Virus record (IMG/VR): IMGVR_UViG_3300016371_000007
Location: 11,873-75,872 of that record
Reading direction: 5' to 3' (one strand)
Source: a virus
Lineage: Duplodnaviria > Caudoviricetes
DNA: 64,000 nucleotides
Part shown: positions 1 through 64,000 of the stretch, one piece after another
How positions within the stretch are numbered: the stretch's first letter is position 1
Layout of the letters: every line of letters starts with the position of its first letter
Notes under the pieces: model-generated
Told to the model about the DNA's origin: nothing
The model's input: only the letters and a program-made list of their open reading frames with translations
The model's database searches: none
Position numbers and translations under genes: made by a program

Positions 1-1356
1 AATGACAACTATGTGACTGGCACGCCAAGAGCCCCGCTGATGATTGGCACGGCCATGATCTGGAAGGATAATCGGCTTTGGATCGCCGTGGACAATATAG
101 TCTATGCCAGCGACCTGCTTTATGCCGCTTCCTTCCAGGAGAATACCTACCTAGCCGAGCAGACTGGCTTCCGCTTTCCCCGAACTGTCATCAACTTCTG
201 GCCCATGCCGGTCATGGGCCTCATGGTCCTGACTGAGTCCAGCATGCACGCCCTGCAAAGCTATATCCAGGACCGGACTACTTGGCAGCAGCAGACGAGC
301 CCCCCCTTCCAGTCCGATATCAACCTGGAGATCGGGCTGATCGCACCCTGGGGCATCGTCAATCTGCATGGAATGCCTTGGCTCTTAACCGCAAGAGGAA
401 TCATCTCGTTTGACCGGGCAATGACTACCAATCTGACCACGGTCATCCTCACCGCAGACGGCGAGATGATGCGCTCTAAGACCCTGCTGGCACCCAACGT
501 TAGCCGCGCCTGCCTGGGAGTTTGGGAGAACGTTCTCATGTGCGGCATGCCGAATACCTGCACCAAGAACAGGCACACCTGGATCATGGACGCAGGGATC
601 GCGGAAAAATTGAACAACACCCAAGGCATGTGCTGGACCGGCGTCTGGACCGGCACGTTCCCGATCCAATTTGCCAGCCCAATTGTTAACGGGACCCAAT
701 ACAACTATGAGCTTTCTTACTCTGGCGGCTTTCTGGCCGTTAACCAGGGGGATAGCCCCTCGCCCCAGCCTGAGACTAATATGCCGTCCCAGGCGTACAT
801 CCATCTCTGGGAGAATTTCATACCCAACCAGATCGATGCTTGTGAGACCTCCATTAATTGCTCCGTCGAGACCAAGATCTTCACACTGACGACAGACGAC
901 TACTACAGGTTTGTCTTCGCTGAGTTCATGTTAATCAACCTGAAGGGGACGGTGCCGGTACAGGTTTATGTGACTGGGATCGCTGGAAATTATCAGCCCC
1001 TCTTCTCAACCACGCTGCGGGCCGATGTCGGCCCCTGGGGCAACCCTAGCGGCACTTCCCTCCTTTACTATGTGAGCGCTGGACGCACTACCCAGTTCGA
1101 GAACTATCGGCGGCAGGTTAGGCACATGAGGACCCAGGAGTTTATCGTCCACGAAAGTGCGGACGAAGCAGCCTGCCTGGAGATTGGACGGCAGGACGGT
1201 ATTGATAAGGGCTTTCAGCTGATGATTCAATGGCAGGGCCGCTTGGGGCTGCGGGCGCTGAAGTTCTTCTATGATCGGCAATTGCAATCGCCCCAGGGCC
1301 TCTGCCCCGTCGATGAGAGCCAGACCCCACATATCGTTTTGGAGGCCACAGCATGA
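1..1356 (+). CDS. Tail structural protein, 5'-truncated (nozzle/hub-like by position)
   Basis: Frame is open from base 1 (NDNYVTGTPR...). Beta-rich sequence lying directly upstream of the ejection module, the position of P22 gp10/T7 gp12. Function inferred from synteny only. Confidence 0.45.
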   Translation, partial: NDNYVTGTPRAPLMIGTAMIWKDNRLWIAVDNIVYASDLLYAASFQENTYLAEQTGFRFPRTVINFWPMPVMGLMVLTESSMHALQSYIQDRTTWQQQTSPPFQSDINLEIGLIAPWGIVNLHGMPWLLTARGIISFDRAMTTNLTTVILTADGEMMRSKTLLAPNVSRACLGVWENVLMCGMPNTCTKNRHTWIMDAGIAEKLNNTQGMCWTGVWTGTFPIQFASPIVNGTQYNYELSYSGGFLAVNQGDSPSPQPETNMPSQAYIHLWENFIPNQIDACETSINCSVETKIFTLTTDDYYRFVFAEFMLINLKGTVPVQVYVTGIAGNYQPLFSTTLRADVGPWGNPSGTSLLYYVSAGRTTQFENYRRQVRHMRTQEFIVHESADEAACLEIGRQDGIDKGFQLMIQWQGRLGLRALKFFYDRQLQSPQGLCPVDESQTPHIVLEATA

Positions 1357-1562
1357 GACCAAGCCAGCACCAGGGAATCTTTGACCCAACCACTGACACC
1401 CTGACTGTCGTGGGCCTGATCCCGCAGACCGGCATGCCGCCGATCTATTTCAGCCGGAGCCGGGAAGTTCTCTATGATGCGCTCCAGAATGAGAAAACCT
1501 TCATCTTCAATAAATTCGGGCCACAGCGCTTAGATCTCTGCCGCCCTAACATGCACTGGTAA
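1353..1562 (+). CDS. Hypothetical protein (69 aa)
   Basis: ATGA overlap with the upstream gene; fills the gap before the next gene. Confidence 0.55.
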   Translation: MRPSQHQGIFDPTTDTLTVVGLIPQTGMPPIYFSRSREVLYDALQNEKTFIFNKFGPQRLDLCRPNMHW

Positions 1563-1565
1563 TCT

Positions 1566-2855
1566 ATGGCCGCCGCGACTACTCAGCTACCGCTCTCGAT
1601 CTCCATCGCCCCGTTCCCCGAAGGTTTCCATGGGGACATGGACGAAACATTTCAACAAGCGTGTTTGCTGATGGAGGCCTATATCGAGGGCAGCTTCCTC
1701 ACCGGCTTGGTACTGCCTCCGGGATCAACCCTTCCTACCAATGACCAGGGTCCCATAGCTATGGGCGGCGTCTGGTACTTCTGGGATCCCGGCAGCCAGA
1801 GCTACCAGCCCCAGACCGTGCCGGTCAAGATGGCGAAGAACTACGCCAAGAATCCCAGCTATCAGGTTCAGCAAACTATAGGTCCCTTTACCCTGGGTGT
1901 CGGAGTTACCAACACCTTCGACATGACGGTCGCCAGGGCGACCCAGGCAAACCTAGTTCAGGTTAAACCTGTCGCCGGGCCACCCTCTACTCCTGACAAC
2001 GATACCATCTGGCAGGCTGTCCAATCCACGGTGCTGACCGCATACGCGACTTTGGCGGCAGGCGATATCTTTGGGCACGAGCACATATTCGAGGGGATCG
2101 ATATCCTCCCACTGCAAGGCCAGACCTTGAGCTTGGGCCTCTCGGTCTATGCCAGTGCGTCCGGCACTTACTCTGTCTATCTGATTAATAGCGGGGGCGA
2201 TCAATCCTACGTACAAAACTTCACTGTGCCTACGCCGAACGTATGGCAACGGGTAAAGATCCAGGGGATCCCGGCCTTCCCTACCACCGGCACTTGGCAG
2301 TGGGGAGAGGGGCAGACCGGTCTCCGAGTCGGCGTTGCCCTGGCTGTCGGTACCCAGTGGCAGACGACTAAACCCGGCACTTGGCAACCGGCCCAGGCTT
2401 TCGGCACCAGCAGCAATATCAATATGCTGGCAGTCGGCGCTCAGTTCATATCTATCACCGGCATCAAGTTAGAAGTTGGCGCGGCCTGCACTCCCATTAC
2501 GGTCAATTCTTTTGCTGCCGATTACCAGGACTGCATCCGCTACTACTGGTCCGGGTTCGTCTATCAGACCCTGAACTCAGTGGGCGCAGCATTGAACGCC
2601 ACGGCCTACATTGCTAATACCGCACTCTTTGAATTCGCTTTCCCGATTCGCCTGTGCCGGACACCGACCATTACCCCTTACGCTTGGCAAGGATTCACCT
2701 CTGGTCAGATAACCAATATTAGCACCGGCACCAATTACGCCGTCACTGGTTTCGGCGGTTCACAAAAAGGTGTCAACTGTAATCCCACTGGGCTAACTGC
2801 CGCCAAGGGCGATGTCCTCACCTGTATTATCGTTGCCGATGCCCGCCTTAAGTAA
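1566..2855 (+). CDS. Tail-associated protein with carbohydrate-binding-like beta domain
   Basis: NPSYQV...YQDCIRYY motifs match the NPNFEV...CQRY(F/Y) motifs of the fibre domains at 32.2-34.4 kb. Confidence 0.65.
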   Translation: MAAATTQLPLSISIAPFPEGFHGDMDETFQQACLLMEAYIEGSFLTGLVLPPGSTLPTNDQGPIAMGGVWYFWDPGSQSYQPQTVPVKMAKNYAKNPSYQVQQTIGPFTLGVGVTNTFDMTVARATQANLVQVKPVAGPPSTPDNDTIWQAVQSTVLTAYATLAAGDIFGHEHIFEGIDILPLQGQTLSLGLSVYASASGTYSVYLINSGGDQSYVQNFTVPTPNVWQRVKIQGIPAFPTTGTWQWGEGQTGLRVGVALAVGTQWQTTKPGTWQPAQAFGTSSNINMLAVGAQFISITGIKLEVGAACTPITVNSFAADYQDCIRYYWSGFVYQTLNSVGAALNATAYIANTALFEFAFPIRLCRTPTITPYAWQGFTSGQITNISTGTNYAVTGFGGSQKGVNCNPTGLTAAKGDVLTCIIVADARLK

Positions 2856-3249
2856 ACATCCCGATAAGTCTGCCATCTCAGTCATCTGCTGTGAGAGTGA
2901 GAAGGACCTACGTCGCTACCCTATCGATGAGCTGGCCCAGGACATCATTGGCGAGGATGTACCTCGCACCTTCCCGGTGTACCTCTTCTTCTACAACGGC
3001 ACGCTTCGCGGCTGGGCTAATGTGAGGCTCCAGCACATCGTCTATCCCTGTATCCATCCCGATAAGATCCCACCACGGGAGTTCGTGAAGCTGACTAGGT
3101 CATTGGTGACTGAATTCAAACGGCACACCGGAGACCCGATCTTTATGTTGTGCGATTACGCTAGGCGGCTTGGTCCCAAACATATGCGCCGACTCCGGCT
3201 AAAGCCAGCCGAGGAGCAGGCCTATATCTACACCGAGGAGGAAGAATGA
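2839..3249 (+). CDS. Small virion morphogenesis protein, possibly GNAT-like (P22 gp14/T7 gp13 position)
   Basis: Likely start ATG 2839 (track gives 2812, same frame). Size and position immediately before the pilot protein. Fold is inferred. Confidence 0.45.
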   Translation: MPALSKHPDKSAISVICCESEKDLRRYPIDELAQDIIGEDVPRTFPVYLFFYNGTLRGWANVRLQHIVYPCIHPDKIPPREFVKLTRSLVTEFKRHTGDPIFMLCDYARRLGPKHMRRLRLKPAEEQAYIYTEEEE

Positions 3250-4859
3250 GATTTCCCCCCGAAGAGCATGATTGGTTAGATAATAACTTCTTCTTTGGCG
3301 GGGGTGGCGGCGGTGGTTCCACTCAGTTCCACGCCCAGGGTTCACCTCCTAGCTTCCAGTATCTGTCGCCATCAGCACTCAATCAGATGGCCGTAGGCGC
3401 TGATGCACAGAGCTATGCCATGAGCGATCAGGCTTTCGCCAACCAATACCCCGCGCTCCAGCAGGCCTACAACCAGTACCAATCCAACTTGGGCAAGCAG
3501 GTAGGCCTTGTCGGCCAGGGCCAAGCCGGGCAAAGCCAGCTCATGGGTGGCCTCGCCAACACCATCGCTGGGCGCATGCAGACACCCACCACACAGAACA
3601 TCCAGAACATGCAGAATGCCGCCGCTACGATGGGGTCGGCGGTTAATCCGATCTACGGGATGGGTGCGCAACAAGCATCCTATGCCCAGCCCATCACTAA
3701 TCTCGGCATGAGCCAAGCCGGACTCGCTCAGCCATTGGTTGGCATGGGGATGAATGTCGCCGGACAGATGGGCGGGATTGGGAACCAGATCAATCAGCAG
3801 GCCGGAAACCTGTATGGCGCGGCCCAGATCCCCTACCAGCTGGGGCAGCAACTCCTTCAAGAACCCATCGACCCCCAAACCCAACAGCAGATGATGCACG
3901 CGGGCCTGGGCCAAGCTGCCGGGGCATTAGGCGCTGCATCCCTGGGGCAGGGCATGGCGGGCCAGTCCGCTGCCGCGAGACAACTTGGCCTCAATACCCT
4001 CCAATATGGCCAAGCGATGAGAGGCGAGGCCATGGGTGACATCGGCCAGTACTCATCCATGCTGGGTGCAGCGGGCCAGATGCAAGGCTTAGGGGCTGGC
4101 ATCATCGGTCAAGGCGGCCAGATCGGAGGTCAACTGATGGGCCTGGGCGGCCAGCAACTAGCCCAGGGAGCACAGACCATGGGACTTGGCAGCCAGCAGC
4201 TGGGTCAAGCAGCCCAGACTTACGGCCTGGGAGCCAATGTAGCCGGGGCAGCCGGAGGCATGTATGGACAGGCACAGCAAGCCCAGGAAACCTACGGCAT
4301 GGACACGGCCCAGATGGCTTCTATCTACGGCGGCATGCAGAACCAGCAGGCCACCAATCTTTTGGGCAACATCGCCAATGCTGGGCAGATGTTCGCTAAA
4401 AGGCCCTATGGCCTGGGCGGCACCAACATGGCCCAGGTCGATCTCTCGCAAGCCGGTGCCTACAACAGTTTTCAACAAGCCAATTACGCCACGATGAATG
4501 GGATTGCATTTAATCAAGCCCAATTGAATGCACAACAGCAGCAGTTGCAGGCCCAGCAAAACGCTTCCATGACCGGCGCTCTACTCTCTACCGGCACAAC
4601 CGCTGCCACTACCGCCGCCATGGTCTCGGCCATGGCCTGCTGGGTCGCACGCGCTGTCTATGGCACCAGGGATAATCGCTGGAAGACTTTCAGGCATTGG
4701 CTCCTGCACAAGGCACCTAGTTCCGTCCGGTCAGCATACTTGCGTCACGGCCAGTCCGTCGCTTCGATGGTGAGGCGCAGCTCTCTGCTGCGCTTCTGCC
4801 TGCGTCTAGCTATGGACTCAATCATTAAGAGGACTGTCTATGTACAATGCGGAGCGTGA
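3246..4859 (+). CDS. DNA pilot/ejection protein (P22 gp7-like) with C-terminal CWVAR (CFI-box-like) domain
   Basis: Short leader, then FFF and Gly7; Q/G/A/M-rich body; C-terminal ACWVARAVYG...W..FR.WL...AP...Y..HG domain. Confidence 0.7.
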   Translation: MRFPPEEHDWLDNNFFFGGGGGGGSTQFHAQGSPPSFQYLSPSALNQMAVGADAQSYAMSDQAFANQYPALQQAYNQYQSNLGKQVGLVGQGQAGQSQLMGGLANTIAGRMQTPTTQNIQNMQNAAATMGSAVNPIYGMGAQQASYAQPITNLGMSQAGLAQPLVGMGMNVAGQMGGIGNQINQQAGNLYGAAQIPYQLGQQLLQEPIDPQTQQQMMHAGLGQAAGALGAASLGQGMAGQSAAARQLGLNTLQYGQAMRGEAMGDIGQYSSMLGAAGQMQGLGAGIIGQGGQIGGQLMGLGGQQLAQGAQTMGLGSQQLGQAAQTYGLGANVAGAAGGMYGQAQQAQETYGMDTAQMASIYGGMQNQQATNLLGNIANAGQMFAKRPYGLGGTNMAQVDLSQAGAYNSFQQANYATMNGIAFNQAQLNAQQQQLQAQQNASMTGALLSTGTTAATTAAMVSAMACWVARAVYGTRDNRWKTFRHWLLHKAPSSVRSAYLRHGQSVASMVRRSSLLRFCLRLAMDSIIKRTVYVQCGA

Positions 4860-6114
4860 GCTAGTCCGAGCAGCGGCAGCCGAGTCACTAAACAAGCTCA
4901 CCCGAGCCGAGCTATTACGGCACTTCTTAATCTCCCGAGTCGGGGATATCACGGGGATGGACACCATCGGCGTCCCGATCTTTACTGCGATCAGGGCATT
5001 GTCCAAGACCATTGCGATCCACGCCGGGAAAGGCATGAATCCCAGACTGAGCCGAGCGGGAGCGATTGCGGAGGCTATCGAATTCGAGGCCGCTGAACAT
5101 CCACATGGCAAAGCCGTCGTTGCCCAGGCGATCCAGATTCCAGCAGAAGAGCGCCTGGACATCATAGACTGTTTTCCAGCCCGCTCCAGCGTAGTGAGTG
5201 ATTTCACGCCGTTGGCCTGGGAAGAAGCCACCAACATTCAGAATGGCTCAGTCAAGCTCATCCCTTCGGATCTCATCTGGATGGTCAACCGAATCGAGCA
5301 GCAGCCCTTGCTCTACTTGCAGACTGGATCTAATGGCCTAGCCACCGGAGGCACCCTGGAAGACGCTATCCTCTCCGGCCTGTACGAGATTCTGGAACGC
5401 GATGCTTGGACCCTGCACCAGTTCTTGGTCGATAACTATGGCTACATTTCCCAGCGCATCCCGCTGGTATCACTGCCGGAACCAATCGAGGGGCTGGTGC
5501 GCAAGATCGAGGCTACGGGGTCGAGGCTGCATCTATTTGACTGCACCAATGACTACCGAATCCCGGTTATCAACGCGACGATCCTGGATCTGAGCGGCAA
5601 TTGTGCCGGGATGTTTGCTGGTTATGGCTGCCATCTTAATGCCGAAGTCGCCGCTATCCGGGCGATCACCGAGGCAATCCAATCCCGAGCAGGCTATATC
5701 TCCGGGGCTAGGGATGACCTATTCCGGCGGCAGTTCTTGCTTATGAAACGCCTGGATCACGGGAAGCTGGATCAGATGTTCAGTGAGTTACCCGTAGGAG
5801 GGCTGTTATCTGAATACCGGACTGTACGCTTCGATACCATCAAAGCTGAGTTGCGCTATCTCTTACGCCTGATCAAAGCCGCCGGGGTCTCAGAGGTCTA
5901 TGTGAGAGAGATCGGGGCCTACGTGGATAACATCTATGTGGTCCGGGTATTCAGCCCTCAATGCGAGCCGTTCAGGTTCGACTTCTGGCAGCCGAGCTTG
6001 CGCTGCCTCTCCTATGCTAAGCGCAAGATGGCCGAGCTGGCCAAGCAAGGTAAGGAGAAAGTCACTGAGCCGGAGGAAGAAGACGAGGAAGGAGAAGAAT
6101 GGAAAAAGTCTTAG
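4840..6114 (+). CDS. ycaO: YcaO-family ATP-dependent peptide-backbone modifying enzyme (TfuA-associated type)
   Basis: Motifs SRVGDITGMD.IGVP, AGKG, EAIE, SNGLATG, YEILERDA, EAIQSR..ISGARDDL; no C-terminal PxP tail. Confidence 0.93.
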   Translation: MYNAERELVRAAAAESLNKLTRAELLRHFLISRVGDITGMDTIGVPIFTAIRALSKTIAIHAGKGMNPRLSRAGAIAEAIEFEAAEHPHGKAVVAQAIQIPAEERLDIIDCFPARSSVVSDFTPLAWEEATNIQNGSVKLIPSDLIWMVNRIEQQPLLYLQTGSNGLATGGTLEDAILSGLYEILERDAWTLHQFLVDNYGYISQRIPLVSLPEPIEGLVRKIEATGSRLHLFDCTNDYRIPVINATILDLSGNCAGMFAGYGCHLNAEVAAIRAITEAIQSRAGYISGARDDLFRRQFLLMKRLDHGKLDQMFSELPVGGLLSEYRTVRFDTIKAELRYLLRLIKAAGVSEVYVREIGAYVDNIYVVRVFSPQCEPFRFDFWQPSLRCLSYAKRKMAELAKQGKEKVTEPEEEDEEGEEWKKS

Positions 6115-7394
6115 TTTACCTGGGGCCAAGCCTTCCGATTGGGATAGCCAAAGAAATTCTCCCCGATGCGGTTTATCGCCCACCGGCCCGACAGGCTGAC
6201 ATCGTCAGTGATCTGGCCAGGGTCAAGCCCACGCACCTCATCCTGATCGACGGCACCTTCAGGGAGAATCTCTCGGTCTGGCATAAGGAGCTAGTGTATG
6301 CCCTCCAGTTCCCTGGAGTCCAGGCCGTCTACGGGGCTGCCAGCATAGGCGCACTCCGGGCCGCCGAGCTGGATTACCTGGGCATGATCGGCCTGGGTAA
6401 GATCTACGAATGGTACCGGGATGGAGTGACCGAGGACGATGCCGAGGTGGCTGTTAGCTATGCCGAGCACAAAGGCCAGTATCATCTTAACAGTGTGCCG
6501 CTAGCCGATATCCGGGCTGGAGTCGAGGAGCGCGGCGACGATGCCTATTGGTTCCTGGATCGGATGCGTAGCGTGCCATATGCCGAACGCACTCACGATC
6601 TATGCGAGCGAGAATGGCAAGTAGAAGCGCTCCAGCCGAACTATCCTTGTCGGCCCCAGAAACAATTGGACGCCGAGCTGGCTCTCCGGGAGTTCCGGGA
6701 TCATAAGCCGGAGCCGGTCCATAAGCCACAACCCGATGACCTCTCAATGACTTTCGGCGCTCTCTATGAACGGGACCGGCGCATCAATATCAAGGGCGTC
6801 CCTATCCCGCAGCAACACCTGGATGCCTTCGTCCTATTACATAACCCGGAATGGGAAAGGATAACCTGGGATGCTAGCAACCAGGAGCTGGCATTAATGC
6901 TCTGCAATTTATTGCACGTTATGGTCAGCCTGGAAGAGATCGGACGGGAAAGCGCCCGGTTCCAGCAGCGGGCCGGGATCACCACCCAGGAAGAGTTCCA
7001 CAGCTTCCTAGAGAACAACGGCTGGAACACCCACGAGTTCGACCGGCTGATGATCCGCAATGCCAGGATCCGCAAGCTCCAGCATCACCTAACGGTTTCC
7101 AAAGTCTTCAAGCGTAACACCCAGTCGGTCCTGGATTACTTGCGCACCCACCAGGGATTTGATTTCTGGGCCATCCAGGCGGCCCAGCAAGAGGCGCGAC
7201 TGGATAATGATGAATGGCTCTCCATCGACCTGGAGACTCCCGTGCTCCAGCGGCTCAAGGAGCACCTGGAGAAAGAAGGGATGGAATTCAATATGACCCC
7301 TGAAGAGTACCTCCTGGAAACCGGCTTTAGCAATTTGAATGAGCTGTCCGTAGCTCTCCAACGCACGGCAGCTGGAAAGGAACACAATGTCTAG
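6099..7394 (+). CDS. tfuA: TfuA-like protein (long form)
   Basis: Motifs VYLGPSL, YRPPA..D, LIDG.F....VWHKE, GAASIGALRAAEL..GM.G.G.IY.WYR.G..EDD.EVAV, SVPL..IR; overlaps the ycaO stop. Confidence 0.93.
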   Translation: MEKVLVYLGPSLPIGIAKEILPDAVYRPPARQADIVSDLARVKPTHLILIDGTFRENLSVWHKELVYALQFPGVQAVYGAASIGALRAAELDYLGMIGLGKIYEWYRDGVTEDDAEVAVSYAEHKGQYHLNSVPLADIRAGVEERGDDAYWFLDRMRSVPYAERTHDLCEREWQVEALQPNYPCRPQKQLDAELALREFRDHKPEPVHKPQPDDLSMTFGALYERDRRINIKGVPIPQQHLDAFVLLHNPEWERITWDASNQELALMLCNLLHVMVSLEEIGRESARFQQRAGITTQEEFHSFLENNGWNTHEFDRLMIRNARIRKLQHHLTVSKVFKRNTQSVLDYLRTHQGFDFWAIQAAQQEARLDNDEWLSIDLETPVLQRLKEHLEKEGMEFNMTPEEYLLETGFSNLNELSVALQRTAAGKEHNV

Positions 7395-9876
7395 CGGTGT
7401 AGGTGGCAGTCAACTCACTGGGAATTCCGGTCAACTCACTACCATCCCTAACCCTGGCGCTGGCAGTACTATTGGCTCGAACGGCCAAGTTTTCTTGTCT
7501 GATGGGTCGCCTTTTCTCTTTAATGGACAACAAGTATTTGCAGGCGCGAATGGGACATTCACGACGACGGCTCCTAGCAGCACATCCGCTGCGACGACTC
7601 AAAGTCAGGGGATGCAGCCGAACTTCCAGGTAAGTAACGCCTACGTTGGTAATCCACTCTATTCCCCCTCGCAGACTGGTGCCGCGTTAATGGGCCAGCA
7701 GATGATGGTTAATCCCAATCCATCACAGCAACCGATCTCTAGCCAAAGCGGCATCTATTCTGGCCCGCAAACCCCGACGCTCTCGAGCGGGGTCCCGGCT
7801 ATACCACAAGGGCCATGGAGCCATGTGCCCGGACTGATAGGAGGCATGGCTCCCCAAGGCCAAGTAGGTCCTGCCTCGCTTGCCGCCAATCCTCAAAACG
7901 TCTGGAATGTTCCTAAGCCTAGCACCACCACCATCACGCCGACCGCACCTTATGGCGGCGTCTCCAGTGCCACTTCTTCTCCCAGCCCCTTTGCTACTCC
8001 ACCAGCAGCGCCATCCATCAATTACTCGTCCACAGGACTACCGCCGCCAACAGCTCCGACACCAAATATGCAGCCGCAATCACGGGCATTGGGTCTCACG
8101 CCATTGAATGCAGCCAGTAATTATGTCACTAACGCGACCACCCCAGGAACCAGCGCCGGATTCCTTGCCTTAGGAGCGGCGACCAAACACATGGCCGCCG
8201 GTGGCCGGGTGAGACGAGATCAGCAAAACCAACCGCCCCCGCCCATACAGGTTGGACCGCAGCCAGGGCCGATCAATATGCCAGCTGCCGGACCACCGCC
8301 GAATATCCCGGTGGGAACGCCGATTAACCCTGCCGCTTTTGCACCTGGAGGGCAGTACGGAGCACCGCTAGCACCGGGCATGGCCCCTCCCCCTGTCGCA
8401 CCTCCGGTTAATAATCCCAACTTCCAGATGCCGCCTGGGTTCGCGCCAGGACAAAACTTACTGGGAGCGCTTCCTGGAGGTAATGTGCCACCGCCGAACC
8501 CCATGGGACCGGGACCCCAATTCATGGGTCAGCTGCCAGGAGGGATGATAGGACCCCAAGCCACTCCAGGAATCAAGCTGCGGCAATCCGGCGGCCCGAT
8601 CCAGAAGGACGATGACGAGACTTACTTCGGAGGTCAACCCTCGCCAGCAGCTAGCCCAACCCCGACTCCGAAAACTAGCCCAACTCCCAAACCGACTCCG
8701 GTCCCGCCTGCGAAATGGCAAACCACCATCGCGGGCCAGCCGGTAGAAGATCAGCCATACCAGCAGAAGGCAGCCGGTGGCAAGGTTGACACTGACACAG
8801 TGCCTGCCATGCTCACCCCCGGCGAATATGTAATCAATAAAGATGCAGCTGAGAACATCGGTAAAGAGAAGCTGGATGAACTTAACCAGAAAGGTAAGTC
8901 CAAGAAGTTAGGTGATGGGCTGTACCCTCAACACCTACAAGCTGGCGGGGACGTTCAAGATTTAGACAACTTGTCTACCAACTATGCGATGAATCAGTTC
9001 AACGCCGCACAGCAGACCATGCTGCAAGCTATGCTGCGTCAGAACCCGCAAACCCAATACAGCCAAAATGCACCTTCGAGTTCCAGTAATCCGTTATTTC
9101 AGCGGTTCCTTACGCTGAAGCAGCAATTCGTCGCTAATCGTCTAGGCACTCAGTACGGTCCAGGGCAACAAGCGGCAGCTCAGAAAAAAGCTCAATCTTC
9201 TGTCCCTCAGACAATTGGAGCACAGACGACAGCCACCCAGCGTCCATCGACTCCACAGCAAGGGACTCCACAGCAAGGTTTCCCAGGCGTTGGCGGCAAT
9301 ATGTATGGCGGCGGCGGCGGCGGGATGCCGCCCGGAACGCTTCCCGGCCAGGGAACTTACCTGCCAGCGGCCCAGCAAACACCAAACTATCCCGGCAATA
9401 TGACTCAATGGCTGGCCCAGTTTGGCCATACTCCACAGGGACAAACATGGCTGGCCAACAATCAGAATAATCCCGCTGCACAGGCTTATATAAGATCGCT
9501 CTCAAGTGCTACTGGGCCGGGGAGCCCTTTGTACGGGAACCCGCAAGGCATGCAGGTAGGACCAGCTAATCCAGGGATCGCTAGCCCAACTGCAACGGCG
9601 CAGACCGCTGGTGATTATGCGGCAGGAGCTGCGAATCCGGCAAGCGGAACAATGAATTTAGGCCAAGCACCAGCGGCTCCAAACTTTAATGTAGCAGCCA
9701 CCATTGCAGGCGCAGGCCAGAATGTCGCCCAAGCCTGGAGCAATTACGGGAAATCGGTCGGCAGCTGGAATCCGATCCCAGCCGGAAGCTGGGCAAACGC
9801 AATGTATTACGAAAACCCGGAGATAGCTCATTACTATCAGTATATGCAGCCCTTCCAGGAGTATCAGATCGTTTAA
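7387..9876 (+). CDS. Internal virion/ejection protein, Pro/Gly/Gln-rich
   Basis: Low complexity; DTVPAMLTPGEYVINKDAA..IG...L..LN motif typical of phage virion proteins; four xxxGGx(V/I) motifs. Confidence 0.7.
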   Translation: MSSGVGGSQLTGNSGQLTTIPNPGAGSTIGSNGQVFLSDGSPFLFNGQQVFAGANGTFTTTAPSSTSAATTQSQGMQPNFQVSNAYVGNPLYSPSQTGAALMGQQMMVNPNPSQQPISSQSGIYSGPQTPTLSSGVPAIPQGPWSHVPGLIGGMAPQGQVGPASLAANPQNVWNVPKPSTTTITPTAPYGGVSSATSSPSPFATPPAAPSINYSSTGLPPPTAPTPNMQPQSRALGLTPLNAASNYVTNATTPGTSAGFLALGAATKHMAAGGRVRRDQQNQPPPPIQVGPQPGPINMPAAGPPPNIPVGTPINPAAFAPGGQYGAPLAPGMAPPPVAPPVNNPNFQMPPGFAPGQNLLGALPGGNVPPPNPMGPGPQFMGQLPGGMIGPQATPGIKLRQSGGPIQKDDDETYFGGQPSPAASPTPTPKTSPTPKPTPVPPAKWQTTIAGQPVEDQPYQQKAAGGKVDTDTVPAMLTPGEYVINKDAAENIGKEKLDELNQKGKSKKLGDGLYPQHLQAGGDVQDLDNLSTNYAMNQFNAAQQTMLQAMLRQNPQTQYSQNAPSSSSNPLFQRFLTLKQQFVANRLGTQYGPGQQAAAQKKAQSSVPQTIGAQTTATQRPSTPQQGTPQQGFPGVGGNMYGGGGGGMPPGTLPGQGTYLPAAQQTPNYPGNMTQWLAQFGHTPQGQTWLANNQNNPAAQAYIRSLSSATGPGSPLYGNPQGMQVGPANPGIASPTATAQTAGDYAAGAANPASGTMNLGQAPAAPNFNVAATIAGAGQNVAQAWSNYGKSVGSWNPIPAGSWANAMYYENPEIAHYYQYMQPFQEYQIV

Positions 9877-9890
9877 GAGAAAGGTAATTT

Positions 9891-12527
9891 ATGGCAGGCG
9901 GTGTAGGTGATACTAGCAGTGTACCTGAGCATGGCCCGATCCAGGCGCAATACTGGCCGCAGACACATGTTACCCAGCTTGGCCCGATCAACAGACTGGA
10001 GCCGGTTAACTGGATGGATAGCTTGGGCCTAGCGGCCCGCGAGGCTGGCAAGCAGCTGATGACGAGCATGGCAAATCCCGCCGTCAGAGAGGCGGCTCGT
10101 GCGGAGGCGATGCGTGCTCAAGCCGAGCAAAAACTCGCGCAATACTACCGGGATAATCCCATGATGCTTCGCCGGTACGGTTCAATGGGAAGCGGCGGCC
10201 TTACCACCCTAGCGAAAGCTCAATCCGGTGTCCTTGGTTACGTGGGTGACACGGATATCATGCCGACTCAGACGAATGACGCCCCGGCAGCCCCGAGTCA
10301 GACTGGAGGAGACGGAAGCGCAGAGGCCGAAAAGACCACTAAGGCATTGAAACCGGGACCAAGGCCCGGAACGGAAGAGACCCCAGCAGATGGCGACCAG
10401 AGTGACCAGAACAAGGATACCAGCAAGCCATTTGGAAGCACTACGAATTTTGGCGGCGTTTCCAATGTGCCAGCTGCACCTCAGACCATGGATGATCTGG
10501 ACAGCCGGATCCGGGTGGCTGTGGCGGATGTGATGAACAATCCCACGGCCTATCTCAATCCGGGTGGGGCGGCTCAGTATCCGAGCCAGCCTTGGTATGG
10601 AAGCCAGGGAGGACAGGTACCACAGAGACTGGCTGATGGCGGCCAAGTGCAGCAAGCACCACAGCAGGACCAAGATAATCAGAACTTTCAGCCATCACCT
10701 TTTGTGTCCCCCGCACTCCAACAAGCAGCCGGTGGCGATCCGCAAAAAGAGCTGGCACTCCTCCGGCAATGGCAAGGCACCCAGCAGGCTAATTTGCACC
10801 CCGTCATTCCGGCTAGCGCTGTTAAAGCGGCACTGAAAGAAGGAGTACACACCGGAGTCACGGATGTGGTTTACAATCAGGGCGCTGGCCCAGGCGCACA
10901 GCCTAGTTACACCGTATACACCAAGAACCCACAAGGACAGGGGACTACTGCGCAGACTCTGCCGCTCACCCAGGTAGCGAAATTCTTCCCGCATCTGGCT
11001 TCGGGCAGCAATATGAGTCTGGCCATGAGCGGGGCAGATATGCAACAAGGGACGCCACCGGGCATGGGAACTCCTCCGGCACCCGTTGCGCCGACAGGAG
11101 GTGCCGGAGCTGCACCAGGAGCTACAGCCGGGTTTAACGCGGGCGCTCCTTCTGCCCCAGGTGCTTTAACAGGCGGGATTCAAGGAGCTGGCCAGAATCC
11201 GAATGACGTGGTTAATCAACAGATTCACCAGATGGTGGCCGACAGGATCCTGCATCCCGAAAATCTCCTGGTTGATAACACACCAGCCGGGAACCCGAAT
11301 AATGCGACCACTAACACCTCTAATGTAGTTAAAACCAACCCAAGCAATTTCCTCGACAGCTGGCGATCTAAGGATTCAACCACTGATCCCAATCCGCCGC
11401 CGATAATGAATCCGCAAGGGATTGCAGACGTGCAGCGGCAGAATGCAGCTCACCAGAAAGAAGGCTGGGATAAGGCCCAGGACGCAAATGACGGAAGTGG
11501 GGTCAATAAGATTGCAGCGGTACAATATGACGGAGCTGGAGGGCAACATTTCTGGTTCCACGATACCCGTTCTAACATCAGCAGCGTGCCATTCCTGGTC
11601 TATAGCGATACCGGGTATAGCCAGATCAGGATGCCGCTCGATGGCCAGGGCCACACTATGGAGGTGATGCTGCCGGACTGGCAGATCAAAGAGAATCTTT
11701 CAAAGATGGGGATCAATCCTGAGGGCTGGTCACACAATCAGATGGTGGCCGCAGTCCAACAAGAGATCTATAACAACACCCACGGCGATTTCCCTCTGGC
11801 TACCCGGAATAAACTCGAGACCGAGTTAAATCAAACCCTCCAATCTCAGCGAGGTATTGATGCCATCACCGAACTGAACAAGCATAACCAGCCTGGAGAT
11901 CCAGCCGGAAGTGGCTGGAGTATCATCCAGCGGGCTCGAGCGTACATCGATCAGAACTCGAATCTGATGGCTGGCTGGCCCCAAGCCCAACAATGGGTGA
12001 CAGCCATCCAGCACGCCCTGGGCAATGCCCCTGCGCCTGCGGCATTGGTGGCGCTCCAGGATGCAATGACCCAGTTAACTGATGAAAGTCGGTTGGGTCC
12101 TGAGGAAAAGGAGGGACTACCTCCTCTGAGCTTCGACAATTACCTATTGCCTCGCCTAATCCAGTATAACCATACGATGGCGGCACGTCTTAGTCGGCAG
12201 ATCTCAAGCTCTCTCAATAACAACGAAAAGATCGATGCTTCCTATCTGAAGGTAGGCAGAGGATTACGTGAGAATGGACGTGTCCCCGACACGGGACTTA
12301 GCATGGAAGCTCTCGATAAAATAACCCGGTCCAAACCGGGGACAGCTATGCCGAGCCCAACTGCGAGCCCCACTCCAGAACCAGTCTTGCAGGCGCAGCC
12401 TAACGCTACCCCGCTGGATACCCGCAACATGACCCAGGAGGAGATGAATAAGGCGCTTAGGAAACAGCCTTTGGGCAGCAAGTTCATCGACGGTCAAGGT
12501 CTAAAGATCCTCAGAAAATACCCGTAA
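9891..12527 (+). CDS. Internal virion/ejection protein
   Basis: 878-aa ORF coupled to the giant gene by a TAATG overlap; contains RLADGGQV. Confidence 0.65.
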   Translation: MAGGVGDTSSVPEHGPIQAQYWPQTHVTQLGPINRLEPVNWMDSLGLAAREAGKQLMTSMANPAVREAARAEAMRAQAEQKLAQYYRDNPMMLRRYGSMGSGGLTTLAKAQSGVLGYVGDTDIMPTQTNDAPAAPSQTGGDGSAEAEKTTKALKPGPRPGTEETPADGDQSDQNKDTSKPFGSTTNFGGVSNVPAAPQTMDDLDSRIRVAVADVMNNPTAYLNPGGAAQYPSQPWYGSQGGQVPQRLADGGQVQQAPQQDQDNQNFQPSPFVSPALQQAAGGDPQKELALLRQWQGTQQANLHPVIPASAVKAALKEGVHTGVTDVVYNQGAGPGAQPSYTVYTKNPQGQGTTAQTLPLTQVAKFFPHLASGSNMSLAMSGADMQQGTPPGMGTPPAPVAPTGGAGAAPGATAGFNAGAPSAPGALTGGIQGAGQNPNDVVNQQIHQMVADRILHPENLLVDNTPAGNPNNATTNTSNVVKTNPSNFLDSWRSKDSTTDPNPPPIMNPQGIADVQRQNAAHQKEGWDKAQDANDGSGVNKIAAVQYDGAGGQHFWFHDTRSNISSVPFLVYSDTGYSQIRMPLDGQGHTMEVMLPDWQIKENLSKMGINPEGWSHNQMVAAVQQEIYNNTHGDFPLATRNKLETELNQTLQSQRGIDAITELNKHNQPGDPAGSGWSIIQRARAYIDQNSNLMAGWPQAQQWVTAIQHALGNAPAPAALVALQDAMTQLTDESRLGPEEKEGLPPLSFDNYLLPRLIQYNHTMAARLSRQISSSLNNNEKIDASYLKVGRGLRENGRVPDTGLSMEALDKITRSKPGTAMPSPTASPTPEPVLQAQPNATPLDTRNMTQEEMNKALRKQPLGSKFIDGQGLKILRKYP

Positions 12528-15500
12528 TGGATCGGCCATTCCAGACTGGCGGCCCGGTGGCCAAGGATCCGCCCCCAGCTCCGACCCCGGACCTCGACCA
12601 ACATTGGATGGATATGGCGAGAGTGGCTGGCTGGCCGGAAAATGAAATTCAGATAGCTACTCAGCGAGGACTTTTGAAAAGCCCAGATTTCCAGCAAGAA
12701 GTACTAAGGCATTACAACTGGAAACAGCTCCACGAAATGACTCCATCGCCTGGAATGATGGAGCATGCACCAGCACCGCCGCCAGCACCAGTACCGACTG
12801 CAACTCCAACACCGAGTGATGATGAATCTTCTGGCATTGTAATGATGTCAGACACTGGGACCGGAAAGACGATGATATCGAATGAGGACGATATTAATCG
12901 TGGAGCGATTGAGCAGACGAAAGGTTATGGCAATCCTTCCTTGAAAGAGTCAATCCACAGCGGCAAAGGCGGCTGGCTCCCGGAGGCAATCCGGCACCCG
13001 GAACGCTACGGCTACGCGGAAGGCGGCCCAGTCAATGCGCCCGCAACTGCTTCCGGGGAATACGCTGGCTCCGATACTCCGCAGCCAGCTTCTACTCCCA
13101 CTACTCCGTCTCCCCAGACAATCCAGGCTGCCCAGCAGACTCCGGCCCAGCCGGTAGCTCAGCCCACTCCGACCCAGCCGATAGCGTCAGCCGATGTAGG
13201 CGAGATAGTTCCACAGAATCAGCAGAATGCTCCGGTCGCAGCCCCGGATGTGGGCTCAAACGAAGAAGAGACCGTCAATGACATCGTCAAAGAGTACGGG
13301 ACTAAGGCCCACATCAACGAAGGCTATTCCCATGGCCAGCTGACTAAGCCCATAGCCGTAGCCGCCATGGCAAAGATCGACGCCAACTATCAGGCAGCCG
13401 ATGACGCGACAAAAAAGGCCATGGCGCAAGCCGAGCATGATGCCGAGACAGGGCAGAACAGTAAAGCGCCTGTCGCGGGCAGTGATATCGGAGAGAAGGT
13501 AATACCAGACACGGTGCCGGTGATCTCCCAGGAAAGTGGTGGGCAACGCTTTGGCCAAACCATGGCCCAGGAGTTCCTGGGGCAGCAGACACCAATAGGA
13601 GACGCTGCCCGCGCTTACCTGCAAGAGCAGCATACTCCTGATGAGATCCAGGCGGCCATGGGCAAGTTCCAGGAGGCCCAAAATCTCCTCTTACGCCAGT
13701 ACAGAATTTCAGATCCTAAGACTCAGATCGATCTCCAGCGCCAAATCAGATCCCTTCTAACTGATCTCGTACCGGACTACATGGCGCTCCGATCTGGACA
13801 AGCTGGGTGGGAAGCTGAATACGGCGGCCAGAAGATCCTCAAAAATATAGGGGCCGTGGGAACCGACATGTTTGGCTCCGGCAAGGTTAAGCCATTTGAT
13901 CCCAACGGCGATCAGGTCAGTGCTTTCGAGCGCACTCCAGAGCAAGATGCTAACCGGCTGGATGCAGGAAAGAAAGCCTATGACGACTACATAGCTTCGA
14001 CCACGATTGTCCCTAAGAACGTGGCCGAGGAGCGCCAGCTGGCTGTCCTCCAAAAGCATGGGATGGCACCCAGCCCGGAAGCTATCGCGGGGGCACCGGA
14101 ATGGGCTACGGATGCAGGTCTAGCCTTAGTCGGCTCAGGCCTAGTTCCTGTCTTGGGCATTAACGAATTGGCATTAGAGGGAGTGCCAGAGCTAGAAGCC
14201 GCAGGCATGACTGCACGCGGCACCACCTTGCAAGCTGCCGTCAAAGGTGCGGTCTCGCGAACCGGCGGTGCGTTCAGCCGTGCTGGCGAATGGGCGCAAC
14301 CTGTGGGGGCGAAATTGGCCGGTAAGAGCTTCGGCAAGCTTCTGGCGCGAACCGCCGTGGGAGGCACTCTTGGCACTGGCTGGTACATATTTGATCCCTT
14401 CACCACCAATAAGCTGGCTCTGCTTGATCCATCCAACCCGAAGCATTGGCAAGCACTCATGGAGTATGCGCGAGACGCAGGCATCCCGAGCCTAATCGGC
14501 GGCGTGGGTGGCCTCACCCTGAACCGGGTAGGCTGGGCTAGCAGAATACTTGGCGACACCATGCGTGCGGCTGATGAACAGGCTTTCGTGCCATCGATTC
14601 AGGGCCAGTCAATCCGCACGGGGGCATCGTTCATGCCCCGTGAAGGTATCATGGGAGACATCTTCGGCCCGGAACGGACTGGTCCGGTAAATATCCCTTT
14701 CATGGAAGCAGCGCCACGGGGGATCATTCGCACACCGGCCATACAACTTGGTGGGCGCACACTCCGAAGCGCTATCGAGGCCGCCACTTCTGGCGTCCCT
14801 TATTCAGCTCTCACCTCCAAGGATACCGATCAATTCTTACAGAACGTAGAAAACTTCGGTTACCTGGGAGCCATCGTCCACGCTCCAGTCAACTTCTGGA
14901 ACGCGATCAAAGGCACATTCTTTAACCCTGCCTTTGTAGGCAGAGGCCAGGATCCGAACCGGCCACCGCCCTGGGGTCTGAGTAGCTATGGCGATAGGTA
15001 CGACAACGTCTCGCGGATGGAGTTCGACCGCATGGATAAGAGCCGTCAGAACGCCTTCCTCTATCAACAGGGCTTCGGAGACGCTAACGGGATTAAGACC
15101 CATCTTCTGCCTCCCGAGGTGGTAACTGAGGTTGCCAGGAACCTGGGCCAGGAGACTACACCCAGAGGCTTTACGATTCACAACCCGATCAGCGGGGAGA
15201 CGCATACCTTCATTTCCAGCGAGCATTACGATCCGGCAAGCGGCCATGAGTTTGGCCACAACATCCTGGATACGATGCATCCTACGGATCAGGCCCGGAT
15301 GATGTTCCTGGCTAGCCGGATCCCGGATAGCGAGATGAATGACTTCGTTACCCGGTATGCGAACGAGGCGGATCCAAGTGTTGGTCCGATTACTTTTAGC
15401 CAATTGCCAACCGAGTCAGAGATCAAGCCGGGTAGTCCCGATTACGATAAGGAGAAAGCCGACTTCGCCGCCAGGACCGGCAACCTGACTCAGGAACAGG

Positions 15501-18500
15501 CAAAGCGAGAACTCGCTGCCGATACCATCGGCCAATGGTTTGGCGGCCAGACGGCAGAGAAATGGCTCTCAAAGAACCCAGCTTTGATGCGTGAAGCTTC
15601 GATGCTGATTGGTAGTGGCCTGGAGGGCATGGGGATCCGCTCCACGACTGCCGATATTAATGGCCCGGTCGGTGCGCCGAAGTACATGCTCTTCGGCAAG
15701 ACCATCAACAAATACGTCAAGGGCTGGGTCCGAGGCCTCTACTCTGGAGCAAACCCGATCCTCAAGCTGCCGGGGGGATTAGAGAAAGAGTTTCAGGCCC
15801 AGGAGGCAGAAGCCCGCGAAGGTAGACAGCCGCTGCCGGAACCCACCGAGGAGCAAATCGCGAAACGGGCTTACGGGATTAGCCAGAAACGACCAGCGGG
15901 CGGGGCGCAGACTGCTGAAGAGGCTAGAGAGGATTGGTTACAAGCACAGAAAGAGCTGAGAGCACAGATAGCCGCAGCTCCCCGAGTCAGGGTGCGCCAA
16001 CCGCCCGGACCACCGGCAGCTCCATCCGGCCCGCAACCAGGGCCAGGAGTCTTGAAAGGCCTGATTGGAGCCTTTCACCATGCTCACGATTCGAAGGAGG
16101 CGCACGACACCCAATGGGAGCTGAAAAAGAAAGGACTCTCACCAGGAGAAGCCCAGGCAATCAGCGAAGGTAGGACCCCAACTCCAGGCCCAGCAAATCC
16201 TAGTCTGATGCCAGGAGGAAACGCGGGCGTAAAGGCCACACCCGAGGCCGTGGTCAAGCCAGCGATCCCGACCCAGCATCCGGCCCGCGAACGGCGACAG
16301 AACGAAGCCAAGGTCGCCAAAGGCAATGAGCCCCAAGATTATACCAGCAAGGTCACTAACCATAAGCTGATCGGCGTGACCGGCAGCGAGTTTGGTGAGG
16401 TCGATAATCCCAAGCGGGGCGGTTATACCGAGCCAGGGTGGAACATTGGAGCCTGGGGCGACCGGCTGGACGGGGAGAATAACCACGGGTTTGCGCTGCC
16501 GCCATCCATCCTGCGGCATCTTGGTTGGACCGGCCAGCACAACTACGGTCAGCTCTTTAACTCCCAGTACACAATCAGGGTTCACAACCCCAGGACTGGA
16601 GCCACTACTGAGGGACCACTCAAAGATATCGGTCCAGGCGCAAAGACCGGCGCACTGATCGATATGCTCTGGGGGTCCCGGCATGACCTGGGCTATGGCA
16701 CCAATTTCAAGGGCGGCGTTAATTTTGAGATCGTCGATAAGAAGGGCAATGTCGTCTACGCGCCGACCGGCCATGAAGTAGAGGAGGGTGGTGGCGGCGG
16801 CGGCGGCGGGGGCGGTGGACGAACAGGCGTGGTGCAGGCCGGTGGCGGGGCAGGCGGCGTAGGCAGCGCTCCGATAGCACCAGGAGCACCCGGCACCCCA
16901 GAATTCGAGGCCCAGCAACGACCAACCGTAATCCCCGGCACTCAGATGCCGGAACCGGAACAACCGGCTGCGAGACCTGCCGCCTATACGGAAGGGCCAT
17001 CCTGGACTCCAGCGCCAGAACAAAGCGGCATGATGCCCATGGGGGGGTACATGGGTCCTGGCGCACAGATGACCCCTTATGGGTTCATGCCACCACCGGC
17101 AGCGCCAAGTGGTCAGGTTTCCATGATGCCTGCGCGTGGGCCGAAGCAGCTGGGTGGCAAGTACGGAGAGACTGAGGAAGAGCCCAGCACAGCCAATAAT
17201 GGGCCGGTGGCTAACGCGGCAGTTGCCCCGCACCTAGCTAAAGGCACTCTGAAAGGCCTTGAAGACGCACAGATAGCTCACGCCGCAGAGCTATCAGACG
17301 ATGATCTCCGGGTCCAGAAACAGCCAGACGGCTTTTTCAAAGGTGAATACTTCCAGCGGGGAGACGCCTTGCATAGCGCTGTACTCAAGAATGTGCCGGA
17401 CAAGGAAAAGGAGGTAATGGCAAAAGCTGAAGAGGCAATTGCTAACCGGCAGCCGCTCAATACCACCTATGCCAGTGCGCCACGCAAAGGCTTGGAAGCA
17501 GAAGCGCCTACAACCCGGAGCCGCCAGATCGAATACGAGATGTCTAGCCCACAGGCGCGGCTCCTCAAGCAGACTACGGCCCAGCTGGCGGGACATACCA
17601 TGATCCCCACCGCCGTGGGCGTGAAACTAGCCGCGAAGAAGGGCGCACCGCATGAAGGCTATGTCCAGGGAATTAGCACCAATGCGGTGGCGAATAACCA
17701 CTGGCATATCAACCAAGCCCTAACCGAAGCCGGACATGCCAGCCCTTATCCCACGCTGGACAAGAAGTTTATGAACGATCTGGAGGGCTACATCTCCAAC
17801 CTGAACGCCGGATACAGAGGCACAGGCACTTCTCTTCAGCCCTCCACTAAAGCTTACCAAGTCAAAGTTGATCCCCGTCATGTGGCTTACCGGATTAAGC
17901 CGGAAGAAGCCGAATACATGAACATGCTGATCAACAATCAGGCGGCCAGAGCTAAGAAAGCGGGACCGCTGCGGGAGCTGGCCCGAGCCGGTGGCACGCT
18001 TTATACCGAAGAAGGCGAGACTAATCCGCTCCGGCTGGCATTAGACATGCGCGAAGCCAAGCTCCGGCATGAGGCGGCGGCGGCAAACCCAGAGAACCCA
18101 GAGCTAAAGAAACGCCTGGAGAAGCGCTGGAGCGAGGACACCCTGGAGCCAACCATTCGTACCTTTAAGGCGGGATTGGTTCACGAGACCCATGGCAGCC
18201 AAGAGGCAATGCCCGAAGCCATACGGCCTGGGGAAGAGTTCAAGGACCTAACCACGGCCATGCAGCGGCATCTGCCACGGGGACGGCCTGATGTGCCAGT
18301 GAGCGTGAACTTCATGCCAGGACGTGGTCACGCCCCAGAGTTTAAATCGGTCAGCCCAGAGGAATTCATTACCCAGCGCAATAAGTCGAAGCGACCTCAG
18401 TATTTGTCCGAACTAAGCCCACACGAGATTCGCGAGCACCAGCTTTATACGAGCCATGACGGCACTTCTGGAGTAGCCATCGATCCGCATGGCGATATCC

Positions 18501-21322
18501 AGAATGTGTTTAACAACGGCGGCCCACAGGGTGCCGGAGCCCATGCCGTTGTCCACGCTATCGCTAATGGAGGACGGACCCTAGATGCCTACGATCCGTA
18601 CTTGCCCGAGTACTACCGGCAATTCGGATTTAACGAGACGGGTCGCATGAAATTCAATCCAACCTATGCAAAACCTGAGTGGGATTTCAAAAAGGATGAT
18701 GAACCTGATGTTGTATTTATGGGCTGGAAAGGTTATCCTAATGGAGATCGTGATGCCGCTATAGCCCGAGCGACCCGGCAAGCCGAGAAGCTTCCCAATG
18801 AGCCATCAGCCCAATACTACCCAGAGACAGACTGGGACCGAGCCAAGGACGAGAGCCGAGCTTACGCCCGAGGAGCTGAAGCTTATCGAATGGGTCGAGA
18901 AGGGCCGGAAGAAGAAGCTTACCGATCAGGAAATCCACCTAGCTTTGGAGCAGGCCCGACATCTAGGCGAGATCTAGCAGAGTCACCGGCACCGGCTTTC
19001 ATGCCGATGGCCGGACGAGCGGCCAAAGGATTTAGAGGTGCGCTAAAGGCAGGCAAACTCTTTGAGACACCGATCCAGGCACGCCCAGGAACTTGGAGCG
19101 AAGCAGATCCAGACCTTGAATTTATTAGGCAAACACTTGGCTTCCCTCCTCCAGAGGGTCGCCCTGGGCCTTGGAGCCAGCAACGATTCGAGATCTCCGA
19201 CCGGGACATGAAGCTGAAGCCTTCCCCGGCAAAATCTCCTTTCCCCAGCTTGTTAGAGCACCAGTCCCACCTGGGCGCTAAGGATCAACGGCTGGGAGAT
19301 GTGCTCGACCATCCAGAACTTTTCAAGAATTACCCGCAGCTAGCCAACACCAAGATTGAACTAGCTCCCAATATAAAGGGCGAGGGCTATTACTCACATC
19401 CCTGGACTGACCCGGATACCGGAGAACATAAGGGCGATAGGCTAGTTCTGAAAGATGCTAGCGACCGCAATACGCTAGCCCATGAAATACAACATGCGGT
19501 CCAGAATATAGAGGGCCATCCTCCTGGGGCTAGCTTTGAGGCGATACACCAAAGCCTTCTCGGATCGCTGCCGATAATAAATGAGGTAGGCAAGGAGGCC
19601 ATGGCTGAGTACCCGGACATGAGCCGGGAAGCCTTTATCCGCAATACGGGAGGCGGTAGCATTGGGCTTTCAAAGAAGGATCTGGATCAGCAATACACTG
19701 ATTACCAGGATACCATGAGCATCCACCGCAGGGATTGGATACTCCGGCGTATGCGGGACATAGCCTTCGCGCTCTACCAGCGAACCCCCGGCGAGATGGA
19801 AGCCCGCGCTGCTGGGTATCGTGCTGCCACACCGGAATCAAAACGGTCTCCGGCAAGACAACTGGAATGGGAGAAGGAAGCTACCAATCTGCACTATCCT
19901 ATCCCGCCGGAACTGGAACGTAGCGGTACGGTCCCACCTTGGGCGCAAATCTCCTTCATGGCCGCCAGGAAAAAGAAAGGCGAGCCGGAGCCACCGCGTG
20001 AACTATCGGAAGCCACTAAGGCCAAGCTGGGGCCGGTGCCGACAGATCCGCATCAGGCTATGATCTATCAACGGGTCGGTGAACGCCTGGACACCCAGAT
20101 CCCAGGAGCTATCCCGCTGGAACCTGCCTACACAGCGGAAGGCAAGTTCCGCTGGGACGCCACAAAGAAAGCGCCGGTTTATAAGACCACCCGCTATGAC
20201 ATCGCCAATGCCCCTATGCTCCAGCAACAAGGCAAAGCCATGGGTACGGTCACGGATTCCAAGGGCAAGGTCGGTCCAGCTAAAGCACCGCCAGAAACCA
20301 GGGATGAACTGGAAAGCCTGGACCCGGAAAAGCGCCTGACACCTTTCTTGAACCCGACCGACCGGAAGCGCGTAGTTCACCTCAATAAGATTAGCGCCGT
20401 CAACGCCTACGCCGACAAGCTCTACGACTTCTACAAGTCAATCGAACATCTGCCTGAGGTCATGGGTGGCAAAGAATGGTACGACGAAGCCAAGGGCCTA
20501 CTGGATAAGAACTTCGGTTCCCATGCTAGTCTCATGGCCAATCTCCTGGGGGCAACCAGCGCCGGGAACAAGGTCAAGATCAACTACAACATGGCCATCA
20601 ATGCCTATCACAACTTCCTCATGGGCAGGTATGACCGGGCCATTGATCTTTACCGGCAGGCCTACGGCATCAAGCAGAGCGGCAAAGGGAACCTCATCAA
20701 GCACATCATCGAGAACAAGATCCATGAGAAGCTGAAAGACAAAGAGGGCAATCCAGAGGAAGCACCGGACAGCGACGAGGCCGCCATGGATCAGTGGATC
20801 AGGCATCACGATATAACCCCGCGCAATGAGTACGGGAAACTCTTCGGCCACAACTCAATCGCTGTCCTGAAAGTCCTGGCTCATACCTGGGAGAAAGAAG
20901 CCGGTGGTCCCAAGACCCCGAACTTCGCCGCTAATCTCGATGGCCGCTCGATTCAAGCCACGATAGACATGTGGGCCGCCCGGACCATGCGACGGCTGGG
21001 CTACGAAGGTTACACCGACAAACCCTGGCTCATCCAGCCTGCTGGTGAGACCGGAGTCAGCGATGTGGACTTCGGCCTCTCACAGCTCGCCTTCCGCAAG
21101 GCCGCCGAACGGATCGGGATCAAGCCCTCCTCGCTCCAGGCCATCCTCTGGTTTGCCGAACAGAAGCATTGGCAGGCCAACAAATGGGAGCGTGCACAGG
21201 ACGCTGAAGACCGTGATTACCGGCCTATGCTCAAGGCCTACAAACACCCAGAAGGAGTGCCGCACCGCTCCACCAAGAAATGGCTGGGAGAGAAAGAAGA
21301 AGCACCGGCAGCACCGGGCTAA
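12527..21322 (+). CDS. Giant (2931 aa) polyvalent internal virion protein
   Basis: Segments recognised: HEFGH (15245), DUF2934-like (15841-15960), RlpA/DPBB-like (about 16370-16750), GNAT-like (about 18340-18735), LPD23-type HEIQH...GEMEAR (about 19170-19830), HhH-GPD-like (about 20400-21180). Confidence 0.85.
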   Translation: MDRPFQTGGPVAKDPPPAPTPDLDQHWMDMARVAGWPENEIQIATQRGLLKSPDFQQEVLRHYNWKQLHEMTPSPGMMEHAPAPPPAPVPTATPTPSDDESSGIVMMSDTGTGKTMISNEDDINRGAIEQTKGYGNPSLKESIHSGKGGWLPEAIRHPERYGYAEGGPVNAPATASGEYAGSDTPQPASTPTTPSPQTIQAAQQTPAQPVAQPTPTQPIASADVGEIVPQNQQNAPVAAPDVGSNEEETVNDIVKEYGTKAHINEGYSHGQLTKPIAVAAMAKIDANYQAADDATKKAMAQAEHDAETGQNSKAPVAGSDIGEKVIPDTVPVISQESGGQRFGQTMAQEFLGQQTPIGDAARAYLQEQHTPDEIQAAMGKFQEAQNLLLRQYRISDPKTQIDLQRQIRSLLTDLVPDYMALRSGQAGWEAEYGGQKILKNIGAVGTDMFGSGKVKPFDPNGDQVSAFERTPEQDANRLDAGKKAYDDYIASTTIVPKNVAEERQLAVLQKHGMAPSPEAIAGAPEWATDAGLALVGSGLVPVLGINELALEGVPELEAAGMTARGTTLQAAVKGAVSRTGGAFSRAGEWAQPVGAKLAGKSFGKLLARTAVGGTLGTGWYIFDPFTTNKLALLDPSNPKHWQALMEYARDAGIPSLIGGVGGLTLNRVGWASRILGDTMRAADEQAFVPSIQGQSIRTGASFMPREGIMGDIFGPERTGPVNIPFMEAAPRGIIRTPAIQLGGRTLRSAIEAATSGVPYSALTSKDTDQFLQNVENFGYLGAIVHAPVNFWNAIKGTFFNPAFVGRGQDPNRPPPWGLSSYGDRYDNVSRMEFDRMDKSRQNAFLYQQGFGDANGIKTHLLPPEVVTEVARNLGQETTPRGFTIHNPISGETHTFISSEHYDPASGHEFGHNILDTMHPTDQARMMFLASRIPDSEMNDFVTRYANEADPSVGPITFSQLPTESEIKPGSPDYDKEKADFAARTGNLTQEQAKRELAADTIGQWFGGQTAEKWLSKNPALMREASMLIGSGLEGMGIRSTTADINGPVGAPKYMLFGKTINKYVKGWVRGLYSGANPILKLPGGLEKEFQAQEAEAREGRQPLPEPTEEQIAKRAYGISQKRPAGGAQTAEEAREDWLQAQKELRAQIAAAPRVRVRQPPGPPAAPSGPQPGPGVLKGLIGAFHHAHDSKEAHDTQWELKKKGLSPGEAQAISEGRTPTPGPANPSLMPGGNAGVKATPEAVVKPAIPTQHPARERRQNEAKVAKGNEPQDYTSKVTNHKLIGVTGSEFGEVDNPKRGGYTEPGWNIGAWGDRLDGENNHGFALPPSILRHLGWTGQHNYGQLFNSQYTIRVHNPRTGATTEGPLKDIGPGAKTGALIDMLWGSRHDLGYGTNFKGGVNFEIVDKKGNVVYAPTGHEVEEGGGGGGGGGGGRTGVVQAGGGAGGVGSAPIAPGAPGTPEFEAQQRPTVIPGTQMPEPEQPAARPAAYTEGPSWTPAPEQSGMMPMGGYMGPGAQMTPYGFMPPPAAPSGQVSMMPARGPKQLGGKYGETEEEPSTANNGPVANAAVAPHLAKGTLKGLEDAQIAHAAELSDDDLRVQKQPDGFFKGEYFQRGDALHSAVLKNVPDKEKEVMAKAEEAIANRQPLNTTYASAPRKGLEAEAPTTRSRQIEYEMSSPQARLLKQTTAQLAGHTMIPTAVGVKLAAKKGAPHEGYVQGISTNAVANNHWHINQALTEAGHASPYPTLDKKFMNDLEGYISNLNAGYRGTGTSLQPSTKAYQVKVDPRHVAYRIKPEEAEYMNMLINNQAARAKKAGPLRELARAGGTLYTEEGETNPLRLALDMREAKLRHEAAAANPENPELKKRLEKRWSEDTLEPTIRTFKAGLVHETHGSQEAMPEAIRPGEEFKDLTTAMQRHLPRGRPDVPVSVNFMPGRGHAPEFKSVSPEEFITQRNKSKRPQYLSELSPHEIREHQLYTSHDGTSGVAIDPHGDIQNVFNNGGPQGAGAHAVVHAIANGGRTLDAYDPYLPEYYRQFGFNETGRMKFNPTYAKPEWDFKKDDEPDVVFMGWKGYPNGDRDAAIARATRQAEKLPNEPSAQYYPETDWDRAKDESRAYARGAEAYRMGREGPEEEAYRSGNPPSFGAGPTSRRDLAESPAPAFMPMAGRAAKGFRGALKAGKLFETPIQARPGTWSEADPDLEFIRQTLGFPPPEGRPGPWSQQRFEISDRDMKLKPSPAKSPFPSLLEHQSHLGAKDQRLGDVLDHPELFKNYPQLANTKIELAPNIKGEGYYSHPWTDPDTGEHKGDRLVLKDASDRNTLAHEIQHAVQNIEGHPPGASFEAIHQSLLGSLPIINEVGKEAMAEYPDMSREAFIRNTGGGSIGLSKKDLDQQYTDYQDTMSIHRRDWILRRMRDIAFALYQRTPGEMEARAAGYRAATPESKRSPARQLEWEKEATNLHYPIPPELERSGTVPPWAQISFMAARKKKGEPEPPRELSEATKAKLGPVPTDPHQAMIYQRVGERLDTQIPGAIPLEPAYTAEGKFRWDATKKAPVYKTTRYDIANAPMLQQQGKAMGTVTDSKGKVGPAKAPPETRDELESLDPEKRLTPFLNPTDRKRVVHLNKISAVNAYADKLYDFYKSIEHLPEVMGGKEWYDEAKGLLDKNFGSHASLMANLLGATSAGNKVKINYNMAINAYHNFLMGRYDRAIDLYRQAYGIKQSGKGNLIKHIIENKIHEKLKDKEGNPEEAPDSDEAAMDQWIRHHDITPRNEYGKLFGHNSIAVLKVLAHTWEKEAGGPKTPNFAANLDGRSIQATIDMWAARTMRRLGYEGYTDKPWLIQPAGETGVSDVDFGLSQLAFRKAAERIGIKPSSLQAILWFAEQKHWQANKWERAQDAEDRDYRPMLKAYKHPEGVPHRSTKKWLGEKEEAPAAPG

Positions 21323-21347
21323 ACGTTGCGCATCTTCCGTTACGGAA
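21321..21347 (+). promoter_or_regulatory. Repeated operator-like site A (AAACGTTGCGCAT-C-TTCCGTTACGGAA)
   Basis: Same 27-mer as at 59796-59822 except for the spacer base. Confidence 0.65.
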
Positions 21348-21348
21348 C

Positions 21349-21392
21349 AAAAAAGTGCCGCCGGAGGCTCAACTAAGAAGACCCCCGGCGGC
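21349..21392 (-). terminator. Probable intrinsic terminator between convergent genes
   Basis: GCCGCCGG (21357-21364) pairs with CCGGCGGC (21385-21392); followed by a T6 tract on the minus strand. Confidence 0.55.
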
Positions 21393-21418
21393 TTCGTATG
21401 CAAGCCAAGCCACTGGCT

Positions 21419-21757
21419 TTACGAAATTCTTCGAGCTGGCATGAAGCGCACGCTCATCGGATCGATCTGTGGCACCGGCCCACTCATCCGCATATGCTTC
21501 TCGGCCACGAATTGACCGTTGGCCACATTCATCGTCTCAACCACCTCAAGCTTTACCTGGGGATTGCGCATGGCATAGCCGACCCAATCGTTCACTTGGT
21601 TAATCTGCCGTGGAGCTGGCGGCTGATAAGGTTGTGGCGGCACATAGACATTCACATTGGTTCGTTTCTCGTTATTCGGGTTAATCGCACCCCAGATACC
21701 ACCAATGATGACGAACAGGATAAACAGCCCGAAGATCACAATGCTCAAAAAGTGCAT
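21419..21757 (-). CDS. Small membrane protein
   Basis: N-terminal hydrophobic helix (HFLSIVIFGLFILFVIIGGIWG); coupled to the upstream ORF. Confidence 0.6.
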   Translation of the reverse strand: MHFLSIVIFGLFILFVIIGGIWGAINPNNEKRTNVNVYVPPQPYQPPAPRQINQVNDWVGYAMRNPQVKLEVVETMNVANGQFVAEKHMRMSGPVPQIDPMSVRFMPARRIS

Positions 21758-22239
21758 TATTTCTCCTCCTCTTCCGGGGCTGCTTGTGCCGGGTAGGGTT
21801 GAGTGACACCTTGTGGGCCTGAAGGCGCTGGCGGTGGCGTAGGCGAAGTCTGCTGGCCTTGAGCCTGGGTCGCCATCTGCTGCTGCTGGGCCGCCGTCTG
21901 CTGTGCTAAAGTCGCCTGCTGTTTCTGGAGTGCCGCTTCAGCTTCAGTCGGGCCTAACCCAGGACCTGCCCCGCCAGTCTGGGCCTGCTTCATCTTGCCG
22001 TACAACCGTTCGTGAGAGAACTCTTTCTCGTAGTCGGTGGCATCGTGTTCAGCCTGATGCCGCTTGTCATGTAGCGCCTGAACCCGCTGATCGAACTCGT
22101 CCATATGCGGCCCCATCATCTGGCCCAGCTGCACGAGCATCGCCTTCTGCCGGTCAGTCAGGTTCGCACCGGCAACATCATCTGAGCCAGGAGGAGGTCC
22201 AGCATCAGGAGCGGCCTGTGGCTCTTGGTTATCTTGCAT
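21757..22239 (-). CDS. Hypothetical Gln/Pro-rich coiled-coil protein
   Basis: 160-aa ORF in a coupled minus-strand block. Confidence 0.6.
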   Translation of the reverse strand: MQDNQEPQAAPDAGPPPGSDDVAGANLTDRQKAMLVQLGQMMGPHMDEFDQRVQALHDKRHQAEHDATDYEKEFSHERLYGKMKQAQTGGAGPGLGPTEAEAALQKQQATLAQQTAAQQQQMATQAQGQQTSPTPPPAPSGPQGVTQPYPAQAAPEEEEK

Positions 22240-22283
22240 ATGTTAATATCGTATGAAATCCGATAAAGTCAAATTCACCTCCT

Positions 22284-22457
22284 TCAGTGCATCTTCTTCA
22301 AGGTTTTCGCAAGCCTCGCCCGCTGGCCGAGTTTGCCGCCAGCTTTGGCCGCTTTGTCCAACTTCTTAGCGGGGATCTTTTTTCCTGCTGGCACCCCCAT
22401 CTCTTTGTGCAATGCGCCAGGGTGCTTAATCGCACCCGCAATCCACTTTTTAGCCAT
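22284..22457 (-). CDS. Small basic phage protein (57 aa, MAKKWIAGAIKHPGALHKEMGVPAGKKIPAKKLDKAAKAGGKLGQRARLAKTLKKMH)
   Basis: Not in the ORF track; translated by hand. TAATG overlap with the upstream gene. Resembles a small Lys-rich phage family (KWI..AIK.PGAL...LG...GK.IP...RARLA.TL). Confidence 0.8.
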   Translation of the reverse strand: MAKKWIAGAIKHPGALHKEMGVPAGKKIPAKKLDKAAKAGGKLGQRARLAKTLKKMH

Positions 22458-22702
22458 TAGGGTATCATTCCTTGTGCGCCGGTACCGCCCATGCCACCCA
22501 GGCCGCCCCCGAAGGTGGGCACCTTACCCCGGCTCTTTGATTTGGATTTGCTCTTCGATTTGGCCGCTTTACGAGCCGGAGGTTTCGGTGCGGCTCTGCG
22601 GGCCGCCGGTGCCGGTGGTGGAGGAGCCATTATGGGGATCCCGCCGCCGCCCTGCCGTTTGACAGCCCCACCTTTTTTGTACGCTGCTTTCTTCGTTGCC
22701 AT
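22457..22702 (-). CDS. Small basic, histone-like Lys/Pro-rich protein
   Basis: MATKKAAYKKGGAV...KAAKSKSKSKSKSRGK; coupled on both sides. Confidence 0.7.
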   Translation of the reverse strand: MATKKAAYKKGGAVKRQGGGGIPIMAPPPPAPAARRAAPKPPARKAAKSKSKSKSKSRGKVPTFGGGLGGMGGTGAQGMIP

Positions 22703-22915
22703 CTATTTCTTACCTTTGGTTCTAAAGCCTCCTTTGGGTTTGGAGGCTATTTTATGCAGGTCTTTTGGACCTATGTCTTTGGCGATCTTGGTCGCCTGGG
22801 ATGAGTACTTGGGCGAAGTGGTTCCTTCCTGGACACCCCGCGCAATCCCGAAAAGTTTCTGCTGTGACTTGGTTGTTTTGTGTCCCTTGATTGTCCCGAT
22901 GGGTTTGTTGGGCAT
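22703..22915 (-). CDS. Small basic protein, DUF3008-like
   Basis: Likely start MPNKP at 22915; KSQQKLFGIARGV....S..A.KIA......DLHKIAS pattern. Confidence 0.6.
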   Translation of the reverse strand: MPNKPIGTIKGHKTTKSQQKLFGIARGVQEGTTSPKYSSQATKIAKDIGPKDLHKIASKPKGGFRTKGKK

Positions 22916-22919
22916 AGCG

Positions 22920-23243
22920 TTACATGCTGAAGATGTAAGCGGGCTTCGGAGTGTGACTGAAATCAACCCGGCCTTGCACATCATCGAGGAAGATAGCGTC
23001 CTGGCCTACGCCCAGACTTCCGATCCAAGCCGGACTTAAAAGTATATTCGGCGCTTCAGCCCGATTGGTAAAATTGCCTAGTGGGCTTCCAAGCAATGTG
23101 TAGTAATCAAATTGGTTCTTGAGAGCGACCACGGTATCAAGAGCGTTAGGAGCCGCCCCACCCGTGCCGACCGGAGTCAGATAACCTGCAACGAGCTTCT
23201 GCGTCCGGCCTAGAGTCTGCAAAAGATTCTCTAGGTTTGCCAT
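22920..23243 (-). CDS. Hypothetical protein (107 aa)
   Basis: First gene of the minus-strand block; ATG after an AT-rich divergent gap. Confidence 0.65.
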   Translation of the reverse strand: MANLENLLQTLGRTQKLVAGYLTPVGTGGAAPNALDTVVALKNQFDYYTLLGSPLGNFTNRAEAPNILLSPAWIGSLGVGQDAIFLDDVQGRVDFSHTPKPAYIFSM

Positions 23244-23339
23244 TTTCTATATTGGAACGCTCAAGCTATTCATTAACTCCTTTGCGTTTTTTGGCAAGCC
23301 CGCTATGATCACCTCCGAGCGTTTCTCTTCCAAAAAGGT

Positions 23340-24914
23340 TTGAGCAACTTCTTAGGCGGCTTCGAGAACAGCTCACTTTTGCCACCCATCGACGGAGTCA
23401 ACGTCTTCATTGGCGACATGGCCTACACCGTTGACGACGGTGGATTCTGGAATGCAGTTCAGCCGACATCCCCTTCCGGTGCGAGCCCAACCTGGGCCTG
23501 GATAGATCGATTGCGCGGCGGCCCCGGCCCACAAGGCCCTCCAGGAGTCGGTCTACCAGGACCAGCTGGTCAGATCGGCGTTGCTGGCAGAATGGGTCCT
23601 CCCGGACCACAAGGTACTGCTGGCAAGAATGACTTCTCTTTCCTGAACAAGATGTTCGTGGTGCCAGCGTACAACGCGGCTCCGGTCACAGCTACAGTCA
23701 CTGACTCTTCCTGGATGGCTGGCGGCACATTGGTCTACATACCCGGTGCTGGCACCTTTACTTGCGTAGGCGATCCGCCTAGTCCCAACACTGTTCTCTT
23801 AGTCAATTCCGGCGACCCCAATAACGCGGCAGCTGGGACCATGATCAGTTCCGGGACCCAGATCTCACCGGCACAATTGCGTGGCCCAATGGGTCCTCAA
23901 GGAACTCCAGGTCCTCCTGGTCCCCCCGGCCCACAAGGAGTCAGCGGAGCCAGCGTCTACACCACTTTAGCCCAGACATTCTCCGTCCCTGTCACTACTG
24001 GCACGGCCTTCGTTACCAGTGCGGATCCATTCGGCATCGGCATGATTATCTACATTGCCAATGCCGGTTATTTCGCCGTCACCGCTGTCAACCTGACCGC
24101 AAATTCTCTCGACGTAACCAACCAAAATTATCCCGGTGACCAACCTCCAGGAACTGTGGTGCCTGCCGGAACTACCGTCTCAGCCACTGGCCCGCAAGGG
24201 CCTCAGGGAGTTCAAGGGCCTGCCGGTCCTTCTGGCGGCCAAGGTCCAATCGGAGTCGCGCCCAGCGGCACCATTGCCATGTTTGGGTCTAAGGATGCGC
24301 CGGGAGGCTGGCTCCTCTGTAATGGTACCCTGTACGCCACCAATGCGTATCCGGCTCTTTTTGCTGTCATCGGATATAACTACAATGTCGCGGGCGATAA
24401 CCCGGCCAATTTCCGGGTACCGAACCTCGTAGGTCGCTTTGCGCTTGGCGCTTCTCCGACTTATCCCATCACACCCACAGCTGCTTCCGGCGGTGAGGTC
24501 AACCATGCTTTAACCTGGGCCGAGAACGGACCTCACTACCACAATATAAGTGTCGTCCTGGCTGACAACCAGCATGTGCATCTGAACCCGATTCACGGGC
24601 ATGGACTGAACTGGACTGACCCAGGACACGGCCACCAAAACTATTATTACCAGAGCATGAACGCCGGTGGGAATATTACGGTGTGGCAAGTAAGCGGTAC
24701 ACAAGAGGGTACTACCGGGACAATAAGTGACTGCATTATCGCCGCTAAAACCGGTATCCAAGCTTCTGTCCAAAATGCTGCGGCCTTCTGGACCGGGGTC
24801 AACAACACAATCGGCGTGTACGTCAAATCTGCCTCTTCCGATACTCAGGGCTCCGGCACTCCCCATAACAACATGCCGCCGTACGTAGTCGTCGAATACA
24901 TCATCAAAACATGA
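23340..24914 (+). CDS. Collagen-like tail fibre with phage tail-collar domain
   Basis: GXY repeats; PSGTIAMFG....PGGWLLCNG...YP.LF.VIG..Y...F.VPNL.GRF collar motif; His-rich tip; HNNMPPY.V..YIIKT end. Confidence 0.88.
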   Translation: MSNFLGGFENSSLLPPIDGVNVFIGDMAYTVDDGGFWNAVQPTSPSGASPTWAWIDRLRGGPGPQGPPGVGLPGPAGQIGVAGRMGPPGPQGTAGKNDFSFLNKMFVVPAYNAAPVTATVTDSSWMAGGTLVYIPGAGTFTCVGDPPSPNTVLLVNSGDPNNAAAGTMISSGTQISPAQLRGPMGPQGTPGPPGPPGPQGVSGASVYTTLAQTFSVPVTTGTAFVTSADPFGIGMIIYIANAGYFAVTAVNLTANSLDVTNQNYPGDQPPGTVVPAGTTVSATGPQGPQGVQGPAGPSGGQGPIGVAPSGTIAMFGSKDAPGGWLLCNGTLYATNAYPALFAVIGYNYNVAGDNPANFRVPNLVGRFALGASPTYPITPTAASGGEVNHALTWAENGPHYHNISVVLADNQHVHLNPIHGHGLNWTDPGHGHQNYYYQSMNAGGNITVWQVSGTQEGTTGTISDCIIAAKTGIQASVQNAAAFWTGVNNTIGVYVKSASSDTQGSGTPHNNMPPYVVVEYIIKT

Positions 24915-26647
24915 GCAGCGCCCCTCAATTTACCGTCACGCCCATGGAGCCAGGAGTCCGGCCCCAGACGCCGCCCAATTACGACGGCTATGTTTACGTT
25001 TACGTCTTTACCCAGATATTGACCCCGTGGACTCAGCCTCCGGTTAACGGACAGGTCACACTGGTGGTCGCCAATTCCCAAGGCTTTGTCGGCGGGATGA
25101 GTGTCGCCATCGACGATGGCGCAGGTAACCTTGCAGGCTATTACACTGTGGTCTCGACCACGGCTCTGGACCGAATGACCGTAAGTAGCCTGGGTGGTCA
25201 GCCGCCTGGGACCGGGTTCAGCCCCGGTAAAATCACGACCACTTCCTTGCCGGGACCGATAGGTCCTGTAGGACCCCAAGGCAGTCCGGGAGCATCTGGA
25301 GCCCAAGGTAATCCAGGACCTCCGTTGACTCCGAAAGGTAGCGTTGCCACTCAGTCGTCCTTGCCCTCTATCGGTGTCGTTGGTGACATGTGGGTGGCAC
25401 AGGATACAGGGCATGCCTGGGGCTGGAATGGGAACCAATGGGTGGATCTTGGCGCATACCAAGGCCCAGTCGGCCCGCAAGGACCCCAAGGACCCAATGG
25501 CCCGCAAGGGATCCAAGGCGTTCCAGGGCCTGTAGGACCTCAAGGAATTCAAGGGACACAAGGGTTCCTTGGTAATCCAGGTGAAAATGCTTTCTCGACT
25601 ACAACGGCAGTATTCACCGTCCCGCCAATTGGTGGAAACGTAGTCGTCACGGTGGCTGATCCCGATTTTATGACCATAGGCGAGTATGTCTATGTAGCAG
25701 GCTCGAACGGGTCAGGACAGGCCGGAGCCCTACAGATAACAGCTATCGCGGGAAATCAGGTCACCTTATTTAATCCGCCTAGTTCCGCAGGAGCTGGAAT
25801 AGGAGAGGCACCGACAGATGGGAATCTCTACGGACGACAGAATGCTTCCTGGTCTATTGTACCGACTCCAGGACCAGCAGCGCCTTTTGATCCACAGACC
25901 GGACTCTATATCTACGACCCGTTCATGTACGGGTTCTATACGGCAGCCACTGTGCCGCCGAACTTCGTAGTGGGATCTTACGGTTCAGGGAGTGTGACTT
26001 TTGGAGCGGGTGGTGGATGGGGATTTAGCGGAACCCAGAATGGCCAGGGAATGGCCGCAGTGTTTATAAGCACGGTTGTCAATACCAGCGCCTCTTTCGG
26101 CTATGGGTGTATCGGAGCTAGTTTCAATTCAATATTCTGGAACAAACAGGCACCATTAACACTCAAATTTCGAGCCGGAATGAACTTGGCTGCCGCACCG
26201 GCTACCGGGAACGGATTCTTGTGGAGAGTCGGCTTTTGGAACCAAGCGCAAGCTATGGGTACACAAGATCCGTTTGTCTCGACTCCTTATTGGGCGTGTT
26301 TCCTCGAGTATTCGCCTGATCAAAATGGAGGCGTTTTTCGGCTAGGCTACAGTTTTGGCGCTAACCCTGCATCGCCTGCAAACACGGCGGTGACCTATGT
26401 CAATTGCACTAGCGGAACACCGACTTGGAACAACCTTGACTGGTACGAGATTGATATCGCGGTCAACGGCACCATTACCTGCAAGCTCAATGGAACAACC
26501 ATTCTCTCGAGCGCCACGCTAAATCCTGCTGGCTCCTACGGTGCAATGCTCAATCCCTACGTTGGCCTGCATAAGACGGCGGCGGCTTCGCCCAGCGTCT
26601 ACGCTTACGTAGACGATCTCTATCTTTATTTACCATACAGCAGATAA
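24911..26647 (+). CDS. Collagen-like tail fibre with C-terminal beta-sandwich (lectin-like) domain
   Basis: GXY repeats; EAPTDGNLYGRQNASW fibre motif; aromatic beta-rich C-terminus. Confidence 0.8.
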   Translation: MSSAPQFTVTPMEPGVRPQTPPNYDGYVYVYVFTQILTPWTQPPVNGQVTLVVANSQGFVGGMSVAIDDGAGNLAGYYTVVSTTALDRMTVSSLGGQPPGTGFSPGKITTTSLPGPIGPVGPQGSPGASGAQGNPGPPLTPKGSVATQSSLPSIGVVGDMWVAQDTGHAWGWNGNQWVDLGAYQGPVGPQGPQGPNGPQGIQGVPGPVGPQGIQGTQGFLGNPGENAFSTTTAVFTVPPIGGNVVVTVADPDFMTIGEYVYVAGSNGSGQAGALQITAIAGNQVTLFNPPSSAGAGIGEAPTDGNLYGRQNASWSIVPTPGPAAPFDPQTGLYIYDPFMYGFYTAATVPPNFVVGSYGSGSVTFGAGGGWGFSGTQNGQGMAAVFISTVVNTSASFGYGCIGASFNSIFWNKQAPLTLKFRAGMNLAAAPATGNGFLWRVGFWNQAQAMGTQDPFVSTPYWACFLEYSPDQNGGVFRLGYSFGANPASPANTAVTYVNCTSGTPTWNNLDWYEIDIAVNGTITCKLNGTTILSSATLNPAGSYGAMLNPYVGLHKTAAASPSVYAYVDDLYLYLPYSR

Positions 26648-26650
26648 CCT

Positions 26651-28192
26651 ATGGCTAACGGACCAGAACTCTTACAAGCTACTCCCGGTGTCGTAGTCAA
26701 TCCGGGAGCACTTATCACTCCTGGTGGCCAGCAAGGGCCGCCCGGTAGCCAGGGTGCAGCCGGAGCGACCGGACTTCCGGGTCCTCCTAGCGGAACTGTA
26801 GTCGCCACCACTACTGCTGCCACTTTTAATCAGCCTGCTGTTGGCTCTACTGTCCCGGTCACACTTACTGCTGCCTCCGGTATCGCAGCCGGAATGGTTC
26901 TCTACGTTCAGGGGGGCGGCTATTATTCGGTCAATGGCATCGCAGGAAGTGTCGCTACTCTTCAGAACCTCGGTTATGCAGTCAATGCTTCCCCCGCCAC
27001 ACCAATCAATTCTGGAGCAGTAGTCGGCGGCTGCGGTCCTCAAGGCCCAACCGGAGCTACCGGCCCTCAAGGAATTCCCGGAGTAGCCGGAACTAACGGA
27101 ACTAACGGAACCGCCGCCAGCGTCGCGGTTGGGACCACCACTACCTTAAGTCCGGGAAACAGCGCAACGGTCACCAATAGTGGCTCCGCAACAGCAGCTG
27201 TCTTAAATTTTGGTGTACCGGCGGGGATCGCTGGAACGCCGGGCGCTGCTGGCGCTCAAGGGCCTACCGGCGCAACTGGAGCAACTGGAGCAACTGGCGC
27301 TGCCGGGCCTCAAGGGGCTATTGGACCTACCGGACCTATCGGACCCATCGGACCTATGGGTCAAACCGGCCCGCAAGGTCCCCAAGGAGTCGCTGGCGCA
27401 CCCAGCGTCCCGTCCGGCAGTGTGGTCATGTTTGGAGCTGCCAATGCACCTGTTGGCTGGCTCATATGCGATGGCACCTCTTACTCAACCAGCGCTTATC
27501 CTGACCTCTTCAACGCTATTGCCACCAACTACAATCTTTCCGGTGATGCTGCCGGAACCTTCCGGGTCCCGAATCTCGCGGCCCGGGTCCCTCTTGGTAT
27601 CGGATCAGGGACAGATCCAATTACAGGCAAAGGATTCACTCTTGGCGCAACCAGCGGTGAAATCAGCCACGCTCTGCAACCAGCCGAGAACGCAATCCAT
27701 ACCCATACCCTCACAGCCAGCCAAGCTGCTCATAGCCACACCGATAATGGTCACTCTCATCAGGTCGGCCCGCACGGCCACGCCTGGAATGACTCGGGCC
27801 ATGCCCAATACATCCAGGCCCATGGTCACGGCTGGACCGACAACAATCATCAGCACGTCATAGCCGGGTATTCGATGCAGTTTCAGGGACTGCTGGTTTC
27901 TCAAGGCGGCAATCAGGGCTACTCAATTAATGGCGGCAGCAACCTATGCTGGACCGGCGGTGAGAATCAGGTGGTCGGATCCGTTCAGAATGCAGCAGCC
28001 TTCTGGTCAGGCGGCCCGAACCAAGCCGTGGGTTCAGTCGCTAACGCGGCAGCATTCGCAAGTGCTAACGGATTTGCCAGTCTGACTACCTCTCAACCGG
28101 CTATCACGGCAACTGCCGCTAACCAGGGCTCAGGCACTGGGCACAACAACCTGCCGCCTTATCTGGTTATGCAATATATAATCAAAACATGA
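26651..28192 (+). CDS. Collagen-like tail fibre with tail-collar domain (paralog of 23340)
   Basis: GXY repeats; PSGSVVMFG...P.GWLICDG collar motif; multiple HxH motifs; HNNLPPYLVMQYIIKT end. Confidence 0.88.
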   Translation: MANGPELLQATPGVVVNPGALITPGGQQGPPGSQGAAGATGLPGPPSGTVVATTTAATFNQPAVGSTVPVTLTAASGIAAGMVLYVQGGGYYSVNGIAGSVATLQNLGYAVNASPATPINSGAVVGGCGPQGPTGATGPQGIPGVAGTNGTNGTAASVAVGTTTTLSPGNSATVTNSGSATAAVLNFGVPAGIAGTPGAAGAQGPTGATGATGATGAAGPQGAIGPTGPIGPIGPMGQTGPQGPQGVAGAPSVPSGSVVMFGAANAPVGWLICDGTSYSTSAYPDLFNAIATNYNLSGDAAGTFRVPNLAARVPLGIGSGTDPITGKGFTLGATSGEISHALQPAENAIHTHTLTASQAAHSHTDNGHSHQVGPHGHAWNDSGHAQYIQAHGHGWTDNNHQHVIAGYSMQFQGLLVSQGGNQGYSINGGSNLCWTGGENQVVGSVQNAAAFWSGGPNQAVGSVANAAAFASANGFASLTTSQPAITATAANQGSGTGHNNLPPYLVMQYIIKT

Positions 28193-28413
28193 AGACTGAA
28201 CAGATCAGGCAATGGACACCCGGCACCATCTTTAAATTCTCGGTCGGCGACAGGACGACCAATCTTGTCGTTGAGGCCAATGATGGCGAGAACCTAACGG
28301 CCATCGTTGGAGGTGCTCAGGGCTTACAGGAAGCAAAAGACGGCAATTACACTGGCAAACGCATGACCTTCCACTTAGTCGGCTTAGATGACCATCCACA
28401 AATCTCACAATGA
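28189..28413 (+). CDS. Hypothetical protein (74 aa)
   Basis: ATGA-coupled on both sides. Confidence 0.65.
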   Translation: MKTEQIRQWTPGTIFKFSVGDRTTNLVVEANDGENLTAIVGGAQGLQEAKDGNYTGKRMTFHLVGLDDHPQISQ

Positions 28414-28775
28414 ATAACGATCCAGAAGTTGAGGCGGCAACATTTGTCCCGCCACCGTTTCCGACTTGGCCGCCACCCAGTGGAGGCGCACCGTTTCCGG
28501 GTAACGAGCTGGGGCCAATCACCAACCCCTATCCGTACGGCACCACCCAGCCCGCAAATATCAATACCGGCAACCCGGTTCCCCCGTTCCTTGCGATGAA
28601 GTATCCGCAGTCGGGTGGCGTAGGGAACAACGGGCAAAACCAGGGCGGCTCCTATCAGCTGCCGAAACCGACAAAACCATGGGAAGTCGGCCCGATAGCC
28701 TCTGATCCCACGATCTCAGCCATTAAGCCTACTCCGATCATGGGTCCTGGGCCGCAAGGAACTTCACCTTACTAA
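28410..28775 (+). CDS. Pro-rich small protein
   Basis: Coupled ORF; contains TKPWEVGPIA. Confidence 0.7.
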   Translation: MNNDPEVEAATFVPPPFPTWPPPSGGAPFPGNELGPITNPYPYGTTQPANINTGNPVPPFLAMKYPQSGGVGNNGQNQGGSYQLPKPTKPWEVGPIASDPTISAIKPTPIMGPGPQGTSPY

Positions 28776-28777
28776 AT

Positions 28778-28969
28778 ATGGATACACCCGTCGCTCAGAA
28801 CTACGTGCCTCCGGCCTACCAGCAGTTGCCGCAAAGCACCAAGCCATGGGAAGTCGGTCCAATCGCTGGCAGTCCCTTCCCGCCAAAGATCTTCCCGGCT
28901 GGCAGCTATATCGATGGGATGGGCAGTGTCATCACACCAACCTCTGTAAGATCAGGATGGGGGAACTAG
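28778..28969 (+). CDS. Pro-rich small protein
   Basis: Shares TKPWEVGPIA with the preceding ORF. Confidence 0.7.
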   Translation: MDTPVAQNYVPPAYQQLPQSTKPWEVGPIAGSPFPPKIFPAGSYIDGMGSVITPTSVRSGWGN

Positions 28970-28970
28970 C

Positions 28971-29183
28971 ATGGCTAAAAAACCTTTACCCTCGACCATG
29001 GAACCGGCCAATGCTGGTAAACAGCCGCCGTTCGTGCCGGTAACTTTCAAGACAACGGTGGGACCGCCCTTAGCCAAAGGCACTTACCAGGAAGTAGGGC
29101 TTTACTTGAAGCTCTATGATTATGCTTATAACGGACAGAGCCAGACGGCAGTCATCAACTTCAAATGGCCTAAACCAGTATAA
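28971..29183 (+). CDS. Small protein (70 aa)
   Basis: Starts 1 nt after the previous stop. Confidence 0.65.
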   Translation: MAKKPLPSTMEPANAGKQPPFVPVTFKTTVGPPLAKGTYQEVGLYLKLYDYAYNGQSQTAVINFKWPKPV

Positions 29184-29187
29184 CTTT

Positions 29188-29502
29188 ATGGCTAACGTAC
29201 CAACCAACATGGGGCCGCCCATGGAGCTGGGCTGCGGGCCAGCGGATCCGGCTCTAAGCGCCACCATAGCGGGCAACTATGCCGGGACTGGCTACAATCC
29301 AGTCAGAGGCGGCACTGGCGAAGTCGGCACGATAAATCCGGGAGCTAATACTCCAGTTGCATCCCAAGGCCAGCCAGCTCAGTTGCGCGGCTACGTTCTG
29401 GGCGGCCAGCTCTATCTGGTCGATAGCGTGACCGGCACGGCCTATACCGTTGGCCCAGCTCTGCAAGTGCCGCAGCCACCCATCTATTCACCAACCAAAT
29501 GA
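29188..29502 (+). CDS. Gly/Pro-rich small protein
   Basis: Likely start MANVPTN at 29188 (track start 29116 overlaps the prior gene). Confidence 0.65.
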   Translation: MANVPTNMGPPMELGCGPADPALSATIAGNYAGTGYNPVRGGTGEVGTINPGANTPVASQGQPAQLRGYVLGGQLYLVDSVTGTAYTVGPALQVPQPPIYSPTK

Positions 29503-29864
29503 ATATCCCGGCACCGGCAGCCAACGCGATCGTCGCGATGAAGGAGTTCTTTGTCTATATGGGCTCAGACGGGAATCTCTGGGCCGTCTCGGCAGACAAG
29601 CTCCAGGCCGGTCAGCTGGGTGGGCCTGCTGGTCAGCCCCCGGTGATCGATGCCGTAGAAGAGGCACCGGCGGATGGGAACCCGTATGTCCGGCAGGATC
29701 TGGCCTGGATCATCATGCCTAAGAAGCCGCCCAATATAACTTTAAGCGACGGCATTAACGAGATCACCCTCACGATTGGACCGGCGGGCGATCTCTGGGT
29801 CAGTCAGACGGCTGGCCCCAACGCCGGTAAGACCTGTGACTTAACCTATGGCAAATGGCAATAA
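29499..29864 (+). CDS. Small tail-fibre-related protein
   Basis: Contains EAPADGNPYVRQDLAW, the same motif as in fibre 24911. Confidence 0.7.
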   Translation: MNIPAPAANAIVAMKEFFVYMGSDGNLWAVSADKLQAGQLGGPAGQPPVIDAVEEAPADGNPYVRQDLAWIIMPKKPPNITLSDGINEITLTIGPAGDLWVSQTAGPNAGKTCDLTYGKWQ

Positions 29865-30105
29865 CTGGGAAACAGGTCCCATATTAAACGCACCGTACTG
29901 CGGTCAGAATCAGACCTCCCAGATCCAGGTCCCAGCACCCATTGCCTATAAGGCATACCAGTACAGCCCAGAGGAGGGTCCCTGGGCCATGATACCGTAC
30001 TCGGTACTTTATCCTCCGCCGACCCAGGGACCGGGTGAAGCTTGGGTGCCCCCGCCGGTTAAGCAAACCGATATTTTCATGGCTCAACAAACTTTTCCGC
30101 TATGA
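29848..30105 (+). CDS. Pro-rich small protein
   Basis: Overlapping ORF in the coupled array. Confidence 0.55.
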   Translation: MANGNNWETGPILNAPYCGQNQTSQIQVPAPIAYKAYQYSPEEGPWAMIPYSVLYPPPTQGPGEAWVPPPVKQTDIFMAQQTFPL

Positions 30106-30281
30106 GAGTCTCCCTGGTGGATGAGACCACCGGCCAGGAACGTGGCTGGTTAGAGTGCAACAATGAGGGGCGAGTCTGGATGTGCATCTCGGTCCTGGAT
30201 CTGATGCATGTGCAGACTTTGCCGACCTTTCTCGGGATCCCCATGGACTTTCCGCCCACCACCTCCATCGAGTTCCAGTAA
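30102..30281 (+). CDS. Small protein (59 aa, MRVSLVDETTGQERGWLECN...)
   Basis: Not in the track; ATGA and TAATG overlaps on both sides. Confidence 0.6.
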   Translation: MRVSLVDETTGQERGWLECNNEGRVWMCISVLDLMHVQTLPTFLGIPMDFPPTTSIEFQ

Positions 30282-30562
30282 TGGCCTTCGATACCATACC
30301 CTTCGTCCAGAGTGTCCTCTATAAGTCACCCTACAGTGGGTGCTGCAATTTCTCTGGCTTCGCGAAGCCTGCGGCTGCTGCCCCGCCTGTCATTATTCAG
30401 GGACCGCCTGGGCCTATGGGTCCTCCGGGGCCTCAAGGTCCTCCTGGAGTCCGAGGTAGCCTCTGGTGGGTCGGCACCGGACCTCCTGGAACTATCGCCG
30501 GAGCGCTGCCCAACGACATGTACCTGGATGACGCAACCGGAGATACCTATCAACTCTCATAG
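30281..30562 (+). CDS. Short collagen-repeat fibre-associated protein
   Basis: Likely start MAFDTIP; [16 protein letters not shown]...GTGPP.....ND.YLD..TGD.YQ. Confidence 0.7.
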
Positions 30563-30564
30563 CC

Positions 30565-33297
30565 ATGGGCTGGGCCAAGACAGGCAATATCCAAGGACCA
30601 ACCGGACCACCTGGACCGTCCGGCGGCCCGGAGGGTCCTCCAGGTCCTCCCGGACCTCAGGGTCCTCCCGGCGCTAATTCTACTGTTCCCGGCCCGCAGG
30701 GTCCTATCGGGCCTGTCGGCCAAACCGGAGCTGCCGGGCCTCAAGGACCTTCTGGGCCTCAGGGATCCCAAGGCGTTCCTGGGGCAGCTGGCAGCCAAGG
30801 ACCTATCGGCGCAACTGGGCCTCAAGGACCGGCTGGAGCCGACTCAACCGTTCCCGGCCCGCAAGGACCTGCCGGGGCAACCGGGCCTGCTGGCGCAACT
30901 GGGGCTACTGGCGCAAGTGGCCCTCAAGGTCCTGCCGGGCCAACTGGCCCTGAAGGCCCAGCGGGGATCGGCCTCAACATGAAGGGCACGGTGCCGACAT
31001 CGGCCAGTCTGCCGACTACAGGCAACCAGCCCAATGACACCTACACGGCCTTGGACACGGGCCACGCTTGGACCTGGAATGGTACAACCTGGATCGATAT
31101 TGGCCCGATCCAGGGGCCTGAGGGACCTACCGGGGCAACCGGCGCAACCGGCGCAACCGGGCCTGCGGGGCCTAGCGGCCCTGCGGGAGCAACTGGGGCA
31201 ACTGGCAGCCAGGGGCCGACCGGGGCAACTGGGGCGCAAGGACAAGGCTATCACTGGCGAGGAACATGGTTCGCTTCAACGACCTATAATTCATACGACT
31301 CTGTCGCCGCTAGCGATGGATCAAGCTACGTCGCTGTTACTACCACAACCGGGAATGATCCTACCACTGATGGCGGGGCTCATTGGGGTGTATTAGCCCA
31401 TACCGGAGCAACCGGTGCGACGGGTCCCACAGGTCCCGCAGGAGCCGCTTCCACCGTTCCTGGACCTCAAGGGCCTGCTGGCGCTACGGGCGCAACCGGA
31501 CCCCAGGGACCGACTGGACCGGCTTCCACTGTTCCCGGCCCGACCGGCCCTGCCGGTGCAACCGGCGCGACTGGGCCAACTGGTCCTCAGGGGGCTACAG
31601 GTATAGCTGGTCCACCAGGAGCGGGTGCAGGTGATTCGCCTTATAAATGGTCAACCGGAACTGCTGCGGCTGATCCGGGTACAGGTAAAGTTGGAGGCAA
31701 CAACGCAACCCCAGCTTTATTTACTCACATCTATGCTGATAGTTTTGACCAGAATGGATCAGGCGTTTTTGGATTACAACAGCTGGTCAACGGAAGTGAC
31801 CTCTATTTGTATGAAACCGGCCAGGTCGGAACTTCTATTCATTTTACATGTGTTGGTACTCCGGTAAACCATGGCCCCAATCAGTGGTTCGATATTACCG
31901 TTAGTCTGGTTAACAATGTCGGGTTTACTCCTTCCAACAACCAAGCGGTTCAACTATATTTACCGGTTGAAGGTGCTACTGGTCCACAAGGCCCCACCGG
32001 ACCGCCCGGAGCTACGGGACCACAGGGACCGACCGGACCACAAGGGCAAACTGGAGCGACCGGGCCACAAGGGCCCATTGGTTTAACCGGGGCAACAGGT
32101 CCACCCGGACCCCAGTCAGTCAGCGCCGATACCGGTAACCTGCTCACCCTCGGCAGCGATAATCTGGTTAGCCTACCTTCCAGCGTAATCTGGAATCAGC
32201 GTCTTAGATCATACAACGCTATCGGCAATCCGAATTTCGAGGTTACGCAGCGCAATATTGGTACGGTGATTACGCCAGTATCAGGTGGTGGTACTTTTAT
32301 TGAAGATAGATGGTTTATAAACAAATCAGCCGCTGTGACGGGTGTGGTGACCGCCCAGAAACAAGGTCCTGCTGCTAGTGCAGCAGGATGTACTCCTGTT
32401 CCAGGGACCAACTATTTGATCTCTAATGGCTTTTTGCGGATCACATTAACTACGGCCCAGGCAACGCTCGCGGCAGGTGATAATGTGATTCTAGGCCAAT
32501 TCGTTGAAGGTCCCTGCTTACGAGAATTATGGGGTGATGTCCATTCAGTATCGATTTTATGCCGATCCAGCGTAGCCAATTTGAGTTTAGGATTGAACTT
32601 GCGAGATCCTGTCACTACTACTCATTCACTTTCTAAGTTATGTACTTTGGGAGCGGCTAATAGTTGGACCTTGATTACTCTGCCTAACTTGCCAGTTTGG
32701 CCGACAGGCAATTTCGTTATCACACCCGGTGCGCAAGGATATATTTTTGGCATCACATTAGCTTGTGGATCTACATATATCCCTCCAGCCAATGATGTTT
32801 GGCAATCAGGCCTTTATGTTGGGGCAGTTGGCCAGAGCAATTTTTTTGCTCAAGCTGTTAATTCCACGTTCGACGTTGCCTTTGTTCAGCACGAGCCAGG
32901 AGCGGTTTGCAGCCAACTGATGGACCTTCCGTTTACCGGGCCAAACGGAAGTCTGGAAGCTTGTCAGCGCTATTTTCAGAAGAGTTACAATTACGGTGAT
33001 AAACCTGGAACCGTTACAAATCCTACTGCCCTACGATTCGCCGTTCCCGCTGGGCTGGTTAACCCGGTAGGTCAAGTACGTTTCCCAAAAATTATGTCTA
33101 AGACACCAACCATCACTGGCTATAGCACAAATACTGGTGCGATTAATAATGTTTATGATGCAACAAACGGAGCCGATCGAGCAATTACGTCCGCCATTGG
33201 TATTTCCGATAATAGCTTTGGCGGATTTAATGTAACTGGCGGTCTTAGTACGATCTGGCAGGTTTTGTTCCACTATACCGCCGATACCGGGTGGTAA
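30565..33297 (+). CDS. Long collagen-like tail fibre with C-terminal NPNFEV...CQRYF domain
   Basis: Extensive GXY repeats interrupted by globular inserts (KGTVPT...LPTTGN.PND.Y; WRGTW..STTY...DSV...DGSSYV). Confidence 0.88.
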
Positions 33298-33353
33298 AAA
33301 AACAATTCTTATGAGCGAGAACGGTAAAGCTAAGAGTCTCCCTGCCAGGGAGC

Positions 33354-34418
33354 GTGCTCTGGTATCAGCGCCTTCGCTCGTACAATAGTGTGGTCAATCC
33401 GAACTTCGAGGTAAACCAGCTCAGTTCCAATGCCGTAAGGTTGGTTGATCGCTGGAACCTCTGGAAAACGGCTGGGATTACGGCGGCAGTGAGTTCTGGG
33501 CCAGTTGCAACCAGTGCAGGCTGCCTCCTGCCGGGGACCAGCTATCGTGTTACCTCGCAAATCCTTACTTTCCAGGTTACAACCGCCCAAGCAGCAGCGC
33601 CGGGCGGGAGCGACGGGTTTGGTTTCTACCAGTATCCCGAAGGCATTGCCGCTCGCGAATTGGTTAATGACGTGACCTCCTTGAGCCTGATGGTCTTTTG
33701 TAATGTTGCGGGCCTGAAGTTCACTGTAGCGCTGAGGGATGGCTCTGGGGTCTACAGTATCGTTTATCTCTGCACGATTCAGACTGCGAGCCAATGGACG
33801 GTTATCCCGCTGCCCAATATTCCTGCATTCCCTAGTGGATCGACCGTTGGGCTAACCCCAGGATCTAACGGTTATAATATCTTTATCGTTCTGGCTTGTG
33901 GCCCGACCTTAACCGCGCCCAATACCGGCATCTGGAACACGACTGGTGGCTATGTCGGTGCGCCGGGGATGAGTAATTTTCTTTCGACGGTTGGCAATAT
34001 CTTCTACTGTGCCTTCGTTCAGCATGAACCGGGCAGCGTCTGTACCGCCCTGATCGACAAACCTTTCCTCCAGAACTACCAGGAATGCCTCCGCTACTAT
34101 CAAAAAAATACTCATTACGCTAATACCCCATGCACTGGAAACTGGAAACTGGTTGGCACTTTAGCCGCAACGAACAGTACACAAATCCGTTGCCTTATCC
34201 GATTTACCCCGGAAATGGCAAAGACTCCGACAGTGCGTTGGACCGGGAATAGTACTGCATTAGGAAACGTCTTCCTTGAGAGTGTCGGCCTTGTCGCAGT
34301 CGGTAGCACCGGAGTTGGAACCTCAGGAGTACAATCAATTACCTTATCGGCTGCCCCTACGTGTGCAGCTTATGCCGATGTGCTCGCAGACTGGGACGCC
34401 GATACCTTGATCCCCTGA
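33354..34418 (+). CDS. Stand-alone paralog of the fibre C-terminal (receptor-binding) domain
   Basis: WYQRLRSYN...NPNFEV, FVQHEPG.VC, ECLRYYQK, collinear with the C-terminus of 30565..33297. Confidence 0.8.
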   Translation: MLWYQRLRSYNSVVNPNFEVNQLSSNAVRLVDRWNLWKTAGITAAVSSGPVATSAGCLLPGTSYRVTSQILTFQVTTAQAAAPGGSDGFGFYQYPEGIAARELVNDVTSLSLMVFCNVAGLKFTVALRDGSGVYSIVYLCTIQTASQWTVIPLPNIPAFPSGSTVGLTPGSNGYNIFIVLACGPTLTAPNTGIWNTTGGYVGAPGMSNFLSTVGNIFYCAFVQHEPGSVCTALIDKPFLQNYQECLRYYQKNTHYANTPCTGNWKLVGTLAATNSTQIRCLIRFTPEMAKTPTVRWTGNSTALGNVFLESVGLVAVGSTGVGTSGVQSITLSAAPTCAAYADVLADWDADTLIP

Positions 34419-34420
34419 GT

Positions 34421-34696
34421 ATGTGCTTATCCCCCTACAACGCCCCAGGAGCCATCCTCTGCGTAGACCGCTATCATAAGAGTCCCAAGGCACCAGGAAC
34501 GCCAATCCGGCCCATGGCGCTGCCCCCTAGCCCCATTAGCTACGGCCCACCTACCCAGGCAGGCCGGTTCGTCTGCGGAGGTCCAAGCTCGACAGGTCCG
34601 TTCCTCTTCGGTTATATGGAAGGTATCACCTGGAGTGCCCAGGTCTTCGGACGCATCTCCTCCGGTGGCACCGGGCAGAATCTGGGATTATCGTGA
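34421..34696 (+). CDS. Hypothetical Pro/Gly-rich protein (91 aa)
   Basis: ATG 2 nt after the previous stop; overlaps the next start. Confidence 0.55.
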   Translation: MCLSPYNAPGAILCVDRYHKSPKAPGTPIRPMALPPSPISYGPPTQAGRFVCGGPSSTGPFLFGYMEGITWSAQVFGRISSGGTGQNLGLS

Positions 34697-35805
34697 AATG
34701 GATAGCAGTACTTTTGTTTCTTTTTCTGGCCTTGCTTGCTTATAGCCAGCATCCACCCCATCCGCCGCATCCACCGCATCCTCCACACCCACCACATCCT
34801 ACTCCGACTCCTCCACATTCTACTCCGAGTCCTACGCATCCAGGCCAGCCGCATACAACTCCTCCGATTCCTGGCAAGCTGATCACCTTACAGCCGGGTC
34901 AAGATCCTAAGTCATTCATCCCGGCACTAGCACGGAACGCGAGGCGGCTTTCCCTGTCTTCTGAGCTTAATCTTGGACAACTAGAGACGCTCAGGAATAT
35001 CCTGCTTTCTGAAGTTGGCTACGGAGGACGCGAAATCGGGCTCTGGGCCGCGTCTCACGGCGATTTCGAGAAAGAGGAGGGTAGTTCACAGGTCGCGACA
35101 GAAGGCATCATCGTCGCAGCCGACAAACGCTTATTCGATCACTTGGTAGTTGGGATTGCAGGCGGTTATAGTCACTCAGGCAGTAGCGATCTTGACCTCA
35201 ACTCCGGCTGGGGAGGTGGATACCTTATCATTTTTGGTAGCGGCTTTTACCTGAACCAGACGGCAATCGCAGGCGGCGACTACTTCTCAACCACGAGATC
35301 TGGATTGCTTGGCACGGCGAGAGCCAATTCTAGCGGTTGGTTCTTCTCTGAAGTCGCTCAAGGAGGCTACAACGCGAAATGGAACAACCTCTCAATCGGT
35401 CCCTATGCGATGCTCCAGTACGCAATCGTCGGTAATGGAGCCTTCTCTGAAACTGGCTCAGATGCGCCGGTTACTGTTCATTCTGGAACACAGGGTTCCA
35501 CCGTATCGGATCTTGGCACCGAGGCCTCTTACAACTGGAACAAGTTGACCTTCAAGCTCAGTCTAGCCTGGGAGCATGAGTACACCGATACGACTAGCTT
35601 CACTGAAGTGAACGTTGTCGGTATTCCCTCCAGCCTTACTACCGTCGCCGGGACCAGCCTCGGACATGACTCCATGATCGTCAACGCAGGCTTTTCTTAT
35701 CAAGTAACGGAGCGTGCTTCCATTGGCCTTGGATACGCAGGGCAGATAGGCCGCAAGAACGAGGAGTCTAACAGTATAATAGGAAATATCCGACTTGGAT
35801 TCTAG
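34693..35805 (+). CDS. Autotransporter-type outer-membrane beta-barrel with signal peptide and His-Pro repeat passenger
   Basis: Signal peptide MKWIAVLLFLFLALLAYS; HPP repeats; alternating beta-strands (G.AGGYSHS, GPYAMLQY, LAWEHEY, VNAGFSYQV); ends GNIRLGF with a terminal Phe. Confidence 0.82.
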   Translation: MKWIAVLLFLFLALLAYSQHPPHPPHPPHPPHPPHPTPTPPHSTPSPTHPGQPHTTPPIPGKLITLQPGQDPKSFIPALARNARRLSLSSELNLGQLETLRNILLSEVGYGGREIGLWAASHGDFEKEEGSSQVATEGIIVAADKRLFDHLVVGIAGGYSHSGSSDLDLNSGWGGGYLIIFGSGFYLNQTAIAGGDYFSTTRSGLLGTARANSSGWFFSEVAQGGYNAKWNNLSIGPYAMLQYAIVGNGAFSETGSDAPVTVHSGTQGSTVSDLGTEASYNWNKLTFKLSLAWEHEYTDTTSFTEVNVVGIPSSLTTVAGTSLGHDSMIVNAGFSYQVTERASIGLGYAGQIGRKNEESNSIIGNIRLGF

Positions 35806-35828
35806 CCCAATAGTGTTAAAAGCTTCCC

Positions 35829-36125
35829 ATGAGCACGCGCAGCTCACGGAGGGAAGCCTACCTCGCAAACATGCGACAGTACCGGGTGAAATGGCTCCTG
35901 GAAGAGGTCACCGGCCTATTTCGCTTTATCGAACAGTTCCCCTGCGAGGGGAAAGAACCTCACCAGATCGTAGACCAGTACCTGAGCTACCTGGATACGC
36001 TGGATAAGCTGGAAGCGGAGGGATGCCGCCGTCACGTTAACGGCGGCTCCGAGGCCGGTGAATTGGTGGCGTCTCGTCAGACGAGCCCCCGACCTCTGTG
36101 CGGTCCCTCGCCGCGACATCTTTAA
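35829..36125 (+). CDS. Hypothetical protein
   Basis: Helical N-terminal half looks protein-like; convergent with the next block. Confidence 0.5.
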   Translation: MSTRSSRREAYLANMRQYRVKWLLEEVTGLFRFIEQFPCEGKEPHQIVDQYLSYLDTLDKLEAEGCRRHVNGGSEAGELVASRQTSPRPLCGPSPRHL

Positions 36126-36892
36126 TTGGGATATGGGATCCCATACTCCTGGCAAAAGCGTTTCACGTCCTCCTGCTGCACATCCGGGTACTCAGTTGAG
36201 ATCCGGGCCACCATCTCAAAGGCCTGCTGCCAGAGCACCATGTAGTCCGGTTCCTGTTTGATGTGCTCCTTGATCAGCTTGCGCCACGCTCTGCCGAAGG
36301 CCTTCTGGAATGGGGTATAGATCTTCCCCGCCTTTAGCTCCAGCTTATCGTTGGCCTTGAGGTCCGACATTATCTGCCGGTGAATCATGGTGTCTTCTGC
36401 CCCAGGGAAAGCGATGGTCTTCTTATCCTGGGGCTGCTGCCTCGATTTAGGCTGCCTGAGTAACATCTGCGGCTGTGTCTCCGGTGCGCTGTGGGCAATC
36501 ATTTCTGCGGTCGAGATACTGACCTTGCCCTCGTTCAGGGCTTCGATCACCGGCTGGGTTGCGTTCTTAGCGATGTAGGCGAGCCGTGCCCGGTTGCGTA
36601 CACTCTTGGCTTCAATACTCATGTAGTCTTCGGTCTGAGCCAGGGCCTCCGCGAGTGCCAAATCGGACCTCATGTCCAGTTTGGCACGATTCTTATAGAG
36701 CCGGAGGTAACGTCTGGCATGTCTGTCGGTAAAAATTAGGTTCTCTTTGATCCACGGCATCCATTGGCCATGCGCCAACTTTTTCCTGCGCTTGGCCAGT
36801 AGCTCTCCGATCCGAATCGCCTTCTGCAAGATCGTCTCGGTAGCCTTGGCTACCTCGGTATGCAGCTGGTTGATCTCTTCGGCATCACTCAT
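36122..36892 (-). CDS. DUF3102-domain protein
   Basis: AIRIGELL...RKKL.HGQW.PWI.ENL.FT.RHARRY.RLY pattern. Confidence 0.75.
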   Translation of the reverse strand: MSDAEEINQLHTEVAKATETILQKAIRIGELLAKRRKKLAHGQWMPWIKENLIFTDRHARRYLRLYKNRAKLDMRSDLALAEALAQTEDYMSIEAKSVRNRARLAYIAKNATQPVIEALNEGKVSISTAEMIAHSAPETQPQMLLRQPKSRQQPQDKKTIAFPGAEDTMIHRQIMSDLKANDKLELKAGKIYTPFQKAFGRAWRKLIKEHIKQEPDYMVLWQQAFEMVARISTEYPDVQQEDVKRFCQEYGIPYPN

Positions 36893-37515
36893 TATTCACC
36901 TTCGGCTTCTTTCTTGCGCCGAGCCTGCCGTTCCCGAGTCAGCTCCCGAGCCCGCACCTTGGCTTTCTTGGTCTCGATGATCTGGTCATAAGCCTGATGC
37001 CAAGTCACTTTGTACTCATCAAACCACTCCTGGATGGTCTCCATGGTGATCAGGTCCCAGTAGTCCTTGGCTAACTTCCCTAAGAAACTGAACGCCTCGT
37101 TGTAGGCCCGCTCCCGCAGTTCCGCTATTGCGCTCTTCGGCTTCTCCTGGGCGAGCAACTTGTCCACCTTCAAGGCCCGGTCCACCCGGCGCTTACCCAC
37201 CGCCTTGTCGTTACGCAGCGCCCGGTGGTAGAGATTCCCCCGTGGCCCCTGTTCGTCCTTCTTGATGATTCCGGCGACACTGAAGGCACGCTGGATATCT
37301 CCATAGACGTGCTGGTTAAACGGCTGCCGGGAGTTGCGCCACCGAGCGATAAACTCTTCCTGGTCACCATCGGTCAGATCCCATTCCCGAATCGTGGTGA
37401 CGATGTCCTGCCACGAGGTCTCTACATTGTGGGTGGCTAAGGTCTGTGCGCCAACGTACTGATAGTACTGCTGGAACTTTACGATGAGCTTATCGCTCTG
37501 AGTGGGGGTGATCAT
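36892..37515 (-). CDS. Hypothetical protein (207 aa)
   Basis: Coupled to the downstream gene; AT-rich promoter-like upstream region. Confidence 0.7.
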   Translation of the reverse strand: MITPTQSDKLIVKFQQYYQYVGAQTLATHNVETSWQDIVTTIREWDLTDGDQEEFIARWRNSRQPFNQHVYGDIQRAFSVAGIIKKDEQGPRGNLYHRALRNDKAVGKRRVDRALKVDKLLAQEKPKSAIAELRERAYNEAFSFLGKLAKDYWDLITMETIQEWFDEYKVTWHQAYDQIIETKKAKVRARELTRERQARRKKEAEGE

Positions 37516-37548
37516 ATCATTGCCATCCAGTATAACTTAAATATAACG

Positions 37549-37561
37549 ATGCGCAACGTTT
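37549..37561 (-). promoter_or_regulatory. Repeated site B (AAACGTTGCGCAT), overlapping the -35 of a candidate promoter TTGCGC-N16-TATACT
   Basis: Exact 13-mer; the -10-like hexamer is at 37529-37534 on the minus strand. Confidence 0.6.
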
Positions 37562-37567
37562 TTCTTT

Positions 37568-38704
37568 TCAGGGCTTTATGTCCGGGTCCTGGTCATCAGG
37601 ACCAAGCGTTGTGTAAGGCTCGATCCAAATCAGCTTTCGCTCCCCTCTCTTCATGCCGTACACCTGACGCTTCCAGTGGCCCGCCACCCAGTGCTTCGGA
37701 AGTTTGCGCCCGGTGAAGGTGGCCTCGTGATAGTGCGTTGTTTTCGAGCTGGGCCGGTACTGGCTTTTGCCCACAAACTTCGCGGGCCACAGGCCTGGGA
37801 TAATCCGGTCATTGATCTGCCGGACCTTCCGTAAAGGGTCTGCCTCCTTCACCTCGTACTCCAGGGGAACACTCCCCATGAACAAGAGCACCATCACCGC
37901 TAAGTGCTCCATCCGCGCTAAGAGCTGGTCATCGGTCGAGTCACAGGTCGAGCCGGTAGTAAAATGACCGCCAACCTGGATGTCCTTTATCTTCCGTCCC
38001 TCGAATGGCCGCACCACACCATAGTTGAGACCTGGATCCATGTTGATGTCGCCACTGAGCTGCGAGCACACCACCATCCCGTCTTTCTCGAAGACGGGGG
38101 TCGGGATATCCCGCATCTTCAGCCGCCCATACATCAGAGCGAAGTTCGACAGCTCATGGGTCATCTCCGGGGAGAGCTGACTTAGCTCGCCCGCCTTGGC
38201 CTTGGCGATATCTAAGAACATCGCATCCCGCTCCTCCTGGCCGTCACGCTGGATCGTGATCAGCCCCTTGGGCAGCATGATCCGCATGCTCGCTCTCCTC
38301 CAGTGGATGTCGTCCGTCTCCAGATCCCCCGGCATCTTGGTGCACATCAACTTCTGGCCCAGCTCCCGCTCTAAAAAGTATATTGGGCGCTGATCCTTCA
38401 TGGCCAGGATCGAGGTCAGATACATCAGCCGGATGATGTGATCCGGGCTAGCGCCGTAGTCCCCGGCCACGTAAGTGCTCAGGAAAAAGCCGAAGATGTG
38501 ATCCAGGCTTTCCTGGTTGTAATAATCAACCTGCCGGAAGTTGGGCAGGATGTAGCGCTTGCCAGTGATCGCCATCCAGGTGATCGGGCAGGCCTGGGCG
38601 ATCCGGGCCGCAAGACCCTTGAAATCCTTCTCCGTGATCGCCTTGTGGCTTCTAACGTTCGACCGGGCCTGTCCGTGGCCAGGGCTAATTGATTCAATGC
38701 TCAT
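37568..38704 (-). CDS. Hypothetical phage protein with C-terminal WVAGHWKRQ.YG...K.IWIEP motif
   Basis: 378-aa ORF with its own candidate promoter. Confidence 0.75.
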   Translation of the reverse strand: MSIESISPGHGQARSNVRSHKAITEKDFKGLAARIAQACPITWMAITGKRYILPNFRQVDYYNQESLDHIFGFFLSTYVAGDYGASPDHIIRLMYLTSILAMKDQRPIYFLERELGQKLMCTKMPGDLETDDIHWRRASMRIMLPKGLITIQRDGQEERDAMFLDIAKAKAGELSQLSPEMTHELSNFALMYGRLKMRDIPTPVFEKDGMVVCSQLSGDINMDPGLNYGVVRPFEGRKIKDIQVGGHFTTGSTCDSTDDQLLARMEHLAVMVLLFMGSVPLEYEVKEADPLRKVRQINDRIIPGLWPAKFVGKSQYRPSSKTTHYHEATFTGRKLPKHWVAGHWKRQVYGMKRGERKLIWIEPYTTLGPDDQDPDIKP

Positions 38705-38709
38705 GCCGA

Positions 38710-38892
38710 TTATTTTACTTTATCGGCAGAGAGAGTACAAGCAGTATTTATCCTATGACGTTTTCGCTTCAGGTAGCTCCGGGCCAGGATCGCTTTCCAG
38801 CGTTCTGGGTTGGCTAATCGCCAGCGCTTCCGTGCCTCGGCGCGGGCCGCCTCGCGTTCCTCTTGGGTGTGGTATTTGCGAGGACGGCCCAT
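38710..38892 (-). CDS. Small basic AT-hook (GRPRKY) protein, paralog 1
   Basis: MGRPRKY...AR...W..ANPERW..I. Confidence 0.7.
   Translation of the reverse strand: MGRPRKYHTQEEREAARAEARKRWRLANPERWKAILARSYLKRKRHRINTACTLSADKVK
38712..38740 (-). promoter_or_regulatory. Sigma70-type promoter, leaderless (TTGTAC-N17-TAAAAT, ATG 7 nt later)
   Basis: Read directly; the geometry matches five similar promoters at 43.9-49.9 kb. Confidence 0.6.
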
Positions 38893-38895
38893 AGG

Positions 38896-39111
38896 CTAAA
38901 CCACCTTAAGGACCGGGGTCTCTCCCAGGTCTAGCGGTGGGAACGACAAAATTGACCTTCTTCCTCGGCGCTTCTTATCCGCTCGCTTCTGGATAGCACG
39001 CCACCTTTCCGGGTTCTTATCTCTCCACTTCTTTGCCCAACGTCGCCGTGCTGCAAGGAGCTGATCCTTGGTCCGATACTTCCTCGGTCGGCCTCGGCTT
39101 CGTTTAATCAT
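38896..39111 (-). CDS. Small basic AT-hook protein, paralog 2
   Basis: RGRPRKY...AARR..A..W..KNPERW..IQKR. Confidence 0.7.
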   Translation of the reverse strand: MIKRSRGRPRKYRTKDQLLAARRRWAKKWRDKNPERWRAIQKRADKKRRGRRSILSFPPLDLGETPVLKVV

Positions 39112-39351
39112 AGCTTACTATTAAACTGTATTGGCCTGAAGCACAAGCGGGCCGGATACTGAATCGTACCCGACCCGACATGCACATGAATCAATACCCC
39201 GCGAAGAAGGTCGCAACGCTAGGCAACTCTCATCCTTGCCCATATAGTAAAAATTGTCAACTCGGATCCACGCGCCCCCGAGAGCAAATGGTTTGTCTCT
39301 GAGGATTATGGACAATGTTAAAGAACAGATCCCTCGGAGACGCGCAAAACT

Positions 39352-39576
39352 TCATAGTGAACTCTTCCCAGTCCCAGGCGGGATGTAGTTCTCTAACCAC
39401 CGGAAATAGATCGCCTCGGCCTGGGCCGGTGTAACATTAAGACCAAAGCTCTCCCGGATAAACTTGGCTAACGCTACCGGCCCGCTCATCTTCTTGCCGT
39501 CGATCCGAAAGGTCTGGTTCTCCTCGTCCAGTTCCCAGTTGTGGCCGTCATCAGTTATGATCTTTTCCCAGCTCAT
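39352..39576 (-). CDS. Hypothetical protein (74 aa)
   Basis: Protein-like composition; overlaps the upstream gene. Confidence 0.6.
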   Translation of the reverse strand: MSWEKIITDDGHNWELDEENQTFRIDGKKMSGPVALAKFIRESFGLNVTPAQAEAIYFRWLENYIPPGTGKSSL

Positions 39577-39721
39577 CTTTCTTCTTCTTCTTGTCGCGAG
39601 AACGTTTCTGGATCTCTAGCCAGCGCTCCCGGTGCGCCCGTCGCCACTTGGTCGCCCGTCTGGCCTCGCGAGCTTTACGCTCCTCTTTAGTTAGCGCCCG
39701 AGGCCTGCCTGCTTTAGCCAT
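39551..39721 (-). CDS. Small basic AT-hook protein, paralog 3
   Basis: Likely start MAKAGRPRAL; AR..A.KWRRAHRERW..IQKR. Confidence 0.65.
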   Translation of the reverse strand: MAKAGRPRALTKEERKAREARRATKWRRAHRERWLEIQKRSRDKKKKKDELGKDHN

Positions 39722-40091
39722 CTGGATAGAGGCTCCGGCCCTCCTTATCTTTGATCTCACCCCGGTCATAGCGGCACTGCAAGTGCTGGATCTCAGTCGC
39801 GTCCTGGACCGTCAGCTCAATCGCTTGATCTATGGCTAAGAGTTCCTCGTAGGTCACCGGCCCTTTGTTGTGGTACACCGCCAAGAGCGGTTCACACTCC
39901 GGCCAGTACACCAAGAGGTAAGCACAGTAGGCATCCAGGGTGATATCTTTAACCATAAACATCTTGTGGCTCACCCCCAGGGCCTTTAGCCGGTCATACT
40001 CCGTCCATCCGTATAACCAGCTCCCGGGCATCCCCCTGGCCTCAATGATCACCGGCGTCCCCGCTCTCCCAGCCCCAGGCTCGATGTTCAT
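39714..40091 (-). CDS. Hypothetical protein
   Basis: Likely start MNIEP via a TGATG overlap. Confidence 0.6.
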   Translation of the reverse strand: MNIEPGAGRAGTPVIIEARGMPGSWLYGWTEYDRLKALGVSHKMFMVKDITLDAYCAYLLVYWPECEPLLAVYHNKGPVTYEELLAIDQAIELTVQDATEIQHLQCRYDRGEIKDKEGRSLYPDG

Positions 40092-40486
40092 CAGTTGTCC
40101 CCTAGCCCCGGAGGACACGCTAGCGCCTCCGGCTGCTTCTTAGGCTTTAACATCGTCGCCTCCCCTACCTCTAACCAGATCGACCCGTTGTCCCAGGCAT
40201 CGATAATCTCCCAGGTGATCTCCTCATTCTCCTCGGCCTCCTTTAAGGCCTCCGGCCTCACGATCACGCTCAAGAGCCCCGTTTGAGCCAGCCGCTCGAT
40301 CAAGGGCAGATACTTCTCAATCACCGGCCCCTTCAATGCCACGTACTCGTCAAACACATGCCCCGGCGTCATCTCCCCCAAGTGCTGGATCACGGCGTTT
40401 AATTCCACTAGCCGCCATAGCCGCTCCTCTTCACTCATCGTTTCTTTCACCACCTCCTGCATCGCTTCCCTCACCGGATCATTCAT
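40091..40486 (-). CDS. Hypothetical protein (131 aa)
   Basis: Coupled minus-strand block. Confidence 0.65.
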   Translation of the reverse strand: MNDPVREAMQEVVKETMSEEERLWRLVELNAVIQHLGEMTPGHVFDEYVALKGPVIEKYLPLIERLAQTGLLSVIVRPEALKEAEENEEITWEIIDAWDNGSIWLEVGEATMLKPKKQPEALACPPGLGDN

Positions 40487-40761
40487 AGCGCCCCCTTCCC
40501 ACTCCCAGGCTTAATCGTGTCTAACGCTTCTCTAATCGCCTTATCCACCTTCTCCTTCTCAATCTCCCCTAGAGGATTGCACTGCTTCTTAAACGCCTCG
40601 ATATCCTCAGGGTTATTCCTGTCCACTAACCCCTGAGCAAATACCGCCCGCATGTGCGCCACTATTGAGTCCCAGTCCCGCTGCGCCTGCCACAACGCCC
40701 GCAAATATTCCCGGCGACTCGCCGCCTCTTCCCGGATCGCCTTCGCTAGCTTCTTATTCAT
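40483..40761 (-). CDS. Hypothetical protein (92 aa)
   Basis: Coupled minus-strand block. Confidence 0.65.
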   Translation of the reverse strand: MNKKLAKAIREEAASRREYLRALWQAQRDWDSIVAHMRAVFAQGLVDRNNPEDIEAFKKQCNPLGEIEKEKVDKAIREALDTIKPGSGKGAL

Positions 40762-40906
40762 CCTTCTTCTCCTTCCCCCCTTCCAATACCGTCCGTATCA
40801 GGCATAGCTCATCACAGATACTCTTTAAGGCCTCTATCAATTCCCCATGCCTCACCTCACGCTTCGAGCGCTTCACCTTCTTTACTTCTTTTATCGCCTC
40901 ACTCAT
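40754..40906 (-). CDS. Small protein (50 aa, MSEAIKEVKK...)
   Basis: ATGA overlap with the 47-aa gene suggests start 40906 rather than 40957. Confidence 0.55.
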   Translation of the reverse strand: MSEAIKEVKKVKRSKREVRHGELIEALKSICDELCLIRTVLEGGKEKKDE

Positions 40907-41046
40907 TTCTTTCCCCCCATCCTCTCGTAACTCCTCCTCCAATGCCCAGCTACCCACTTCCCATCCTTACGCTTCCTCGGTGTCACCCACACCGCCTTCC
41001 CCTCCGGCTTCCGCTCTTTAGTCGCCTTCTTCAGCTCTTCATTCAT
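40903..41046 (-). CDS. Small basic protein (47 aa, MNEELKK...VWVTPRKRKDGKWVAGHWRRSY...)
   Basis: Not in the track; hand-translated; shares WVAGHW(R/K)R with 37568..38704. Confidence 0.65.
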   Translation of the reverse strand: MNEELKKATKERKPEGKAVWVTPRKRKDGKWVAGHWRRSYERMGGKK

Positions 41047-41055
41047 ATATCCCTA

Positions 41056-41084
41056 TTTCTATCCTATTAGGCTTTATCGGTCAA
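41056..41084 (-). promoter_or_regulatory. Candidate promoter TTGACC-N17-TAGAAA, ATG 9 nt later
   Basis: Read directly; the -10 is imperfect. Confidence 0.4.
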
Positions 41085-41249
41085 GCACGTTATATCTAGC
41101 CCCACCTCCACCCCCCGCTTCCTAGCACGATACTCCCGCTGCTCCTTCGCCCATATCATCTGCTGCAACCGCTTCGACCGCCCAGCCCTCAGTCTCCTCA
41201 TCCGCTCCCTCTGCTTCGCTAATTCTTTCTTCGTCCTACGCACAGACAT
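41067..41249 (-). CDS. Small basic protein (60 aa)
   Basis: Strong GGAGGTGG Shine-Dalgarno before the ATG; Arg/Lys-rich. Confidence 0.6.
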   Translation of the reverse strand: MSVRRTKKELAKQRERMRRLRAGRSKRLQQMIWAKEQREYRARKRGVEVGLDITCLTDKA

Positions 41250-41586
41250 GGTAATACCACCTCCTCCTAGAGGACTTGCTTTTTCTTACTACGCACAGAC
41301 AGTACTACCACCTCCAAGGCCATGACCACCCTTTTTATAAAATGTAGAGCCACCACTTCGGAGGGTGGGCAATGCGCTTGGCGCTTCACCGCAGCGGGCA
41401 ATGCCCCCCGGCAAATGCCGCGTAATGCGGGGAGGGCCACCCTCCGGCCCGCCGCCAGCGGACGGAGCCCATGTGGGGAACCTGCCCCGCTGGCTGATGA
41501 CATGACAGCACGCTGTCAAGTACCTAGCACTGCTATTTTTGTTTACTGGCAGCGGCTATTTTATATTACACCCATTGTATGATGTT

Positions 41587-41784
41587 ATGACTCCACGACT
41601 GTGGCAAGGTCCTCAGCACCAACGACTTATGTGGCTCGCACAGATCGACGGCCTGCTGGCTGTCGCCAGGGCTCGCGAGCGCGGCGAACCGTGGTGGATG
41701 CTCGATGTGCGCAGGGCGCAGGCGCGGATCGCCGCGTTGCGCCGGGGCGCGGCCCGGTCTCGCGATCAGGCTGGCGGAGCTTGA
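41587..41784 (+). CDS. Possible small protein (65 aa)
   Basis: ATG after an AT-rich stretch; isolated plus-strand ORF. Confidence 0.4.
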   Translation: MTPRLWQGPQHQRLMWLAQIDGLLAVARARERGEPWWMLDVRRAQARIAALRRGAARSRDQAGGA

Positions 41785-41948
41785 GAAGGAGCAGCGCAAC
41801 CATTGGATCTGTTAGCCCGAATGAACGAGCGCAGGCTGGCCCCGTAACACTCACGGGTGCAGTAGAATCCGCGTGTTTGGTTGCCACCTTTGGTCCAACT
41901 GGGTTTGGCTCTGAAGGGTTTGCCACAGTGCTGGCATTTGACGATCAT
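41766..41948 (-). CDS. Small zinc-binding protein (CxxC...YCxxxC)
   Basis: KCQHCGKPF...FYCTREC. Confidence 0.65.
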   Translation of the reverse strand: MIVKCQHCGKPFRAKPSWTKGGNQTRGFYCTRECYGASLRSFIRANRSNGCAAPSQAPPA

Positions 41949-42085
41949 GGTCTGAACTCCTTGAGCATCTTGAGGATATCGCGTTTGATCTTTTGAGCTT
42001 CCTGGGCACCGAGGCCTTCGTAGTCTGCTATGAGGTTGATGAGTTGGTCAGCGAACTGCTCGTCTGAGATACGTTGTTGGCTCAT
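41945..42085 (-). CDS. Small protein (46 aa, MSQQRISDEQFADQL...)
   Basis: Not in the track; ATGA overlaps on both sides. Confidence 0.6.
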   Translation of the reverse strand: MSQQRISDEQFADQLINLIADYEGLGAQEAQKIKRDILKMLKEFRP

Positions 42086-42327
42086 GTGAGTGGTGAGATG
42101 CGGCCTGAGTTATTCAGAGGTGTAGTGAAGCCTGGGTGCTGGATGAACTCTTCGAGCGCTGCGTCGATCAACTTGTCATTATTCCGAGGTGGCCGCCAGT
42201 AGAAGTGCGGGGATACGCCGCCCATGAGATGTTTAAAATCTTGAGGGCTGAGGTCCTCTTTGGGATCAAGCTCGTAGACCTTGCGCCAGGAGACTTTGCC
42301 GCTGCCTGGGGGGATAGATGGGTTCAT
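42082..42327 (-). CDS. Hypothetical protein
   Basis: Coupled block. Confidence 0.6.
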   Translation of the reverse strand: MNPSIPPGSGKVSWRKVYELDPKEDLSPQDFKHLMGGVSPHFYWRPPRNNDKLIDAALEEFIQHPGFTTPLNNSGRISPLT

Positions 42328-42515
42328 GTGAGTTTGAATTCTTTGCGGATATGGTCTGGTTGCTTGTCTAGGGTTGCCCAGGGAGGCGTGTGTTCGCCAA
42401 CTATGACTTCAATTCCTGGTTCGACCATAGAATAGACCAACCCGCATTTGGGGCAGGTTGGATAGTCTGATTCGTAAGCCACATCGGTGTGGCAGCGGAC
42501 GCATTTGAAAGTCAT
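42324..42515 (-). CDS. Small zinc-ribbon protein
   Basis: CVRC...CPKC. Confidence 0.65.
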   Translation of the reverse strand: MTFKCVRCHTDVAYESDYPTCPKCGLVYSMVEPGIEVIVGEHTPPWATLDKQPDHIRKEFKLT

Positions 42516-42847
42516 GTGAGTTTGAGTCTACCCAGGATCAGATCGTCATCGGCTTCGTCGATGTTATCGATCAGCTCTGTGATATCGAGCCAGTCATGTT
42601 CGAAGAAATTCATTGCGCCGCTCAAGAGGTGCATGACGACGGTCATCGTTCCGGGCTGGTCCTTTTCCGATACATCGATGATAGCGAAGTCGCGTACCAG
42701 CGTGTAGGGATCGCCTTTCTGGTCTAGCATGGCGATTAGTCCGTCCTCGAGCGAGCCGAAGTGCCTGATCAGGTCCTGATGCAGCTGATGGGTTTGATAG
42801 CGGCTGATCAGATTTTCGCTTTTGCCGGTGCCTGGGGTGAGGTTCAT
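42512..42847 (-). CDS. Hypothetical protein (111 aa)
   Basis: Coupled block. Confidence 0.6.
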   Translation of the reverse strand: MNLTPGTGKSENLISRYQTHQLHQDLIRHFGSLEDGLIAMLDQKGDPYTLVRDFAIIDVSEKDQPGTMTVVMHLLSGAMNFFEHDWLDITELIDNIDEADDDLILGRLKLT

Positions 42848-43038
42848 GCCGCGTCTTCCTCCTGGACTGGCGCTAAGCCCGCTTGTGCTCGCCGCTCGTT
42901 GGCGTAGTTAGTCATGGCTGTGTAGAACACATCGGCGGCCTCACAGCACTTGATTGCTAACTTCTCCATGTCTTTGCGCTTCATGCCGGGTTCGATGTGT
43001 TTGTGGTAAAGGTCTTCTGCCATTTCATTTGCGGTCAT
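42844..43038 (-). CDS. Hypothetical protein (64 aa)
   Basis: Likely start MTANEMAE via an ATGA overlap with the HiPIP-like gene. Confidence 0.6.
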   Translation of the reverse strand: MTANEMAEDLYHKHIEPGMKRKDMEKLAIKCCEAADVFYTAMTNYANERRAQAGLAPVQEEDAA

Positions 43039-43196
43039 TTGCGTTTGAACTTGTTGCACCAGCCCTCTGCTCGTATTTCGCCTCGGACGATCTCGCAGGC
43101 GCTAGGCTTAACGAAGTGAGTGCACTTGCCGCACTGTTGGGCTTTCATGTGCGCTTCGGGCGTGTACTCAGTTTCCTTCTTTGAGAGGCGTGTCAT
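43035..43196 (-). CDS. HiPIP-like four-Cys mini-protein (53 aa), no signal peptide
   Basis: Not in the track. MTRLSKKETEYTPEAHMKAQQCGKCTHFVKPSACEIVRGEIRAEGWCNKFKRK fits Y..C-x2-C-x8-C-x10-G-W-C. Confidence 0.7.
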   Translation of the reverse strand: MTRLSKKETEYTPEAHMKAQQCGKCTHFVKPSACEIVRGEIRAEGWCNKFKRK

Positions 43197-43211
43197 GCCG
43201 GTAAAGAGTAA

Positions 43212-43796
43212 TCACTCCTTGGGCAAGTCGTCAACCAAGCGATTGATCCCAGGTAAAACGTTCACAATCCACGCTTGCACGCTGTCGATGTGAGCGGCTC
43301 TGGTTGGTTCTGGGCTGGGCTCAGCTCCGGTGAGCTTGGCCCGGTGCTGGAGGGCTTTAAGTACCACTGTCGCCGCTTTGTCGTCGCCAGCCCGAGCTGC
43401 CGGTAGGTAACTGGCGATGAGCTGGTCGATCCGGTTGAGATCCAGATTACGGTTGAGGTCCAAGTTGGCGCGTAGGTCTTCATGGATAGCCGCATGTACC
43501 TCCGCTATCAGCTGCTTGGCAAGCTCGATTGAACAACCCATTTGATGGGCGACATCGATTATCGGCGTGCCGTTGACCCGTGCGTCCCAGGCCGCTAGCG
43601 CCTCCCTGGTGGGCTCGATGCCTTGGACCTCGATAAGTGCCTGGGTATGTGGCGCTGGCGCGTCTACAGGCAATTGTGTGCGTTCCTTGAGGCGTTTAGA
43701 GACTGGGCCGTCCGGCCAGCGGCCTTTACGCTTCTTATCCTGGGCAGCCAGATCGCCCAAAAGCTTTTGCAGTGCGGGATCAGGTTGTTCACTCAT
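43212..43796 (-). CDS. HTH protein resembling a terminase small subunit
   Basis: HTH (G..IIDVAHQMGCS) followed by RID.L......A.AGD.KA...VLK...RAKLTG, a TerS-like pattern. Confidence 0.55.
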   Translation of the reverse strand: MSEQPDPALQKLLGDLAAQDKKRKGRWPDGPVSKRLKERTQLPVDAPAPHTQALIEVQGIEPTREALAAWDARVNGTPIIDVAHQMGCSIELAKQLIAEVHAAIHEDLRANLDLNRNLDLNRIDQLIASYLPAARAGDDKAATVVLKALQHRAKLTGAEPSPEPTRAAHIDSVQAWIVNVLPGINRLVDDLPKE

Positions 43797-43802
43797 ATTT
43801 GA

Positions 43803-43829
43803 AAACGTTGCGCATATTCCGTTATGGTT
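43803..43829 (+). promoter_or_regulatory. Repeated site C (AAACGTTGCGCAT-A-TTCCGTTATGGTT)
   Basis: Exact 13-mer plus a degenerate second half, 6 nt from the TerS-like start, in a divergent gap. Confidence 0.6.
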
Positions 43830-43905
43830 TAGATTGCGTTGATAATGAACGACTTACGGTTACGAAATTGTAACATTGGCGTAAGAATAAAATTATATTG
43901 GGCGT

Positions 43906-43957
43906 TTGAAAATAGGTGTAGATTTTCATTGTACTGGAAACGATTTTGCGTTATATC
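43906..43957 (+). promoter_or_regulatory. Near-leaderless promoter P1 (TTGAA...TTGTAC-N17-TATATC)
   Basis: ATG at 43967, 9 nt after the -10; the upstream TTGAAAATAGG...TTTTCATTG block is shared with P2 and P3. Confidence 0.65.
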
Positions 43958-43966
43958 TTGGTCACC

Positions 43967-44440
43967 ATGAACCAAGCCACTCTAGAACAAACCCACAGAT
44001 TCACTTCTATCGAGGACGCTAAGGCGTTCGCATTAGCCGGTAACGCGCTTATCACGCTCGAGAGCTTACGCTCCGGCGCTCACTTCACCTACAAGATTCG
44101 TAAGCCGGACGCCGAAGAGCAGGCCGAGAAGCACATGCGCTCTGACGTGTGGTTTGTGAAACTCCTCACGTCCGGCTCAGCGGATGAGGGGGAATTCACG
44201 TACCTGGGCATGATCCGCGACGGTCAGTTCATTCTGACTCGCGCTTCCAAAGCCCTGCCGAGCAGCCCTAGCGTCAAGGCCCTCTGCTTCTTCTTTGATT
44301 CCACCACACTGCACCCGGAGCTGGTGGTGCGGCACGAAATGCACTGCGGTCGCTGTGGCCGCACGCTCACTGTCCCCGAAAGCATCGACCGGGGAATTGG
44401 TCCCGAATGCGCACGCATCATGGAAGGAGGGCTGAACTAA
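43967..44440 (+). CDS. DUF6011-type protein (C-terminal CxxC...GIGPEC)
   Basis: CGRCGRTLTVPESIDRGIGPECA; start moved to ATG 43967 by promoter geometry. Confidence 0.75.
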   Translation: MNQATLEQTHRFTSIEDAKAFALAGNALITLESLRSGAHFTYKIRKPDAEEQAEKHMRSDVWFVKLLTSGSADEGEFTYLGMIRDGQFILTRASKALPSSPSVKALCFFFDSTTLHPELVVRHEMHCGRCGRTLTVPESIDRGIGPECARIMEGGLN

Positions 44441-44640
44441 TGCAAACCCTACTCAACCGAATGACTGAATACGAATACGAAATAATGAGGGACGATATCC
44501 TGGGCAGGGATTACACCCGAGACCACAAGGACTGGTACATGTACCAGTGGCTCGCAGGGCGGCCCACTACCTTTTACCAGTGCACTGAGCGCTGGTATCG
44601 CAGCCCAAAGGGTCGGATCGAGTTCTATTGGCCCATCTAA
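44440..44640 (+). CDS. Hypothetical protein
   Basis: TAATG overlap. Confidence 0.55.
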   Translation: MQTLLNRMTEYEYEIMRDDILGRDYTRDHKDWYMYQWLAGRPTTFYQCTERWYRSPKGRIEFYWPI

Positions 44641-44717
44641 AGACTTTGGGCCTGCCCGGAATTCCACCTCCGAGCAGGCCCAACCGACAGATAAACGCAA
44701 TCAACAGTTCGAAACAC

Positions 44718-45527
44718 ATGAATGCTAAATCCCCCAAGGCCATTTGGAAAGGCACAATCTCCTTTTCATTGGTCACCGTCCCCGTGAAGCTCTACGCCGC
44801 CATTGAGGGCGAGGAGTTCGAATCTCACATGTTCTGGGAAAAGGACATGAGCCGAATCCGGTTCCAAAGGGTTGCGGAATCAACCGGCCAGGAAGTGCCG
44901 CCGGACCAAATCGTCAAGGGCTACGAAACCGATTCAGGCGTAGTCGTCTTGAGCGATCAGGAGCGCGACGAGCTGATGCCCGAGCGTTCAAAATCAATCG
45001 AGGTCCTGGAGTTTGTGGACCTGGATGATATTGATCCGATCTACTTTGATAGGCCCTATTTTCTCGCCCCTGACAAGGGCGGTGATCGCGGCTATGCGCT
45101 CTTGAGCAAGGCCCTGAACGCCACCGGCAAGGTAGGGCTGGCCCAGTTCGTATTGCGCGGGAAAGAGACGCTGTGCGCTCTGAGGCCCTACGGCGGCGGC
45201 CTCGTCCTGGCTGGCCTGCGGTTCGAGAGCAAGTTGCGCTCAATCGAGGATCTGGATCTGCCTGGAATTACCGCTGTCCGGGGCACCAAGGCCGAGCTGG
45301 ATCTAGCCAAACAGCTGGTCAGCTCTATGACCGGCGACTGGGTGCCGGAGAAATACAAGGATCGGTATTACGAGGACCTCAAGGATGTGGTCGAGCGCAA
45401 AGCCAAGGGACTCGCGCCAGCCGAACGCCCAGTCGTTACGCCCAAGCAAGTCTTACCCGATATCCTCGCGGCCCTGGAGGCCTCGATCAAAGCCAACGCC
45501 AAACAGAAAGCTAGCATCGCTAGATAA
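44718..45527 (+). CDS. ku: Prokaryotic Ku DNA end-binding protein
   Basis: AIWKGTISFSLVTVPVKLYAA, IVKGYE, IEVLEFV...IDPIYFDRPYFLAP, ELDLAKQLV..M...W.PE.YKDRYYEDL, DILAALEASI. Confidence 0.92.
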   Translation: MNAKSPKAIWKGTISFSLVTVPVKLYAAIEGEEFESHMFWEKDMSRIRFQRVAESTGQEVPPDQIVKGYETDSGVVVLSDQERDELMPERSKSIEVLEFVDLDDIDPIYFDRPYFLAPDKGGDRGYALLSKALNATGKVGLAQFVLRGKETLCALRPYGGGLVLAGLRFESKLRSIEDLDLPGITAVRGTKAELDLAKQLVSSMTGDWVPEKYKDRYYEDLKDVVERKAKGLAPAERPVVTPKQVLPDILAALEASIKANAKQKASIAR

Positions 45528-45531
45528 TGCA

Positions 45532-45780
45532 ATGAACGACGAAACTGAAACCTACAGACGTGCTCGATTCCACGAGCTGAATGAGGAGGCGGCTGCCCGC
45601 CTGGAACTGGAAGAACGCCATGGACAGGTGTGGAGCACCGAAGAGTTGAGAGGCCAATTCGAGGTGCTCACCTTTGCGGCCCCGTTCGTAATCGTGCGGG
45701 ATCGCAAGAGCACAAAGCGTGGAACGCTCGAGTTTCAGCACAGCCCGCGCTTCTATTTCAACTGGCAGGAGGATCGCTGA
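45532..45780 (+). CDS. Conserved-looking small protein (GQVW.TEEL...FEV..FAAPFV.VR......GTLEFQHSPRFYF.W)
   Basis: 82 aa, ATG just after the ku stop. Confidence 0.7.
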   Translation: MNDETETYRRARFHELNEEAAARLELEERHGQVWSTEELRGQFEVLTFAAPFVIVRDRKSTKRGTLEFQHSPRFYFNWQEDR

Positions 45781-45866
45781 TGCTCGACCCACTCTTTTGG
45801 GTCGGCCTCTTCATCGGCATTTTTCTCATGTACCTTATCAAACGAGCCGACAAGGCTGACAAGTAA
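45780..45866 (+). CDS. Single-TM micro-protein (28 aa)
   Basis: TGATG overlap; MLDPLFWVGLFIGIFLMYLIKR. Confidence 0.5.
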   Translation: MLDPLFWVGLFIGIFLMYLIKRADKADK

Positions 45867-46223
45867 GCAACCCAACATTTGTAGCCAAACGCGCTGTGAG
45901 CCGATTACAGCGCGTTTGATTTTGTGAGGATACAATCTATCTGCCGGTACAGCATAATGCGCGTAGCAGCCTCCCACAACGTCCCAGGGCATTTACACGC
46001 AAATACGGTAATAATCCCTTTTATCGCTTTACCGGCACTCATTCTGTCCTGAATTAAACATATTGGGCGACCAATATACACAAATAGGACACTAGCATTG
46101 CTAATCACGGATGACATTTCACAAGGGGCTGATGACAGTCATCTAGACGACAGGCGTTGGGATGATGACAACAATCCTCAGATCAACGTACCAGAACTTG
46201 AGCACAAAGTATTTGATTAATAT

Positions 46224-46275
46224 TTGAATTGCGGAGCAGATTTTCATTGCAGTGAAAGGCCATATCCGGTAATGT
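46224..46275 (+). promoter_or_regulatory. Leaderless promoter P2 (TTGCAG-N17-TAATGT)
   Basis: ATG 7 nt after the -10; TTGAA 23 nt upstream of the -35. Confidence 0.65.
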
Positions 46276-46282
46276 TTTAACC

Positions 46283-47068
46283 ATGGCCAAGCCACTGACC
46301 AAAGAGCAAGTAGACCGAAAAATCAATTCCCTCATCGCGCAAGGCGCGTTGTTCGTTTCAAATCACTCCGGGGGCAAGGACTCGATGGCGCTGTTGATCA
46401 CGCTCGCGAAGCGGATCCCGGCCCGCCAGCTGATCGTTGTCCATGCGTCCTTAGGCGAAGTCGAATGGGAAGGTGCACAGGAGAAAGCCCAGGAACACGC
46501 CGAGTCTCTCGGCCTGCCGTTCTTCGTGGCACGCGCCTCGAAGACTCTGTTCCAGAAGGTCACCGGACGCCGCCAGAACCGCCCAGGTGCGCCCAGCTGG
46601 CCGGACGCTCGCAATCGTTGGTGCACGTCTGATCTGAAGCGCGACCCAATCGCGAAAGTGGTCCGGGGCTACGCCAAGGAGCATGGGTTTACGACCGTGG
46701 TGAACTGCCTGGGCCTACGCGGCCAGGAGTCCACATCCCGCGCCAAGAAGCCACTCTTCCAGGTTGGCCGCGACACTTGCAAGAGCCGCCAGTGCTTCGA
46801 CTGGCTCCCCATCCATCAGATGTTGGTCGAGGAAGTGTGGAACCTGATCGCCACCCAGGCGGTCAAGCGCCACCATGCGTATGACCTGGGGAACGAGCGC
46901 TTGAGCTGTGTGTTCTGCATCTTCGGCTCCAAGTGCGATCTGGCGAACGGCCATGAGCACAACCTGGACCTGTACGCCAAGTACGTGGCCCTGGAGAAGG
47001 AGACCGGCTACTCGATGCATGTCAGCAAGAAGTGGCTCCAGGAGCTAGTCCTGGGGCCGGAGGCTTGA
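46283..47068 (+). CDS. PAPS-reductase-family (PP-loop) protein
   Basis: SGGKDS P-loop, RWCTSDLKRDPI, GLRGQES..RAK, WLPI, RLSCVFCI. Confidence 0.88.
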   Translation: MAKPLTKEQVDRKINSLIAQGALFVSNHSGGKDSMALLITLAKRIPARQLIVVHASLGEVEWEGAQEKAQEHAESLGLPFFVARASKTLFQKVTGRRQNRPGAPSWPDARNRWCTSDLKRDPIAKVVRGYAKEHGFTTVVNCLGLRGQESTSRAKKPLFQVGRDTCKSRQCFDWLPIHQMLVEEVWNLIATQAVKRHHAYDLGNERLSCVFCIFGSKCDLANGHEHNLDLYAKYVALEKETGYSMHVSKKWLQELVLGPEA

Positions 47069-47116
47069 AAATAGGCGCAAGTTTTCATTGACCTTTTCTG
47101 CAAAATCCGGTATAAC
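47065..47116 (+). promoter_or_regulatory. Near-leaderless promoter P3 (TTGACC-N17-TATAAC)
   Basis: Near-consensus hexamers; ATG at 47127. Confidence 0.75.
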
Positions 47117-47126
47117 TTTAATCACC

Positions 47127-47441
47127 ATGAGCAATAAATCTGACATCTACGGCCACTACTACGACAAAGCGCACGCCCACAACGAATCCGTGGGCGGCGA
47201 GCCCGAGTGCGAATCTTTCGTGAAATACAGCAAGCGCTACAACGAGATCGAGGCGCTGCCGCAGTCGAACTCCTGGGGCCATCCTACAGGCCGCCGGGGC
47301 CATCTCTTGCCAGACGGTCGCGTGGCTGAGCTTCGCGGCGAGATCGGCAGCTGCTGGGCGCATGCGTTCATCTTCAAGAACGAGGCCCACCACAGCGGTT
47401 ACCGCCAGATCCTGGGCATCGGCCAGTACTTCGAGGACTAA
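47127..47441 (+). CDS. Hypothetical protein
   Basis: ATG immediately after P3. Confidence 0.65.
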   Translation: MSNKSDIYGHYYDKAHAHNESVGGEPECESFVKYSKRYNEIEALPQSNSWGHPTGRRGHLLPDGRVAELRGEIGSCWAHAFIFKNEAHHSGYRQILGIGQYFED

Positions 47442-47445
47442 TTTT

Positions 47446-47625
47446 ATGAACAAGCAACCCAAGCCACAATCCACGGAGCGCTACCGGCGCTCCGAGTTCT
47501 ACATGAGCGACACCATCCACATCATCGATGTGGACTACCGCTGGAGCGTACTGATCACGGGGCTCGCCTACGAGGGCGAGCGCTGGATCGGCAAGCCCAT
47601 CAAAGACGAGGAGGCCGACAAGTGA
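47446..47625 (+). CDS. Hypothetical protein (59 aa)
   Basis: ATG 4 nt after the previous stop. Confidence 0.55.
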   Translation: MNKQPKPQSTERYRRSEFYMSDTIHIIDVDYRWSVLITGLAYEGERWIGKPIKDEEADK

Positions 47626-47714
47626 AACACCTCTTGGAACTCCAAGCAATTTTACTGCTGCTCCAGGGCATCCTTTTGCTCTGGCTGTGGCTTCACCTCT
47701 TTCACATTTTATGA
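47622..47714 (+). CDS. Hydrophobic micro-peptide (30 aa, MKHLLELQAILLLLQGILLLWLWLHLFHIL)
   Basis: Not in the track; GTGA and ATGA overlaps on both sides. Confidence 0.5.
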   Translation: MKHLLELQAILLLLQGILLLWLWLHLFHIL

Positions 47715-48022
47715 CAACACAACCAACAACCGAAATCGACTTGCTCCGGGTAACCGTGATCAAGAAAAAACATGCGACCCAGCTCCGCGAACGCTGGGGC
47801 AGTAACCCAGCCACCAAGTTCGAAGATGTGGACCTGCTCTATCACATCGACGAATGGGATGCCATTCTTTGCAGGCGCAAGAATAACCAGCATCTGGTCA
47901 TCCTCCAGACCGGCTACTACTACCAAGTCAAAACCGTCCATGCGCCGGTAGGCAAATCGTCGCATGCGCTGGCCGAGGCCCGCGAGATTATCGAGAACCT
48001 CCCGCAGCTTTTATTAGATTGA
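47711..48022 (+). CDS. Hypothetical protein
   Basis: Likely start MTTQP. Confidence 0.6.
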   Translation: MTTQPTTEIDLLRVTVIKKKHATQLRERWGSNPATKFEDVDLLYHIDEWDAILCRRKNNQHLVILQTGYYYQVKTVHAPVGKSSHALAEAREIIENLPQLLLD

Positions 48023-48059
48023 AAATCTGCTTGCACATTCAAAGGATTTTTGCTTTACT
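48019..48059 (+). promoter_or_regulatory. Near-leaderless promoter P4 (TTGCAC-N17-TTTACT)
   Basis: TTGAAAAT 12 nt upstream of the -35; TTTCACC-ATG as in P1 and P3. Confidence 0.55.
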
Positions 48060-48068
48060 GGTTTCACC

Positions 48069-48401
48069 ATGAACAACACCCTGAAAAAATTCGGAAACTA
48101 CAACGTCAGAATCGTGCGCAAAGGCGACCGCTACGGCCTCAATGATTGCCTGACCCATGATGAGGACGATCTAATGGTCGAGTTCTACCTGGACTCGCAT
48201 CATGATATTCACGGCCCACGCGGCTTCTTCGTCAGCCGCTACTACATCGGCACGCTGCTGAACCAGCCTGGGTTCTACGGCCATGAGCACAAGCCTGGAA
48301 CTGGGCTCTGCCTGTACGGCGGCAACCAGTACGAGGATTCCATCAACGTCCCGGGCAAGGATTACGAGCAAGTCCTGGCCTACCTGGAGGAACTGCAATG
48401 A
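48069..48401 (+). CDS. Hypothetical protein (110 aa)
   Basis: ATG after P4. Confidence 0.7.
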   Translation: MNNTLKKFGNYNVRIVRKGDRYGLNDCLTHDEDDLMVEFYLDSHHDIHGPRGFFVSRYYIGTLLNQPGFYGHEHKPGTGLCLYGGNQYEDSINVPGKDYEQVLAYLEELQ

Positions 48402-48607
48402 GCGAGCAAGAACTCCACCTGAAGACCCTGGAGGACTACCGGGAGATGGGCCGTCTCCAGGGCCGTGAGCAGATCCGCAAGATCCACGAGGAGACCGTGC
48501 TGGCGCACCTGAAACGAATGCAGACTGAGAAGCACTCCAGCCAGTACGCCCAAGGCTACATCGCTGGCTTGGAGTACTGCATCAGAACCCTTGAAATCAA
48601 GTCCTAG
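48398..48607 (+). CDS. Hypothetical protein
   Basis: ATGA overlap. Confidence 0.6.
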   Translation: MSEQELHLKTLEDYREMGRLQGREQIRKIHEETVLAHLKRMQTEKHSSQYAQGYIAGLEYCIRTLEIKS

Positions 48608-48640
48608 CCACCCTGCCGCTTCGAGGAGCGGCAGCAGGCT

Positions 48641-48904
48641 ATGAATGAACCAACCAACTCACCCATCTTTAACTGGCGCGACCGGCCCCTGGATTATCCG
48701 CTCAAGGAGATCGAGGCCACACTGCGGAAGCGCCTAGCTGAAGGATACAGCTTTCACCAGAAATTTACCTGCGAGCACTGTGGGCAGCGGCTAACTGTCG
48801 AGGAGGAAAATGTCCTCCTGGAAGAAGGCGGCTGCGACCAGTGCGGCGGGATCACCAACATAAAAAAGAAAGGCTGCAATTACATGCTGCTTAAAACCAT
48901 ATGA
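48641..48904 (+). CDS. Zinc-ribbon protein
   Basis: FTCEHCG...CDQCG. Confidence 0.65.
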   Translation: MNEPTNSPIFNWRDRPLDYPLKEIEATLRKRLAEGYSFHQKFTCEHCGQRLTVEEENVLLEEGGCDQCGGITNIKKKGCNYMLLKTI

Positions 48905-49374
48905 GCACAGAACCAGAACCAACCAACCAACCCATATTCAACTGGGGCCACCCCGGCCACATCGTGGCTGAGTGGGAGCGCCGTGGCGACGAGGAGGGCA
49001 TAGGCTTTGAGTGTCGGGCCTTTGACCACCCGTTGCAGTATAAGATCGACATCTGGACATTGAAGGAACAGCGGGGCAACTACCGGATGCGCCTAGATGG
49101 CTTCGGCCACCTCAGGTGGTTTAACGAGGACAGCCTCCAGGAGCTGATCGCCCAGCTGATGAACATCAGCGTCACCGAGGTGATCGCGGCCAGCCGCCAG
49201 ATGAGCGGCATGCACCGGAAGGCCTACAACGCCTGGAAGGATAAACCCGAGGGCAACAACTGGCCCGAACCGCCGCCGGAAGTGCCGGAACTAGTGATCG
49301 CGGAATACTTCGAGGCGGCCCGCCAACGGACGCTCCAGGAGATGCATCCGCTGCTTCACTTCGGAGACAACTAA
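48901..49374 (+). CDS. Hypothetical protein (157 aa)
   Basis: ATGA overlap; N-terminus similar to the previous gene. Confidence 0.65.
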   Translation: MSTEPEPTNQPIFNWGHPGHIVAEWERRGDEEGIGFECRAFDHPLQYKIDIWTLKEQRGNYRMRLDGFGHLRWFNEDSLQELIAQLMNISVTEVIAASRQMSGMHRKAYNAWKDKPEGNNWPEPPPEVPELVIAEYFEAARQRTLQEMHPLLHFGDN

Positions 49375-49396
49375 CCCTAACCGTGGAACTCCACAG

Positions 49397-49816
49397 TTGT
49401 ACATCAACATAGAAGACAAATTACCAAAGGACCTGCACCTGGAGGTGGCTTCTAGGCATGAGGATGTGACCGCGATGTACGAGGACGAAGGGCTTGGCGT
49501 CCTCGTACAGCCGTTCTATGAACGGGCCAAAAATGAGTTCACCAAGAACGAAGCAAGCTGGCACATGTGGGAGGGCTACTATGTAGAGCACGGTGACAGC
49601 AGCAACCTGTACGTGGTCGGCATACTGATGCATCGGAACATCTTTTTCGTCCGGGCTATGCGCGTCAAAGGCGTCTCCACCGCCCAGCGCAAGGAAGTAG
49701 AGAAGAGCATCAGCGAAATGATGATCCAGTATCTAGAAGTGCTAATGCAAGAGATGGACCGCATCGTGCCACCCGGCATGGGCAAGAGCGGGGAACCGTG
49801 GAACTCCACACTTTGA
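49397..49816 (+). CDS. Hypothetical protein flanked by 17-bp direct repeats
   Basis: Protein-like ORF between two AACCGTGGAACTCCACA copies. Confidence 0.6.
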   Translation: MYINIEDKLPKDLHLEVASRHEDVTAMYEDEGLGVLVQPFYERAKNEFTKNEASWHMWEGYYVEHGDSSNLYVVGILMHRNIFFVRAMRVKGVSTAQRKEVEKSISEMMIQYLEVLMQEMDRIVPPGMGKSGEPWNSTL

Positions 49817-49853
49817 ATCCCTGATTGACTTTTCAAGTCGAAACCGATACAGT
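49813..49853 (+). promoter_or_regulatory. Leaderless promoter P5 (TTGACT-N17-TACAGT)
   Basis: ATG 6 nt after the -10; TTGAA 12 nt upstream of the -35. Confidence 0.7.
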
Positions 49854-49859
49854 AATAAT

Positions 49860-50657
49860 ATGCAATCAACCCTGACTAAACGAGAAATCCGAGAGCTAGC
49901 GCCCGCAGCGTTAGCCACCCACCCGGCCAAACGGGTCTCGGACAAGTATAAGTTCTACCCGACTAGCGCCATCATTGATGCGCTGGGCGGCGAAGGTTGG
50001 GCGGTGATCGAGGCCATAACGGCCCGGTCCCGCAGTAACAAGATCCCCGTTCAATACCGGCGGCACGAGCTGGCTTTCGCTCACCGCGATGTGCTGGCCA
50101 AGAAATCGAAGTTGGAGGAGATCCCCCGGATCATGCTGACCAATAGCCATGACGCGAACTGTGCGGCCCGGATGTATGCGGGCCTGTGGCGCTTCATCTG
50201 CTCCAACGGCATGCGGATCAGTGACGGCGTGGTGCAGTCGGTGCGGATCCCGCACACCCATCGCACCATCGAAGAGGTGGTGGCGACGGCCCAGGCGTTC
50301 CGCGCTAACACCCAAAGAATCGGGCAGCATGTCGAGGCCTTCAAAGGCCGGATCCTGACAGACGCCGAAGTCCGGGAGTTTGCTAAGTGGGCCATCGTAT
50401 TGCGCCAGCCGCAACAATCCGAGACGCTGATCGCCCCGGATGATATCCTGCGGATCGAGCGCACTCAGGATGTCGGCAATAGCCTCTGGACGGTCTTCAA
50501 CCGAGTCCAGGAACACTTGCTGAAAGGTGGCTTTCCGATCTACCGGCACACTGAAGGTGGCTGGATTGAACGGACGGCGCGGCCCATCAAGGGCATCAGC
50601 CAAAATCTAGAGTTGAATGGGGAACTATGGGATTTGGCCGAGCAGTTCCTCAACTAA
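49860..50657 (+). CDS. DUF932/DUF945-family protein
   Basis: S.KY.FYPT..IIDAL..EGW, H.L.F, PRIMLTNSHD.....RMYAGLWRFICSNGM, SLWTVFNRVQEHL.KGG. Confidence 0.85.
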   Translation: MQSTLTKREIRELAPAALATHPAKRVSDKYKFYPTSAIIDALGGEGWAVIEAITARSRSNKIPVQYRRHELAFAHRDVLAKKSKLEEIPRIMLTNSHDANCAARMYAGLWRFICSNGMRISDGVVQSVRIPHTHRTIEEVVATAQAFRANTQRIGQHVEAFKGRILTDAEVREFAKWAIVLRQPQQSETLIAPDDILRIERTQDVGNSLWTVFNRVQEHLLKGGFPIYRHTEGGWIERTARPIKGISQNLELNGELWDLAEQFLN

Positions 50658-50676
50658 CTACAACCTTGACGAAGTG

Positions 50677-50707
50677 AACCGGGCAAGCCCACGCTGCCCG
50701 GTTTCAC
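50677..50707 (+). terminator. Possible terminator hairpin
   Basis: AACCGGGCA pairs with TGCCCGGTT, 9-nt loop, weak T tract. Confidence 0.4.
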
Positions 50708-50790
50708 GTTGTTATGATAAGCTACAAATTAAGATGGAAAGAAGGCGACATCACTGACCCAGTGGTGCAATTGAATTTCTACACGCGAAT

Positions 50791-51213
50791 ATGGAATCGA
50801 AGACTAAACAACACAATAGAGGAGGAGCCCGAGCCAATGCTGGGCGGCCCAAAAAAGACGAAGCGATTTGGGGCAAGATTAATTGCGTTCTACGAAAGGA
50901 TACGATCCAGGCCCTCCGGGCAGGGTGCGGGGGCAAACACAAGCACTTCGGTGAGTTCTTGCAGGCCCACCTGGACGAGTACCCGCTACCGGATAGGGAA
51001 ACCTACCTCTACAGGCAAAGGGTAAAAAAGCTGATGTCTAACGGCTGGCGGCCCAATCCTGAACGCGAGAAGATGGTCCGGGATCTCAAGCGCCAGGAGC
51101 GCGAACGATTGCGCCAGCTGGCCTGGGAGAAGAAACACCCCGAGCAGAAAGCTTTCCTGAAGACCTTGAACCAGCTGAAACGCAAGCAGGCCAAAGAGCA
51201 AGCCACTGCATGA
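50791..51213 (+). CDS. Putative DNA-binding regulator (AT-hook plus ribbon-helix-helix-like)
   Basis: GGARANAGRPKK followed by KINCVLRKDTIQALR. Confidence 0.55.
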   Translation: MESKTKQHNRGGARANAGRPKKDEAIWGKINCVLRKDTIQALRAGCGGKHKHFGEFLQAHLDEYPLPDRETYLYRQRVKKLMSNGWRPNPEREKMVRDLKRQERERLRQLAWEKKHPEQKAFLKTLNQLKRKQAKEQATA

Positions 51214-51572
51214 CCTGCCTGGAGAAGCTTTCCAGGGCTAACCGCTGGCGCGTTCGCACGGGCCGGATGGCCAGCGATGAGACAGCCGGATGGAACGGTT
51301 GTTTCCTGATCCCTATCGATGGCCAGATTTGGCAGATCCAGATAGCAGACGGCATGGGCTGGAAGCACTTGAGCGCCACCAACGCCCAGAAGCACCAGCT
51401 GCCGTCCTGGCAGATAATGGTCCGGCTCAAGAGTCTCTTTTTCTCAGACGAGGAGTGGGTTGTCATGTACATCCCGGCCCAGGAGGATTACGTAAACGAT
51501 CACCCTTACGTACATCATCTATGGGCACCCTTAGACGAAAAGCTTCCCATTCCCCCCATCGTTCTAGTCTAA
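51210..51572 (+). CDS. Conserved phage protein (W.HLS....PSW..M..LK.LFF..EE......P....YVN.HPY..HLW)
   Basis: Recognisable widespread phage pattern of unknown function. Confidence 0.7.
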   Translation: MTCLEKLSRANRWRVRTGRMASDETAGWNGCFLIPIDGQIWQIQIADGMGWKHLSATNAQKHQLPSWQIMVRLKSLFFSDEEWVVMYIPAQEDYVNDHPYVHHLWAPLDEKLPIPPIVLV

Positions 51573-51835
51573 AGCGGAGGAAAGGCCTTCGCCACGCTTC
51601 CAGCCGCCGCGCCGTCCAGCTCAAGGAATACGCACGGCTGAAGCGGGATTGGATCTTCTCACATCCAACCTGCGAGATCTGTAAAGCCAAGCCTGCGGCC
51701 CAGGTGCACCATCGGTGTGGCCGGATCGGTGACCGGCTGAACTCTACCGAGGATTGGCTGGCGGTTTGCGCCGATTGCCATTCCAAAATTCATAGCCACG
51801 GTAGCTGGGCGCGAGAACAAGGATTTCTAAAATAG
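51521..51835 (+). CDS. HNH endonuclease
   Basis: CEIC...A.QVHH......N...W.AVC.DCH.KIH; likely start 51521. Confidence 0.75.
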   Translation: MGTLRRKASHSPHRSSLKRRKGLRHASSRRAVQLKEYARLKRDWIFSHPTCEICKAKPAAQVHHRCGRIGDRLNSTEDWLAVCADCHSKIHSHGSWAREQGFLK

Positions 51836-51842
51836 CGCTTGC

Positions 51843-51900
51843 ATGCGCAACGTTTAGTCAGTAGTGCTTTAGCACTGAAGAGGTAGTACTTTAGTACTAC
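51843..51900. promoter_or_regulatory. Control region: repeated site D plus two tandem palindromes
   Basis: ATGCGCAACGTTT at 51843-51855; GTAGTGCTTTAGCACT at 51861 and GTAGTACTTTAGTACTAC at 51883. Confidence 0.55.
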
Positions 51901-51928
51901 TTGAAGGATTGATCCAGGGATCAAAATC

Positions 51929-52279
51929 GTGCAAACTACCCCCATCGAAGCAACGATTTACTACCGGCACTACTTGGGCGAAGTCGCCCGGTTAAAAGCG
52001 GCCATTATCCCCTTAACCGACCAGCTGGCGCGTTGTAGTCCAGGCGCTATAGCAGCGGTTAACCGGGTCCTGGACCGGCGGCATTTTCGCGTTCGCGATT
52101 CGGAGCTGATGTGTACCCTCTTGCTTAAGGCGGCAAATCGAACCAGGGCTAACCTGGACGAGTATTTCCCTTTGATGCGGGATGGATTAATCGCGGCTGC
52201 CGAAGAGCTGGAAGATGCCGTGGCCGAGTATCAGCGCCACTTTGCGGCGTTACGAAGCGCGAGCCTTCCGACCGAGTAA
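51929..52279 (+). CDS. Hypothetical protein
   Basis: First ORF after the control region. Confidence 0.6.
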   Translation: MQTTPIEATIYYRHYLGEVARLKAAIIPLTDQLARCSPGAIAAVNRVLDRRHFRVRDSELMCTLLLKAANRTRANLDEYFPLMRDGLIAAAEELEDAVAEYQRHFAALRSASLPTE

Positions 52280-52300
52280 AACGCAACCACAGGAAGTGTT

Positions 52301-53116
52301 ATGGAAATCCAACCGTATTACGGTGACGAGCCCCTTGTCGTCTCAAGTGTCCAGATCCAGGTCAACCCGGCTGACCGCAAACGCGCCCGCGAGCTACTGA
52401 CGGCCACCGCTGACATCATCGAGGTTAAAGACGAGCCAACCTATAAGCTCGCCACGCACGCCCTGGGCCAGCTCAAAGGCATGCTGGACGAGATCGACCG
52501 AGGCAAAAAGACCGTCAAAAGCCCCTTCGACAAAGTGATCGATATGATTCGGGACAAGGCCCAGGAGATCTGGGAGCCGGTAATGAACGAGCACCGCCGG
52601 GTGCAGACGATCCTGAACGGCTACGTGGCGATCCTGGAAGCCAAGCGCAAAGAAGAGGAGCGCCAGCGGCGGGAAGAGATCCGCAGGATCCAGCAGGAGC
52701 ATGACCGCAAAATCCGCGAGGCCCGTGAGGCCCAGGTGAGGGCCGAGAACGAGGCCAGGGCTGCCCTAGATGAGGTGGCCAGACAGAAGGCTCACGCCGA
52801 GGCCCAGACTCAATTACTCCTGGCGGCCCAGGAACAGCTGGCCAAAGAGCTGGCCGTCGAGGCCAGTAACAGCCTTGAATCGAATAAGCGCGGTCTAGTT
52901 CCAGGAGGCCGCGTTGATCACAATTACGAATTCGAATTGACCAACATCAAAGAAACGATCCAGGCCGGTTGCCTGCACCTGATCCGTTGGGAGATCGATC
53001 ACCGGGCCTGCCAGGACAGCTGCCGGAAGCAACTAGAGATCGACCCCAGCAGCGAGCCAACCCTTCCCGGTATCAAAGTAACAAGAAAAATCAACGTTAG
53101 CGTTAAAGCCCTATGA
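52301..53116 (+). CDS. Coiled-coil recombination-associated protein (Gp157/Gam-like)
   Basis: Long heptad helix ending LPGIKV; directly upstream of the recombinase. Confidence 0.55.
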   Translation: MEIQPYYGDEPLVVSSVQIQVNPADRKRARELLTATADIIEVKDEPTYKLATHALGQLKGMLDEIDRGKKTVKSPFDKVIDMIRDKAQEIWEPVMNEHRRVQTILNGYVAILEAKRKEEERQRREEIRRIQQEHDRKIREAREAQVRAENEARAALDEVARQKAHAEAQTQLLLAAQEQLAKELAVEASNSLESNKRGLVPGGRVDHNYEFELTNIKETIQAGCLHLIRWEIDHRACQDSCRKQLEIDPSSEPTLPGIKVTRKINVSVKAL

Positions 53117-54213
53117 GTTCAGCCATGCCTCAGACCTATACCCAGCCCCAGTACTATCCAGCGACATCGCTGCCATTCCTCTCCGAGGAAGAGATCGCGC
53201 TTTTAAAGCGCACCGTCCTTTCCAAGTTCCCCGAGGACGAGCAAATGACGTTTATCAGGATCTGCGAGCGCACCAAGCTCGACCCATTCAGCAAGCAGAT
53301 CCACGCCACTAAACGCTACACCAAGGTCACAGATTCCAAGGGTGAGACCAAGAAGGTACCTACACTTGTGCCAGTGACCGGCATCATGGGCCTGACCGCA
53401 GTGGCCGAGCGCACCGGCAACTACGATGGATGCGAGATCAAATGGGCTGGGCCGGACGGAGCATGGCGGGACGAATGGCTGGCCCAAGATCCGCCGGAAG
53501 CCGCCAAATGCACCGTATATCACAAGCAACGTAAACATCCCGAAGTGGCCATTGCTAGGTGGAAAGCCTTTGTCGGGACCGTCTACGACTACGACACCAA
53601 GACTTGGGTAGTTAGTGAATTTTGGGACAAGATGGATGATTACATGTTATCGAAATGCGCCAAGGCCGCTGCGCTTCGTGGCGCGTTCCCGGATCCCTTG
53701 AGCAACGTCTACATCCGAGAGGAGCTAGAGTCACACCTGACCGATTCCGAGGCCGACCTGGACGCCGCCGAGGCCGCTGTCAGGAAAGGTATCGAGGAAG
53801 CCAGTAAAGCCGCCCAGGAAGAGGTGAAGGTCAAGCCCAAGAAGGCCCAGGCCCCCGTGGAAGCACCGCCGGAGCCTAAGCCCACGGTTGTCCCACCCCC
53901 GCTGCCGGAGGAGCCAGAAGCACCGCCCACAACGCCACCGGAAAGCTACGGCCCAAGCGCTGATTTCGAGACAGCGCCAGCCAGTGACGGTCAAGCTACT
54001 CCCTGGAAGGAACACACGATATTAGGCTTGAGACACGCCAAGTTCCACAAGCGCAAGATCGGAGAACTGAGTCTGCCGGAGCTACAGGTACTGGAACAGC
54101 AGTGGATTCCGATAATCCGGGAGAAATGGGAAGAGGCCAACGATTACCAAAAAGCTGACGTGGCAGCCCTGGAATCCGCCATTGCCTTCCATAAGATGGA
54201 CATCCATCAATGA
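53113..54213 (+). CDS. bet: Bet/RecT single-strand annealing protein
   Basis: FI.ICERTKLDPFSKQI, TGIMG...VAERTG.YDG, A.C.VY, W.KM...ML.KCA.AAALR.AFP...S.VY..EE. Confidence 0.88.
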   Translation: MSSAMPQTYTQPQYYPATSLPFLSEEEIALLKRTVLSKFPEDEQMTFIRICERTKLDPFSKQIHATKRYTKVTDSKGETKKVPTLVPVTGIMGLTAVAERTGNYDGCEIKWAGPDGAWRDEWLAQDPPEAAKCTVYHKQRKHPEVAIARWKAFVGTVYDYDTKTWVVSEFWDKMDDYMLSKCAKAAALRGAFPDPLSNVYIREELESHLTDSEADLDAAEAAVRKGIEEASKAAQEEVKVKPKKAQAPVEAPPEPKPTVVPPPLPEEPEAPPTTPPESYGPSADFETAPASDGQATPWKEHTILGLRHAKFHKRKIGELSLPELQVLEQQWIPIIREKWEEANDYQKADVAALESAIAFHKMDIHQ

Positions 54214-55094
54214 AAGAAATTTTAGCCAAAGACAATAGTCGCCTCCTCGTCCTGGAGGAGTGCGAGAAAAAGATCGGGAACTACTTCCGCCGTGGCCTCG
54301 AAGCCACGGTCGGGATTGGCCAGCAGTTACGTAAAATCAATGATCTGGAGCTGTACCTGGAGCGCGGCTGCCGCTCTATCAATGAGTACGCCCAGGATTG
54401 TCACGGCCTCAATGCCCAGGCAACAACGCGCTTTATTGGAATCTCCCAGTCAGCAGAACTGTTCAAAAGTAAGGGCATCGAGCTACCGGCCAACGAGACC
54501 CAGCTGGCCGAGCTGGCCCGCCTGGAGCCGGACAGACAGCTCGAAACCTGGGAGCTAGTGAAGAAAGCCGCCGAGGTCAGGGAAGAAACGGTCACGGCGG
54601 CCAACGTGCGAACGGCGGTGGATAACGCCAAGGTAGTCAAGCTGGCTCCAAGCCCCCAGCCCGCGCCCAGGAAGTCATTGGAGGAGCCCGATCTCGATCT
54701 GGGATCACTTGCACCTGACTCTGAACAGAACGGCTCTACGGGGCGTATAGAGGTTCCCCGGATCAGCTTGAGCGAGGACGGCGAGGAGGCCCTGGAACGG
54801 ATCCGGCGCACCTGCGGTGAGGTGGTGGCAGAGGCCATCGAAGGTCACCGGATCCAGATCTCGGAACGGGAACTGATCCTGTGGGCCAACCAGGAGGACC
54901 CAAACCTTCTGACTCACTACGTTGCCGAGCGAGGATGGAGCGTCTCCAAAGCTATCGGGTTCGAAACCCAGACCGTAACCGAGAACACCAAGCTCTCGAA
55001 GCTCTTCATCCTGGCCATCGCCAACGGCGGCCACTTCGAGGTTGACATGGAAACAGCAACCGTCTCCGTCGATATGGCTGAATCCGATGCGTAA
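54210..55094 (+). CDS. Hypothetical DNA-associated protein (DUF3102-related pattern)
   Basis: L..CE.KI......IG..LR.I.D..LY......P.NE.QL..L..L.P..Q..W...VTA..V. Confidence 0.55.
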   Translation: MKEILAKDNSRLLVLEECEKKIGNYFRRGLEATVGIGQQLRKINDLELYLERGCRSINEYAQDCHGLNAQATTRFIGISQSAELFKSKGIELPANETQLAELARLEPDRQLETWELVKKAAEVREETVTAANVRTAVDNAKVVKLAPSPQPAPRKSLEEPDLDLGSLAPDSEQNGSTGRIEVPRISLSEDGEEALERIRRTCGEVVAEAIEGHRIQISERELILWANQEDPNLLTHYVAERGWSVSKAIGFETQTVTENTKLSKLFILAIANGGHFEVDMETATVSVDMAESDA

Positions 55095-55119
55095 GTCCTT
55101 GCAAATCAGCAAAAATCCC

Positions 55120-55150
55120 TCCGTAACGGAAGATCTGAAACGTTGCGCAT
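55120..55150 (+). promoter_or_regulatory. Repeated site E with inverted TCCGTAACGGAA half
   Basis: AAACGTTGCGCAT at 55138-55150 overlaps an ATG; palindrome half at 55120-55131. Confidence 0.55.
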
Positions 55151-55454
55151 GAAGCAGAAAATGCAGATCGGCCAAGCGCTCCAGGTCGAGGTGATCTGGT
55201 ACGACCAGCTGCCTGTCCCGCCAGCAGAGGATCATATGACTGGCGAGATTATCGGCTGGCGGCCCACCCAGGTCATCGTCCGGGTACCTAACTATGCAGT
55301 CCTGCGGTTTTGGAAGTCTACCGGCCTAGAGGTCGGCAATGGGGCGCATGAGCGCCGGGGCTACCGCATTAGCCTCGACGCTCTGGCCGAGTCAGTTAAA
55401 CCCAACCTTGGCGTGGAGGTAGACCTGGATGGCGAAATGTCCTCATTGCAATAA
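55149..55454 (+). CDS. Hypothetical protein
   Basis: ATG overlapping site E. Confidence 0.6.
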   Translation: MKQKMQIGQALQVEVIWYDQLPVPPAEDHMTGEIIGWRPTQVIVRVPNYAVLRFWKSTGLEVGNGAHERRGYRISLDALAESVKPNLGVEVDLDGEMSSLQ

Positions 55455-55587
55455 GATCCTGGCTGATGAGTGGGTGAAAAAGGAGGGCGCGTCCCTAATG
55501 GGCAAGGCGGCGAAGGGCAAAGCCAAGCGCCGGAGAAATGCCGCCGCTGCCGCCCGCACACGCTGGAAAAAGAAAGAGGACGATTGA
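55429..55587 (+). CDS. Small basic CxxC protein (52 aa, MAKCPHCNK...AKRRRNAAAAARTRWKK)
   Basis: Not in the track; hand-translated. Confidence 0.6.
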   Translation: MAKCPHCNKILADEWVKKEGASLMGKAAKGKAKRRRNAAAAARTRWKKKEDD

Positions 55588-55722
55588 TTCTCTGCTCAAA
55601 CAATTCGCTTGCATAATGTCTGCCAATAGACGAAATTACTCTACTGGAAGGAGGGCCAACACTAAGGGGACGGAGCTTAAAATACCGATCCACGACTCAC
55701 GGCCCTCTGACCAGCCAATAGT

Positions 55723-57288
55723 ATGCAAGCCACAACCAAGAAAAGATTCCGCGATTACCAGGAGGAAGCCAGTAATGCCATCCTCACTGCCTGGAATAAG
55801 GGCCAGAATAACATTGTAGCGCTAGCGACCGGGGGCGGGAAGACCCTCATCGCTGCCGGTACTGCGGCCCGCGTTCAGGGTCGCGTCTTATTTCTCGCGA
55901 ACCGCAATGAACTCTGTGTGCAGCCGCTGGCTGTCTTCACAGATCAACTGGGCTACGTTCCGGCCCTGGAAAAGGCCGACTCCTATGCGCCTCTGGACGC
56001 ACGAGTCGTCATCGGCTCTGTCCAAACCCTCACCCGGAAAGCACGCCTGGAGCGCTTCCCGAAGGATCACTTTTCCTATATCTTCGCTGACGAGTGTCAC
56101 CTCTCGCTAGCCGAGAGCTGGAAACGCATCTTCAGCCACTTCGCAACCGCCAAGCGGTGCGGCATCACGGCCACGCCATTCCGGTCGGATAACAAATCGC
56201 TTACCGAGCTGTTTGAGACCGAGGCCTACCGCAAAGGCATATTTGATTTGGTCGACACCGGCTACTTGGTGAACCCGGATCACGTAGATCGCTTGACCAC
56301 GGCTATCTCCCTGGCCGAGGTTCGCATCCGACGCACCACGGAGGGGGTAGACTATGATCCAAACGATGCCGCAGACGCTATTCAACCTTACTTCCGGGAG
56401 ATCGCCCGCGAGATCAAGGCCAAGCATAGCCAGAAGAAAATTCTGGCTTTCCTCCCTCTCGTTGCCAGCAGTCAGAAATTTGTCGCCGCCTGCCAAGCCG
56501 AGGGATTAGCCGCTGTTCATATTGACGGCGAGGACGAGCAGCGGGACGAGAAGCTGGAGCTGTTCAGACAGGGCAAGATCCAGTTGCTATCGAACGCCGC
56601 GCTGCTCTCCACCGGCGTGGACATCCCATGCTGCGACTGCACCCTGAACTTGCGGCCCACCCGGAGCCGGGTTCTTTACCAACAAATTGTTGGCCGGAGC
56701 ACCAGGACACTGCCTGGGGTGATCGATGGCATTCCTGATATCGCCAAACGCCTGGAAGCCATCCGCAATTCCGCGAAGCCGCAGGCCTATATCTTAGACC
56801 CTTTGTGGCTCTCGGAGGATCACAGCTTGGTGACTCCGGCCAGCCTGATCGCTCAAACCGAAGAGGAAGCCGAAGCCATGCGCTCACGCGCGACCGGCAG
56901 CTACTCCCTCCGCTACGTACAACGCCAAATCCAGCTTGAAAGAGAGGAGAGCATCCGCCGCCGCCTAGAAGCGACGGCCCGGTTTCGCGAAGGCCGGATT
57001 ACTGCCGAACTCTTCGCAGCGGGAACCCATGATCGGGACCTCCTCAATTACCAGCCTGTCTACGCCTGGGAACGCCAACCGGCAACGAAGTTCTCGCGCC
57101 TCCTCCTTGAACAGAGGGGGATCGACCCGGACTCAGTCCAAGGCGAAGGGCACGCTCGCGCTCTCATTGCTGCGGTCAATCGGCGGCGTTACCGGAAACT
57201 GCCTGAAATTCGGGCTCTCGCTGCTGCTGCTGCTGCTGAAGCGGCGGATCTCTGGACACTCACGGCGATACAGGCGGGGAGGTACTAA
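55723..57288 (+). CDS. Superfamily II DEAD/DEAH-like helicase
   Basis: FRDYQEEA, ALATGGGKT, IFADECH, GITATPFR, STGVDIP, YQQIVGRSTR. Confidence 0.92.
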   Translation: MQATTKKRFRDYQEEASNAILTAWNKGQNNIVALATGGGKTLIAAGTAARVQGRVLFLANRNELCVQPLAVFTDQLGYVPALEKADSYAPLDARVVIGSVQTLTRKARLERFPKDHFSYIFADECHLSLAESWKRIFSHFATAKRCGITATPFRSDNKSLTELFETEAYRKGIFDLVDTGYLVNPDHVDRLTTAISLAEVRIRRTTEGVDYDPNDAADAIQPYFREIAREIKAKHSQKKILAFLPLVASSQKFVAACQAEGLAAVHIDGEDEQRDEKLELFRQGKIQLLSNAALLSTGVDIPCCDCTLNLRPTRSRVLYQQIVGRSTRTLPGVIDGIPDIAKRLEAIRNSAKPQAYILDPLWLSEDHSLVTPASLIAQTEEEAEAMRSRATGSYSLRYVQRQIQLEREESIRRRLEATARFREGRITAELFAAGTHDRDLLNYQPVYAWERQPATKFSRLLLEQRGIDPDSVQGEGHARALIAAVNRRRYRKLPEIRALAAAAAAEAADLWTLTAIQAGRY

Positions 57289-57294
57289 AAGACT

Positions 57295-57816
57295 ATGGAA
57301 CTAGAAAAACTAATCGAGATCGCCTACGAAATGGCGTCTAAGAAACTCATCACAAGTAAGGAGGAACTGCTTCCCATGTTCCTCCTGTCTAAGGAGGGCG
57401 GCAGCTGCGATGTCATCGGCTGCCCTTGGAAAGACAACCAAGACAAACAGGACGCCGTCCGGGAAGTGGGCCTCCATATCATCCGTAGCGATGACAAGGT
57501 GCAGGCTTACTCGCTCCTAAGCGAGTGCTGGACAAGCGCCTACAAGGTGGGCGAGAAAGCGCGAGCCGACCGGCCAGAGAATGATCCCCAGCGCCAGGAA
57601 TGCGTTGTCTGCCTCGCTAGCGATGGCGACGAGCATCTCTTCTACTCCTGGAAGATAGGCCGGGACCGGCGTGGCTACTGCGTCAGCCTGACCGGCGAAT
57701 CGAAGCCCTGGGGCCAACAGGACGGCTCCTGGATGATCGAGGCCCTGGATAAGGCCATGCAACTTAAAGATCACATGGAGGCCATGAAAAAGGAGATCAT
57801 GGAGGGCCGGGGATGA
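57295..57816 (+). CDS. Hypothetical protein (173 aa)
   Basis: Protein-like ORF in the operon. Confidence 0.7.
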   Translation: MELEKLIEIAYEMASKKLITSKEELLPMFLLSKEGGSCDVIGCPWKDNQDKQDAVREVGLHIIRSDDKVQAYSLLSECWTSAYKVGEKARADRPENDPQRQECVVCLASDGDEHLFYSWKIGRDRRGYCVSLTGESKPWGQQDGSWMIEALDKAMQLKDHMEAMKKEIMEGRG

Positions 57817-57962
57817 TTCCTAAAATCATCCTAGCTCTCCTCCTGGGCTGGCTAGTGGGTTTCATGGCTTTCTTTTTCCTCCCAGGCAACTGGCACTTCA
57901 GCGCCCCGCTCTGGGCTTTCTCCTCAACCCTCGCTTTCCTTCGCATCACCGATGGAGCCTGA
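57813..57962 (+). CDS. Small membrane protein (49 aa)
   Basis: Not in the track; ATGA overlap; hydrophobic. Confidence 0.55.
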   Translation: MIPKIILALLLGWLVGFMAFFFLPGNWHFSAPLWAFSSTLAFLRITDGA

Positions 57963-58359
57963 AGCCGAACGCTTGTACCGGATCTACTCGACCTGGAGCG
58001 GAGGCTTGCACCACTGGTGCGCCACGCGGCTGGGCCGTCATGTGGATGCTGAGTTTTTCCCTCTCACCTGGAAGTTCAAGGTCTATTCCGGCAACGCCCA
58101 GGAGGAGCTGTCCCTCTCCGGCCTCCCAGGTCTCACCCGGCCCAAGGATGAGCTTTCATTCACCCTTCAGCTGCCCAAGCCGGAGGACGAGCCGACCGAT
58201 TCCGACCTGGACAAGACATTCAAAAACATCTGTCTGGCGACCGCCAAAATGCTGGAGCTGGACCTGGGCGTGCCTAAGCTGACCGGAATCAAGAAACCAA
58301 GGAAAGGCTATGGGAATCCGCGTAGAATTGAGCCCCCACCTCCTGAATCTGATGAATGA
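57952..58359 (+). CDS. Hypothetical protein
   Basis: Overlapping operon ORF. Confidence 0.6.
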   Translation: MEPEAERLYRIYSTWSGGLHHWCATRLGRHVDAEFFPLTWKFKVYSGNAQEELSLSGLPGLTRPKDELSFTLQLPKPEDEPTDSDLDKTFKNICLATAKMLELDLGVPKLTGIKKPRKGYGNPRRIEPPPPESDE

Positions 58360-58795
58360 TAAAGACCGAGAGTGGGTCGAGCGAGAATGCAAGTTCCAGG
58401 GTAAACCCATGCCCAGGAATTACGATGAATCGACCGCCAAGGATCCCAAGCTCCAGATCCACCCGGAGCCCAAGCAGGATATCCCGGAGCGCAAACAGCA
58501 GGCCGACTTTGCCAACTGGCTACTCCTCCAAAACTCGAATGGCCGGGATATTCCCTTTTGCTGGCACGCCACTCACACCCGCTCCAAAGCGAGCCCTGGA
58601 ACGCCAGATTTCTGGGTCGGAATCAACCGGCACAGTATGTGGATCGAATTCAAAAAAGACTACAGCCAGGAACTGAGTCCAGAGCAGGAAGAGTTCCGGC
58701 GAAAATGCGAAGTTCAATGCTGCGAATGGCACATCGCTTACTCGTGTGCTGAGGCCATCAAAATTGTCAACGAAGCCGATAAACTCACCTTTTGA
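58352..58795 (+). CDS. VRR-NUC (PD-(D/E)xK) nuclease
   Basis: PGTPDFWV.....WIEFK....LSPEQEEF. Confidence 0.82.
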   Translation: MNDKDREWVERECKFQGKPMPRNYDESTAKDPKLQIHPEPKQDIPERKQQADFANWLLLQNSNGRDIPFCWHATHTRSKASPGTPDFWVGINRHSMWIEFKKDYSQELSPEQEEFRRKCEVQCCEWHIAYSCAEAIKIVNEADKLTF

Positions 58796-59153
58796 CGACT
58801 GGGAGCCGGTCTATTCCTATCTGATTCCGACTCGCAAACGACGACGGCGCTGTCTCGAATTCAGGCGCAATTTGAGTTGGGACGGCACCCTCCAGAACAA
58901 GGCAGCGGCCCGCGACGATGACCCGGACACCAGCAAGGACGCCGCCGAGTCGATCCCGGACCTGGACGTATTCCTTGCCAAATTCCTGGTTGATCGGATC
59001 CTGGGCCGCAACGGCGGGACTGTCGTTTCAATCGAACTAAGGGAAGAAGCGATGGCCGGAATTGCCGCCGGATTAATCGACACAAAAGGCTATCCGGTCC
59101 ACGTCCGGGCCGAGTCAATCCGCCGCCGTTTTAGCGATCTTTGCCCTGATTGA
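58746..59153 (+). CDS. Hypothetical protein (start uncertain)
   Basis: AARDDDPDTSKDAA motif is common in small phage HTH proteins. Confidence 0.55.
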   Translation: MLRPSKLSTKPINSPFDDWEPVYSYLIPTRKRRRRCLEFRRNLSWDGTLQNKAAARDDDPDTSKDAAESIPDLDVFLAKFLVDRILGRNGGTVVSIELREEAMAGIAAGLIDTKGYPVHVRAESIRRRFSDLCPD

Positions 59154-59327
59154 CAGTTGTCGCTCATGAGGCTTTTCAGTTTTACGCCACTTGATTTCTC
59201 CTCCACTGTCATCCTCCCATCGGATTATCTCGGTGATCATCCACCAGCCCAGCTTGCCCTCGGGATCCCGTCGCGGGACTACCATGCCCACGCGAGCATC
59301 TTCGAGGGAGACATGTTGCTCTTTCAT
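59115..59327 (-). CDS. Hypothetical protein (70 aa)
   Basis: Likely start MKEQHV. Confidence 0.5.
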   Translation of the reverse strand: MKEQHVSLEDARVGMVVPRRDPEGKLGWWMITEIIRWEDDSGGEIKWRKTEKPHERQLSIRAKIAKTAAD

Positions 59328-59364
59328 TCTGCTGCTTTGACGTTGGGTTGGTCTAGCTCCTTGG

Positions 59365-59580
59365 CTAAGTGTTGGGTCGCCCGTTGCACAGCGCACAGCG
59401 TTCGCTTTTCATGTGAGCGACTGGAGTGTACTCTGTTTCTTTCTTATCGGTCAAGGTCCTGACCCAGTAGAGGCCTTGGCCGTTGATTGCAGCAACAGGC
59501 TGCGATGGCGGCTCAACAGCAGGCAGCTCAAGGCCAGCTTGATGACCGTCATCAGGCCAAAAAGACATGTAAACAGCCAA
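59365..59580 (-). CDS. Small ORF ending in a partial copy of the HiPIP-like gene
   Basis: KKETEYTPVAHMKSERCALC versus KKETEYTPEAHMKAQQCGKC. Confidence 0.45.
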   Translation of the reverse strand: MAVYMSFWPDDGHQAGLELPAVEPPSQPVAAINGQGLYWVRTLTDKKETEYTPVAHMKSERCALCNGRPNT

Positions 59581-59606
59581 TTCCGCCTTTCCTGTCCGAT
59601 TCCTGT

Positions 59607-60017
59607 ATGCGCAACGTTTAGTAGGATAGATTTAGGACAATGCGCAACGTTTCATAGGACCAAATGAGATATTATCGGATATTACGTAAAAAGTCGCTTC
59701 CCGGCCCCAGGAGGCTCGTAGAGACATTTTACTATACCGGCAGATGCATGGTCCGAGCGCTAGAATCGCCTTATAGAGCGTTTTCCAAAAATCGAAAACG
59801 TTGCGCATTTTCCGTTACGGAACTAAAAATGTACCGGCCAGACCCGTACAATTCCGACATTACGCACAAAACCACACATCCACTTGACAGGTGCGGCTTC
59901 CTCCTCTCCCCTTATGGATCCCCTCTCCTCTTTTCCCCCTCCTGCCGGAGGCCCCGCAGGATTTTTTTCGGTTTTTAAAAAAAGTTGCTCAGTTCGTCTC
60001 GGCACAACGTTGCGCAT
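59607..60017. repeat. Cluster of four AACGTTGCGCAT sites (two inverted, two forward); candidate origin or control region
   Basis: 59607-59619 and 59640-59652 (minus), 59796-59808 with TTCCGTTACGGAA, and 60006-60017. Confidence 0.7.
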
Positions 60018-60082
60018 AGATTTGAAAAAGTCCTATGAAACGCTAGGTTGCAGATGTTAGCCCCCCGCGCAAAATTACAGAG

Positions 60083-60574
60083 GTGCCCCCTATGCCGCCC
60101 AAGAAAAAACCGATTAATGCTGGCCAGCAGTTTTTCAGCGAAGTTCAGAAAGCTGTAGAAGACTCTTATAAGTCACGTCCCAGGGGCATGCCTTGCCTGG
60201 AAGTCCTGACAACCGAGATGAAACGCCTGGGCTTGCCCGCGAGCGATGCCGAGTATCTCTATGATGCTTGGCTAGCCAACGGCTTTGTGACCGGCAAACA
60301 TCGGATCAGGAGCTGGAAGGCTGCCCTTCGCAATTGGTTCCGCAATGGCTGGCTGCCCTCACAGAAAGGGATCCGGCCCGGACAACCAGACGAATCCTAC
60401 CCCAGCTATGAACGAGTCCAGGCGTGGTGCTCCAGGAAGAACGTAAGCAAGATGACGGCTCGCGCCTGGGGGGAGCTGATGACCGGACGATTCCGAGGTA
60501 AGCCGATCACGAATGAAGTGGACTTCGATGCCGCCCTAGAAGTAATTAGGGCGCAATGGATGAAGGAACCTTAG
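60083..60574 (+). CDS. Replication-initiator-type C-terminal domain protein
   Basis: P..E.L...M..LG....DAE..YD.W.ANG...GK..I.SWKAALRNW pattern. Confidence 0.55.
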   Translation: MPPMPPKKKPINAGQQFFSEVQKAVEDSYKSRPRGMPCLEVLTTEMKRLGLPASDAEYLYDAWLANGFVTGKHRIRSWKAALRNWFRNGWLPSQKGIRPGQPDESYPSYERVQAWCSRKNVSKMTARAWGELMTGRFRGKPITNEVDFDAALEVIRAQWMKEP

Positions 60575-60843
60575 CCCCCCTGGAACAAGCACTTATGGAT
60601 AAAACTCCAGACCTGCGGCTCCCTTGGGAGGCCATCGAGTTCGAGCAGGCCGCACTGACAGGATTCGGCAGCCCGCGAGCCTGCTACCTAGTAGAAGATA
60701 GCCGGGGCATTATCATTGCCATGTTTGAAGACTTGGCTATGGCCCAGGAGGTAGTACGAATAGTGAATGGATCTCCTGGAGTTGCGACGAAACTGCGGCG
60801 ACGGCTCAGACGAGGAGCTAGTAAAAGCCGTCTCCGCGATTGA
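60556..60843 (+). CDS. Hypothetical protein
   Basis: Bridges the rep-like gene and terL. Confidence 0.5.
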   Translation: MDEGTLAPLEQALMDKTPDLRLPWEAIEFEQAALTGFGSPRACYLVEDSRGIIIAMFEDLAMAQEVVRIVNGSPGVATKLRRRLRRGASKSRLRD

Positions 60844-62578
60844 CCCATCCGTTAAGGATCCGACCCAGGCGAAGGCCTATCTCTGGGCGTTGATCCGGCG
60901 GCTCCTGGACACCGAGCGCTATGCCCTGGCCGGGGCGCTCCTGTGGGGCGAGGCCCTCTTTAATCCTGGGCCGCGAGCCGTGCAGCAGCTGCTCAAGTTC
61001 ATTCGCCAGTCACAGAACCTGATCTGCCTGGGCGCTGCGGCGGTTGGGAAGACCTATACCATGATCTGCTACCTCCTGATGGACTGGCTCCGGGATCCTC
61101 AGTACACTGAGATCAAAGTCATCTCGACTACCTCAGGCCATGCGAAGAGCCAGAGCTTCTCTACGTTACAACGCCTCTACAAGGCGGCCTTGGTTCCCCT
61201 GCCAGGGTTCACGATGGACGGATTCGTTGGTCTTGATCCTAAGGATCGGCACGGCTCGATATCACTTATTGCAGTGCCACAGGGCGAGGACGGGCGCGGA
61301 GTACTTCAGGGCTATCATCCAGTTCCTCGTACACGGCCTCACCCGACTTTCGGCAGCATGTCCCGCGTCAGGGCGCTACTCGACGAGGCCGAGGAGATAC
61401 CCTCAGGTGTCTGGGAGGGTGTCGCCAACCTCTTGGCGAGCGGCTGGGGGCCGGAGACGGTCAAGGTATGCTGTGCCACGAACCCCAGGGACGTGACCAG
61501 TAAACTGGCCCAGCTGGCCGAGCCGGTGACTGGGTGGACTACGCTCAACATGGACACCGACACCGAGTGGGTCAGCGCCGAGCGCTGGCAGGTTTTACGC
61601 CTGGACGGTGCCACCACCGAGAATGTGGCCGAACGCAAGCTGGTCTTCCCTGGCTTCCTGACCTTCGATGGCTTCCAGAAATACGCCCTCGAGCTAGGCG
61701 GCCAGAGCCCGAAGTACCTCACCTTTGGCAGGGCGATGTACCCGTTGGCTGCCTTACAGAATACCATCATCCCTTACTCGCTCCTGGAGGCGGTGATCGG
61801 CCAGTATATTTTCGACCAGCGCACCATCGGGATCGCCGGAATCGACCTCGCTGCCGAGGGCGGCGACAGGATCATTGTCTTTGTCGGCGTGTACGGTCGG
61901 GCCATCGGATTCACTCCCTTACGCGGCACGCCCAGCCTTTGGAAGAAGCCACGGTACTGCATTCAGGCGAACCAATGGTATGAGTTGCCCAAGGAGAAGA
62001 CTATCGCCCTGGCTTCCAGCATCGAGACCCGGCTCCGGGGCCTGAATATTCACCCCGCCTGGACGACAGTGGATAGAACCGGGATCGGCACCGGCCCCTG
62101 TGATGCTCTCCAGGAACAGTGGAGTCCCGAGGTGCGAGGTGTCATGTGGGGTGCCGAGGCCAGCGCTCTCAAGATCCTCTCGGACGATCACGATTTCAGC
62201 GTGGAAGTGTACGACGGGATCACCACCGAGATGTACATGAGGGTGCGCAAGTTCCTTGAGTTTGGCTTCCTATGCATTCACCCCCAGGTGCAGACCCCGC
62301 AGCTGTTCAAGGAGCTGTCGGGCCGCCGTTACCAGGATGCCACCAAGGGGCCAAGCGGCAAGCCGCGCATCAGATTAGAGCCCAAGAAAGAATTTAAACG
62401 CAGGCTGGGGTGGTCGCCGGACATCGGAGATGCCCTGGTGATGATGTGCCATGGCGCTGCCCTCAACGGTCCAGAGAAAGCGACCATGCTGGGAGCGACC
62501 CGCTCAGTGCTGGCCCAGCGGCCTAAGAGTAACCTTGGGATCCGGGAGCAGACCGAGTACATCCATGACTGGGAGTAG
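60767..62578 (+). CDS. terL: Terminase large subunit
   Basis: Walker A-like GAAAVGKT, Walker B LLDEAEE, nuclease GIDLA..G.D, VDRTGIG, SPD.GDAL. Confidence 0.88.
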   Translation: MDLLELRRNCGDGSDEELVKAVSAIDPSVKDPTQAKAYLWALIRRLLDTERYALAGALLWGEALFNPGPRAVQQLLKFIRQSQNLICLGAAAVGKTYTMICYLLMDWLRDPQYTEIKVISTTSGHAKSQSFSTLQRLYKAALVPLPGFTMDGFVGLDPKDRHGSISLIAVPQGEDGRGVLQGYHPVPRTRPHPTFGSMSRVRALLDEAEEIPSGVWEGVANLLASGWGPETVKVCCATNPRDVTSKLAQLAEPVTGWTTLNMDTDTEWVSAERWQVLRLDGATTENVAERKLVFPGFLTFDGFQKYALELGGQSPKYLTFGRAMYPLAALQNTIIPYSLLEAVIGQYIFDQRTIGIAGIDLAAEGGDRIIVFVGVYGRAIGFTPLRGTPSLWKKPRYCIQANQWYELPKEKTIALASSIETRLRGLNIHPAWTTVDRTGIGTGPCDALQEQWSPEVRGVMWGAEASALKILSDDHDFSVEVYDGITTEMYMRVRKFLEFGFLCIHPQVQTPQLFKELSGRRYQDATKGPSGKPRIRLEPKKEFKRRLGWSPDIGDALVMMCHGAALNGPEKATMLGATRSVLAQRPKSNLGIREQTEYIHDWE

Positions 62579-62739
62579 TCAGAGCCCAAATAGGTGGAGA
62601 AGCTAAGGAACTTGCTATGACTAATGGAATTCAGGATCTGGCAAAGAACAGCTGGCTCTGACCACGAGCTAATCTTTTAGGTTTTGGGGAATGTCAAGAA
62701 GGAGTATAGCTAGCGCTAGCGTTCTCCTCTCCTTTTTCC

Positions 62740-63045
62740 ATGAAGAGTATCCCACCGTTCTCGAAAGAAATGTACACCGGAGACACGGTCTCCAATGACG
62801 AAGGGCAGCGGGCAGGCTTCCTTGACCACGTCAAGATGACTAAATGCGCCGAGCGGGAGCCGAGGAAAGGGCTGGCCGACTTCCAGGAGCAGCCTCCTGG
62901 GCTGGCTCCCAACCCCGAGTACCCCGAGTTTAAGAAACGATCCGACGACGGTTTGCCGAGCTTCCCGGCTCCGTTCAGTAAGACTACCATTAAGGGCGGC
63001 CCCAAGGCACCAGGAACCCCGGCTCCAGGCCAGAACGCATTCTAA
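62740..63045 (+). CDS. Hypothetical Pro-rich protein
   Basis: ORF between terL and the portal. Confidence 0.6.
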   Translation: MKSIPPFSKEMYTGDTVSNDEGQRAGFLDHVKMTKCAEREPRKGLADFQEQPPGLAPNPEYPEFKKRSDDGLPSFPAPFSKTTIKGGPKAPGTPAPGQNAF

Positions 63046-63062
63046 AAAAGCATGCTTTTTAA

Positions 63063-63695
63063 ATGGCTGTCGAGTACGGGATCATTACTTCGGTAGTGCC
63101 TCCTCAGGGCTGGCACTATCCCCAACAACTATCAAGCGGGCAGAACGTCAAGATCACCGGCTTCTCTTTCGAGCAGCTCCTCTCCAGCATGCTGGACTTT
63201 CGCCGCAGGCACCCCGAGCTTTGCGGCGGCATGGCCCAGGCCACCATGGAGATGTGCCGCACCGACCTGAAGCGGTATCTCTGTGAACATTTCCGCCAGA
63301 ACTGTGCGGATGCTCCTACCTCCCCGACCATCACAGCAGGGATCGGTATGGCTCGCACTTATCACACTCCCATTGACCGGGCCGGAGACTGGCTCTCACG
63401 TGTCGGCCATATGCGGCTGGAGAAAGTAGATCCAGCCCTGGCCGCACAGCGAGCCCACATCTGTGCCAGCTGCCCGCAGAACGTGCGGTGGGCCACGCCG
63501 TGCGCCCCGTGCAATGATGCGATCAGCGTACGGATCCAGAACGCCAAGGGGAGCTTGGCTACTCCCTACGACCGCAACCTGTTTGTGTGTCGGGTCTACG
63601 GTCACACCAACGAGGTAGCAGTCTGGCTGACCGACACCCACGCCGCTCCCCAAGGTAACCCCCCGCCAGTTTGCTGGCACAATCCACATGGCTAG
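63063..63695 (+). CDS. Cys-rich hypothetical protein
   Basis: CASCPQN, CAPC, C.VYGH, terminal CW; overlaps the portal start. Confidence 0.7.
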   Translation: MAVEYGIITSVVPPQGWHYPQQLSSGQNVKITGFSFEQLLSSMLDFRRRHPELCGGMAQATMEMCRTDLKRYLCEHFRQNCADAPTSPTITAGIGMARTYHTPIDRAGDWLSRVGHMRLEKVDPALAAQRAHICASCPQNVRWATPCAPCNDAISVRIQNAKGSLATPYDRNLFVCRVYGHTNEVAVWLTDTHAAPQGNPPPVCWHNPHG

Positions 63696-64000
63696 CGATA
63701 ACATTACTGCCTCTTTCGGAGGCGAACAACTTGGGCGCATGAATAGCCCCAAGTTCAAAGGCGACACCACGGAGGTAGCAAACAAGCCGATCTCCTCGGC
63801 CTACCAAGCCTTCGAAATTTTCCAGCGCCTGCAAAGGGACAACCAAGCCAGAGCTAACCGCAATAAGCTCATTGCCGATTCTTACAATGGCGCTTCTCCG
63901 TTCGACCAAAAGAAGCTCGACAACGCCGGGGAAGGTTGGCGTGCGAACTTCTCGACCTTGGTCCTGGCCACATTTGTAGACCGGGTAGTTCCTCGGCTAG
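63688..64000 (+). CDS. Probable portal protein, 3'-truncated
   Basis: Not in the track; open from ATG 63688 to the window end (MASDNITASF...DN..RA.RN.LI...YNG..PF....L...G..WRANF); position after terL. Confidence 0.6.
   Translation, partial: MASDNITASFGGEQLGRMNSPKFKGDTTEVANKPISSAYQAFEIFQRLQRDNQARANRNKLIADSYNGASPFDQKKLDNAGEGWRANFSTLVLATFVDRVVPRL

Follow-up and report, generated by a model that had tools for sequence, protein, structure and literature searches.

A conserved YcaO-TfuA gene pair, predicted to form thioamides, downstream of a probable tail nozzle gene in a clade of uncultured soil phages

The window analyzed here (64,000 nucleotides) is part of a 75.9-kb phage record from soil (IMG/VR), for which no cultured relative was found, and all genes described below lie on its plus strand. 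It begins within a 667-aa gene (11225-13228 of the record, starting 648 nt before the window; 3' part at 1..1356), whose product is probably a tail hub or nozzle protein of the P22 gp10/T7 gp12 class. This assignment comes from structural comparison: the AF2 model is of low confidence (mean pLDDT 46), and its top Foldseek matches (E 4e-11 to 1e-5, TM 0.2-0.4) are all podophage tail hub or nozzle chains, i.e., those of Pa223, VP1, P22 gp10, SU10, Sf6 and T7 gp12. No sequence match was found in PDB, PHROGs or cultured phages, and the Atlas gave PF11134 (Phage_stabilise, in 17% of one cluster) as a lead. The gene is the best conserved of the wider phage family, with homologs in 79 viral loci. It is followed by a small gene of 69 aa (1353..1562), restricted to a close subclade and marked in alignments by the conserved QTGMPPIY, NPFGPQ and C-terminal SRPNHRW, and by a 429-aa gene located where a needle or fibre gene would lie (1566..2855), which has a tail-fibre-like C-terminus (PHROG 4492, tail fibre, E 3e-12) and homologs (jackhmmer) across the family, in loci with and without a YcaO. 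For the next product (2812..3249, 145 aa) sequence profiles returned nothing significant (best PDB match phosphinothricin acetyltransferase, E 0.38), and its Atlas model matches viral clusters at TM 0.59-0.65, some with Acetyltransf_1 in 47-67% of their members; a small GNAT-like fold is possible. Directly downstream lies the gene of a Gly/Gln/Ala-rich protein (3246..4859, 537 aa). Alignments place at its N-terminus a run of seven glycines, preceded in some homologs by a 16-19-residue aromatic leader, and further along the conserved blocks Y.LSD.DF, AR.LG and R.[FY]G..G, a hydrophobic stretch, and a C-terminal domain with 'CWVAR..YG..W..FR.WL'.

The two genes that follow had been read in an earlier note as intact ycaO and tfuA, and both are present with full-length Pfam matches above cut-off. 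The ycaO product (4840..6114, 424 aa), assigned to the TfuA-associated YcaO enzymes, which activate backbone amides with ATP, matches PF02624 over profile positions 1-324 of 325 (E 3.1e-56, 191.5 bits, cut-off 25.7) and TIGR00702 (154 bits, cut-off 75.65). Its translation contains the motifs that the note had listed (SNGLATG, ExxERDA as EILERDA, and ISGARDDL). The best PDB match is MJ1094 (6PE3, E 3.5e-30, residues 24-393), the E. coli YcaO (4Q84) being matched at E 2e-4, and in the alignment with MJ1094 the motifs GKG, EAIE, NGLA.G, EI.ERDAW, GCHL.PE.A..RA.TE..QSRA and G.R.D are all kept. Among 26 phage-clade and representative YcaO sequences GK, ExxE, NG..G, E..ERD.W, R...E..Q.R and RDD are invariant, as are the motif positions in an 18-sequence set. 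The assignment of the ATP- and Mg-binding residues is one that we take from the E. coli YcaO structures. All YcaOs are reported to share three ATP-binding motifs, according to the statement in PMC8120280 that cites Dunbar 2014.

The tfuA product (6099..7394, 431 aa) matches PF07812 (E 5e-29, 101 bits, cut-off 30) and, by sequence, the solved M. acetivorans TfuA 6XP8 (E 3.4e-23). Its AF2 model, with block-mean pLDDT mostly 77-97 over residues 1-210, matches 6XP8 (217 aa) by Foldseek at E 5e-13 and TM 0.78 (by target) along approximately the first half. The phage protein is thus of a long form, twice the length of the archaeal one, a point that had escaped the earlier note. Its helical C-terminal domain (ca. 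216-431) is homologous to that of the long TfuAs in bacterial-type loci (hhalign 99.6-99.8%), i.e., the C-terminal half is the usual bacterial long-TfuA domain, and the sequences point to a bacterial origin of this TfuA. We consider it very probable that the two genes encode a functional, thioamide-forming pair.

The overlaps with neighbouring genes reported earlier were also verified, and Shine-Dalgarno sequences were found inside the preceding genes. The ATG of ycaO (4840) lies 20 nt before the stop of the upstream gene (4857-4859), inside which AAGAGGA is found 7 nt ahead of this start. That of tfuA (6099) falls within the final codons of ycaO and is preceded by GGAGAAGA, within ycaO, and the ATG of the next gene (7387) overlaps the tfuA stop (7392-7394). 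An overlap of 3-18 nt between tfuA start and ycaO end recurs in 13 out of 18 distinct loci. The frequency of promoter-like and terminator-like sites in 1-13000 did not exceed that in shuffled sequence, which is compatible with one long transcription unit and is no proof of it. Judging from this arrangement, we infer that the pair is translated together with the genes following the tail nozzle gene and would be co-expressed late.

Three large genes follow. The first encodes a fast-evolving Pro/Gly-rich protein (7387..9876, 829 aa) with nothing in Pfam and a match to PHROG 35029 (unknown function, E 1e-5); its 'GG.V.G..DTVPAMLTPGEYV' module recurs in its homologs and, in relatives, at the N-terminal end of the giant protein, and GG.[VI] occurs in it six times against 0.9 expected. 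The second encodes an 878-aa protein without family match (9891..12527), at the position of which relatives have a 915-941-aa gene. The third encodes the giant protein itself (12527..21322, 2931 aa), the last of the large-gene block before a tail-fibre cluster (23340-33297), with a C-terminal DUF7178 (E 1.5e-10) and matches to PHROGs without known function. Pfam, PHROG and NCBIfam provided no name for 3246-4859, 7387-9876 or 9891-12527, and no sequence homology to the ejection proteins gp7, gp20 and gp16 was detected. The earlier placement of the pair between pilot and internal virion genes therefore holds in so far as this is the tail/internal part of the structural module, while the names follow from gene position, no model having supplied one; by this positional analogy the neighbours are putative ejection or internal proteins.

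Viral metagenome collections, in which a synteny search had been suggested, contain the pair in more than 120 protein clusters (56-73% identity), 17 of which have a longest contig of 60-91 kb. All pair-bearing loci share the same gene order, with the pair always downstream of the probable nozzle gene and between the Gly/Gln-rich protein and large fast-evolving proteins; it thus occupies a single fixed position in a deep phage clade and is not a sporadic insert at random loci. In a tree of the 667-aa probable nozzle protein one change (gain or loss) accounts for 21 loci with and 27 without the pair. Five relatives lacking it at this locus encode no YcaO elsewhere in their records, two of which are 100% complete with terminal repeats. 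The 145-aa gene is found in all YcaO-holding loci and in none of those without YcaO, and was gained together with ycaO-tfuA. Cultured phages (INPHARED) have no such pair. The suspicion that no phage system of this kind had been described stands for the literature searched, where we found no paper on a phage YcaO-TfuA, and fails for databases, as UniProt already holds one TfuA-fold protein of an uncultured phage. The two genes form an old set, inherited vertically within a clade of uncultured phages from soil. These phages have ca. 65-78 kb (one related record has 132 kb) and are probably podovirus-like.

Members of the YcaO superfamily carry out diverse chemistry (PMC13063428), and another activity (amidine, azoline or proteolysis-type) or a passenger gene set without phage role might be envisaged. 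We regard this as very improbable, given that a strongly conserved TfuA always adjoins the YcaO and that the neighbours include no E1-like/Ocin-ThiF partner or azoline dehydrogenase (Pfam). A passenger role is, moreover, hard to reconcile with the retention of the pair at a single locus over a divergence of the nozzle protein to ca. 30% identity.

The mechanism that we propose would have YcaO phosphorylate the oxygen of a backbone amide at the expense of ATP; sulfur would then take the place of this oxygen, delivered by TfuA through hydrolysis of a thiocarboxylated carrier of the ThiS/MoaD type. This carrier would be the host's, because the phage encodes none: ThiS and ThiF are lacking in this record, as already noted earlier, with no ThiF-family match in it, and they are lacking in five related genomes as well. 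The pair would thioamidate a gene-encoded protein of the phage that is synthesized concurrently, with the 3246-4859 product as first candidate. The ycaO gene directly follows this family in every ycaO-holding locus, including the distant L123 (hhalign 97.8%), and it is flanked by the two gains specific to the clade (ycaO-tfuA and the 145-aa gene), which is what makes it the first candidate. The family is, however, also present in three YcaO-free relatives (L055, L056 and L068) and so predates the pair, and the adjacency may go back to a single insertion preserved through descent and not to function. That this particular protein is the substrate, a choice guided by its position, appears rather doubtful.

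The phage-encoded enzymes might instead be directed at the host, e.g., at a translation or envelope protein, either late in the infected cell or, if packaged in the capsid and injected along with internal proteins, at the outset of the next infection. YcaO enzymes do act on folded proteins, i.e., McrA and uL16 (PMC5589413, PMC13063428); these known thioamidated proteins are both cellular and are recognized folded (PMC13063428), and the pair is located among large genes that lie where injected internal proteins would be encoded. We nevertheless hold a host target to be unlikely, as the phage YcaO shows no homology to the uL16 type (35.8 bits against the NF040716 equivalog cut-off of 700), and the tight coupling to structural genes fits a phage substrate at least equally well.

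Less likely still is that the pair matures a small RiPP-like phage peptide, released at lysis or carried by the virion and derived from the 69-aa ORF (1353-1562) or from the leader and Gly7 of 3246-4859. The nearest bacterial-type relative, with the same long TfuA, lies in a RiPP-like cluster, some homologs of the Gly-rich protein do have the aromatic leader before the glycine run, and a conserved small ORF is found three genes upstream. However, the deeper YcaO-holding lineages lack both the 69-aa ORF and the Gly7 end, so that neither can serve as substrate throughout the clade. The pair has no small ORF next to it, and no peptidase, transporter (Pfam) or immunity gene was found nearby, in agreement with the earlier remark that a transporter and a typical RiPP precursor are missing.

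A working YcaO-TfuA pair that thioamidates a co-made phage protein remains the best explanation overall, and we give it about even odds (probability ca. 0.5). That the substrate is a virion or internal protein of the phage we rate marginally below that, and the more specific proposal, in which backbone thioamides are installed in a packaged internal or ejection protein with the 3246-4859 product as first candidate, is put forward tentatively. If true, this soil phage clade would harden or tune its DNA-delivery proteins with sulfur from the ThiS/MoaD pool of the host. A positive finding would bring a new post-translational modification into phage biology and tie phage assembly to the host sulfur-carrier pool. 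With ca. 90 genes, such a phage offers far fewer candidate substrates than a cell, and could serve as a compact model for the recognition of protein substrates by YcaO.

Among known systems, the archaeal YcaO-TfuA pair that forms the McrA thioglycine (MJ1094, 6PE3/6PEU; TfuA 6XP8; TIGR03266/NF033432) provides the best solved and NCBIfam matches of both phage proteins, and like the phage pair it has adjoining ycaO and tfuA. Its sulfur carrier is supplied by the cell, as that of the phage pair would be, and its target is a large protein encoded by a gene and no small peptide, as is proposed for the phage. The phage proteins nevertheless fall far below the McrA equivalog cut-offs (170.7 bits vs 365 for TIGR03266, 125.7 vs 235.2 for NF033432), the phage TfuA has an extra domain of ca. 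215 aa in comparison with the short archaeal form, sequence identity is low, and no mcr genes were found in the soil phage record. TfuA-associated YcaO clusters of bacteria (the thioamitide/thiovarsolin type and many uncharacterized proteobacterial clusters; PMC8120280, PMC6511847) share the long TfuA and the ycaO-then-tfuA overlap, with ca. 32% identity between the YcaO proteins, but carry a short precursor, transporters, peptidases or tailoring enzymes, all of which are missing from the phage locus between its virion genes. One such locus, L125, resembles a small-peptide RiPP cluster (51-aa ORF, peptidase, ABC transporter and flavoprotein), which suggests that the ancestral pair may have acted on a small peptide.

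In P22 the corresponding genes run gp10, gp26, gp14, gp7, gp20 and gp16, and in T7 gp12 is followed by gp13-gp16; we know of no modification enzymes in either hub-to-ejection block. The phage locus is similar in position only, with its probable hub/nozzle gene, a fibre- or needle-like gene, genes without family match that grow from small to ever larger, and tail fibres. The E. coli YcaO acting on uL16 (Rice et al. 2026, PMC13063428) is TfuA-independent and only distantly related, and offers a precedent for folded-protein recognition without a nearby precursor ORF, its substrate having been found by pairwise structure prediction. McrA and ribosomal uL16 are the only proteins known to contain backbone thioamides (PMC13063428), and a thioamidated virion protein would, if true, add a third class to these and would be the first viral one. 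New in the present analysis are three points: one gain or loss suffices on the tree, a 145-aa gene gained along with the pair flanks the Gly-rich protein, and the long TfuA points to a bacterial source. The same chemistry as in McrA and uL16 is predicted here as a conserved component, inherited vertically, of the virion gene block in a large clade of uncultured phages.

The pair formed by ycaO (4840-6114, plus strand, 424 aa) and tfuA (6099-7394, plus strand, 431 aa) is real and intact. Both open reading frames are as an earlier note, made from the sequence alone, had described them, the motifs quoted there are found in the translations, and HMM searches matched Pfam YcaO across the whole profile (E 3.1e-56) as well as TfuA (E 5e-29). 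Neither protein matched a PHROG family, and no relative was found among 50,697 GenBank phages, with the exception of an E. coli ycaO at a prophage border. The closest solved relative of the phage YcaO is MJ1094 (residues 24-393 aligned, E 3.5e-30), matches to E. coli YcaO (E 2e-4) and to the azoline-forming enzymes TruD and LynD (partial, E about 1e-10) being far weaker, and among NCBIfam models those for McrA-glycine thioamidation rank first for YcaO and TfuA, both with scores well under the equivalog cut-offs. Across two alignments, of 18 and of 26 sequences, the YcaO motif positions GK, ExxE, NG..G, E..ERD.W, R...E..Q.R and RDD are invariant. A search for a fused form of the phage YcaO returned none, which is weak evidence; P0262 (locus L122), a candidate fusion with the Gly-rich protein encoded ahead of ycaO, proved to be one protein of 764 aa that consists of two YcaO domains.

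Residues 1-210 of TfuA are modeled confidently by AF2 and superpose on M. acetivorans TfuA (6XP8, E 5e-13, TM 0.78 by target), while residues ~216-431 are helical in the model, at low confidence; neither PDB nor Pfam yielded a match to this C-terminal half. It is clearly homologous to the corresponding halves of TfuAs of 456-469 aa encoded in bacterial-type loci (hhalign 99.6-99.8%), and we thus rejected the idea that the domain is a phage invention. It follows from this homology that the phage pair descends from the bacterial long-TfuA type and not from the archaeal McrA type. The nearest cellular relatives in representative genomes are about 30% identical; in an exhaustive HMMER search the phage clade ranks first, lower matches reach down to about 30% identity, and the two of these whose context was read are both bacterial-type loci. 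One long-TfuA bacterial-type locus is RiPP-cluster-like, with a 51-aa ORF, a peptidase A24, a methyltransferase, an ABC transporter and a flavoprotein, and in another (L124:1824-7649) two YcaO genes stand in tandem, accompanied by a long TfuA and by a “GT4-conflict” glycosyltransferase. In L123, a distant lineage, two proteins are encoded between ycaO and a short tfuA; considered as a counterpart of the TfuA extension, they turned out to be unrelated to it.

Reading of the junctions bore out the overlaps of the two genes with each other and with both neighbors. The ycaO gene begins 20 nt inside its upstream neighbor and is preceded, at a distance of 7 nt, by AAGAGGA, the tfuA ATG falls within the codons GAA-TGG close to the ycaO end, and the tfuA stop is overlapped by the ATG of the next gene. 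The overlap between the tfuA start and the ycaO end measures 3-18 nt in 13 of 18 distinct loci. YcaO also ends in a conserved acidic tail (EEGE.WK in 13/18 homologs; EEGEEWKK at 6075-6114), which is what the Shine-Dalgarno sequence and ATG of tfuA encode when translated in the ycaO frame (GGAGAAGA-ATG-G, giving E-E-W), i.e., a protein “motif” accounted for by the translation signals of the overlapping gene. Promoter-like and terminator-like sites in 1-13000 were not above chance.

At least 120 clusters at 56-73% identity were recovered from a search of 5.8 billion proteins, the longest contig being 60-91 kb in at least 17 of the clusters listed, and TfuA, its C-terminal domain included, is conserved to the same degree as YcaO. 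In every pair-bearing locus the order is a nozzle-like gene, then (in the close subclade alone) a small gene, a fibre-like gene, a 130-170-aa gene, the Gly-rich gene, ycaO, tfuA, a variable 540-830-aa gene, a gene of ~900 aa and a giant gene. In one lineage (loci L005, L006, L007 and L008) an HNH_3 homing-endonuclease gene (L005:9487-10038) lies between the Gly-rich gene and ycaO and overlaps the ycaO start; L005 carries a further HNH gene at 7634-8050. With the nozzle-like protein as the probe, we gathered 79 viral loci. YcaO and TfuA are present wherever the probe protein shows an identity of about 32% or more, given enough flank, and absent from every more distant locus (27 distinct) that has 8 kb of flank or more. 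A single change, a gain or a loss, on the maximum-likelihood tree of the nozzle-like protein explains the 21 loci with the pair and the 27 without, and no YcaO was found anywhere in the records of five relatives lacking the pair, two of which are 100% complete with terminal repeats. The synteny search proposed in the earlier note places the pair at one fixed position in a deep phage clade and not at random loci, and we conclude that it is under long-term retention at this position of the structural gene block.

The source record (IMG/VR) is linear and 75,872 bp long, with a CheckV completeness of 89%, and the window spans its bases 11873-75872; no tRNA genes were found in the whole record. The remainder of the window is unmistakably phage and encodes Ku-like and RecT-like proteins, a helicase and the large terminase subunit, the last matching the 50,697 phage records at only 25-31% identity. 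No cultured relative of the phage family was found, the nozzle-like protein having no tblastn match in the same records. The DNA sequence of the pair was matched exactly in 18 runs, none of them listed as RNA; these come from 13 soil-metagenome samples and may belong to one campaign. Tail-fibre genes occupy 23340-33297, and at the end of this cluster the gene at 34693-35805 specifies a protein with an autotransporter beta-domain (PF03797, E 3e-34), which suggests a diderm host. Upstream of the window, at 3741-6663 of the source record (L011), genes resembling those of glycosyltransferases and methyltransferases (PHROG 34859 and 8156) lie within the head-gene region.

The nozzle-like protein (667 aa, 3' part of its gene at 1-1356) had no sequence match in PDB or cultured phages. 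Two leads point to its role: an Atlas match to PF11134, the family of P22 gp10, present in 17% of one cluster, and Foldseek matches that are all podophage hub or nozzle chains (among them P22 gp10, Sf6 gp8 and T7 gp12), obtained with a poor AF2 model (pLDDT 46). The labels “pilot” and “internal virion gene” given earlier to the genes flanking the pair hold as to position in the block; no named family was found for these proteins in Pfam, PHROG or NCBIfam, and the labels are therefore positional only, drawn from the analogy to the genes located after gp10 in P22 and after gp12 in T7. The 829-aa protein encoded after tfuA (7387-9876) and its homologs contain a module, GG.V.G..DTVPAMLTPGEYV..R.A....G...L..LN (8700-8900), which is also seen at the extreme N-terminus of the giant proteins in relatives L002, L005 and L007. 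The 829-aa protein is the only one enriched in GG.[VI] (six observed vs 0.9 expected); we rejected GG.[VI] as a modification signal, as the conserved copies belong to this module and have no tie to YcaO.

Two features of the locus track the pair. One is a 145-aa gene (2812-3249), found in every pair-bearing locus and in none without it, whose product may adopt a GNAT-like fold, a lead from modeling for which sequence profiles gave nothing significant. The other is the Gly/Gln-rich gene (3246-4859, 537 aa), always ahead of ycaO, even in L123. Its family has 12 clade-wide invariant positions (Y57, S60, D61, F64, G220, G229, R245, G248, R386, G389, G392 and Y414) and a C-terminal domain, CWVAR..YG...W..FR.WL...AP...R.Y...G...A (4629-4859), preceded by an Ala/Gly/Ser hydrophobic stretch. 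This domain, for which Pfam holds no model, is common to same-position proteins of phages with and without YcaO (L055:8006-9307, L056:15353-16690, L068:15227-16522 and L123:988-2670). As the Gly-rich family is also present in three relatives without the pair, it predates the pair, and its adjacency to ycaO could be kept by descent alone. That two clade-specific gains flank the Gly-rich gene hints at its product being their common target. A complex prediction of YcaO with a short Gly-rich homolog (both from locus L039, with alignments) scored 0.00 and speaks neither for nor against binding. The N-terminus of the Gly-rich protein (3246-3330; homologs in loci L002-L018) shows seven glycines followed by S.QF.AQG.PP.F.Y, the run coming right after Met in some relatives and after a Trp/Phe-rich leader of 16-19 residues in others, the window included; deeper lineages lack it. 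A 69-aa ORF (1353-1562) was rejected as a clade-wide precursor since it is limited to the close subclade.

The absence of ThiS/ThiF noted earlier holds for the source record and for five related genomes. A PAPS-reductase-like (PP-loop) gene at 46283-47068 adjoins the Ku-like and DUF6011 genes; considered as a sulfur relay, it is not tied to the pair, since just one of five other pair-bearing genomes has it and three that are 100% complete do not. Given that ThiS/ThiF are missing and that this gene is not consistently retained alongside the pair, we infer that the sulfur comes from the host.

The earlier statement that no phage YcaO-TfuA system had been described stands as far as papers are concerned, a full-text search having found none; BFVD does contain one TfuA-fold protein of an uncultured phage, named only COG3482. 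According to Rice et al. 2026 (PMC13063428), McrA and uL16 are the only two proteins whose thioamides have been characterised. The pair represents a known enzyme system in a new biological setting, among the structural genes of phages that form a deep clade.

Follow-up and report, generated by a model that had tools for sequence, protein, structure and literature searches.

The Gly-Gly motif of four virion proteins in a ycaO-tfuA-bearing phage: probable flank of a widespread tape-measure repeat module

The Gly-Gly motif that recurs in four virion proteins of the phage studied here is best explained, as a whole and with a probability of roughly 72%, as the flank of a widespread repeat module of ~70–75 residues. 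Carriers of this module occupy the tail channel and exit the virion before the DNA, either as tape measure proteins of siphoviruses and myoviruses or, in podovirus-like phages, as internal or ejection proteins. The motif lies in a 64,000-nucleotide stretch of a Caudoviricetes genome (IMG/VR record IMGVR_UViG_3300016371_000007, positions 11,873–75,872; hereafter the window), in which a sequence-only reading had described x-x-x-G-G-x-[V/I] in four otherwise unrelated proteins and had proposed that it directs capsid packaging, proteolytic maturation, or recognition by YcaO-TfuA. All eight copies named in that reading were located at the positions it gave, and the four proteins are indeed otherwise unrelated, with a full module only in the 829-residue protein.

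A full module in the 829-residue protein

The 829-residue Pro/Gly/Gln-rich virion protein (7387–9876, + strand) is encoded directly downstream of tfuA. Residues 460–533 (8764–8985, +) form a full tape-measure-type module of ~74 residues that runs from KAAGGKV (8767–8787, +) through DTDTVPAMLTPGEYVINKDAAENIGKEKLDELN and a loop to LQAGGDV (8935–8955, +). The segment contains the core D-x-[V/I]-P-A-x-L-x-x-G-E-x-[V/I], here D-T-V-P-A-M-L-T-P-G-E-Y-V-I, then the helix x-[A/S]-A-x-x-[I/L]-G-x-x-x-L-x-x-[L/M]-N, and the two motif copies supply h-x-x-G-G-x-[V/I] on each side of the core. An independent HMM, built from 250 unrelated module copies without any relative of this phage and run on the 84 window proteins, matched residues 460–533 with 61 bits (E = 2.3e-19), and reciprocal matches were found. 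The four motif-bearing proteins ranked as the top four of the 84, only the 829-residue protein being significant.

Other searches returned the same segment. Residues 465–552 are matched by PHROG tape-measure families, and a word-indexed search with residues 440–829 gave 37 matches, most with just the module in common and several of them PF10145 tape measure proteins with two module copies each. Searching cultured phages by tblastn gave no match with the whole 829- and 878-residue queries; a 71-residue module query did match. Pfam has no domain match for the 829-, 878-, and 2931-residue proteins, NCBIfam has none for the 829- and 878-residue proteins, and the PF10145/TIGR01760 PhageMin_Tail core domain is absent from the window proteins. 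Among related loci, which were collected through TfuA alignment (a search from the 878-residue protein alone gave no match), the module is kept in seven of nine orthologues of the 829-residue protein, and LQAGGDV aligns with their HMQxGGxV. At locus L005, the module lies on the giant protein and not on the 829-residue orthologue.

The module across phages

A profile of the module matched 16,488 protein clusters (clustered at 50% identity) at E ≤ 1e-3, 781 of them still at E ≤ 1e-30; the majority are TP901-type tape measure proteins with 4–10 copies. The best matches are 2,000–7,800 residues long with 3–10 copies, and all four top matches checked for class are TP901-type tape measure proteins; the PF10145/TIGR01760 core is present in proteins P0007, P0074, P0079, P0080, and P0170. 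Module-bearing tape measure proteins occur in Nodularia, Vibrio PG28, Mic1, Gordonia, and Mycobacterium phages, while S-SCSM1 carries the module in a "lysozyme" at the gp29 position and a podovirus-like contig carries it in a protein that adjoins the portal gene. Neither Pfam nor NCBIfam has a model for the module, and text searches for peptides of core and flank, or for an earlier description of the motif, returned nothing usable. The sequence-only reading was right about a genuine shared short motif, which marks virion proteins that putatively exit through the tail, but with 16,488 clusters there is no support for a motif peculiar to this phage or to its YcaO-TfuA pair.

Across 635 module copies, GGx[V/I-like] lies within 25 residues upstream in 89%, and one lies downstream in 89%. 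Upstream flanks follow the consensus F-A-[S/T]-G-G-x-[V/I], downstream flanks [Y/F]-[A/N/S]-x-G-G-x-V. The module as a whole reads [F/Y/M/K/R]-[A/Q]-x-G-G-x-[V/I]-(P-G-x-G)-x-D-T-V-P-A-M-L-T-P-G-E-[F/Y]-V-[I/V]-x-[K/R]-x-[A/S]-[A/V]-x-x-[I/L]-G- in its N-terminal part, followed directly by -x-x-x-L-x-x-[L/M]-N-(loop)-[Y/F/M]-[A/N/Q]-x-G-G-x-V. That D, P-A, G-E, and G-G are strictly conserved would fit a catalytic or recognition site too. In independently sampled tape measure proteins, GG flanks are more frequent beside module cores than elsewhere. Flanks also stand alone: module-bearing tape measure proteins hold 264 orphan flanks more than 60 residues from any core, versus ~22 expected (12-fold).

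Two known groups of proteins are close comparisons. Residues 726–800 of lambda gpH, in the N-terminal part of gpHC, form a full module like that of the window, with flanks HFATGGFT and GYATGGYV around the core EPAGIVHRGEFVFTKEATSRIGVGNLYRLMRG (26 bits against the HMM of unrelated proteins), and gpH is ejected before the DNA, as are putatively the window proteins. Unlike the window's core, that of lambda is diverged and lacks D-T-V-P-A-M-L, and gpH is a ruler in the tail tube with a coiled-coil body. TP901-family (PF10145/TIGR01760) proteins, such as mycobacteriophage Douge gp16 (PDB 8zdo; two copies) and those of Nodularia, Vibrio PG28, and Mic1, contain this module in 2–10 copies, identically flanked, and have orphan flanks besides, whereas the PF10145 core is missing from the window proteins, which have one module only and lie in a YcaO-TfuA operon that also encodes a 2931-residue giant protein.

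AlphaFold2 monomer models of the modules from the window and from the related locus L007 contain one helix (pLDDT 57). A PDB sequence search with a single module gave no match; a PDB profile search returned the Douge and lambda tape measure proteins, in whose entries the module is not modelled, its copies being unresolved by cryo-EM (PMC12617516, PMC13033339). The poor monomer models and these unresolved copies fit an element that lacks an autonomous fold. ESM Atlas yielded unnamed viral clusters only, plus a weak lead to a crAss cargo protein at 0.81. We propose that each flank would be a short extended segment with a GG turn between an aromatic or Met anchor and a beta-branched residue, which may gain order only when oligomeric, confined in the channel, or after ejection. 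Ordered flanks could then zip chains together or dock them, which would make the motif a structural assembly element and not a recognition tag for an enzyme. The tail type of the phage, with a tail tube or podovirus-like, did not emerge from PHROG and Pfam scans of its head and upstream genes.

Motif copies outside the module

Three other proteins carry the motif: an 878-residue virion protein (9891–12527, +), a 2931-residue giant virion protein (12527–21322, +), and an 81-residue Lys-rich protein (22457–22702, −), the last a real conserved gene product whose C-terminal tail, PTLGGGLMGLGGTG..GMIP, is common to five relatives. Only the flank part of the module HMM aligns to them (E = 0.2, 1, and 0.56, respectively), so their copies are orphan flanks and not modules; an HMM search for a decayed core beside the orphan flanks found none. 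Orphan flanks sit in the 81-residue protein and, in the 829-, 878-, and 2931-residue proteins, within disordered linkers rich in Pro, Gly, and Gln.

We scored GG sites with an independent weight matrix derived from 1,236 module-flank sites of 150 unrelated proteins. The module's own flanks, KAAGGKV upstream and LQAGGDV downstream, score 4.0 each. The orphan flank MAAGGRV in the 829-residue protein (8191–8211, +; context TKHMAAGGRV) scores 9.3; it resembles the orthologues' upstream flank IKHMAGGGSV and stands at the start of a window-specific insertion. LADGGQV in the 878-residue protein (10629–10649, +) scores 5.6. In the giant protein, FQTGGPV at the N-terminus (12539–12559, +) scores 4.7 and YAEGGPV (13013–13033, +; context YGYAEGGPV) scores 9.75, the highest of any GG site in the window. 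YKKGGAV, in the N-terminal extension of the 81-residue protein (22661–22681, −), scores 3.2. RQSGGPI in the 829-residue protein (8581–8601, +) is a weak match at 1.7 and, lying in a window-specific Pro/Gly-rich insertion, is probably of compositional origin. Beyond the cited copies, the loose pattern has five more matches, namely ALPGGNV and QLPGGMI, which also score low, GSQGGQV in the 878-residue protein (10599–10619, +), weaker than the neighboring LADGGQV, and NTGGGSI and RQGGGGI.

Copies like LADGGQV occur in the same region of the orthologues at L005, L007, and L008 and in neither L003 nor L006. The L005 orthologue of the giant protein has a full module where the window has FQTGGPV, and YKKGGAV is missing from all five orthologues of the 81-residue protein. 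Orphan flanks are gained, lost, and moved among the ejection genes of related phages. Some orphan copies in the 878-, 2931-, and 81-residue proteins may be due to chance, since they are individually non-significant (E = 0.2–1) and not positionally conserved.

Chance and composition might account for much more, if every match outside the one module were the expected yield of Gly-rich low-complexity sequence. Across the genome, GGx[V/I] shows no enrichment (20 of 150 isolated GG pairs versus 14.8 expected), and per protein it is enriched only in the 829-residue protein (6 of 12 versus 0.84 expected). The sequence-only reading's x-x-x-G-G-x-[V/I] occurs 13 times in the four proteins, against 4.35 expected under global shuffling (0 of 500 shuffles reach 13) and 8.1 when shuffling preserves GG positions and local composition (28 of 500); outside the module region, the count is 11 against 7.7 (77 of 500). 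The absence of YKKGGAV from orthologues, the shifting positions of the copies in the 878- and 2931-residue proteins, and the low scores of RQSGGPI, ALPGGNV, and QLPGGMI point in the same direction. The loose pattern is only marginally enriched, but the sharper [F/Y/M/L]-[A/Q]-x-G-G-x-[V/I] is clearly non-random. By the weight matrix, the four proteins have eight sites of at least 3 bits versus 1.0 expected (0 of 500 shuffles reach 8), six of them outside the module region versus ~1.0 expected (0 of 500), and of 177 GG sites in the window the best nine are all found in these proteins. The ejection genes of relatives are likewise enriched (19 of 327 GG sites at 3 bits or more, versus 2 of 171 in upstream genes), as are orphan flanks in tape measure proteins. 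Chance is thus largely refuted for the whole set, for which it is a very unlikely explanation, and stays plausible for the single weak copies RQSGGPI and YKKGGAV.

Cleavage, packaging, and thioamidation as alternative roles

The flank could instead mark a cut made in tape measure or ejection proteins during tail maturation, whether by a protease of the phage or its host or through self-cleavage, that releases module-bearing fragments. Tape measure proteins are said to be processed commonly (PMC1796659), and lambda and T5 provide cases that bear on this reading. In lambda, the gpH cut has been placed in a Gly-rich stretch beside the module (PMC12617516); the module begins directly after the Gly-rich stretch 705–722, and cleavage just before ATGG (after residue 733) would give a ~12.5 kDa fragment and ~80 kDa gpH*, yet the 14 kDa estimate for lambda matches the upstream Gly run (709–722) at least as well. 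In T5 pb2, a cut mapped by experiment falls after R1127 (VPR/AEGGMM, the slash marking the cut; PMC10038345), two residues ahead of the only positive-scoring GG of pb2, in the flank-like A-E-G-G-M-M; this likeness is a lead only (4.5 bits across 10 positions). T5 has no full module, and the cut does not follow GG. Tape measure proteins have 4–10 modules with two flanks each, and cleavage at every flank would leave the ruler in pieces. No protease domain was detected among the proteins scanned with PHROG and Pfam, including those of the head and upstream genes, and a cut ahead of a module may merely reflect an exposed linker. On balance, we consider a processing boundary unlikely.

Di-glycine signals are familiar from the adenovirus consensus (M/I/L)-X-G-G-X and the G-G-X sites of ASFV pS273R, both cut after GG, and from double-glycine bacteriocin leaders. 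They share with the window motif a GG pair with a hydrophobic residue ahead of it, but the window motif has V/I conserved two residues past GG and most of its sites are internal and repeated. An adenovirus-type site was rejected, the hydrophobic anchor lying three residues, not two, before the first glycine in all eight cited sites; adenovirus P4 spacing fits only ALPGGNV and QLPGGMI, both in low-complexity sequence. As for a double-glycine leader, an N-terminal stretch of 15–30 residues that ends in GG and goes with a C39 peptidase/ABC exporter, most sites are internal, and FQTGGPV (residues 5–11) and YKKGGAV (residues 8–14) are too N-terminal. No C5, C63, or C39 peptidase was found among the proteins scanned.

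The proposal that the motif is an address tag sending proteins into the procapsid draws on its restriction, within the window, to putative internal or ejected proteins and on the podovirus-like contig with its module-bearing protein beside the portal gene. Tape measure proteins, however, make up most of the carriers, and they become part of the tail, whose assembly is separate from that of the head, as established for lambda (PMC12617516). A packaging tag is accordingly extremely unlikely.

The sequence-only reading also offered the motif as a YcaO-TfuA recognition signal, in which the phage pair would recognize the flank and thioamidate a glycine of it in this clade. The thioglycine of McrA is the product of archaeal YcaO-TfuA, and the window phage has in common with that system the enzyme pair and, as a potential target, the glycine backbone. 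The genes ycaO (4840–6114, +) and tfuA (6099–7394, +) together span 4840–7394, and both in the window and in the related loci fetched the pair immediately precedes the gene with the module; the GG pairs do not vary, and the clade has its own flank variant, [H/K]-M-[Q/A]-x-G-G-x-V. All relatives were recovered through TfuA, and the clade sample thus consists of TfuA-bearing members. Gene order is the sole tie between the enzymes and the motif, which has no known sequence context in common with McrA and abounds in phages that lack the pair. Thousands of tape measure proteins have the module with its flanks, and lambda, Vibrio PG28, Nodularia kac65v162, and S-SCSM1 have the module without YcaO; in five genomes, these four cultured phages and T5 (which has a flank-like site only), YcaO was detected in none, while positive controls were detected. 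Because four module-bearing cultured phages lack YcaO, the link is unsupported, and because the motif flanks a very common module, found in lambda gpH too, it is not a YcaO-TfuA-specific signal. We regard thioamidation of the flank as highly improbable; were it true, it would be a backbone modification on an ancient tape-measure motif, serving for example to stiffen it or to protect it from periplasmic proteases.

Understood as the flank of a tape-measure-type module, the motif loses its tempting but unsupported link to YcaO-TfuA and brings to light a very abundant module for which neither Pfam nor NCBIfam offers a model. The module adjoins the cleavage region of lambda gpH, which makes lambda a tractable system in which to find the role of module and flanks. 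For the phage itself, the module is sequence evidence for kinship of the 829-residue protein with tape measure and ejected proteins, and the orphan flanks are weaker evidence for the same kinship of its neighbors.

The GG motif in the window

The window, bases 11873–75872 of a record of 75,872 bp from an uncultured phage, carries a rightward operon that encodes, in order, a Gly/Gln-rich 537-aa protein (3246–4859), YcaO (4840–6114; PF02624, E 3e-56), TfuA (6099–7394; PF07812, E 5e-29), an 829-aa protein (7387–9876), an 878-aa protein (9891–12527) and a 2931-aa protein (12527–21322), followed by a minus-strand cassette that includes a Lys-rich 81-aa protein (22457–22702, minus strand). Unbroken poly-Gly runs occur in the 537-aa virion protein (G7, aa 18–24, window 3297–3317) and the 2931-aa protein (G11, aa 1421–1433, window 16787–16825), and a phage-encoded autotransporter beta-domain protein (34693–35805; PF03797, E 3e-34) lies directly 3' of collagen-repeat tail-fibre genes.

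The sequence-only reading proposed that the 829-, 878-, 2931- and 81-aa proteins share a motif, xxxGGx[V/I], serving as a capsid address, a proteolytic maturation signal or a YcaO-TfuA recognition tag. All eight heptapeptides that it cited were found, at or a few bases from the positions reported, and the loose pattern has five further matches. As first written, the pattern is weak evidence: genome-wide, 20 of the 150 isolated GG dipeptides continue into x[V/I] (14.8 expected), and the four proteins hold 13 matches versus 8.1 expected, a count reached by 28 of 500 shuffles with GG positions and local composition held fixed. Only the 829-aa protein stands out (6 of its 12 GG sites followed by x[V/I]; 0.84 expected).

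Once sharpened, the motif is real. We scored all 177 GG sites in the proteins of the window with a weight matrix trained solely on 1,236 flanks of unrelated proteins matched by the module profile described below. The best nine sites all lie within the four named proteins, and seven of the eight cited sites rank among the top eight, with RQSGGPI at rank 11. Eight sites score at least 3 bits versus 1.0 expected, a count that none of 500 shuffles reached; leaving out the module region, six remain versus ~1.0 expected (0 of 500 shuffles). An HMM of 250 unrelated module copies likewise ranked the same four proteins at the top of the 84 window proteins scanned, where the 829-aa protein is the sole significant match (E 2.3e-19) and the 878-, 2931- and 81-aa proteins align to the flank part only (E 0.2–1).

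A widespread module of tape measure proteins

The motif is a hallmark of tape measure and ejected proteins, which inherited it together with a widespread module. PHROG tape-measure families match residues 465–552 of the 829-aa protein, and a search with residues 440–829 returned 37 proteins, most sharing only ~45–70 residues with the query and several being TP901-type tape measure proteins with two module copies each. The module, for which Pfam and NCBIfam have no model, starts with h-x-x-G-G-x-V, often followed by P-G-x-G, continues into the core D-T-V-P-A-M-L-T-P-G-E-[F/Y]-V-[I/V]-x-[K/R]-x-[A/S]-A-x-x-I-G-x-x-x-L-x-x-[L/M]-N, and closes with a loop and a second h-x-x-G-G-x-V. In the window copy, the two flanks are KAAGGKV and LQAGGDV.

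A module profile, A2, built from eight copies of this clade and scored against 1.84 billion representatives, matched 16,488 proteins at E≤1e-3, of which 4,490 pass E≤1e-10 and 781 pass E≤1e-30. The best 150 matches are 2,000–7,800 residues long with 3–10 copies apiece, and all four top matches subjected to a domain scan are PF10145/TIGR01760 tape measure proteins. Among the 635 copies in these 150 proteins, a GG flank lies within 25 residues upstream in 89% (consensus F-A-[S/T]-G-G-x-[V/I]-P-G) and downstream in 89% ([Y/F]-[A/N/S]-x-G-G-x-V). Orphan flanks, flank-like sites that lie over 60 residues away from every core, number 264 in the same proteins versus ~22 expected; this ~12-fold enrichment makes orphan flanks a trait of tape measure proteins in general.

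Eight related IMG/VR loci, retrieved via TfuA alignment, have the gene order YcaO, TfuA, 829-like, 878-like, giant in common, and the module with both flanks is kept in seven of nine orthologues of the 829-aa protein. In one relative, L005, the giant protein carries the module N-terminally (15648–15857) and the 829-like protein has lost the core; the module moves between adjacent ejection genes. The weight matrix matched 19 of 327 GG sites in the relatives' ejection genes versus 2 of 171 upstream. The clade prefers [H/K]-M-[Q/A]-x-G-G-x-V: the 829-like proteins of L003–L010 carry a Met-anchored flank, [H/K]-M-[Q/A/R]-x-G-G-x-V, whereas tape measure proteins carry [F/Y]-A-x-G-G-x-V. Not every relative has flank copies in its 878-like and giant proteins, and those present never sit at strictly aligned positions. 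MAAGGRV, ALPGGNV, QLPGGMI and RQSGGPI fall within a window-specific, ~170-residue Pro/Gly-rich insertion of the 829-aa protein (aa ~270–440, window 8195–8710) that is absent in nine orthologues; it opens with TKHMAAGGRV, a sequence that looks like a duplicated upstream flank. The 81-aa protein has orthologues in five relatives (L014–L018), which keep only its C-terminal Gly-rich tail, PTLGGGLMGLGGTG..GMIP, and all five lack YKKGGAV.

Cultured phages and the proposed YcaO link

A permissive search (E≤1) with the 71-residue module matched 523 cultured phage records, including Mycobacterium, Gordonia, Nodularia, Microcystis and Vibrio phages and T4-like cyanophage proteins; among the 40 matches listed, nearly all informatively annotated ones fall under tape measure genes. 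Lambda gpH carries a full module at 726–800 (26 bits; flanks HFATGGFT and GYATGGYV), Douge gp16 carries two copies, and in the T4-like cyanophage S-SCSM1 the match is a 950-aa "lysozyme" virion protein whose gene adjoins baseplate hub genes. One contig, which encodes a P22-type portal and an SU10-type capsid protein, also has a gene shortly upstream of the portal gene (L020:4886–7120) for a 744-aa protein with the module core from residue ~6; no YcaO was found in the 17 kb read of this contig. A six-frame search, positive in this phage and two relatives, found no YcaO in S-SCSM1, Vibrio PG28, Nodularia kac65v162, lambda or T5. Four module-bearing cultured phages thus lack YcaO; the motif does not track the enzymes, and a phage-specific YcaO-TfuA tag is unsupported. 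A capsid address is unlikely. The sequence-only interpretation holds only in part: the four putatively ejected virion proteins do share a short motif.

Processing and structure

We keep alive the alternative that the flank is a processing boundary of these proteins. In lambda, a Gly-rich run (gpH 705–722) immediately precedes the module, and T5 pb2 is cleaved after R1127, as mapped experimentally (PMC10038345), in the context VPR|AEGGMM, two residues ahead of a flank-like GG; of the five GG sites in pb2, no other scores positive. The same facts fit equally well with proteolysis of an exposed linker that precedes a structured unit, and multi-copy tape measure proteins speak against cleavage at every flank. 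T5 has no full module, and MGEHGTEVVTP after the cut (L024, aa 1110–1150) resembles the G-E-x-V part of the core. The cleavage of gpH to gpH* is placed in the region spanning the Gly-rich run, module and both flanks (705–800; PMC12617516); computed fragments are 13.8–14.6 kDa for cuts within 705–722 and ~12 kDa for a cut at the HFATGG flank.

AF2 monomer predictions of the window copy and a compact copy from relative L007 (31-row alignments) both gave a mean pLDDT of 57, the sole notable secondary structure being a helix across K-x-A-A-x-x-I-G-x-x-x-L-x-x-L-N. Lambda gpH ~690–817 is unresolved in cryo-EM (PMC12617516), and the Douge tape measure model comprises residues 1658–1699 alone (PMC13033339), so both its module copies fall outside the model. 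Given the low pLDDT and these unresolved copies, the module looks like an element without an autonomous fold. We favor, as an inference, a structural assembly role for the module, which would come into play only once the protein is oligomeric or ejected.
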